The notes under the pieces: generated by a model
Databases searched by the model: none
Told to the model about the DNA's origin: nothing
What the model saw: only the letters and a program-made list of their open reading frames with translations
Assembly (NCBI GenBank): GCA_032718475.1
Contig: JAUCBJ010007933.1
Span: 1-38,586 of the forward strand
Reading direction: 5' to 3'
Source of the DNA: Nemertoderma westbladi
Lineage: Eukaryota > Animalia > Xenacoelomorpha
DNA length: 38,586 bases
Shown: one piece after another, positions 1-38,586 of the stretch
Position numbering within the stretch: the first letter of the stretch is position 1
How the letters are laid out: each line of letters begins with the position of its first letter
Made by a program: the position numbers and the translations under genes

Positions 1-2
1 AA

Positions 3-1565
3 CCCTATTAAACCCGGGGGGGGGGGGGGGGGTCAATATGACCCCCCCCGTGGTTTTTTTATTATAATTCTGAAACAAACACAGTTGGGAATCTGAAATT
101 TTATGACTTTTCCTAAAAATCTATTGTCTTCCTAGTAGTGAAAACCGTTTTCAAAAATATTGGGTACTTTTCGAGTTATAGCACCATTTTTTAACCCTAC
201 TTTTGGCACTTTTTTTGAGACGTTTTTTGAAAATTACATTTCATTAAATATGAATTGTAACATCTCTATTTTTGATTTACACCGGTTTTTTGGTGTTAGA
301 AATTTGATGGAATTCATATAAATTGATTTAGAAATTTCAAACTTGTTTTTTTCGGTGGGTGCCAAATTTTGGTGCCAGCACCAAATTTTGAATTATGTCA
401 ATTTTGTAAATTGATTGTTTGAAACTTGTTTTTTACGCAATTGGGGTTTTTTGGGGTTCTGGATTCGATGAAATATATACGAGTTGCACCAAGCGTATCA
501 AACTTGTATTTTTCGGTGCTGTGTGCAAATTTTGGTGCTAGCACGAAATTTTGAAAATGCCTTCGATAGATAAAATTGCTTGTGACAATTTATTTCTTGC
601 GTTTTAGAGGTTTATGGCTGTTCTGAATTCAATGGAATAAATAATTATCGAACTAGACATCTCAAACTTGTATTTTTCGGATGTGGGTGCAAAATGTGGT
701 GCTAGCACCAAATTTTGAAAACCATCAAATATATCAATTGATTGTGTCGACTTGTTTCTTGCGTTATACGGGTTTGTGATGGTTCTGAATTCAATGGAAT
801 CAGTAAAAATTTCATAAGAGTTCTCAAACTGGTATTTTTCGCCAGTGGGTGAAAATTGTTGTGCCAGCACCAAATTTTGGAAAATATGCAAATTTATCAG
901 TAGATAGTATCACCTTGTTTCTTGCGTTATACGGGTTTATGAGGGTCCTGAATCCGATGGAATCCATAAAAACAGCACTGGACATCGCAAACTTGTACTT
1001 TTTGGTGATGGGTACGAAATTTGGTGCTAGCACCATAATTTTCCAAATTACGCCGAAAAATACAAGTATCAATGATCTGGCATATTAGAAATGTATTCCA
1101 TTAGAATCAGCGCAATCGAAAACCTGAAAATGTGAATTTATAGCATCGTATAAGTGAATTAAAAATTTTGTGTTCTACCTGAAAAGTGCTGGTTACTTGT
1201 TTTTTTTCATTTTTTTCCTACGCAGAGAGGACTAAACGGCCATTTATAGTAATCATATCATTTTTAAATATTTTCCAATGTTTTTTGCACCCCAGAAAAC
1301 CTGTATTGAAAAATAATTAGCCGAAAATGTAACTTTCAAATTTTGTGAAAATTGTGCACTACTTGTAATTTTGGTGCTGCAATATAACCACCCCAGTACA
1401 TTTTTTCGAAAATTTTTTTTTTCGGTCGGATCCAGACAAGTGATACCTACGTACAAACAAAAAATCAGACGTTTTCGTAAATATTTGTAGATTTTAGAGG
1501 GGGGGGGGTCAATATGACCCCCTCCCGGTATTTGTACAGCATTTTATAGCCCGGTACTAATAGGG
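3..1565. mobile_element. Non-autonomous TIR DNA transposon, piggyBac-like (TTAA|CCC...GGG|TTAA)
   Basis: Left end (aa)CCCTATTAaacCCGGG matches the reverse complement of the right end CCCGGtacTAATAGGG|TTAA (TTAA at 1566-1569; left TT lies outside the window). The subterminal palindrome GGGGGGTCAATATGACCCCC occurs at both ends (~25-48, ~1499-1522). No transposase ORF. Confidence 0.8.
280..1045. repeat. ~163-bp tandem repeat, about 5 diverged copies, inside the TIR element
   Basis: The palindromic core (T)GGTGC(T/C)AGCAC(C) recurs at 371, 534, 698, 860 and 1023. CAAACT(T/G)GT(A/T)-TTTT precedes each copy. Confidence 0.85.
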
Positions 1566-3031
1566 TTAATATGTGTTAATAATAATATAACCGTTGCACT
1601 TATTGTTAGCGCATTTGATAAAATATGTTCTTTCACTCTCAATTTTCATATATTGTGACTTCTATCTGTTACTTAATTATCCATGCAAAAATGAAGGCTA
1701 AATGTCCGGTCTGATACAATGAACGGAATTGCGCTAGTGTACCTGTCACCGAGGGCCGCTCACGGTATCTGTTTATTTACCCTTTCTCCCTTCGATGTAT
1801 TGATTTGCTCTATATTTCATTTAGTTCGGTACGGTATTTGATTATCTATTGTATTTAACTGAGATATGATACCTGGAGGGTGTGGCAACACAGTATAACA
1901 AGCAAATGACTGACTAATTAATTATGTAAGGACTCAAGTCTGGTGATTGTGTTTCCCTTTAGGGGAAACGTATTGTGACAAGTCTTTGGTCTAATTATAT
2001 TGATATCACTACAGTATTCAATTTGTGACAACTCTCAATTGTGATGTAATTAATAATAAGAGCTTTGCTTATATTCATGGTCTGAAATATCGCCATATAT
2101 TAATTATTTAGTAAGTTAAAGAAATGACAACACACAAATCTGATACAATTGCCCAGATTATCACTGATACTTAATTAATTACAGCAACCCACCTGTTGTG
2201 GCGCGTGTAAAACTTCCTTGATTCTGTAATATCGGCGAGATATTTAGCAAATAAGAATGACAAATTGAATTTACCAGTAGAATATACAATATAGCGATAA
2301 ATAATTATAATTCAATTATTAACTCTTTAAGTTTAGACCTTAGGCCTGTAATAACCACCAGTCAATTAAACCTGACCGGGGATCAGTGCCTCTGCATGGG
2401 CAATACGACTTCTGTTCAACAATAACAAAAAGAGTGAATCAATCACAGAACCAATCGTACTTATATATCAGCCCATCAGTAAGGAGCACAACCAATAAGG
2501 TGGATCCCCATACAAGCCCTACACGAACCTTAATACAAGTTGGATATGCAGATAATGGCACTAGATGGCGCCAAAACCCTCAACAAAGAATTATTCAACA
2601 GAAATAGCCAATATTATATCGTAACCGATTTTATCAATATAAAATGGTGTTTTGAGCTTCAAATTAGTAAAATAAGTAATCTAAAAGCTAAGTTCACACG
2701 TGCAGCAACACTTATTGATTACTGATTCAGTTGGTTCCAATACAGTTGTGAGACCGGAACAGTTTTAACCGTCGTCACTACCGTGCTATTATATTCTGAC
2801 TGTGCTATTATTATCTTCTGTGATTATAACGGCTGACAGTAAAACCTCAGTTACTTGAACGGCCTTCGGCCTATATATATCCAGACTACAAGTTCAGCAG
2901 CCTACGGACGCGGCGATGCGTATAACATACACCGGTCAGGATCTATACTGCCAACTCCAAGGTCCCGTCACACACATTATTAGAAAAATTACAAGTCACT
3001 TCTATTTTAATAATGTATAATCTATACCATT

Positions 3032-3240
3032 TTAAATTAAACATTTTTGTTGGTCACTAAAATGACTGGGGGTTGAAGTAGTCGGGATCAAAGTAGTCGA
3101 AACAGGGTTTTCACAGTTTCCCGTAGACAAAGGGGTACAGCTTCCACAAGGACGCTTCGATCGAACGCAGCCGCATCGGCTAGTTGGGGCACATGAGCGC
3201 ACCCCACAGTTACAACAGCGTTGGGACCCTTGCTGCATCT
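3032..3240 (-). CDS. Cys-rich CXC (tesmin/TSO1-like) coding segment; either a host exon or a transposon remnant
   Basis: ORF CCNCGVRSCAPTSRCGCVRSKRPCGSCTPLSTGNCENP is preceded by the acceptor-like ttgttAG (3241-3242) in phase 1. Confidence 0.4.
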
Positions 3241-3369
3241 CTAACAACTAATTCAATCGAGAAATAAAGCGAGTAATACAATATAATAATACGTTGGCGC
3301 CAGACAGTCTGGCAGTGTCAAACAGGTTATAACTTATATTACCGTACCAACTACTGAAGGGTGAGGGAA

Positions 3370-3485
3370 AATATAATTATAATATTTCATTATATTTATT
3401 TAATATATTTATTTATATATATTTATTATATTTATATTATATATATATATTATATTAATATTTTATTAATTAATTAATTAATTAT
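3370..3485. repeat. AT-rich low-complexity tract
   Basis: Almost only A/T, with (TA)n and TTAA runs. Confidence 0.7.
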
Positions 3486-4154
3486 CGCACTTGGGTACTA
3501 TGTTGCTTGGATTTATTACTGGTAACATTGATTTAAGCGATTAATTAAAGATGATTTAAAGATTTACAGCGATTAATTAATAAGTATTATAATAATACAT
3601 TACTAATTTATAATTATACTATTTTTACATATGAGGACTCCTGCAATTTTTTGTATCTATTGTTTGTTTCATCAGTCTGGCTGTTTGTCGGTCTGTCTTT
3701 CCACATTTGATACCAAAAACTTACAAATCAAGGAGTAAAAATGTAAAAATATTCCTGAGATATTTTACGCCTTTAATCCCACTCGCGTAAAATTAATATC
3801 TGAAATCTAGTTTGTCTGTCTTTCATTCTAATTTACTGTCTAACAGTGTCCGTCAAAATATAAGAATAGTGCAATCCATCTAGTTGAAAGTTTATCTATA
3901 AAGTTTTCCTGGTCATATAATTCATTTCGAGTGATTCACTTTTTCGTTTATCTGCTTGGCTGTCAGGATGTCGGATATATTTTGACGGACAGACTGACAG
4001 GAATACCTACAGAAATAACGTCGCCAAATTTAGAATACAAGGTTGGAAATAAAGTTCGACCAATAAAACCCATAAAGAAATTTTTTTAGCCCCCAAAACT
4101 GCACAAGAACATGAAACAAATCATGAAAAATAAGTGTTATAATATTCCTCTAAC

Positions 4155-4286
4155 CTTTACAGGAACCATCGCCTCCATCAAGATCGTAACCCTCAGCACA
4201 GCTGCTGTCAGAAACCAGTCCTCTTGTTATCTTACAGTCGTATTCTATACCGGTTGGGCAAACAAGGCAGGGATCCTGCACTGGGC
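4155..4286 (-). CDS. Host exon encoding an EGF-like Cys module
   Basis: Bounded by ttacacAG|...|GTtaga; 132 nt, phase 1-1. Translates CPVQDPCLVCPTGIEYDCKITRGLVSDSSCAEGYDLDGGDGSCK, including the EGF-like C-terminal motif C-x-EGY-x-L-x(3)-DG-S-C. Not in the ORF track. Confidence 0.75.
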
Positions 4287-4381
4287 CTGTGTAATAAAAT
4301 ATCTAATTTATCAATATTTATTGAATCTAATTATTATGAGAACATTTGATATAAAAGAAATAATTTGTAAAACCAACTTAC

Positions 4382-4666
4382 ATTGAAATTCGATATTGTC
4401 CACCTTGTCAAAGAATGCAACATTATCCCCATATGTATCAATGATGTTGCTTAGATTTGTGTCAGAATGATTTGGATTTTCGAACAGACACAATTTGGCT
4501 GTCAGATCTTCATCATCCCAGGCCCACACAACAGCTGTGCATTGTCCAGAAGTCCCACATCCTGTCATGCATTGTGTATAATTGCGGATGTCGTTCTGTT
4601 TCTTTAGGGAAACATCTCCGAGGAAGTTGGTGTGACATGGTGTGGTAAATGAACCAGCCCATGGTA
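4382..4666 (-). CDS. Host exon encoding a PAN/apple-like domain
   Basis: Bounded by ccttctAG|...|GTaagt; 285 nt, phase 1-1. VPWAGSFTTPCHTNFLGD...QCMTGCGTSGQCTAVVW...LCLFENP has PAN-like Cys spacing. Confidence 0.75.
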
Positions 4667-4988
4667 CTAGAAGGAAGTAGAAAATAATTATAATATTAAT
4701 ATCAATTGTAACATTCATTCATTATTAATTAAATTAGTATAATATATATCTTTTAACATTATATTTCGTATGAATTATTTTGTATATTTTGCAATAACAT
4801 TATTAATTGTTACCATAAAATAAAAATAATATTTTTTAGATTTGTTTAATTAATTATTTATCTTTCAACTATTTATTCAGGATGAAGATATATAGACTGT
4901 ACTGTAGATACATCATGTAAATATAGTACATCCGCTGGGACGCCAATATTTTATTTTTTTATATTCTTAATTAAATATTAAATTTAAC

Positions 4989-5098
4989 CTTTTTTCTTGC
5001 TGATCCATCGCCTCCCTAGAGTTTCCACATCCCAGTTGGCCATATCTGCCAGACAATCCTCTTCATATATTTTGCATCTGTCACTGAAGTTGAAAGAC
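4989..5098 (-). CDS. Host exon, likely the C-terminal half of a further PAN-like domain
   Basis: Bounded by tataccAG|...|GTtaaa; 110 nt, phase 2-1. Encodes SFNFSDRCKIYEEDCLADMANWDVETLGRRWISKKK and splices in frame to 4666. Confidence 0.7.
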
Positions 5099-5124
5099 CT
5101 GGTATAAATAACATTCTAGAAGTC

Positions 5125-5174
5125 CATGGATCATCACCCTGCAAAGTGCTACTTTACACACAAGTATGTAAATA
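5125..5174 (-). mobile_element. Terminal fragment of the same hairpin-ended repeat family as 30137-30700
   Basis: Its reverse complement TATTTACATACTTGTGTGTAAAGTAGCACTTTgCAGgGTGATGATCC matches 30136-30182. Confidence 0.7.
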
Positions 5175-6270
5175 GTTATTAATGTGATCTAATCGTAATT
5201 AGGTCATCAAATGCCCTCGTCACTTTATACCTCCCTCATTCCTTGGCATACTAGCTATTGCCTATTAGTTGGAACCAGTCCAATATTATCTCATCACTAC
5301 TAGGCAATTAATACTTAATACTATTTAAATCACTACTAGGTAATTACATCATAGGACTAGGCAAGGCAGGCAATACTAATGTAAAGTGACTAATAAGTCA
5401 GCTTGCTTATTATTTATCTCGCAAAATGATTGCCTGGAGTATTTAATCGTGATTCTTTAGAATCATTAGCTAAATAATTTCTTTGAGGTGTTAACACGAT
5501 AAATTAATATTTCAGTATCAATACTATCGGCATAAGGTAAGTTTTAATAATTTTTACAAATTGGATTGCATCGACACCTAAAAATATATTACTTTTAAAA
5601 CACAAATTTCCTGTTAATACCTCGGCCTTTCATTAATCCTCCATGCTCCTTTGGGTTGGGGTGGTGCAGATTAAGAGGGCGGTTGAAGCGAGGGAGGAGG
5701 GGCGAACTTTCCTCTCTTCTTTGATTTATTCTTATTGAATTTGGTTAAATTTCTTATTTATTTATTTAAATTTCTTAAGTACTGATTTTGGGATAGAATT
5801 GCTCAATTTTAATCTGTATCTGATAATTGTAGCCTCGTCCTGCGCGATGCGGCGATGGCCCCAGGAATGTGTACAAATGTTTGCGACTTTATAGTGCAAC
5901 GGAAACGTTGGTATCAGGGGGGGTGGGGTTACTTAGTGCTTCACAGTAAGGATATAAGTTTATCTTAGTAGTAGTATTTTTATTGACATTAATAATAAAA
6001 TACATATCATAAACAAAGTACAACACAATCACAAATAAAAAGCAAATAGGAAAATTATGGAACTACACAGTAAACCGTATTCAAAACATGTACATTATAA
6101 ATGAATATGTAAAATATATATATTTTTTTTTTTTTTTTTTTTTTTTATAGCTACACCCCGTGTCGGGGTAAAAGTTTTATTTAATAATTAATTGATAAAA
6201 TATAAATAAAAATAAAAATTAATATAACTCAATAAAAGTAAAGCATAATAGCGTATCCCAGTAATATATG

Positions 6271-9200
6271 TCACATCTTGGCCAGTTCGGATAGTGAAGG
6301 GCAGAGTTGACATGCTAAAGCGTGGTATCGGTCGGCGCAGGGCAGACTGCAATACCGGCAGATGCAGGAATCGGCAGGTTCGTGGAAACCTATCCCCGTC
6401 CCACACAGTCGCTGATGGAAGCCGTGGACTGTCGCCCTCGTGACTACATGTCGGTTTCGCTGTCCAGCTGTACGCCACGTGGATGACTGAAAAGCTGGGC
6501 CCCTGGTGTAACCTTTGTCGATAAAGTTCTGTTGGCGCTCGTCACGAAATTGTCTGTACTGTTGAAATACATCTGGGTTAAAAGCATTGGGATATTTCTG
6601 GATAATGTCGTCGGTACATGTAGATTCTCCCACTAAGTTTAATGCTAAAGTCGCTGATGATGACGTATGTATCCTGAGCAGCCGTTTGATAAAAGCGGCT
6701 TTACATTTGTCTATTTCTTTTAAATTTCGCAAGTTCAGAAAGGGACCAAATTCTTGTATACAGTATGTCATAATGGGAAGTATTTTACCGTGAAATATAT
6801 CATGCCAGACCTGACTGACATTAAGTGTAATTTAGTTAGACTCCCAATAATCTTGAAAATATTCAGTTTCTTCTCCGCAATATGTTGAGAAAAGGATAGT
6901 GAGGTCTGCAAAGTCAAGCCCAGATACTCGTATTCATTCACTATTTCTATCAATGAGTTACCAAAATAAAATTTGTCTGTGTTGGCTATGCGACCAGCTT
7001 TTCGAAATTTGACCATCTTAGATTTCTTCATGTTAACAATCATTCCATTTTTAGTACACCAATTATATAATACATCCAGTGCTCTTCTAATCAATTCAGG
7101 ATTCTCAGAGTAAATGACAAGGTCATCTGCGTAAAAAATAAACAATAGGTCATTGCCAATTTCTCTGAGACTATCTGCTAGGTCTACTAAGAATAAAATA
7201 AAACATGTTGGCGAGAAGCAGTCACCTTGGAGTATACCTCGCAGCTGCTGAATAAATCTAGAGAAACGTAGACCATCGAAGACGATAATATAATTCTGGA
7301 GCAGGTTCTTAATTAAATTGAAGAGTTTACCTTTTATTCCGAAGTTATATAACTTTATCAGTAATAGAGAGCGGTTGACCATGTCAAAGGCCTTTGTGAA
7401 GTCTACAAAAAGTACGTACATTTTGTTACCCGATCGACCCGAGATTGCAGAGAGTAGTTTAGAAACCGCCTGACGAGTTGACCTTCCTTTAGAGAAACCA
7501 AACTGTTCCGGAGGTATTTTTTCTTTTAGAAACTCGCGGACCCTCGAGTTTATGATTGATGTTAAGACTTTTAGCATAGTACATATGAGAGCAATGCCGC
7601 AGTAGTTGGATGGATCCGTTAACCCACCTCTGCCCTTGTAAAGCAACTTAATTATGCTGTTTTTCCAAGCCGAGGGTAATTTCCCAGCAGATAAACATAG
7701 ATTAAATAATGTGCACAGAGTTACAATTAATAAAATTCCCAGGTGCTTTAAGTGTTCGTAGTAGATCCTGTCTGGGCCACTGGCTTTTTTGTTAGGTGTT
7801 TCCTCGATAACGTTTCGAACTTCTGCATCCTTAAAATCTCTGTTGTACCATGCGTCTTTTGATAGTTCATTGTCATCCGGTTTTGGAGTATCTAGGGTTT
7901 GTGGGCCAAGCCCTGGAGACCCCAGCAACTCACTGAAATGTTTTTCGATGACATTGGCATCAATGGGCGCAACTCTATGACTGCTTGACTTATGCAGTAA
8001 CCATGGGTTCATATTTGAATCTTTAACTTTTTCACTCAGTTCAGTCTGTTCATAGCCCGCACGGTTAGATTTCACTAGATTATTATATCGTCGGCGTAAA
8101 CCCCAATAGACCAGTTGATTATCATGTCTACGTCTGAATACATCCATTAACTCTCCCTTTAGTTGCCTGCATTCACTGTCGAACCAAGGTTTGTGGTGGG
8201 AAAAGCGCTTTGTGGAAGACGTTGATTCGGTGATTGCCCTTGAGAGAGACATACAAGCGGCGTCTATGTCACCCTCTTCCAGATACTCCATGGTATTAGC
8301 AGTTTGTGCGTGTCCAACAAACTTTCCGTATGAAATGCGCCGAGAGTAATTCCGTTTAAAATCATTTGTAGTAGGGGTTGCTGATACTGAGTACTTGCAT
8401 GTTATAGTAACAGGCCAGTGTTTGCGCATTGATGTTGGCATGACTAGTGCCGGGTTTGTATAATTGGCTTGACTTTGGTTATTCATAATCGGCCTGACGA
8501 ACAGCAAATCTATTACACTGTCTCCCTGGGGTGAGTGATAAGTAATTTCGTTTTTGTCGGAGACGCATATCAGTCCAAAAGATTCCAGGCATCTAACTAG
8601 ACTGTCGCCACGGTTTCCCTTGTCTAGGCGGCAGTTAAAGTCACCGCCTATGAGAATAGATTTATCTGGGTCAAGCTTCGAGATTTCATTTGTGATCTGA
8701 AGGCATATTTCCTCCACTGGTTGGTTAGGCTGGAAATAAAACACCATATACTGTGACGTAGTTGTATTTATTGCAACATGATTACTTGATTGGTTAATTA
8801 GGTTAGGATTTAGCCAAGGTTTCACCAGTATGGCAAGGCCTCCGGAAGGACGCCCACTATTGGGTTTGACAGCTGGTTGCATATAAGCGTAGTAACCGGG
8901 AATCCTGTTAGACAAATCTGTTGATGTATATAACGTTTCGGTGCACAGCATCACATCAGCGTTGTTAGTAACTAATTCTGATGAGAAATGATCAGTTAAA
9001 TATTGTAAACCCTGGTTGATTATTGCATCCTCCAGTAGGGGGGGCTGCCACGCTGTGGGGGGCTGTAGGATCGCCTGGCGAGGTGGCAGACGCGCCATTG
9101 GGCGCGAGTTGGGCGCTGAATCCGGGGGGGGGGGGACCACGGCGGTGGGCGTGGGCACACGTTGGGGGTTGAGTCCGGGGGGGACCACGGCGGTGGGCGC

Positions 9201-9542
9201 ACGTAGGGCGCTGAGTCCCGTAGGGACCGCTGCGACGGGCGTGGGCACACATTGGGCGCTGAGTCCGGGAGTGACTGCGGCAGTGGGCGCACGTAGGGCG
9301 CTGAGTCCGGTAGGGACTGCTGCGACGGGCGTGGGCACACGTTGGGCGCTGAGTCTGGGAGGGACTGCGGGGGTGGGCACACGTTGGGAGCTGAGTCCGG
9401 GAGTGACTGCGGTGGTGGGCGCACGTAGGGCGCTGTGTCCGGTAGGGACCGCTGCGACGGGCGTGGGCACACGTTGGGCGCTGAGTCCGGGAGGGACTGC
9501 GGAGATGGGCACACGTTGGGCGTTGAGTCCGGGAGGGACCAC
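6271..9542 (-). pseudogene. LINE ORF2: repeat region, AP endonuclease, reverse transcriptase and C-terminal Cys/His domain; one frameshift at ~6770-6800
   Basis: APE motifs LCTET, GGDFNC, SVIDL, KHWP. RT motifs QFGF, FVDFTKAFD, QGDCFSP, FYADD, EYLG. The C-terminus HGFHQRLC...CICRYC...HALAC is in a shifted frame (6271-6771). Confidence 0.88.
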
Positions 9543-9575
9543 GATGGTGGGCGCTTGTTGGGGGCTGAGTTCTGT
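9095..9575 (-). repeat. GC-rich VNTR with 42- and 48-bp units (~9-10 copies) at the ORF1/ORF2 junction
   Basis: Encodes V(P/T)(P/T)GLSAQRVPTP(VA)A-type 14- and 16-aa units in the ORF2 frame. Confidence 0.9.
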
Positions 9576-9581
9576 TGCGAG

Positions 9582-10493
9582 TCAGTCTCGATGATCGACA
9601 GTATTTACTGCACCATTGGTGGTTCTTGTCATTGGTTGTTCTGGGCAATAATTCTGTTCTTGTCTGAAGTTCCTCGCATCAGAGCGGCGAGTGCTATCAC
9701 GCGGTCGTAGGCCAAATAATTCTCGCTCTGCATTGGTTAAGCGGTAATTCTTGATGGTGATTCCCGTTTCCCAGAGGTTGGGATCCATCAATGCCTCCCT
9801 GTTTTCCTGTGTGCAGATGAGGTGAAATGCTCGAGTTTCCGATCCTTGGTACACAGGTAACGGGATGATGTCATCATATGGAATCTGTTCACCTTGGAGG
9901 TAGTCGGCGATGTCTTTTCCAGACACTGCAGTGTCAACGCGCCCTATATGTATGTGTGCTTTTCTCTGGACGTGCGCAGGGCGCTCCGTGGTCGTAGAGC
10001 TAGGGGCAGCCTTTATTGGGCCACCAACCTTACTTCCTCGGGTAACCTGTCGTGGTCGGGAATTACTTTGCCGATCGAGGTTTGTGGAACTCTGCCGAAA
10101 GGCCGTATTAGCTTCCGGGTTAGAGGGGGCCTCACTAATTAGCCTGGCGTTCGGCGTGTCCGGGTTATCCCGGGAACTTCCGTTTCCCCGTCTCGTATTC
10201 CTCCTGACTTTGGTCCAGCTGTTTTCCATTTGTTCGGTTGGTGGTTGGCTTTTCCGATCACTGATTGCCTTGTCGTCTTTCAGGTGTCGAATTAGTTCGT
10301 TTTTAGAGTCTATCGATTCCTGCTTAGCCTCTGCTAATTTGTCCATCGCGCGGGTGTACATGCAGGATAGTTGTCGTAGGAGTTCTCCCACCTTTTTCTC
10401 CTGATCGTTTGTAACAGACTTTTTCGTCTTGAAAATTCCCACCAGATGTAATACATCTTGTTGCACATTTAAGAATGCTTCTGCCATAATCAA
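9582..10493 (-). CDS. LINE ORF1 protein (coiled coil plus C-terminal RRM-like domain)
   Basis: 303-aa ORF upstream of ORF2. HIHIGRVD...DIADYL...AFHL...LMDPNLWETGITIKNY resembles the ORF1 C-terminal domain of CR1/L2-group elements. Confidence 0.75.
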   Translation of the reverse strand: MIMAEAFLNVQQDVLHLVGIFKTKKSVTNDQEKKVGELLRQLSCMYTRAMDKLAEAKQESIDSKNELIRHLKDDKAISDRKSQPPTEQMENSWTKVRRNTRRGNGSSRDNPDTPNARLISEAPSNPEANTAFRQSSTNLDRQSNSRPRQVTRGSKVGGPIKAAPSSTTTERPAHVQRKAHIHIGRVDTAVSGKDIADYLQGEQIPYDDIIPLPVYQGSETRAFHLICTQENREALMDPNLWETGITIKNYRLTNAERELFGLRPRDSTRRSDARNFRQEQNYCPEQPMTRTTNGAVNTVDHRD

Positions 10494-11579
10494 GTAGCGA
10501 TTAAAATCAATGAATAGTGATAAAATCAGATAAAATCAAATCAATTTATTTGAGTTTACAGCAGTAGAGTCAAATTACAAAGTTGATACTTAGGCTTTTC
10601 AAAAAAAAACTTATTAAACTAGAACTTATTAAAAATTTAAAATACAACAATTAATTAGCTAGTAAATAAATGTTTTTTTTTAACCGTTTTAACCCAAATT
10701 CCAGAAATTCCAGCTTTATTCTCCGAATATGTAAAATATATGTAATATAATATATTATGTAATATAATATGATTTAAACTAAGCAACGATTGTTTGAAAA
10801 TATAATAATTAGTACAGTAACATTTTAATCGCCGAAGACCTGTATTACTTCGTGTATATATACCGTATGCACGCACATTAGACCCTAAGTTATTACTATT
10901 ACCATAGAACAATATACTCATATTATCAAAATCCAAACTTTCATATTTATTACGTAATTCTGTGGTTAAAGAAGCGCAAAAAAGTATAACCTGGCGTTCA
11001 TTTTATACAGAAATTTTGACACACTCACACACAACTATAGCGAATTGTGGATAGATTGAAACGAAAATGATCTACAATTATACATACAGTATACATACAG
11101 AATAAATTGCATAATCAGCCCATAGCCCCTATTTACTTACTTAAATCACAAGTATTAAGTGATTAAGTAGTATTATGTAGTATTATAGAACCGATAATGA
11201 GTTAGGTAATATGATTTGAAGAATTACACATGTCACATATTATAGAACCATTTAAAATAGTATAAAGAAATACGGTGCGTATAACAAAATTATCGGACAT
11301 TTTGATCCTCCTAAATAAGCTTTGAATATATTTAAAACGTAAATTAATGAAGCACGGAATGTTATTGCAACCAAAAAAAGATATACTGGAACCTAGTGTT
11401 GTTGTGTAGCAATGGCACCCCCCTTCCCATAATAACTCCTTATCCTCAGGCCCACCCCAGACCATCACGCTGCACTAGCATTGTAGCTATTTGCTTGTGG
11501 ACTGTGGTGGTTCTAGTTATTATATTTTGTGCATGTGTATTTCTAATTCATTGTATTGGCTTAAAGGATAATAAGGCAA

Positions 11580-11740
11580 ACCTCCAAGATTATAACATAT
11601 GTTTCAACTTCTACTCTACTATTAAGAGGAATGCAGCTTCAAAAATCATGCAAGTCAATATTGGAACAAGCTGGATAGTGGATATACGAAAGTGAGTCTC
11701 AAATAATTAGGAGCTTCAACAACACTTTAACAAAGATGAT
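11580..11740 (+). pseudogene. Older BEL/Pao pol relic, left part (end of RT)
   Basis: AASKIMQ...DIRK*VSNN*ELQQHFNKDD resembles the Pao 'NLRKWxSN' motif. It continues after the younger element at 27216. Confidence 0.55.
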
Positions 11741-12931
11741 TGTTCGCGCTTTCAGACCTTTGGCAGTTTAACCCGCCAAATTAGGATGTCTTCTAGATAA
11801 TAATTCGCTTTTAGCCTATGACAAGTATTTGATTCACTACACTAGTCGAAACCAATCTGTGCGCGATCATTCACCCGCTGGATATACCCGGGAGATTGGG
11901 TTCGACGGCTTAATCGTATTGCTATGTAAGCCTAATGTATTATTCGACTGACAGTATTATATAATCTCTGACAATATTATTCACCTTCGGGAAATATTAA
12001 CAGTTCCTTTAGGACATGGCGCTCTACCTATATAAACAGAGTTATGACTTAAACTACTCACAACGATATGGCTTAGTTATAATTCACATATATGGCGCAT
12101 TCTTTAGGAAATGCTTCGTTATCAGTCTCACTCATACACAATGCTGCACAATACTGCACACTGATCTGCCGATCTTCACTGATTTTAGTCACATATAAAA
12201 GGAACACGGACCGAATCATGTAGGGTCTATCAAATAACATTAGATTCACTTCAAACCACTTTAACATAAGTCACAATCGTTATATGTAACCTTTCTCTCT
12301 TACCTTCGGTATATCAAGAATATTGGGTTTCGGGGTTATTTATCGTTATTCCAAATATAATAATTCATCAACCATATTATGAAGAACTGACAGTAAATAG
12401 CAGTATAACAATATAAAGTATGCACAGGTTGTTTGATTAGATATGGTATGTTATGTTGTGATAAATGCAGTGATCAGACATCAGATAACGGATATATGTC
12501 CTTATAATTAAGCCTACTAGTGTAAGACTAAAACTGAAAACACGGAGGTGCCAAAAGCCGGTTCTTAGGCTCTGGGCAAAAACATAACACTGAACTACTG
12601 AGTTTCTGTATACACCTCCAACACAGAGACAACAAACGCTCTGATTGGTCAACCTGAACAACGAGAGAACAAAGAAACAAAGAGACGTGGCAATATCAGC
12701 TGCTAGCCGTCGTCATGGTAGCGACACTGTTTTCAAAAGTATCCAGCTATTGCGTCACGAGATTGTGGATTATGTCCTCTAAAGTACAAATACAGTACAA
12801 ATACATAAGAAATGACTTTTATGTCCTCTAAAACACCAGTACAGCAAGGACACGGCCTTTTTATGCCTGGCAAACCAACTACATAGTACTTTAAGGGAAA
12901 ATAACCGGCTAATTACGCAAAAGCTTTTACA
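11741..12931 (-). repeat. 3' LTR (1191 bp)
   Basis: TGTTCGCGC...TTTTACA, near-identical to 26030-27215. Confidence 0.95.
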
Positions 12932-12941
12932 CCGCTCCCAG
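12932..12941 (-). promoter_or_regulatory. Short polypurine-tract-like sequence
   Basis: Minus strand CTGGGAGCGG immediately precedes the 3' LTR. Confidence 0.6.
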
Positions 12942-14929
12942 AAAATGGGATTTAAGTCTATAAAATATAACAAATCACAGTTTCTAAAATATAAATATGC
13001 TTCTCCTCGAGCTGATTTTCCTCCGCTCGTAGCTGGATACGTTCATCCAAAACTCTCGCAGAGAATAGGATCGTCCAAGTTCGATAACTTCTTAGAGATT
13101 CTGGGTTTCCCAATCGAATTGAGATAAGGCCAATTCGTTTATCGATTGGACTTACTGTTATAACTTACGTTTATCTGAACAAACGCAGGTTTCCTTTTTG
13201 ATCTTTATAGAATAGCGTTTAACTCGTTTCGTACAACGCTCTCCTTCACCTTGATGAGGGGTTGTATCGCGTTAAACGGGACGACCATACGGTTGGATAG
13301 TGATATTAGGTGTCCGCGTCACAATCCGGCTAGGTAAGATGGGCGGCTAGCTAGAAATCACTGTCGGAGTGTTACCGATTAATTGTTAGGGTAGCACTAG
13401 ATCTTTGAACAGTGAATACAGTCTGCGAGGATCCGCGACACCACCAGGATCGCAGGTCTGAGGTCCAACTAAGGAATGAGGAGGTTTGACCGAGTATTCC
13501 GGGACTCTGATCGTAGGTTTACTCCAGGATCGTTCGAGCCGAGTGAGCATAGGTGATACGTCAACAAGTTTCGGTTTACGTGGATGTTTATGTCTTTCCG
13601 TTTATTAGTTGGGTCTAGGGCATTTATCGTAATAATACCAAAGACGCACGTCTGGTAGGGTAAACGCGGGTGATATTTATTTGTTGTTACAATGCTTCTA
13701 TCAAGAATTCCAAATATACGTTGGAGTTACCGCGTCCATTTGTTTCTTTAGTGTCTTTTCTTTCGAGTCGATTTCGAATAGAATTTTCGCATTCGAATTT
13801 CAGTTTATGGTTCCGACTCCGCTGGGCAGGATATATAGTCGACATAGTCTGTATTGTGTAAATCGATAGGATGACCAGTAGTTAAGAAGCCCATATACGT
13901 ACCATTACGCCGCGTATATCGAGCAGCGAATTTTCTATAGTCCAACTCGCGCGAGCTGCTCTTGGGACATTGGCGGTTCGATATAACGACCATCGTCCTC
14001 CGCAGCAGTTGGACTAACGTCGCCGCGTATTAAGCTATCAACAAACGCTTGTAAAAGTAGAGTATATCGCTCCCCGATACCAAGACCATCTTCTATCAAC
14101 TCCGTCATATCTGCTATATATGAGTTTATCCATATTATAATGAGTTTATATTTAGGCGAGCGGGCGTCGCTGCCTACCCCAATCAACCCCGGACAGTACG
14201 AGATCCTCAGCGCCGATGTGTCATCGCCGCTGTACTTTCGCCAACGACGTAGCCGCACAACGACAACGACAACCGGCACAAGTCACTCAACTGTCCGTCC
14301 CAAAGGCTTAGATGTACTTCAGGTTTTCCTTGGAGAGTTAGGTTACTTTTACGATTGCGACTAGCTACTGTAAACACACCTTAGCAGTAACATTCACCTA
14401 TAAACTCACAAATACCACACAACTGGTCACAACTACGCACATTCGGGCCATTTGTCCGTTAGTCAATGCCTTCCAGAATGTCACTGTATTATTATGTATC
14501 CTTGGATACTAGTAGTGCGCTATTTATTCCCTATGCTATTCAATGGGACAAGCTTTCTATTGTTCTTTTAACTCAATTCTAATTCTAGCGTGGTTGTTGC
14601 TATGGTGACATTATGCAAAGCTAGCGGTAGAATTAGGGTAATTCCAATGCATACAGATCTGGGATGTTATTTAATAGTATTCTTTAATAGTCAATGTTCT
14701 GTTTTATACATGACTTTATGAATTTTATCGGCTATTGACTATGTTTGGGAGACTTTCACACACTCATACGCATGATAAGATAAATCTCCGCTCCCTTGAT
14801 CTATTAATTAATGGAATTTTGGGAACTTTATAAATTGCGTAAAAATGGCAATTTATTAAATTCATTAAAAGGCATGAATTTAAATTGATTCCCTGAAATT
14901 TTATTATTTGATAATTAAATGGACATATT

Positions 14930-15215
14930 TGGATTCCAGAACATGTCTGGGGACACAAGATCCTTAATTCTATGACAATTGTCTTTTTAAGAATATCGGT
15001 AAATGCTACGATATCTTAATTGACTAGAATTGTTGAAGGATCTGAATTTTACAGATTTTGACTTATTAGATTTGCAAATATTAAATAATTAATATTTGAG
15101 ATGGGCACCGATTTATTCCAGAACTTGTCTGGGGACGTTAACCACTGATTCTAGAATTTGTCTTTCAAGTATATCGGTGGGTGCCGCGATATCTTAATCG
15201 ACTAGAATTACAGAT
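14930..15215. repeat. Diverged ~182-bp-period direct duplication in the BEL 3' region
   Basis: ATTCCAGAAC(A/T)TGTCTGGGGAC...CGATATCTTAAT(T/C)GACTAGAATT at ~14933 and ~15115. Confidence 0.75.
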
Positions 15216-15755
15216 GGTCAAAGGGTTTAACAGATTTATTTTGCGTTATACGCTACTGTTAAAGGGACATCACGCTACTATATGTATTATTTAATATACG
15301 GTATGAGAGCAATATCGCACGAAGCAATGTCAGTGTGAAGAGGCAAGTCGTTTCCAAGGTCTACCCAGAGCTTGGTTTAGCCGAGACACGAGGATCTGAA
15401 CTTTGCATTCCTAATACTCTGCCTACCAATAATACTTAAATATAGTAGTGGCTTTATTGTACTTTAATAAGTACGGACATTTCATCTTACTGTTGTTACG
15501 TATTTATAATATAATACGGACAGTAAGGAAAGAGAAAAAATAATTATTTCTTCGCCGTCGCACTAAATATAATATAAGTAATTACGTACGTAATAAACAC
15601 GAATATATTGCACTATTCTACACAATAATCGCTAAATAATATTCTACTAAATTAAATAAAACGATTATAATAAAATTACATAGTAATACATACATAAATA
15701 TAAAAATAATAAAATAATATAAAATAATAGAGTCACACGCCCACTCCGAACGATA

Positions 15756-18700
15756 TTAAGTTGGGGAGTCCCTAGATGTCGGTTGGATTAGGGAAGTGGT
15801 CGTGGGAAGAGTTTCTTGCCTTCCATAGTTTCCGGAGAGCTCTCTGTCTCTTTCCAGTAAACATAAACGTCCCACCGGGCGATTGAGCTGTTGAGTCTCA
15901 AAGACTATCCCTGGTTTCTTAAAGTTACACCGCATAACGACGAGTTCTACTGATCGCACCAAACCATCGCTCGAGATATGAGTCTCGATGATACGTCCTG
16001 TTTGCCATCGCTTACGTGGGAGATCGGGGTCCACAATAAGCACCATGTCTCCAGCGCTGACGTTTTCTTGCTGCGCAAACCACTTAGTTCGAAGTTGTAG
16101 AGTGGGCAGGTAATGTTTCTCGAAATGGTCAGCGAAACGACGGGATAGCAACTGCATAAGTTGCCAGGTTCGACGGCAGTACTCGTCTCCGTCTGTGATC
16201 TCCGATCGTGGGAGCATGGCTACGGGTTTCTTCAGTAGAAAGTGCGCGGGTGTTAGCGCTTCCAGGGAATCCGGATTTGAAGAGACTGGCATAAGCGGTC
16301 TTCGTTGAGATAGGCGGCGATTTCCTCCATTAACGTCCGCAATAGTTCGTCGGTGAGATAAGCGCGACAAGGCACAATAAAGTGGAACGCAGTCTTCACG
16401 CTCCTAATCAATCTCTCCCAACTTCCTCCCCACCAAGGGGCGTCGGCGGCGTTGAAGGTCCAGCTAGACGCTGTTATCCTTAGCTGATCGTCCACCTGTC
16501 TTTTGTTCCAGTCCTTTACGTAAGCTTGAATTTCGTTGTTGGCGCCAATGAAGTTCGTTCCCTTATCCGATCTCATCGTGTTACTGGTTCCGAAGCGAGC
16601 GATCTGTCGTCGTAAACTCAACACGAAGCTGTTGGTGGATAGATCGTTTACCATATCGAGATGGATAGCTCTACAAGTCATACAAACGAAGATGACACAC
16701 CATCTCTTGACTATAGTCCGGGCACGATATACTTCAATAGGGCCAAATAAATCCACACCGGTATTAGTAAAGGGTGGTTCATAGAAGCTTACTCTTTCCC
16801 TAGGTAATTCTGCCTCTCGCTGTGTCAAAGGCCTACTGAATGCTTTCCTACAGGGTATACAGTTCCTAAGAACTTGGTTCAGAGCCCTACGGGGTTTATA
16901 AAAATAGTAGCGAGTTCGAATTTCGCTCAGAACTCATTCTCTACCAGCATGGTACAGTTTGCTATGAACATCTACAATTATCTTGATTTGTATGTCAAGA
17001 TTTCTAATGAGTATGGGAAACTTAGTGTCAAAGGATAAGGGGGCGTTGGTGAGCCTGCCTCCAACACGTATTAACCCATCTATCATGGTACTAGAGAAGC
17101 GATCGCTTAAGCGCATCTGCGGATTTCTTAACAACAGGAAATACTTATCGGGATCCTCATAGCATTGTAGGAGTCTCAGCATCTGTTTGTTGGTTTCATC
17201 ATGCTCCTGGTAACTGATCTTCTCCTTTAGAAACCTGTCGGATATCTTGTATTGGGGAAGGTCTTTAACAACATGGACTCGTGCAGATGTTGATGGAGCA
17301 TCATCACTATTGGGCTTTGTCCCGGAGTAACGATGATGAAAACATCGTTTCAGATAGGTGACAGCTTTACAGAGCCGATTCCAGGAACTGTAGTGACGTA
17401 TCGCTCTCTGCAAGAGAGGTGAGAGTCCTTGCGAAATATCTGGTATTCCAGATTTCCAATCCTTGTCACGGATTTCCATGACTTCTTTAGTCGTGGCGGT
17501 GGGTTTCTGATCCAAAGCATCCTCTCCGGAAGTAAATAATACAGATAGATCAACCGCAGGTTTAAACAACTTCGATTTACTCGCTCGAGTTTTGGGTTTA
17601 ACTTTCTCCGCTCCCTTGGCCTGTCTGATCTCTGCTGTTGTGAGATGGGGAGGCCATTCTTCTTCTTCTCTGTAGAGAAAGTCAGGTCCTCCTAACCATT
17701 CGGGAGTATTTACCAATTCCTTTGGAGTAGCTCCTCGGGAAGCGATGTCTGCTGGATTAATCGTTCCGGGGCAATGTCTCCATTGGTCCATCGTCGTGCG
17801 ACTAAGTATGATGGCTACTCTGTTGGTAACGAAGACGCTGAACTGACAGACTTCATTGGTTATATACTCTAACACGAGTAAAGCGTCGGTCCAATAGACA
17901 GTTTTCTCTAATGGATAGTCAATCTGTTCTGTTACATTCCGGCCGATGGCTGTAGCGTATAGAGCCGCTTTTAACTCCGCTCGAGGAACTTTCAACTTGT
18001 TGTTGATTAATGCCTTAGAAGTAACCAGGGCGACCTTGATTCCATCCGGAGTTTCTACCCTTAGGTAGGCTACTATACCTATTCCCATATCGCTGGCGTC
18101 TCCAAACACATGGAGTTGATAGGAATACGTAGGGAGAACATGACCAAAATATGAACAGGAAATTATAAAATCCTCGATAGCTGGCAGAGAATCTTCCCAT
18201 TTCATCCACTTCTTCAATAATTCTCCCTTAAGTGGATCGTCCCATGAGTGGTTTTCAAGCCACATTTGTTGTACCAAACTACGAGCAATCAATATAACTG
18301 GGCTAATAAATCCCAATGGATCGAAATAAGTGCTCAGTATACTTAAGCAAATCCGTTTGGTTCGAACTAGATTATCTCGCTGTTTTAGCTGGAAAAACAG
18401 GATATCTCGCTCTGTGTCCCATTTCAAGCCGAGTGTCTTGGTTTCTGGCAGATCATCTTTGATCAAATCGAGATCTTTCGCTCCTCGATCCTCCGCAGGG
18501 ATCGACTCCAGAAACTCACGGGAGTTGCTGGTGAATTTCGTTAATCGAAACCCACCTCTTTTTAAGCACTCTACCGTTCCTTTAGCGACCTCAATGGCTT
18601 CCTCAACTGATGGAAGGGACTTCAGATTGTCGTCCATATATATGTCTCTCTTGATGTTGTCGATCACTTCCTTAGAGAATGCCTCTCGGTTGTCCTCTGC

Positions 18701-21700
18701 AGTGGTACGCACTACCGAACAGGCGTTGGAAGGGCTTGAGATTATCCCGAAGGCCTGGATGGTCATCCAGTACTCCACCGGTTTCTGGTTGAGATCTCCT
18801 TCGGGCCACCACAGAAATTGTAGACTATCTCGATCCCTATCTAGCACCTTGACTTGTAAGAACATGCCTTCTATATCGGAGGCGAAAGCAATCGAATATT
18901 GTCTCAATCTTAAAAGAATTCCCAACAAAGATTGAAGCAAGTTGGGTCCGGGTAACAATTCAGAGTTAAGGGATTGACCCATGTAAAGAGCTGAGCCATC
19001 AAACACTACTCTCACTTCGTGTGGCTTACCGGGTTTAGGAACGTAATGGTGAGTTAAGTAATACGTTCTTTCAGTCACAGGTGTTTCTTCCGGTACTCTC
19101 TCCGCGTATCCCTTACTAATAAATTTTTCCAGCTGTGTTTGATACATTGCTTTAGCTGAAGAATTAGCCGTAAGGCGTCGATGGAGTTGCGCGATTCTTT
19201 TTTCCGCCAAAGGTCTGTTATTGATGAACTTCGGTTCTCTCTTGCGAAAAGGTAAACCGACTTCGTACCTTCCTTGATCTTTGAGGAAACGTGTAGTTGT
19301 CTCTTGGATCTGCTTGGCCCTTTCCTCTTCCACCGACAAGGCTTTATCGTAGGAATTGGGCTCTACCGCCTCTTGCGTAAAGAATCGTACTGCATGTTCA
19401 ACTCGAGTCTTGGCATTGCAACGCTCAATGATGTCATTTAACTCGTCGTTGTAAGCTTCTCGTTCAGATGGATAGAGAAGTTGACATAAGTTCACTTGGT
19501 TTTGCCAAGCCTCGTTTTCCTTAAGGAGATCGATGGTATTCTCCTCATCAAAAAGCTGGTGAACGTCGTCGTTATCTGAGGAGTATGGAATTCCCTCAGT
19601 TGAATCGTCTCCCTCACTAGCATCATCTTCCCATTCACTCACCTGGCAGACTCTCTCTTGCGGTAGTCTTTCTCTGAGTGTTCTACGGGAAGGGCCAGTA
19701 AAGTACCAACCTACTCTAGTTCTTAACGCATAGGTCTGTAGGGGCTGCGGTTGAGCAGGCCGTTTCTCTAATGTCTCCAGCGCCTCATGCGCGTTTTGGC
19801 CGATGAGTATTTGCACTCCAGGATAATCAGTCTGGAATCGAGGTATGTTAAGATGTTGGATGCTCTCATCCTCGTCCCAATTATAAAGGTCTGCTTGAGT
19901 AGTAGCGAAGTTCTTTATAGCCACCATTTTCACTGACCTTATGCTATGTTCTCCTAGTTCGTCCTGGGGGGTGGACAACGCTCCTACATAATAATCCGCT
20001 GTGATTGTAGATTTCCAAACTTGCATAATGCCGGACATGTTGAGCTTAGTTTGGAACTTGGGTTGTCCAGCAAATATATCTTCGGCTAGCTCTTTGTTGA
20101 TGAATGTTCCTGTGCTGCCGGAGTCCAGGAGGGCGTTCACTACATAACTCCGTTTAGGTCCGTGAACCCTTACCTGCACCACAGGAAACTCTCGGATCCC
20201 TACATTGGAAGATGGCTCTTTCCAAGATGGTTGTCGTTCAGAAGTAGTTAGAGTGAAGTCGTTGTCTGTATCCTTTTCATAGGTGAGTGCTCGATACACT
20301 GCGGTATTTATCATGTAACAGGATTCGTTTTCGTCGGAGAACTCGTCTGTATAGAATCCTTCCATCTCAGATTGATCAGTGTCGTTCACATCACTGAATT
20401 GGACATGTAGCTCGGAATCACTTACCTGATTCGGACTATTTCGATCGAATTCAGCGTGCAACAAGATATGATGTTTCGCACCACACTTTGCACACCTTAT
20501 GTCAGAGAAACAGGTACGCCGTTGGTGTCCTTGTCTGAGGCAATTATAACATAACCGCTTATCCCACATGACTTCGCGTCTCTCCGTTAATGACTTCTTC
20601 AGGAATTCATCACACATATTCAAACGGTGGGTCCCGTCACACAGCGCACATTTCGGTTTGATGTTACTTACCTTATTTTGAGTCACATTGTGTACACTTG
20701 CCCTTTCTTCGGGCTTTCTCACCGGAATTCTCTTGGGAGACGTGGGAGGAGTTTTTCTTACCTGTTCTCTCCTGTCATTTGCTCGAGACTTGAATTTACT
20801 TACCTGATCTTTAGGCATTTTATTGACATAATAAGATCTATCAGTGTCTTTCCCGCTATCTTCTCCTTGAGAAGTCTGGCTTTCGCCGTCGTCTGTATAA
20901 CACACTGGTGTTACCTTTCTCCTAGAGACGGGTTTTTCACTTACCTTGTTTTCCGGTGTCTTCTCTCGGGACTGCTTGAGGAGTTGCAATTTCACTTCTC
21001 CATCCAAGAATGACATGAGATCAGCCATGGTAGGGTCTCGTCGTTGTTGTTCCATCATATATAGTACTTTCTTATCCCAGCGTGTGCCTACCCCACCTTT
21101 CGGTAAAGTAGAAGCCACAGCTCCAATGACCATAGAACTTTGGTATTCATGAGACTTACCTAACCAATCTAATTGTCTACAGATCTCTTGAATCTCATCG
21201 GAAAACTCTATTATCCCACTGCTGATGAACTTTCTGGGCGCTACTAATTTTGCATATAAATACTTAGCGATATTATTCCTATTACCATACCTGATGTTTA
21301 GTGTGTCCCAAACTTGTCTTAATCCGTCTGGATGTCCAATAAACTTTAACGCCATTAACTTGGGAGATCCTTCCAAGCACTCGATGAGGTATCTAAGTTT
21401 TTCTCCATTAGATAGTACAGAGTTCTGTATGTTATCTTTGTAATATTCATTAAAAGGTAACCATTTCATCTCATCTCCATTGAATTTGACTACCTCTCCC
21501 ACCTTCACCGCTTGACGGGCTTCGGTTCTAGCCATTTGACGCGTAAAACTTTCTTGGGCCATCGTGTTATTTAATATCGAGTTATCGGTATATAAATTTC
21601 TCGGATTATGATCAGGTCTATAGGGAATGTCATTATCAACAGGTCTATAATTACCCTTAATAGGGTTCACTATAGGAGTTTCTACTTCGCTAGCAGTATA

Positions 21701-23860
21701 GATGCGTGTAGGCTCCACACCTTGCGCATGAGATATTTCAGACCTAACAGGTTGACACATTGTTACAGGGGGTGGTGGTATACCCTTTTGTAAATTTACT
21801 AATTTATCGCGTTCTAGCGCGATATTTTGCTGCACTTCTTGCAACTCTAGCCTACTTTCCCTTACTGTGCCCTTTAACTGTTGAACAGTCCCTTCTAACT
21901 CTCGGACCTGTTGAGAGGAGCGTGCTTGATTCTCCTCCATCTTTCCGAGGAGAATGTCCATCCCCCGCCGTCTCTCGTCCACCCAATCAACCGCCGAAAC
22001 GGGATCCGCCAACGTCGTAGCGGGCAGACGAGGGACAACTGGCGACAAATCAGTAATATTTCGCTCGGGGTCCAGGACCTGAACTGTCTTCTGGGCAGTT
22101 CTACTGGGCACAGGTAGCTTAGTGCTATGCAGAGGGAATGTAGAGGTAGCTTCAGGGAGCACAGGTGTGTCTATCACCGAAGGGGTGATTTCAAAAACAG
22201 GCCTAATTATTTCAGGCTCATCTACTATAGTAGGGAGTCTTTCTATTTTAATTATTTGGTCTGTGGGTTCTGTACTGCCTAAGTTGGTGTTATTTAGTTG
22301 CCTTCTAACAGCTGGAGGCAAATCAGGCAATTTCTGACGGTGGAATGTTCTTTTACGTCTGCTTAGACGAGATCTATTTCCTTTGCCTTCAGTATCGGTG
22401 GTATCGCCTTCTTCAGATGATGTATATCCCTGTCTTTTGGGAGTAGATCGATTCATCATCTGCATATTACTAGCTGTTAACTGTTTACTGAAGTCGTCTT
22501 GCTTCTCTTGAAGATTTTCCAACTCCAGTTGGGTGATCTCTTCAGCCGCTCTCCGTTCTGCTTCCGCCACCGCTGCCGCTTTTGCCTCTGCCGCTGCCGC
22601 TTTTGCCTCTGCTGCTGCCGCTTTTGCCTCTGCCGCTGCTTCTGCCAAGGTCGCCTTTCTTTCTGCCTCTGCCACTGCTGCTATCTTTCTGTCTTCTATA
22701 CGTTTTTTCCTTACTTGTTCTTCCTTTTCTCTAGCGATGCGGAGTTGTTCATCGAATTTAGCTCGGTTCGCCGCTAACCTATCTACATCTATTGCATCCA
22801 ACACACGCTGGGCTCCTTCACTATTAGGGCTAAGTCCATCTAGCCTTCTCCTCAACTCTTCATCTCCCAAAAAACGCTGATAGTCTGACAGATAGATGTC
22901 AATGGCATCCTTCTTATGCGGTTTCTCTGCCGTCGCTTCACTTTCCACTTGGGAAAAAGTAGCGTCCGTTGATTCTCCATGGGTTGAGCGCTCCTCCAGC
23001 TGAGCTTTCCACTGAGCTGCTCCTTGAACCTGGCGACTCACCCGTTGAAACCAAGTCTTTACGGCAACTTGCAACGACGTGTCTTGTCTTCGTTTAGAAG
23101 CCTCCTCAAAGGCCGATAATATTAACCTGATTCGTAGAATTCTTGCTCTTACTTGATAAAGCAGCTGTCCCTGCTCTTGAGGTCCTTGAGGTTGTTGTAA
23201 CAGTTGTTTTTCTACTCGCTCCATAGAGCTGAAGAATCCCTGTGCGTATCCGGCTGTGGACCTCTTCCACACAGCTGGATCTATGGTTTCCTCGGCTACT
23301 CCCATCCGGTGTATGTCTTCCCAGGCAGCTTCGGATAAATCAAACGGGAGTCCGGGTCCGGGAAAGTTCCATTGCGACTCGACCATGGACTTCAGTTCTT
23401 CCCTTGTGTATCCAGCATAACTATCTCTAGTTGAACGCTGGCTTCTCGCCCAATCGATCTGGTGTTCTTCCACAGCGATCAATAATCTAGTGAGTACGGC
23501 TGCAGGAAGGATGAGAAGGGGATCTGAATAAGCCTCATCCGTCATCCTTGCTCCGCGTTCGGGTGTCAGTTCTACCGTATCTTCACTACTGGAGCTGTCG
23601 GGCCGCTGAGAAATAAGTTCTTGGCTCGCGGGTAGTTGCTGTTCCGCTGCTTCTTGGTTCCGCTTGACCTGAGCTCGAGTGCCTATGACAGACCTACGAT
23701 ATTGGACCAGCCTAGGTTCTTTTATTACTACTGGAGGGATGACCTTCCTCACAGTGGGAGGTGAACTGAACTTACGACCAGACGGTTCTACGTCTCTATC
23801 TGAGTCGCAGATAGTTACATCTAATAAACTGTCTGACAGGTTCTGCTTAGTATCAGACAT
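15756..23860 (-). pseudogene. BEL/Pao gag-pol polyprotein; premature stop at 16934-16936 and frameshift at ~16300, both in integrase
   Basis: Knuckles CALCDGTHRLNMC, CYNCLRQGHQRRTC and CAKCGAKHHILLH; protease LLDSGS; RT YMDD; RNase H FGDAS; integrase GVDLFGP, SDKGTNF, WERLI, LTPAHFL. The 2308-aa ORF and 16253-16828 are in the same frame. Confidence 0.93.
22550..22680 (-). repeat. 21-bp coding tandem repeat (AEAKAAA)n in the Gag N-terminal extension
   Basis: GC(C/T)GCTTTTGCCTCTGC units; the protein reads AEAAAEAKAAAAEAKAAAAEAKAAAVAEAE. Confidence 0.85.
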
Positions 23861-25177
23861 GTCTATGTATACCGTTGAATGTCTACTGCTGTATTACAGT
23901 CTGAGCAAGTCTAGTAACTCAGTATTAACTGCTAGCCTAGTAATTAATTACCGATACTGCTACTCAGTGTAGTAGTATATATATATAATATATTAGAACA
24001 CCGGTATGCTTATGGTATATATAACTATATAAGTATTATTACAGACTAGGTTTATCTCAGAATACCGGTATAATTTTAGCACAAATATATATAAATATAT
24101 AATAGGCCTATCGGGAATACCGATATACAGCTTACAGTTTGTAGTATATATAATTCTGGAATAGAATTAATTACAAGTACCGGTATAATTTCAGCCTAGA
24201 TTTATAGAAATAAAGATAATAGGCCTATCGTAAATACCGGTATATCAATTATTTTAAATAATTGAATTTCTGAATTTTTAGGGTTACTTGGTTACTTTAC
24301 TTACTTTATTACCGCTATTTGAGCAGTAGACCAACTGATATGGAGACCTAATGGTTGTATGGTAGGCCTACTATTTATAAATCTTTTGAGTTGATTTATA
24401 ATATATATATACCCTTTAATGGGTTTTGTCAATGTTTGAAATAAATGTTATTATTTCTGGGGAGCAATCACTACACAAAGCGGTGCGCTTTCAGTGATGT
24501 GTTACTTATAGGACACTAAAACAAATAATTCTAATTTACCTAAGTTACTTAATACTACAAATTACGTACAATTCGGGTGAGATTACAATCTCTAAATAAA
24601 CACAAAAATTTACAAAAAACACAAAATACGAATTTTTAGGGTAATTTTACAAGAAGTCTACAAACCAGCCTAACAAAGGGTTAGAAATCTGGTTATTACA
24701 ACGGACAGGGTTCTACGGTATTTGAAAATAATACGTAGTAGTAAGTACACTGCGTTGTCCAGATAGGAAAATACCACCGCCTGACGACCTATAGCCGTAT
24801 CGCTATAGGTTCTACGTTATGTATTACGGAGTGTTCCTACCTAGAAGTTAATAGAGCTAATCGAACGTGCCTATCAACCACTTTACAACACAAATATAAT
24901 GCCTACACTAATTACTCTCGGAAAGCACTGTACACTAAACCCTAAATTAGGTACGAGTACTTGTACAACAGATAATCAGTAGTTAAATATACTTGAACAG
25001 CTAAAAGAACCATGGCATCTGCTGGAGTGACCGATGCACAAAATCACCAGTCTTTACCTACGCCAAGCAGCCCGTGTAGTACCGGGGTTAATTTAACTAT
25101 AGCGGTATGTATAACAAACACAATTACTGTAGGAACAAACTTGGGGAATGAATGTTGCGAATAATCGCATAAACTCT

Positions 25178-25755
25178 GAATAATAAATATTACGCTACAC
25201 GTACAAACTACTCAAACAAAATGCAGACCGAACACTGACAGACTACTATCAAGCCTAAACAAACTACAGGACATGCAGACTCCGAAATAATTAGGTAGTA
25301 TGCGTTCTAACCCAGTAGTACGACTTATTCTTTAATTGGGGGTTTACCTTACAGCATTCGCTGCCCCTACTTCCTAACCGTTCTTTATCGGACAAGTGAT
25401 CTACACACGCTGCAATCCGTTCAGACCTAATAACAGCCAGACAACTATCCAGCCTACAAATTATCTAAATAAATATTATACGCTACCCGTACAGACTTAC
25501 ACAAACAAAGTACAGACTCAACGATGGCAGACTACTCTCAAGCCTAAATAAACTACAGGACATGCAGACTCCGAAATAATTAGGTAGTATGCGTTCTAAC
25601 CCAGTAGTACGACTTATTCTTTAATTGGGGGTTTACCTTACAGCATTCGCTGCCCCTACTTCCTAACCGTTCTTTATCGGACAGATGATCTACACACACT
25701 GCAATCCGTTCAGACTTAACAACAATCAGACAACAGCTCAGCCTACAAATTGTCT
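25178..25755. repeat. 289-bp tandem duplication in the BEL 5' leader
   Basis: GGACATGCAGACTCCG...TCTTTATCGGACA is identical at 25269 and 25558, with more diverged flanks. Confidence 0.9.
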
Positions 25756-26018
25756 GTACAATCAGATCAGGCTTACACGTCTTCTGTTCAATACTGGCCT
25801 ACAAACAAATAAAACTTGACAGAAATAAGTAAAAATCTCAATAAAAAACCAGGGCTGCAGTCCCTGATTAATTATTAAGGCCTACCGGTATATAATTATC
25901 AAAATCGAATAATACTGCTGTACCTGTACTGCTGTAGGTACCGGTCCGGGTGGTTAGGTAGTCAGGCCTACTGGGTACCGGTTGCTTCAGCTTTATTGCC
26001 TACTGCAATACAGAAGCA

Positions 26019-26029
26019 ATATCCGTTAT
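26019..26029 (-). promoter_or_regulatory. Non-tRNA primer-binding site candidate (ATAACGGATAT)
   Basis: Abuts the 5' LTR, has no TGG, and is perfectly complementary to LTR-internal 26774-26784 on the same strand. Confidence 0.55.
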
Positions 26030-27215
26030 TGTTCGCGCTTTCAGACCTTTGGCAGTTTAACCCACCAAATTAGGATGTCTTCTAGATAATAATTCGCTTT
26101 TAGCCTATGACAAGTATTTGATTCACTACACTAGTCGAAACCAATCTGTGCGCGATCATTCACCCGCTGGATATACCCGGGAGATTGGGTTCGACGGCTT
26201 AATCGTATTGCTATGTAAGCCTAATGTATTATTCGACTGACAGTATTATATAATCTCTGACAATATTATTCACCTTCGGGAAATATTAACAGTTCCTTTA
26301 GGACGTGGCGCTCTACCTATATAAACAGAGTTATGACTTAAACTACTCACAACGATATGGCTTAGTTATAATTCACATATATGGCGCATTCTTTAGGAAA
26401 TGCTTCGTTATCAGTCTCACTCATACACAATGCTGCACAATACTGCACACTGATCTGCCGATCTTCACTGATTTTAGTCACATATAAAAGGAACACGGAC
26501 CGAATCATGTAGGGTCTATCAAATAACATTAGATTCACTTCAAACCACTTTAACATAAGTCACAATCGTTATATGTAACCTTTCTCTCTTACCTTCGGTA
26601 TATCAAGAATATTGGGTTTCGGGGTTATTTATCGTTATTCCAAATATAATAATTCATCAACCATATTATGAAGAACTGACAGTAAATAGCAGTATAACAA
26701 TATAAAGTATGCACAGGTTGTTTGATTAGATATGGTATGTTATGTTGTGATAAATGCAGTGATCAGACATCAGATAACGGATATATGTCCTTATAATTAA
26801 GCCTACTAGTGTAAGACTAAAACTGAAAACACGGAGGTGCCAAAAGCCGGTTCTTAGGCTCTGGGCAAAAACATAACACTGAACTACTGAGTTTCTGTAT
26901 ACACCTCCAACACAGAGACAACAAACGCTCTGATTGGTCAACCTGAACAACGAGAGAACAAAGAAACAAAGAAACGTCAACGTGGCAATATCAGCTGCTA
27001 GCCGTCGTCATGGTAGCGACACTGTTTTCAAAAGTATCCAGCTATTGCGTCACGAGATTGTGGATTATGTCCTCTAAAGTACAAATACAGTACAAATACA
27101 TAAGAAATGACTTTTATGTCCTCTAAAACACCAGTACAGCAAGGACACGGCCTGCAAACCTACTACATAGTACTTTAAGGGAAAATAACCGGCTAATTAC
27201 GCAAAAGCTTATACA
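26030..27215 (-). repeat. 5' LTR (1186 bp)
   Basis: TGTTCGCGC...TTATACA. Differs from the 3' LTR by a few substitutions and two small indels. Confidence 0.95.
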
Positions 27216-27660
27216 ATGATGATGTTAAGCAAACAATTCGAACACCACCAGGTCAGCCAAATACGATAATAGAGGAAGACCAAACATTGCCAAATCGTCT
27301 ATATCACTTTCTACACCAGAGCAATCTACGTGTTTAACCCGAGTACTTGGACAAATATGGGACCTTGACGACGACGAACTCAGATATAATGTATCAAATA
27401 TTCACAACTTTTTATCTTCAATTAAACCATGCAAACGAGCCGTTCTTCAATTATTTGCTCGTTTATATGATACTCTAGGTCTTATTGCTCCGTTTACAGC
27501 AAAAATGAAAATTACCTTCCATGAACTTTGTGTAGAAAAAAAAGGCTGATCGGAATGACGAATTACCATCACATAAATTCTAAAGCAATGGAATGAATGG
27601 ATGAAAACATTACGACTTATTAACAAAGTTCGGATACCAAGATATTTATTTAATAAGATA
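27216..27660 (+). pseudogene. Older BEL/Pao pol relic, right part (RT to RNase H region)
   Basis: TRVLGQIWDLDDDELRY...PCKRAVLQLFARLYDTLGLIAPF...KQWNEWMKTL...VRIPRYL matches the Pao pattern KVLG.W...TKR..LS...FDPLG...IPR, with stops and frameshifts. Confidence 0.85.
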
Positions 27661-28228
27661 AGAGTTTGTCGTTCCTTCGCGGATTCACTATTATCGATCG
27701 CACCCGAGTTCTCAGTGCACACCAAACACAGTGCATCGCTCGGGAAGTTCAAATTCCCTTTGCGTCACATTGTTAGTTGGTAACAATGTGAGTTATGAGT
27801 TGCTTAAATGTCGAAGGTTGGGAGAATGGAGTGGAGATGCGGCAGAGTTCAGTGAATATAATCCTCCTATTTCTACAAGAGTAGTGTACACAGGCTAATA
27901 ATTATATTGCTGTAAAGAGATTTTACTGTATAATGAATTGTATGGCGGCATGAATATGGATTGCTTGTGGAGAAAGGATTAAGTTATATTATTCTCTACA
28001 AATTCATCATTCCATACGTGAAAAAAAAATCTATAAGCTTATTATTACAGGATCTGTTGCTTCTCCTAACTACAGTAATATAATGTTGTACAGGATACAA
28101 ATTGTAATAAAAATAACGCTGTTAAATTAAATTAAAGTATTCCCTTTATTCGACTTGGTGGTGCCAACTTCTGTGATATTGTACCCGGTGGTAGGCCTAT
28201 ATCACATTCATTCAGGGTTTCTAAACAC

Positions 28229-28364
28229 ATGGCAATCCCTGATATGGTGACGGCATTATTATGCCTATTATTGTTGACACTACAAGTCAATAGACTTGCA
28301 GCTGAAAGTGCTGCTACCGACGATATTTCAGAAGATATTGAAGTGAAGAAAAGGGCCACTACTG
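28229..28364 (+). CDS. First coding exon of a putative secreted prepro-peptide or protein
   Basis: MAIPDMVTALLCLLLLTLQVNRLAAESAATDDISEDIEVKKRATT: hydrophobic signal peptide, acidic spacer and KKR site. Acceptor cattcAG at 28214-28215 and donor G|GTTAGT at 28365. Confidence 0.6.
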
Positions 28365-28479
28365 GTTAGTTAAATACCGTACTAATTCGTTAGTTAATAG
28401 AAATATGAAATAAAGCTACAATATCCAATAAATAAAATCTATGATACAATATCAATAGATCCAGAGCAACCCCTGCCTA

Positions 28480-28772
28480 GGTTCCACCTTGGTGTAGTGG
28501 TCGCATTGATTTTACATCTCCCGTAGGTCGTGGGTTCGATCCTAACATGGGCCAGGGCAGTTTTAGTTTCTGCACGAATGCTTTAAAGGGACCAGCCAGG
28601 GCGCATCTCTGCCTTAGTGCCTTGCTCCCTTAAGTGTTAGCTAAATGAGTACTGGAGTTTCCTCTGGGGAGTAAATTTCTGGGGGGACCGCACTATAAGT
28701 CGTCAGACTTTGGGCGTAATGTAATCCCTGGCCTAGCGGCCGAAGAAAATTTACTTTTACTTTGCTTTTTTT
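28480..28772 (+). mobile_element. tRNA-derived SINE
   Basis: A box TGGTGTAGTGG (28490-28500), B box GGTTCGATCC (28533-28542), central AAATGAGTAC motif and a 3' TTTACTTTTACTTTGCTTTTTT tail. Confidence 0.8.
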
Positions 28773-29668
28773 GCCACATATTTACAAACACGGCATTGAA
28801 TTCAAGAATTCAACCTGAAGTAAGAACCAATCCGAGACCAGCAGATGATAAATATATCTTCTGGTGAGACCGTATGGGATTTCGGGAATGTTTTGTAATG
28901 TAAAATATATGCTTTGTAAATGTCGCAAACGTCTGGAATTTTTTGTTATGTAATATATTGGATGCGCAAACAGACTTTATTGTTTTCAAAGAAACAATAT
29001 TCCAGAAATTTTACAATTTGGTTCTACAGTATATTGTGAATAATTTTTTGTAAGTAGGTAAAAGCCAAGGTGTACTAAATAACAGGTCATGCACGATCGG
29101 ATTGCTGAAATTAGCGTGGGCCGACCTTTTCCCAATTTATGGCACTATTTTCATAATATTTCTTTATAAACTTATTTTATGCTACTTTGGTTAGGTGGAT
29201 ATGATGACTAGGGTTCATAGAAATGTAATAAAATGGCTTTCTGGAGTTTTTATCTTGTAGTTGCCAAGGTAACCGGGTGCAAAGTTCAAACTTTGCGCGC
29301 CTGTATTTCAAGGCGACAATGGATTCTTCCCTTGAGATTTGGTAGGTGATTAAAGGAAATAAAAGTCTATCAAAATAGTTTACATTTGAATTTGTTTACA
29401 TTCCCGTTGTCATGGAAATAAGTATCATTTCCATTTCATTCATATAAAACACCATTTTTATTCGGTTTGTCAGTCTAAATAATAAGTTAAAATTGCCAAC
29501 ATTTTATTTTATAATTCGTCAATTGTGAATCATATTTCTAAAAGTCAATATTTGCCCATAAACTAAATTGGCTGGGTTTGGTTTAGTCTAGAGAGGGGCT
29601 ATTCCTACTGCATGAAGCATAGCCATCCATTGATAGCTGCGTCGGTGTAAGTGCCAATCAACTAGTTG

Positions 29669-29752
29669 GAGTGGCCTGGTGTAATGGTTCTCTACGTGGG
29701 TGTATCTCTAGGTAGACGTCAGCATTGGCGGGTTTAAGTCTCCCTCACACTC
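29669..29752 (+). pseudogene. Degenerate tRNA-like sequence or SINE head
   Basis: GAGTG...CACTC acceptor-like stem, A box TGGTGTAATGG and decayed B box GGTTTAAGTCT. Confidence 0.3.
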
Positions 29753-30136
29753 GAACGTCATGTCTCCCCACATGGGCTTTTTTTCTATTAATTGATATAA
29801 TTTCAAAACGGCTGAACCAAAACTGGAAAACAATACATGGCAGGATAGTGCAATAATTAGTCAACACCTGTTGTGAATTACAATTCATACAGTAAAAAAG
29901 GATGCGAATTTTCATTCGTTGTAAAGGGCAAAAATTTACTTTTGAACCCAGAAAACGTTTATTGACAATAAAACAAAAAATAACCAAAAGGTAATAAAAC
30001 ATTGTTGCGCGGGTGTAGCCAACATGTACTTTACACATTATTGTGTGGTATTGTTAAATAATTTACAATAGTTTTTGAGTTATTAAAAAAAATCAAGTCT
30101 CCCCTAAAGTCAAGTCTCCCTCACTCACCCTACAGT

Positions 30137-30700
30137 ATTTACATACTTGTGTGTAAAGTAGCACTTTCCAGTGTGATGATCCGAGTGGCTTTGTTACACG
30201 CGCGAACGTTTTAGTGAGTGAGTGAAAATAAAGCCACGAGGATCAGAACACTCTAAAGTACTTTGCAACAAGTATGTATGTAGTTTTATTCCAAAAGTTT
30301 AACATTACGAAATGATTGTACATATACATTATAAGTGATAGATAAGTTATAAATAAGTTAGACTATATTTATGGTGGCGTTTGGAGCCATGTTATAATAA
30401 TTTAAGCAATAATGGTTATTAATAGCTATACCCCGCCTACCGGTAGGTAATGCAGTAGGCCTATCTGGGTGTCAGGCAAATTTCCACCTATTGTTTACGT
30501 GGTAACCCATGACGGCGTTAAGTTATGTCCCCTTAGTGGACATTACTTAACGTCGTCATGCGTCGTCACGTAAACAATAACACCAAATACAATACTAATA
30601 ATGTACAGGCCAATACAATGCTGTAATGTCTTCTAAAGTTGTGTGTGCTAAATAACAACTCCCACTAACGGCGTTGAGTAATGTTACAATTTTGGAATAA
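30137..30700. mobile_element. Hairpin-ended non-autonomous element (Crypton-like architecture, tentative)
   Basis: ~140-bp terminal hairpin (30140-30278), inverted pair TTATTCCAAAA..TAACATTAC (30286-30308 and 30678-30700), and an internal ~85-bp hairpin (30491-30577). Confidence 0.55.
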
Positions 30701-30710
30701 TAAATGTTTA

Positions 30711-31176
30711 CCAATGGGAGATGGTTTAGCGCGAAATTTAAACTCAAATGTTTTCCTGCATTTTACTTAAATGTGCTTTTTTATACTAAAAATATATCTC
30801 CTCCACCATTTCTTAACGGATTTAATTTTTTTTGTGGGAGGTAGTAGCTGAGGATTGTGTTTGCAGAAAAATGGGCCGGATTTTCAAAATTTTGCCTCAG
30901 TCCGAAGTTATGACGTCATCAATGTCATTTTTCGAAAAAAAAAACAAAATGTTATGAATAAATGACATTTGTGACGTCATAACATTTGATTGCAGCAAAA
31001 TTTTGAAAATCTGCCCTATTATTCTGTAGACACAATCTTTACCTACAATGTCCAACAAACAGAATCGAAATCCGTTAAGAAATGGCGGATAAATTTTTAA
31101 TAAAATATAAGCACATTTGAGAAAAATTCAGGTAAACATTTGAGTTTGAATTTCACCGTGAACCATCTCCTATTGG
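30711..31176. mobile_element. Foldback MITE with ~220-bp inverted arms
   Basis: CCAAT(G/A)GGAGATGGTT...TGACGTCA...AATGTCATTT arm is mirrored at 30960-31176. Flanks are TTTA and TTAA. Confidence 0.85.
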
Positions 31177-31627
31177 TTAATATTTATTATGTCAATAATC
31201 AATAACCAATTGGTTATAATCGATAATTAAGACTTGTTCTAAGGTCTAAAAATACGCTGAGTCCATTTCTGCAGTGATAATTAGAAAATAGTTAAGAATT
31301 AAAGATATATTTAGTTATTTAAATATAGTTATTATATTAACTAGTAATTTTATTAAATTAGTGGAATATTTAAATGGCTGTATCTCAAAAACTAAAAGTC
31401 GTATATCGATCCAGATTTTACCATTAAAATCACAGATAAAATTAAAAATAAAATGTTCAAATTTTACCAAATTTTTTACCCATTTTTCAAATTTTTAAAT
31501 TTTAAATTGTTTATGGTAGACGGGGTATAGCTATTAATAACCAGTTGGGCCAAGCTATATTATTATAACATGGCTCCAAACGCCACCATAAATATAAGGT
31601 GACTTATTTATAACATAATTTATGTAA

Positions 31628-34600
31628 TTTTTACATTTATTTATACAGCAAAAATAACTTATATACGGGTATTAAAATATAACTCGTAAATGTATGTATA
31701 TCTTATATTAGTTACTTTCAGTTTTAATCATGGGGCGAATAACCCGGAAACTAAACGTCGTACAGTCCGTGGTGTGGTGTGTCGGCCGTTCCCATCACTG
31801 ATGCAGCATTTCCCACCAAAATCGCCACAGCAAGGTGCTGCAGGAGAAACTGGTGGGAGCGGGGTTCGTGCGTGGCGATGTGGACGCGGGACCCGACCTC
31901 CCGTAGGAATGTGGCAGTCTCGGGTCCTGGGTGGCCGAAAGTCTCATAGGCCACGGGATGGAATAAGTGGCCCCGCTCCATCACCTCTCGGTACTTTATG
32001 TTCTTTGCCCGGTCTGCTCCTTCTGCAGCCCGCCCACCGGCAACCAGAGTTCGTTGAAGGTGGCTGGGTGCGAGGGGATGGGTGACAGTGGAATCCCAAG
32101 CCAGTGTGCGGCCCTGGCTCCATGGAACCAGAGTCACCCATCGGCCCTCGTCCCGTCAGTCCGGCAGAGGCCAGGTGGCTCCAGGATGGACGGAACCCCA
32201 CAGCTGACCAGCGCCCGCCTCACTAGGTCATTCAACATAGCATGACGGGGGTGCCGGCCAGCGCTCTTCTGGCAGCATAGACCATGGAGGCCATCCGGAC
32301 TGCCACAGAGGCAGGTATGGGGCTCGACCACCTTGCAACCCAGCCGAGTGGCAACGGCGATCCTAAATTGGCTGTCGTCGAGCTTCAGCCCCAACGAGGA
32401 ACTGGGCAGGGCATTGAGCCAACAGCCAGCGACTGGGTGGTCGAGGGAGTTAAACCTCGCGAGGTTGTCGGGTGTCGCACTGAGGCGCAATGCATCCAGG
32501 TTTGCAGCATGGACCAGGGCCATCCACGCGCTCTGCATGGTCGTTGTTAGGGGCATCGCATCGAGAGGAAGTGAGGCATTCAGGGCCTCGACGGCCAATT
32601 CGGCAGCTGGGCTCGGCGCTCCCTCTGACGGGAGAAGGTGGTTGGAAAGAGTCGCGCAGGCAGCCGCTGAAGCCAGGAAGGTGGAGGGTGCGAGCTGCAT
32701 AGTGGAACTCAATCCGAGACTGCCCACCCGTGCAGGGAGGCAGGACTGGGCCCACGCAGGGTCGTCGATGGGGGCGTTTGCGACCTCTTGGAGGGCACTG
32801 CGGAGGAGACAGTCGTAGTCCCGAAGCTGTTGTGGGAAATGGAAGCAGGGTGCCGTCCGAAGGAAGTATGTAAGCCGGGGGATGGCGAACGAGTTCCTCA
32901 GAAGGAAGAACCCATGGTGCGCATCGAGGAGTGGCAGGCGGTTGGCGAGGGTAGACAGGTCCCCCACCTTTGCGGCTATGCATGATGCAATGGCGACGTC
33001 TCTGATGGGGGCACCCAGCATTGTCAGCTGCTCCAATGGTGGGTACTGAATGCTGCACAGACCCCGTCAAACGCCGACGGAATCCGGGAGCGAGAAACTT
33101 CCGACTCTGGTCCCAGGAAGAACAACTCGCTCTTGCCAGGGTTTATTACCAACCCACACTCCCTTCCCTCCCCCTCCGCAATGATCCCCTTCAGGTCCTC
33201 CAAGACCAGCTGGTAGTCATCAGATAAGTTGCCATCATCCAAATACCAGACGTTAAAAGTAGACTGCCTGGCCTGGATGATGGGGTTCGCTGTATCACCT
33301 AAGAGGGGTGGACCATCCGAGTCCCCCTGCTGAACCCCCTCGTCGGAAAGGAAAGTTTGGTCCCCGTGGAGGAGAAAGGATGCCTCCCCATACGCCGCGA
33401 GGGTGTAGTTGTAGATGGAGGGGTGGCACTGGTGGATGGTCTCCAACATGGAGTCACGGCAGACGGAGTTGAAGGCATTGCTTAAATCGACTTTCAGCAA
33501 AACCGTTCCTGCCAGGTTCTCCCTTGTTGCTAATGCCCGTACTGCATGGGCTGCAGCTTCCGCACCCAGCTTACAACCGATGCCGAGCTGGGCTGACCCG
33601 TACGAACTGGTGCGGGTATCCATCGCCAAACGCCCAGCGTACTTCGAGCAGAGTCGCCGGAGGGCAACTCCGACGGCTATGGGTCGGATTCCTCCGCCTG
33701 TCTTTGTGAAGGTGAAAAGATTTGCGCCGAAGAATAGCGGGCGGATAACCTTGGGTATGTCACCCGCCACCATTATGTCTACAAACCTTGAGAGTGAGGA
33801 CAGAAGACGCTCAGCAGCCTCACTATTGGATGGGCTGACCAGGACCTTACCCTATCCGGGCCTCCTGCACTGCCACATGGGTAGGAGGGAATCAATTTCC
33901 GTAGGATGGCGGGGAAACAAGGGTTGGTGGATGTGGATACCGGCGGTGGCGGGTCTCTCCGATTGTCGGGTCTGGTTGGGTGCTTTCTCCACAGCATCCC
34001 CAGCGTCTCCGGGGTGTCTGGGGCGATGGAGTCTATGGAGGAGGCAAAACGGATGGCTCCCTTGACTTCGCCGTCCTCTATCTTCTCAGCCATGGCGGTG
34101 GCAAGTCGCACCGATTAAACTGTTACCTTCTGGCGAAGGGTGGCACTCGGGTGGGTTGGCGGGTGACTCATCCCTAATCGCATTGAGAAAGTTGGAGATC
34201 TGGTGGTTAACCAGGGAGGCTGGTGCTTCCTCCCACCTCGCGTGGGTGCTGGGATACAGGAGTGGCCGACTAGGAGTAAACTGGACCAGTTACCCACACT
34301 CGTCGGGTCCGCTGCAATCGCCGAGAAAATCTCAGTGAACAGATCTGCGAAGTTTACCCTAGAAGCCTTTGGGACGTGTCGCAACTGTCGGGTTCGCCAG
34401 CCCCGCCGTAGCGCCAGGATATCCTCGGCCGTAAAATCATGACCCGCAGTGCCGCCAGGTGACCCATTAGCCGCCGCATGTCCCCGTGAATGAGAAGGAT
34501 CCCCCGGTGGGCCGTCAGTACCTGGACAACGCTGGTTAGTAGCGCCGTGATGCGTGATCACAGTTAGCCTTCCACACACTGGGCACAACCCACGCCCGCC

Positions 34601-34700
34601 ACATGAGCGGTCTCCCATGGGACCAGCGCTTCCTGAGGGCGGAGCAAAGGGGACAGATACACCAACATCCGGGGCCGAGGGGACAGATACATACACAGAT
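31628..34700 (-). mobile_element. CRE-clade non-LTR retrotransposon (RT plus restriction-like endonuclease), decayed
   Basis: N-terminal CPVC..HH finger. RT motifs GGIRPIAVG, QLGIG, VDLSNAFN, GVQQGD, WYLDDG. C-terminal HTCLC..HGLCC, RHPRH, EPPGL..DGTRADG/LVPW..G..LAWD.TV, PVAYETFG. Split into five ORFs by stops and frameshifts; ends approximate. Confidence 0.88.
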
Positions 34701-34811
34701 AATTGTTTATTGAATTATATAAAACAATTTCTTAAATTTTTCATAATAAATATTATACTTATTTGTGCGGTGTAATTAAATATGGAGGATCCCAGGTTCA
34801 AAGACGACACC

Positions 34812-35058
34812 ATAAAAATAAATTAAATTTATTTAAATTTTAAATTTATTAAAATTTTAAATTTATTTAAATTTTAAATTTATTTAAATTTTAAATTTAT
34901 TTAAATTTTAAATTTATTTAAATTTATTTAAATTTTAAATTTATTTAAATTTTAAATTTATTTAAATTTTAAATTTATTTAAATTTTAAATTTATTTAAA
35001 TTTTAAATTTATTTAAATTTTAAATTTATTTAAATTTTAAATTTATTTAAATTTAAAT
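34812..35058. repeat. Pure A/T 17-bp minisatellite (AAATTTTAAATTTATTT)n, ~13 copies
   Basis: About 245 bp with no G or C and a regular 17-bp unit. Confidence 0.92.
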
Positions 35059-35419
35059 CATAAATTTTGAAAAATAATCTTCTGTTGCGGTTATGGATCC
35101 TTAAATGCTAATTTTCGGCTTATCAATTTTTGTTCAGTTTTGCAGTTTCAGTTCAACAATTTTGCAGTTTAAATGCAGCACGCCGATTATAGATAGATAT
35201 ATTCTTATTATCTGATTAGGATTATTTATAAATAGATTAACATAAAACATGAATCATTTAAAATATCTTAAGGCATGCCCTCCGGACAAATAAGTTAACG
35301 TTTAGAGTAGAAACGAAGTTCTTGCATAAGTCACAATGAGTTTATCAACCTCGCATTCTTTAAGTTTAGTGGGGGTAGAATCCTTCAAAACAAGAGGATA
35401 GTCATAACTTACCATTACT

Positions 35420-35890
35420 TTGGGGGGGGGGGGGGGGGGGGGGGGGGTCATGGCCATGTTAGTTTTTGTGCTATGCTATGGTGGTCCCTTTCTGGCGCCG
35501 ATCTCCAGTATATTTCGTGGTAAAATTTTCAAAGGTTTTTAAGACTCACTAAAATAAATTTATTATTAATAGCGGTTTTTTTGGATGCTGATCACGATTA
35601 TAACATTCGAGAAAATTTTTGTTAATTTTGAATAAGGCCCCCTGTGGCACGGACAAAACAAGTAGTGCAAATATGATTATGATAAATCAAATCAATTTTA
35701 TGACCATATAGGTTTTTTGGGATGCTGGTCACGAATATGACACTGAAATATATCGTATATTTGTTGACGAAAAATACAATTAGCACAAATTTGATAATAA
35801 AAAATCATCACCAAATAAACTGATTGTTAGATATTATGGCTTTTCTGGGACGATGATCACGAATAAGACACTCAAATATATCGTTATTAT
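35420..35890. repeat. MITE-like fragment with a G-run and ~130-bp diverged tandem units
   Basis: Poly-G followed by TCA, as in element 3-1565. TTTT.GGATGCTG(A/G)TCACGA.TATGACA-type motif at ~35575, ~35712 and ~35840. Confidence 0.55.
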
Positions 35891-36107
35891 CCAACCAAAT
35901 GAGATTTTTGCCGTTTGATATGTTACGCTACTTGCATTTTTCGTTCCACCAGACATGTTACGGTAGCTGAGATGGTGATTTACCTGCATCGCTCCGTAAG
36001 CTGAATTTTACGCGATTTACGTCGGTCTGTCACACGTTATTGTATAACCAAAAGAACTGAGTTTGTTGATAATATGAATTGTAATAATTGCTGATATAAA
36101 TAATGTC

Positions 36108-38586
36108 ATACTACTACTAAGTCGAGCGAACTCGGACAGTGGGAATGAGATCCTTCCAGGCTTCCCGATTCTCCATAGTTGTCGCAATTTCGTTTCTCCC
36201 AAGTTCAGTATCCCTTTCAAGTTGATCTATATATGTGATGGCCGGTCGTCCACGACTACGCTTTCCAATGAGTTGGTTGCCAGAAAAGTAGATCTGGTAT
36301 GACCTCGTCTTTACTTCGCCAGCAGTGCCCACTAAATCTTAATCTGCGTTCACGGATGGTGGTTGATACAGGTGGTATTGTACCATAAAGCTTGGAATTT
36401 GTCATGTGTTGTCTCCAGCTGATGTTAGGGCTGCCCTTACTAGTCTTGTGTAGCAACCATCAATTAGTTTTATTGGTTTAGTCAGTGTCCAGGTCTCACC
36501 CCCGTATAAAAATACGCTTTCCACTGTGGCTCAAAACAACTGGGGAGATCTGATTTCCAAATGGTATCCATTTTTGATAGAGCTGCCTAAGCCTTTGCTT
36601 TCCTAACTTCTATGTCCTTTTTGCTACTCTCTATCCATGATCCTAGGTACTGGAAGTCGTCAACCTTCCTTAGTTGATTATTATCAATGGTTGTCAAGTT
36701 TCCATCAACATTAAAGGTCATGAATTCGGTCTTGGTAGCATTTATATGCAATCCAACCTCTTTAGCAGCCCTCTCCACTTTATTCAGTAGAAGCTGCGCA
36801 TCTTCTAGCGTATTAGAGAGCAGGGAAATGTCATCCGCGAAGTCGGCGTCTGTGACTGTAGTTGCCGGATATCTACTACTTCTGCGTTCTTGAAGTGTGA
36901 ATCCCAGATCTTCACCCTTTGTGGCCGTCCTCATTGCGTATTCCAGTACAATTACACATAGTAATGGTGCTAATGTGTCACCTTGCAGTACGCCAGCCAG
37001 GATTGAGAAAAACTCAGTTTCACGATCTGGTGAGAGTACCTGTGCTTCTGTGTCACAATATGACAATCCAATGCCAGCAACGATTACTTCTGCTATTCCA
37101 TAAGCTCTTAGGATTTCAAGCATTTTACCTCTATGGATGGAGTCGAATGCCTTCTTGAAGTCCACAAAAGTCATGACTGCGGGGAGATTCTTTGACTTAA
37201 TTCCTTCAATCAGTCTCTGTAGTGCAAGTATCTGAGCTATTGTTGATCTACTTGGTCGAAATCCCTTTTGGCTCTTACGCAGTAGTTTCTCTATGTGAGG
37301 CCTAATCCTATATAGAATCATTTTATTGTATATTTTGGCAGCTACCACAAGCAGACAGATCCCACGATAGTTTGTAGGTATGCCGAGGTCTCCTTTCTCG
37401 GGGAGAGGCTTTAGTTGACCTTTAGTTCAAATTGGTGGTGGCTTTTCCCCTTTTAACATCCGGTTGCAAACATTCAATAATGGTCTGTTTAGCAGTCCGG
37501 TTTTCCATACCTCCGCTGGGATTTCATCTAATCCACTCGCATTATTATTGGGCATGCTTTTAATGCTTCTTTGGAGTTCGGCAGGTGTGAAGTCCCCTGT
37601 TTCTATAGGTAGTGTCTTGTCATATATTTTCCTTGTAGGGCTGACCTCGATGTTTGGTGGCTGCCCAAGCAAGGTGCTGAAGTGATTTTTCCACTTCCCC
37701 ACACGTTCTTCGGGACTATTGGCTTTGAGGTGCCCCTTTGCACAACTTTTCCGACCAAATACCTCATTCACAGTTTGCCAGGTAAGTCTTCATTGTTGCT
37801 GTATGTGAGCAGTTGTAATTGCTTCAATTTCATCCTGTATGTACTTTTCCTGGCTGGGATGTTGTAGGCCAATTTAAGATCATCCTTAGCTTTCTCAACC
37901 TTGTTAATGTTTTCGGTTGTTGGTTGTTTGGTTTTTACTTTGTAGGCTATCTTAAGATCTTCTCTCTTACAAGTAACCTCAGAGTTTTGCCATGGCAAAA
38001 AATGTATTCGTTTGGGTTTCTGGGGGATATGCCTCTAAGCTGATTCCTTGTGGGCTTTTATTATATTCTGGTATATTGAATCGGTGGACTGGTCTTCATC
38101 CATTGACTAAAGTGCTTCAAAGCGGTTTTGAACTTCTACTATGTAAGCATCCTTTACTGCATTGTCAGTTCTGAGTTTCTCCCAGTCATAGTTGATTTGC
38201 CCATTTGCCCATTAGGGTATTGAAAGGTCCATAGCTTCGATATTTGATTTGCTTGCTTGTCCTGGGTTTGCTGGCTCTCAAACTGAGTCTGATCTCTGCA
38301 GTCACAATTCTGTGGTCCGAACCAATTAGGTTGAACGAGCTGTATGCCTCGCAGATGATCATGCTGTTTCTCCACTTTTTGTTTATAAGGATGTAATCCA
38401 GTTGTGCTTTGGTTCCATTAGGGTATTGAAAGGTCCATAGCTTCCCCTTACTCTTTTCGAATGTGTTGTTTGTTGGTATCAATTCACATTCTTCCATTAG
38501 GTCTAAAAGTAAGTACCCATTTCTATTAGAACTGGGTGTTATATGTGTAACCCTTGATGTCTTCTGGGCCTATTTGCGCATTCAGG
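36108..38586 (-). mobile_element. RTE/RTE-X-like LINE, decayed; 5' part runs off the window
   Basis: APE end QLDYILI...SDHRIV. RT motifs NYRGICL, QKGFR, FVDFKKAFDS, GVLQGDTLAP, DFADD, FQYLGS. C-terminus RRLRFSGHCWR...RGRP and (TAG)n 3' tail at ~36109-36119. Many frameshifts. Confidence 0.9.

Follow-up and report, generated by a model that had tools for sequence, protein, structure and literature searches.

A candidate self-priming BEL/Pao retrotransposon of Nemertoderma westbladi with a primer-binding site complementary to its own LTR

The window, by which we mean the whole analysed stretch of 38,586 nucleotides of Nemertoderma westbladi DNA, contains a minus-strand LTR retrotransposon of 15,475 bp (15.5 kb; 27215-11741), and at the 5' end of this element the primer-binding site (PBS) matches the LTR. 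The parts of the element and its flanks, in the order of transcription, are:

27216..27220, minus strand: target-site duplication ATCAT, 5' side, 5 bp
26030..27215, minus strand: 5' LTR, 1186 bp, TG...CA
23861..26018, minus strand: 5' leader, 2.2 kb, with 289-nt and about 116-nt tandem units and a hairpin directly after the PBS
16934..23893, minus strand: gag-pol ORF, 2319 aa stop to stop, ending at a stop in the N-terminal part of the integrase
15756..16933, minus strand: integrase and DUF5641 region, interrupted by the stop at 16936-16934 and by a shift of frame near 16300-16180
12932..12939, minus strand: polypurine tract GGGAGCGG, 8 nt, abutting the 3' LTR
11741..12931, minus strand: 3' LTR, 1191 bp, TG...CA
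11736..11740, minus strand: target-site duplication ATCAT, 3' side, 5 bp

On the minus strand the 5' LTR ends in ...GCGCGAACA at 26030, and the same end recurs in the 3' LTR at 11741, where it is followed by ATCAT. This shared end, with ATCAT after the 3' LTR and before the 5' LTR, fixes both the LTR boundary and the 5-bp target-site duplication. The two LTRs differ by 5 substitutions and 2 indels; as they are near-identical, have TG...CA termini and are flanked by ATCAT on both sides, the insertion is young and its boundaries are secure.

The gag-pol ORF encodes a DUF1759 domain, three Cys/His knuckles, a protease with LDSG, a reverse transcriptase (RT) with YMDD, and intact RNase H D-E-D-D motifs, with the predicted catalytic motifs FGDAS, RAEL, WTDA and NPAD. 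The frame 23893-16934 matches PF05380 (E 9e-35) and PF03564, and the downstream frame matches PF18701. On its proteins only (these three families and the order Gag-PR-RT-RH-IN) the element is a member of BEL/Pao, as the sequence-only reading of this DNA had proposed, and it also has the structural features of the group, namely two TG...CA LTRs of 0.2-1.2 kb, a short target-site duplication and a polypurine tract before the 3' LTR. The best RT-RNase H homologues are 38-43% identical, PF05380 is present in all 120 listed of 465, and the named ones among the matches listed come from sea urchins, corals and fish. The polypurine tract of the relatives reads GGGGCCGG(AA). As the integrase is broken, this copy would need a helper for further movement. 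Between pol and the polypurine tract (12932-15755, minus strand, 2.8 kb), where an env-like gene might be expected, there is no ORF of more than 125 codons.

At about 70 bp from the 5' LTR, outside the element and on the other strand, there is a fragment of another BEL/Pao pol (27289-27642, plus strand; tblastn E 5e-8), and it seems that the insertion took place in or next to an older relative. A non-LTR retrotransposon, identified by eye, occupies 6271-10535 (minus strand) with an ORF1 and an endonuclease-RT ORF containing 42-48-nt tandem repeats. Two more broken non-LTR RT elements lie at 32134-34714 and 36587-37426 (both minus strand), of which we take one to be CRE-like and one RTE-like. 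Nested long inverted repeats with arms of 62, 101 and 106 nt, like those of a MITE or foldback element, are found at 30343-31617, and four tandem units of about 163 nt with internal inverted repeats at 384-1035.

The features at the priming end of the element are:

26019..26029, minus strand: non-tRNA primer-binding site ATAACGGATAT, 11 nt, abutting the LTR end (offset 0)
26774..26784, minus strand: predicted self-primer ATATCCGTTAT, exact complement of the PBS, with a cut predicted from Tf1 between 26774 and 26773
12485..12495, minus strand: second copy of the 11-mer ATATCCGTTAT, in the 3' LTR

The match between PBS and LTR is exactly 11 nt long, starts at offset 0 and extends on neither side, and there is no TGG at offsets 0-5 after the 5' LTR. 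The PBS is in this respect of the Tf1 type, exactly complementary to about 11 nt of its own LTR. The sequence-only reading had noted the site directly after the LTR end, its lack of a TGG and the exact complement in each LTR, and all of these stand; the chance values obtained here are 0.0004-0.002. Of the internal positions of the element, 5/13,066 have an LTR complement of at least 11 nt (0.0004), and Markov models give 0.0007-0.002. Random internal sites reached 11 nt in 0/300 cases under a strict rule (offsets 0-5, contiguous or across a GT[AG]AG donor and a pyrimidine-rich YAG acceptor) and in 2/300 under a looser one. The primer partner is contiguous, with no splice junction; the sole split alternative, of 10 nt with a GTTATC donor and a purine-rich acceptor, was rejected.

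Three further features of the LTR may be mentioned here. The motif GGACATA occurs three times (27121, 27072 and 26790, minus strand), and the third is predicted to fold with the 11-mer into a small hairpin, a possible competitor of the pairing with the PBS. Downstream of the 11-mer there is a strong splice-donor match, AG|GTAAG, at 26594-26588 (minus strand); an intron from this donor would shorten the loop between primer and PBS, and a search for junctions at this donor found none. Among copies, the LTR varies most in the stretch 26700-26772, immediately beyond the predicted cut, and the depth of aligned sequencing runs drops there 5-18-fold in all four runs compared; the part 26030-26700 is 3-4 times deeper than the upstream part. 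This step in depth suggests subfamilies with different U3 regions.

Relatives were fetched by RT-RNase H alignment with 36 homologues, which gave the best 80 of 549 metagenome loci; viral contigs contained no relatives, whether searched by single protein or by alignment. An LTR repeat was present in 29/80 loci and the 51 without one were left out. The LTR 3' end was defined in 14 loci, that of L026 being set by its likeness to L029. Under the strict rule 9 of these 14 (8 families, 36-44% identity) pair over 10-13 nt with their own LTR, and for each of the nine 0/300 random internal sites were as good. In seven of the 14 (L002, L006, L026, L029, L046, L048 and L066) the pairing runs across predicted GTAAG..AG introns of 67-164 nt, and in L031 and L080 it is contiguous. 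Among the remainder, L010 and L073 have TGG sites with self matches of only 5 and 4 nt, L069 reaches 10 nt only with a weak donor, L033 shows 12 nt at offset 9 (found post hoc), and a convincing self match was not found in L064. The locus L076 likewise gave none. A boundary-blind scan of seven loci with only the LTR start known detected 10-15 nt of pairing in 6/7, against 2/38 control windows; two loci of this set (L003 and L025) repeat families counted before. A scan without a control covered eight more contigs that were circular or unclear. Of these, L044, L052 and L075 are compatible with the self type and L014 looks like the TGG type; the match in L039 is weak, and L032, L037 and L074 fit neither type clearly.

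Across all 20/20 self-type loci the PBS starts with GT at offsets 0-5 (9 in L033) and its partner ends in AC; offset 0 is found also in L025, L026, L029 and L043. The N. westbladi element, at offset 0, is an exception, with a PBS that starts with AT and a partner that ends in AT, which, if the sites are homologous, would represent a matched transition. At ten loci (L002, L006, L046, L048, L066, L026, L029, L008, L015 and L063) pairing of the PBS requires a predicted GTAAG/GTGAG..AG junction in the LTR, with 4-7 nt contributed by exon 1 and 4-8 nt by exon 2; L002, L006 and L046 share TAGGAGC..GA.CAAA before the donor. The pairing letters differ between families, and in the close pair L031/L033 an A/T swap in the PBS is matched by one in the LTR. 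Distant relatives preserve the complementarity between the post-LTR site and the LTR in spite of their different letters.

These observations bear on the possibility that a host RNA without a CCA end (half tRNA, tRNA fragment or other small RNA) is the primer and that the LTR match is due to chance or is a by-product. Half-tRNA priming is known in Copia lineages, according to the accessible text of PMC6317226, the N. westbladi site starts with AT unlike those of its relatives, and PBS variants exist among other copies (see below). However, a fixed host RNA is disfavoured, as it would not produce PBS letters that vary family by family and track the family's own LTR, and the chance of the LTR match is at most 0.002. 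Within the element ARAGORN predicts 0 tRNA genes, so that no self-encoded tRNA primer was found, and an Rfam search returned one sub-threshold mir-23 match only. We consider priming by a host RNA unlikely.

The phyletic spread of the self match was placed on an unrooted IQ-TREE tree of 30 of 79 rows, with one locus for each labelled family included. A branch with 97/94 support separates three TGG-labelled loci from 15 self-type rows, the label of one of the three (L014) coming from the uncontrolled scan. The N. westbladi element has a long branch (1.83) and is placed next to the TGG clade at 44/39 support. An independent origin of tRNA-free priming in this element, as once proposed for it, is therefore not borne out: the trait is widespread among relatives, and the tree, at 44/39, speaks neither for nor against a place with the TGG-type clade. 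It is likely that self-priming is a trait of a wider BEL/Pao group and not an invention of the N. westbladi element.

The primer of Tf1-type elements is the first 11 nt of the transcript. In the N. westbladi element the candidate starts lie further upstream:

26815..26826, minus strand: candidate transcription starts TCAGTT (A at 26824) and TTAGTC (A at 26818), which we take to be Inr-like, by consensus match only

TCAGTT lies 42 nt upstream of the 11-mer, close to the 40 nt given before. TTAGTC is accompanied at +29 by GGACA, which is presumably DPE-like, the canonical position being +28. With the weak TATA-like TATAAG at 26795, the start would instead fall just downstream of the 11-mer. On the Inr-like motifs transcription probably begins 34-40 nt upstream of the 11-mer, and a start at 26784, as in Tf1, is without support. 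As the Inr-like motifs sit 34-40 nt upstream, the primer is more likely to be a longer capped leader.

In the predicted fold the PBS/11-mer duplex (-12.0 kcal/mol) forms across 765 nt, with a loop of 745 nt between primer and PBS, and it is the longest of the 11 helices of at least 7 bp in that fold. In whole-leader folds its central pair probability is 0.75-1.0 for four starts tested from 26790 to 26826, a range that includes both Inr-like starts (26824 and 26818); for six starts tested from 26838 to 26898 the duplex is lost (probability at most 0.17). Tf1-type self-priming also involves an accessory U5-leader stem next to the PBS duplex; helices that may correspond to it are predicted here, namely 26771/26074 (7 bp), which lies in a stretch variable among copies, and the post-PBS hairpin.

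It is conceivable that the pairing is real but has a role in the fold of the RNA, for packaging, dimer formation or the control of translation, or that transcription starts downstream, so that the 11-mer belongs to U3 and only its 3'-end copy pairs, with priming achieved otherwise. The start is placed by motif only, TATAAG lies at 26795, and the fold is sensitive to the start position, all of which leave room for such a role. Against this, the match ends exactly at the LTR boundary, where the 3' end of a primer must lie, there is no other primer site at offsets 0-5, and in the relatives the 3' end of the partner is fixed as AC and often lies across a predicted splice junction, which fits a primer made from the 5' leader. 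This reading appears rather improbable to us.

Six sequencing runs from four studies match part of the window, and four of them were aligned for a comparison of copies. X1 and X3 are DNA runs from separate studies, and X4 is RNA by guess only. The family appears to be abundant, as the LTR is about 1000 times as deep as the flank in X1 and X3, a ratio that should not be read as a copy number. Among the variants considered (40 listed of 200 substitution rows and 12 listed of 54 indel rows) two substitutions fall inside the PBS. That at 26025 accounts for 134,419/297,434 of the depth in X1, 88,594/197,703 in X3 (about 45%) and 16.6/20.1 in X4; that at 26029 for 210,545/421,365 in X1 (50%), 88,673/255,722 in X3 (35%) and 16.6/20.1 in X4, a signal to which sequence flanking solo LTRs or 3' LTRs may contribute. 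The two substitutions seem to lie together on one contig in X4. The LTR positions that pair with the PBS are not among the 40 listed of the 200 substitution rows; if they are unchanged in copies with the PBS substitutions the duplex would shrink to 6 bp (-6.0 kcal/mol), and if they are compensated it would retain -10.3 kcal/mol.

The least probable alternative, an aberrant copy in which a normal TGG site was lost or was overwritten by a template switch copying the LTR 11-mer in inverse, draws on the defective integrase and on a possible sister position to the TGG-type clade, but we dismiss it as very unlikely, as the element-type letters at 26025 make up about 55% of the summed depth in both X1 and X3, neither listed PBS variant creates a TGG, and the sole listed joint across the PBS (25888 to 26030) has a depth of 17-19 against about 300,000. 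The alignments contain one hint that favours self-priming. For an X4 contig, which has 13 differences (11 of them listed), and for an X6 contig the alignment breaks off at 26771, and 26770 and 26773 are the landing points of two X1 joints. Diverged copies can thus be aligned over the 11-mer itself and begin to differ directly beyond the predicted cut. None of the listed joints in X4 has GT..AG ends.

What is directly observed is DNA complementarity at the position of the primer, the absence of a TGG, an RT and an RNase H whose motifs are intact, and a signature of the same kind in relatives. On this basis we think it quite likely that the N. westbladi element primes reverse transcription with its own RNA. 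Of the original proposal, self-priming itself has gained strong comparative support from the family-specific pairing in relatives, while the independent origin and the start at 26784 have found no support. Evidence against self-priming consists of the PBS substitutions in other copies, the AT instead of GT start, the loss of the fold with starts at or beyond 26838, TATAAG at 26795, and the long branch of the element with its possible place beside the TGG clade. In the proposed mechanism RNA polymerase II would initiate near 26818-26824 within the 5' LTR, some 34-40 nt ahead of the 11-mer, and the leader would fold such that 26784-26774 pairs with 26029-26019. The element's own RNase H might then cut after 26774, by analogy to Tf1, and RT would extend from 26030 to give a strong-stop DNA of about 744 nt. 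Strand transfer, priming at the polypurine tract and integration would follow by the usual route.

With somewhat less confidence, we favour the view that a large and old part of BEL/Pao is tRNA-independent, its primer being a capped piece of the element's own leader that is spliced across an LTR intron in most families and contiguous in others, including the N. westbladi element. If true, splicing would act as a switch that licenses cDNA synthesis, and the tRNA priming of Belpaoviridae would hold for some clades only. Such elements might be freed from control through tRNAs and tRNA fragments. The same reading would explain why annotation by PBS can overlook them, and it predicts RNA ends at exact positions. 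What is new here is a further contiguous-primer, deeply diverged BEL/Pao family with PBS variants among its copies, and a controlled test on independent public loci; the mechanism resembles that of Tf1.

The replication of BEL/Pao elements is poorly understood according to the ICTV profile (PMC8742986). We found no report of self-priming in BEL/Pao, in a search whose scope ended short of most subscription papers, the early BEL descriptions, supplements and Repbase. The word tRNA is absent from the accessible main text of PMC3118150, PMC554778 and PMC6238403, and the accessible parts of PMC5443660, PMC5445492 and PMC6934838 mention self-priming only for Tf1-type elements. With a demonstration in Tf1 and predictions in a few lineages of Gypsy and Copia on record, BEL/Pao would be the third superfamily with self-priming. 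Hairpin priming may be ancestral, as suggested in the available part of PMC3601003. The question raised there, whether self-priming is ancestral or recurrent, is one to which a BEL/Pao primer located inside the transcript, and in many cases produced by splicing, would be relevant.

Among known systems the element compares by protein content with the Belpaoviridae (Semotivirus), for which the ICTV profile lists a PBS of 18 nt matching host tRNA-Arg or tRNA-Gly, and a genome of 4.2-10 kb (PMC8742986). The N. westbladi element shares with them the Gag-PR-RT-RH-IN order, the Pao peptidase A17, DUF1759 and DUF5641, LTRs of 0.2-1.2 kb and a short polypurine tract; it differs in having no tRNA site and in its length of 15,475 bp, which includes non-coding stretches of 2.2 kb and 2.8 kb. 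By its PBS it resembles Tf1/Tf2 of Schizosaccharomyces pombe, Tj1 of S. japonicus, and the Tf1/sushi and Tcn1 elements of Ty3/gypsy, which likewise have no tRNA site and a PBS complementary to 11 nt of their own LTR RNA. In Tf1, which is described together with Tj1 in the accessible parts of PMC7175516 and PMC4600332, the PBS complements 11 nt of the element's own LTR RNA, and RNase H cuts between bases 11 and 12. The N. westbladi element differs from this group in its BEL/Pao domains, in place of a Ty3/gypsy chromovirus polyprotein, and in its loop of 745 nt, and its BEL/Pao relatives in a primer often split by a predicted intron, both as read here from sequence. A third comparison is provided by the TAR lineage of plant Ty1/copia (Houba, Osr-1), where self-priming outside Tf1/sushi has been proposed once before: as far as the accessible text of PMC6317226 goes, it was predicted there for Tcn1 and Copia TAR from LTR-PBS complementarity of at least 10 nt located 0-5 nt after the LTR. 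The N. westbladi element shows complementarity of the same kind, in BEL/Pao and in an animal, whereas the TAR elements belong to Copia and to plants.
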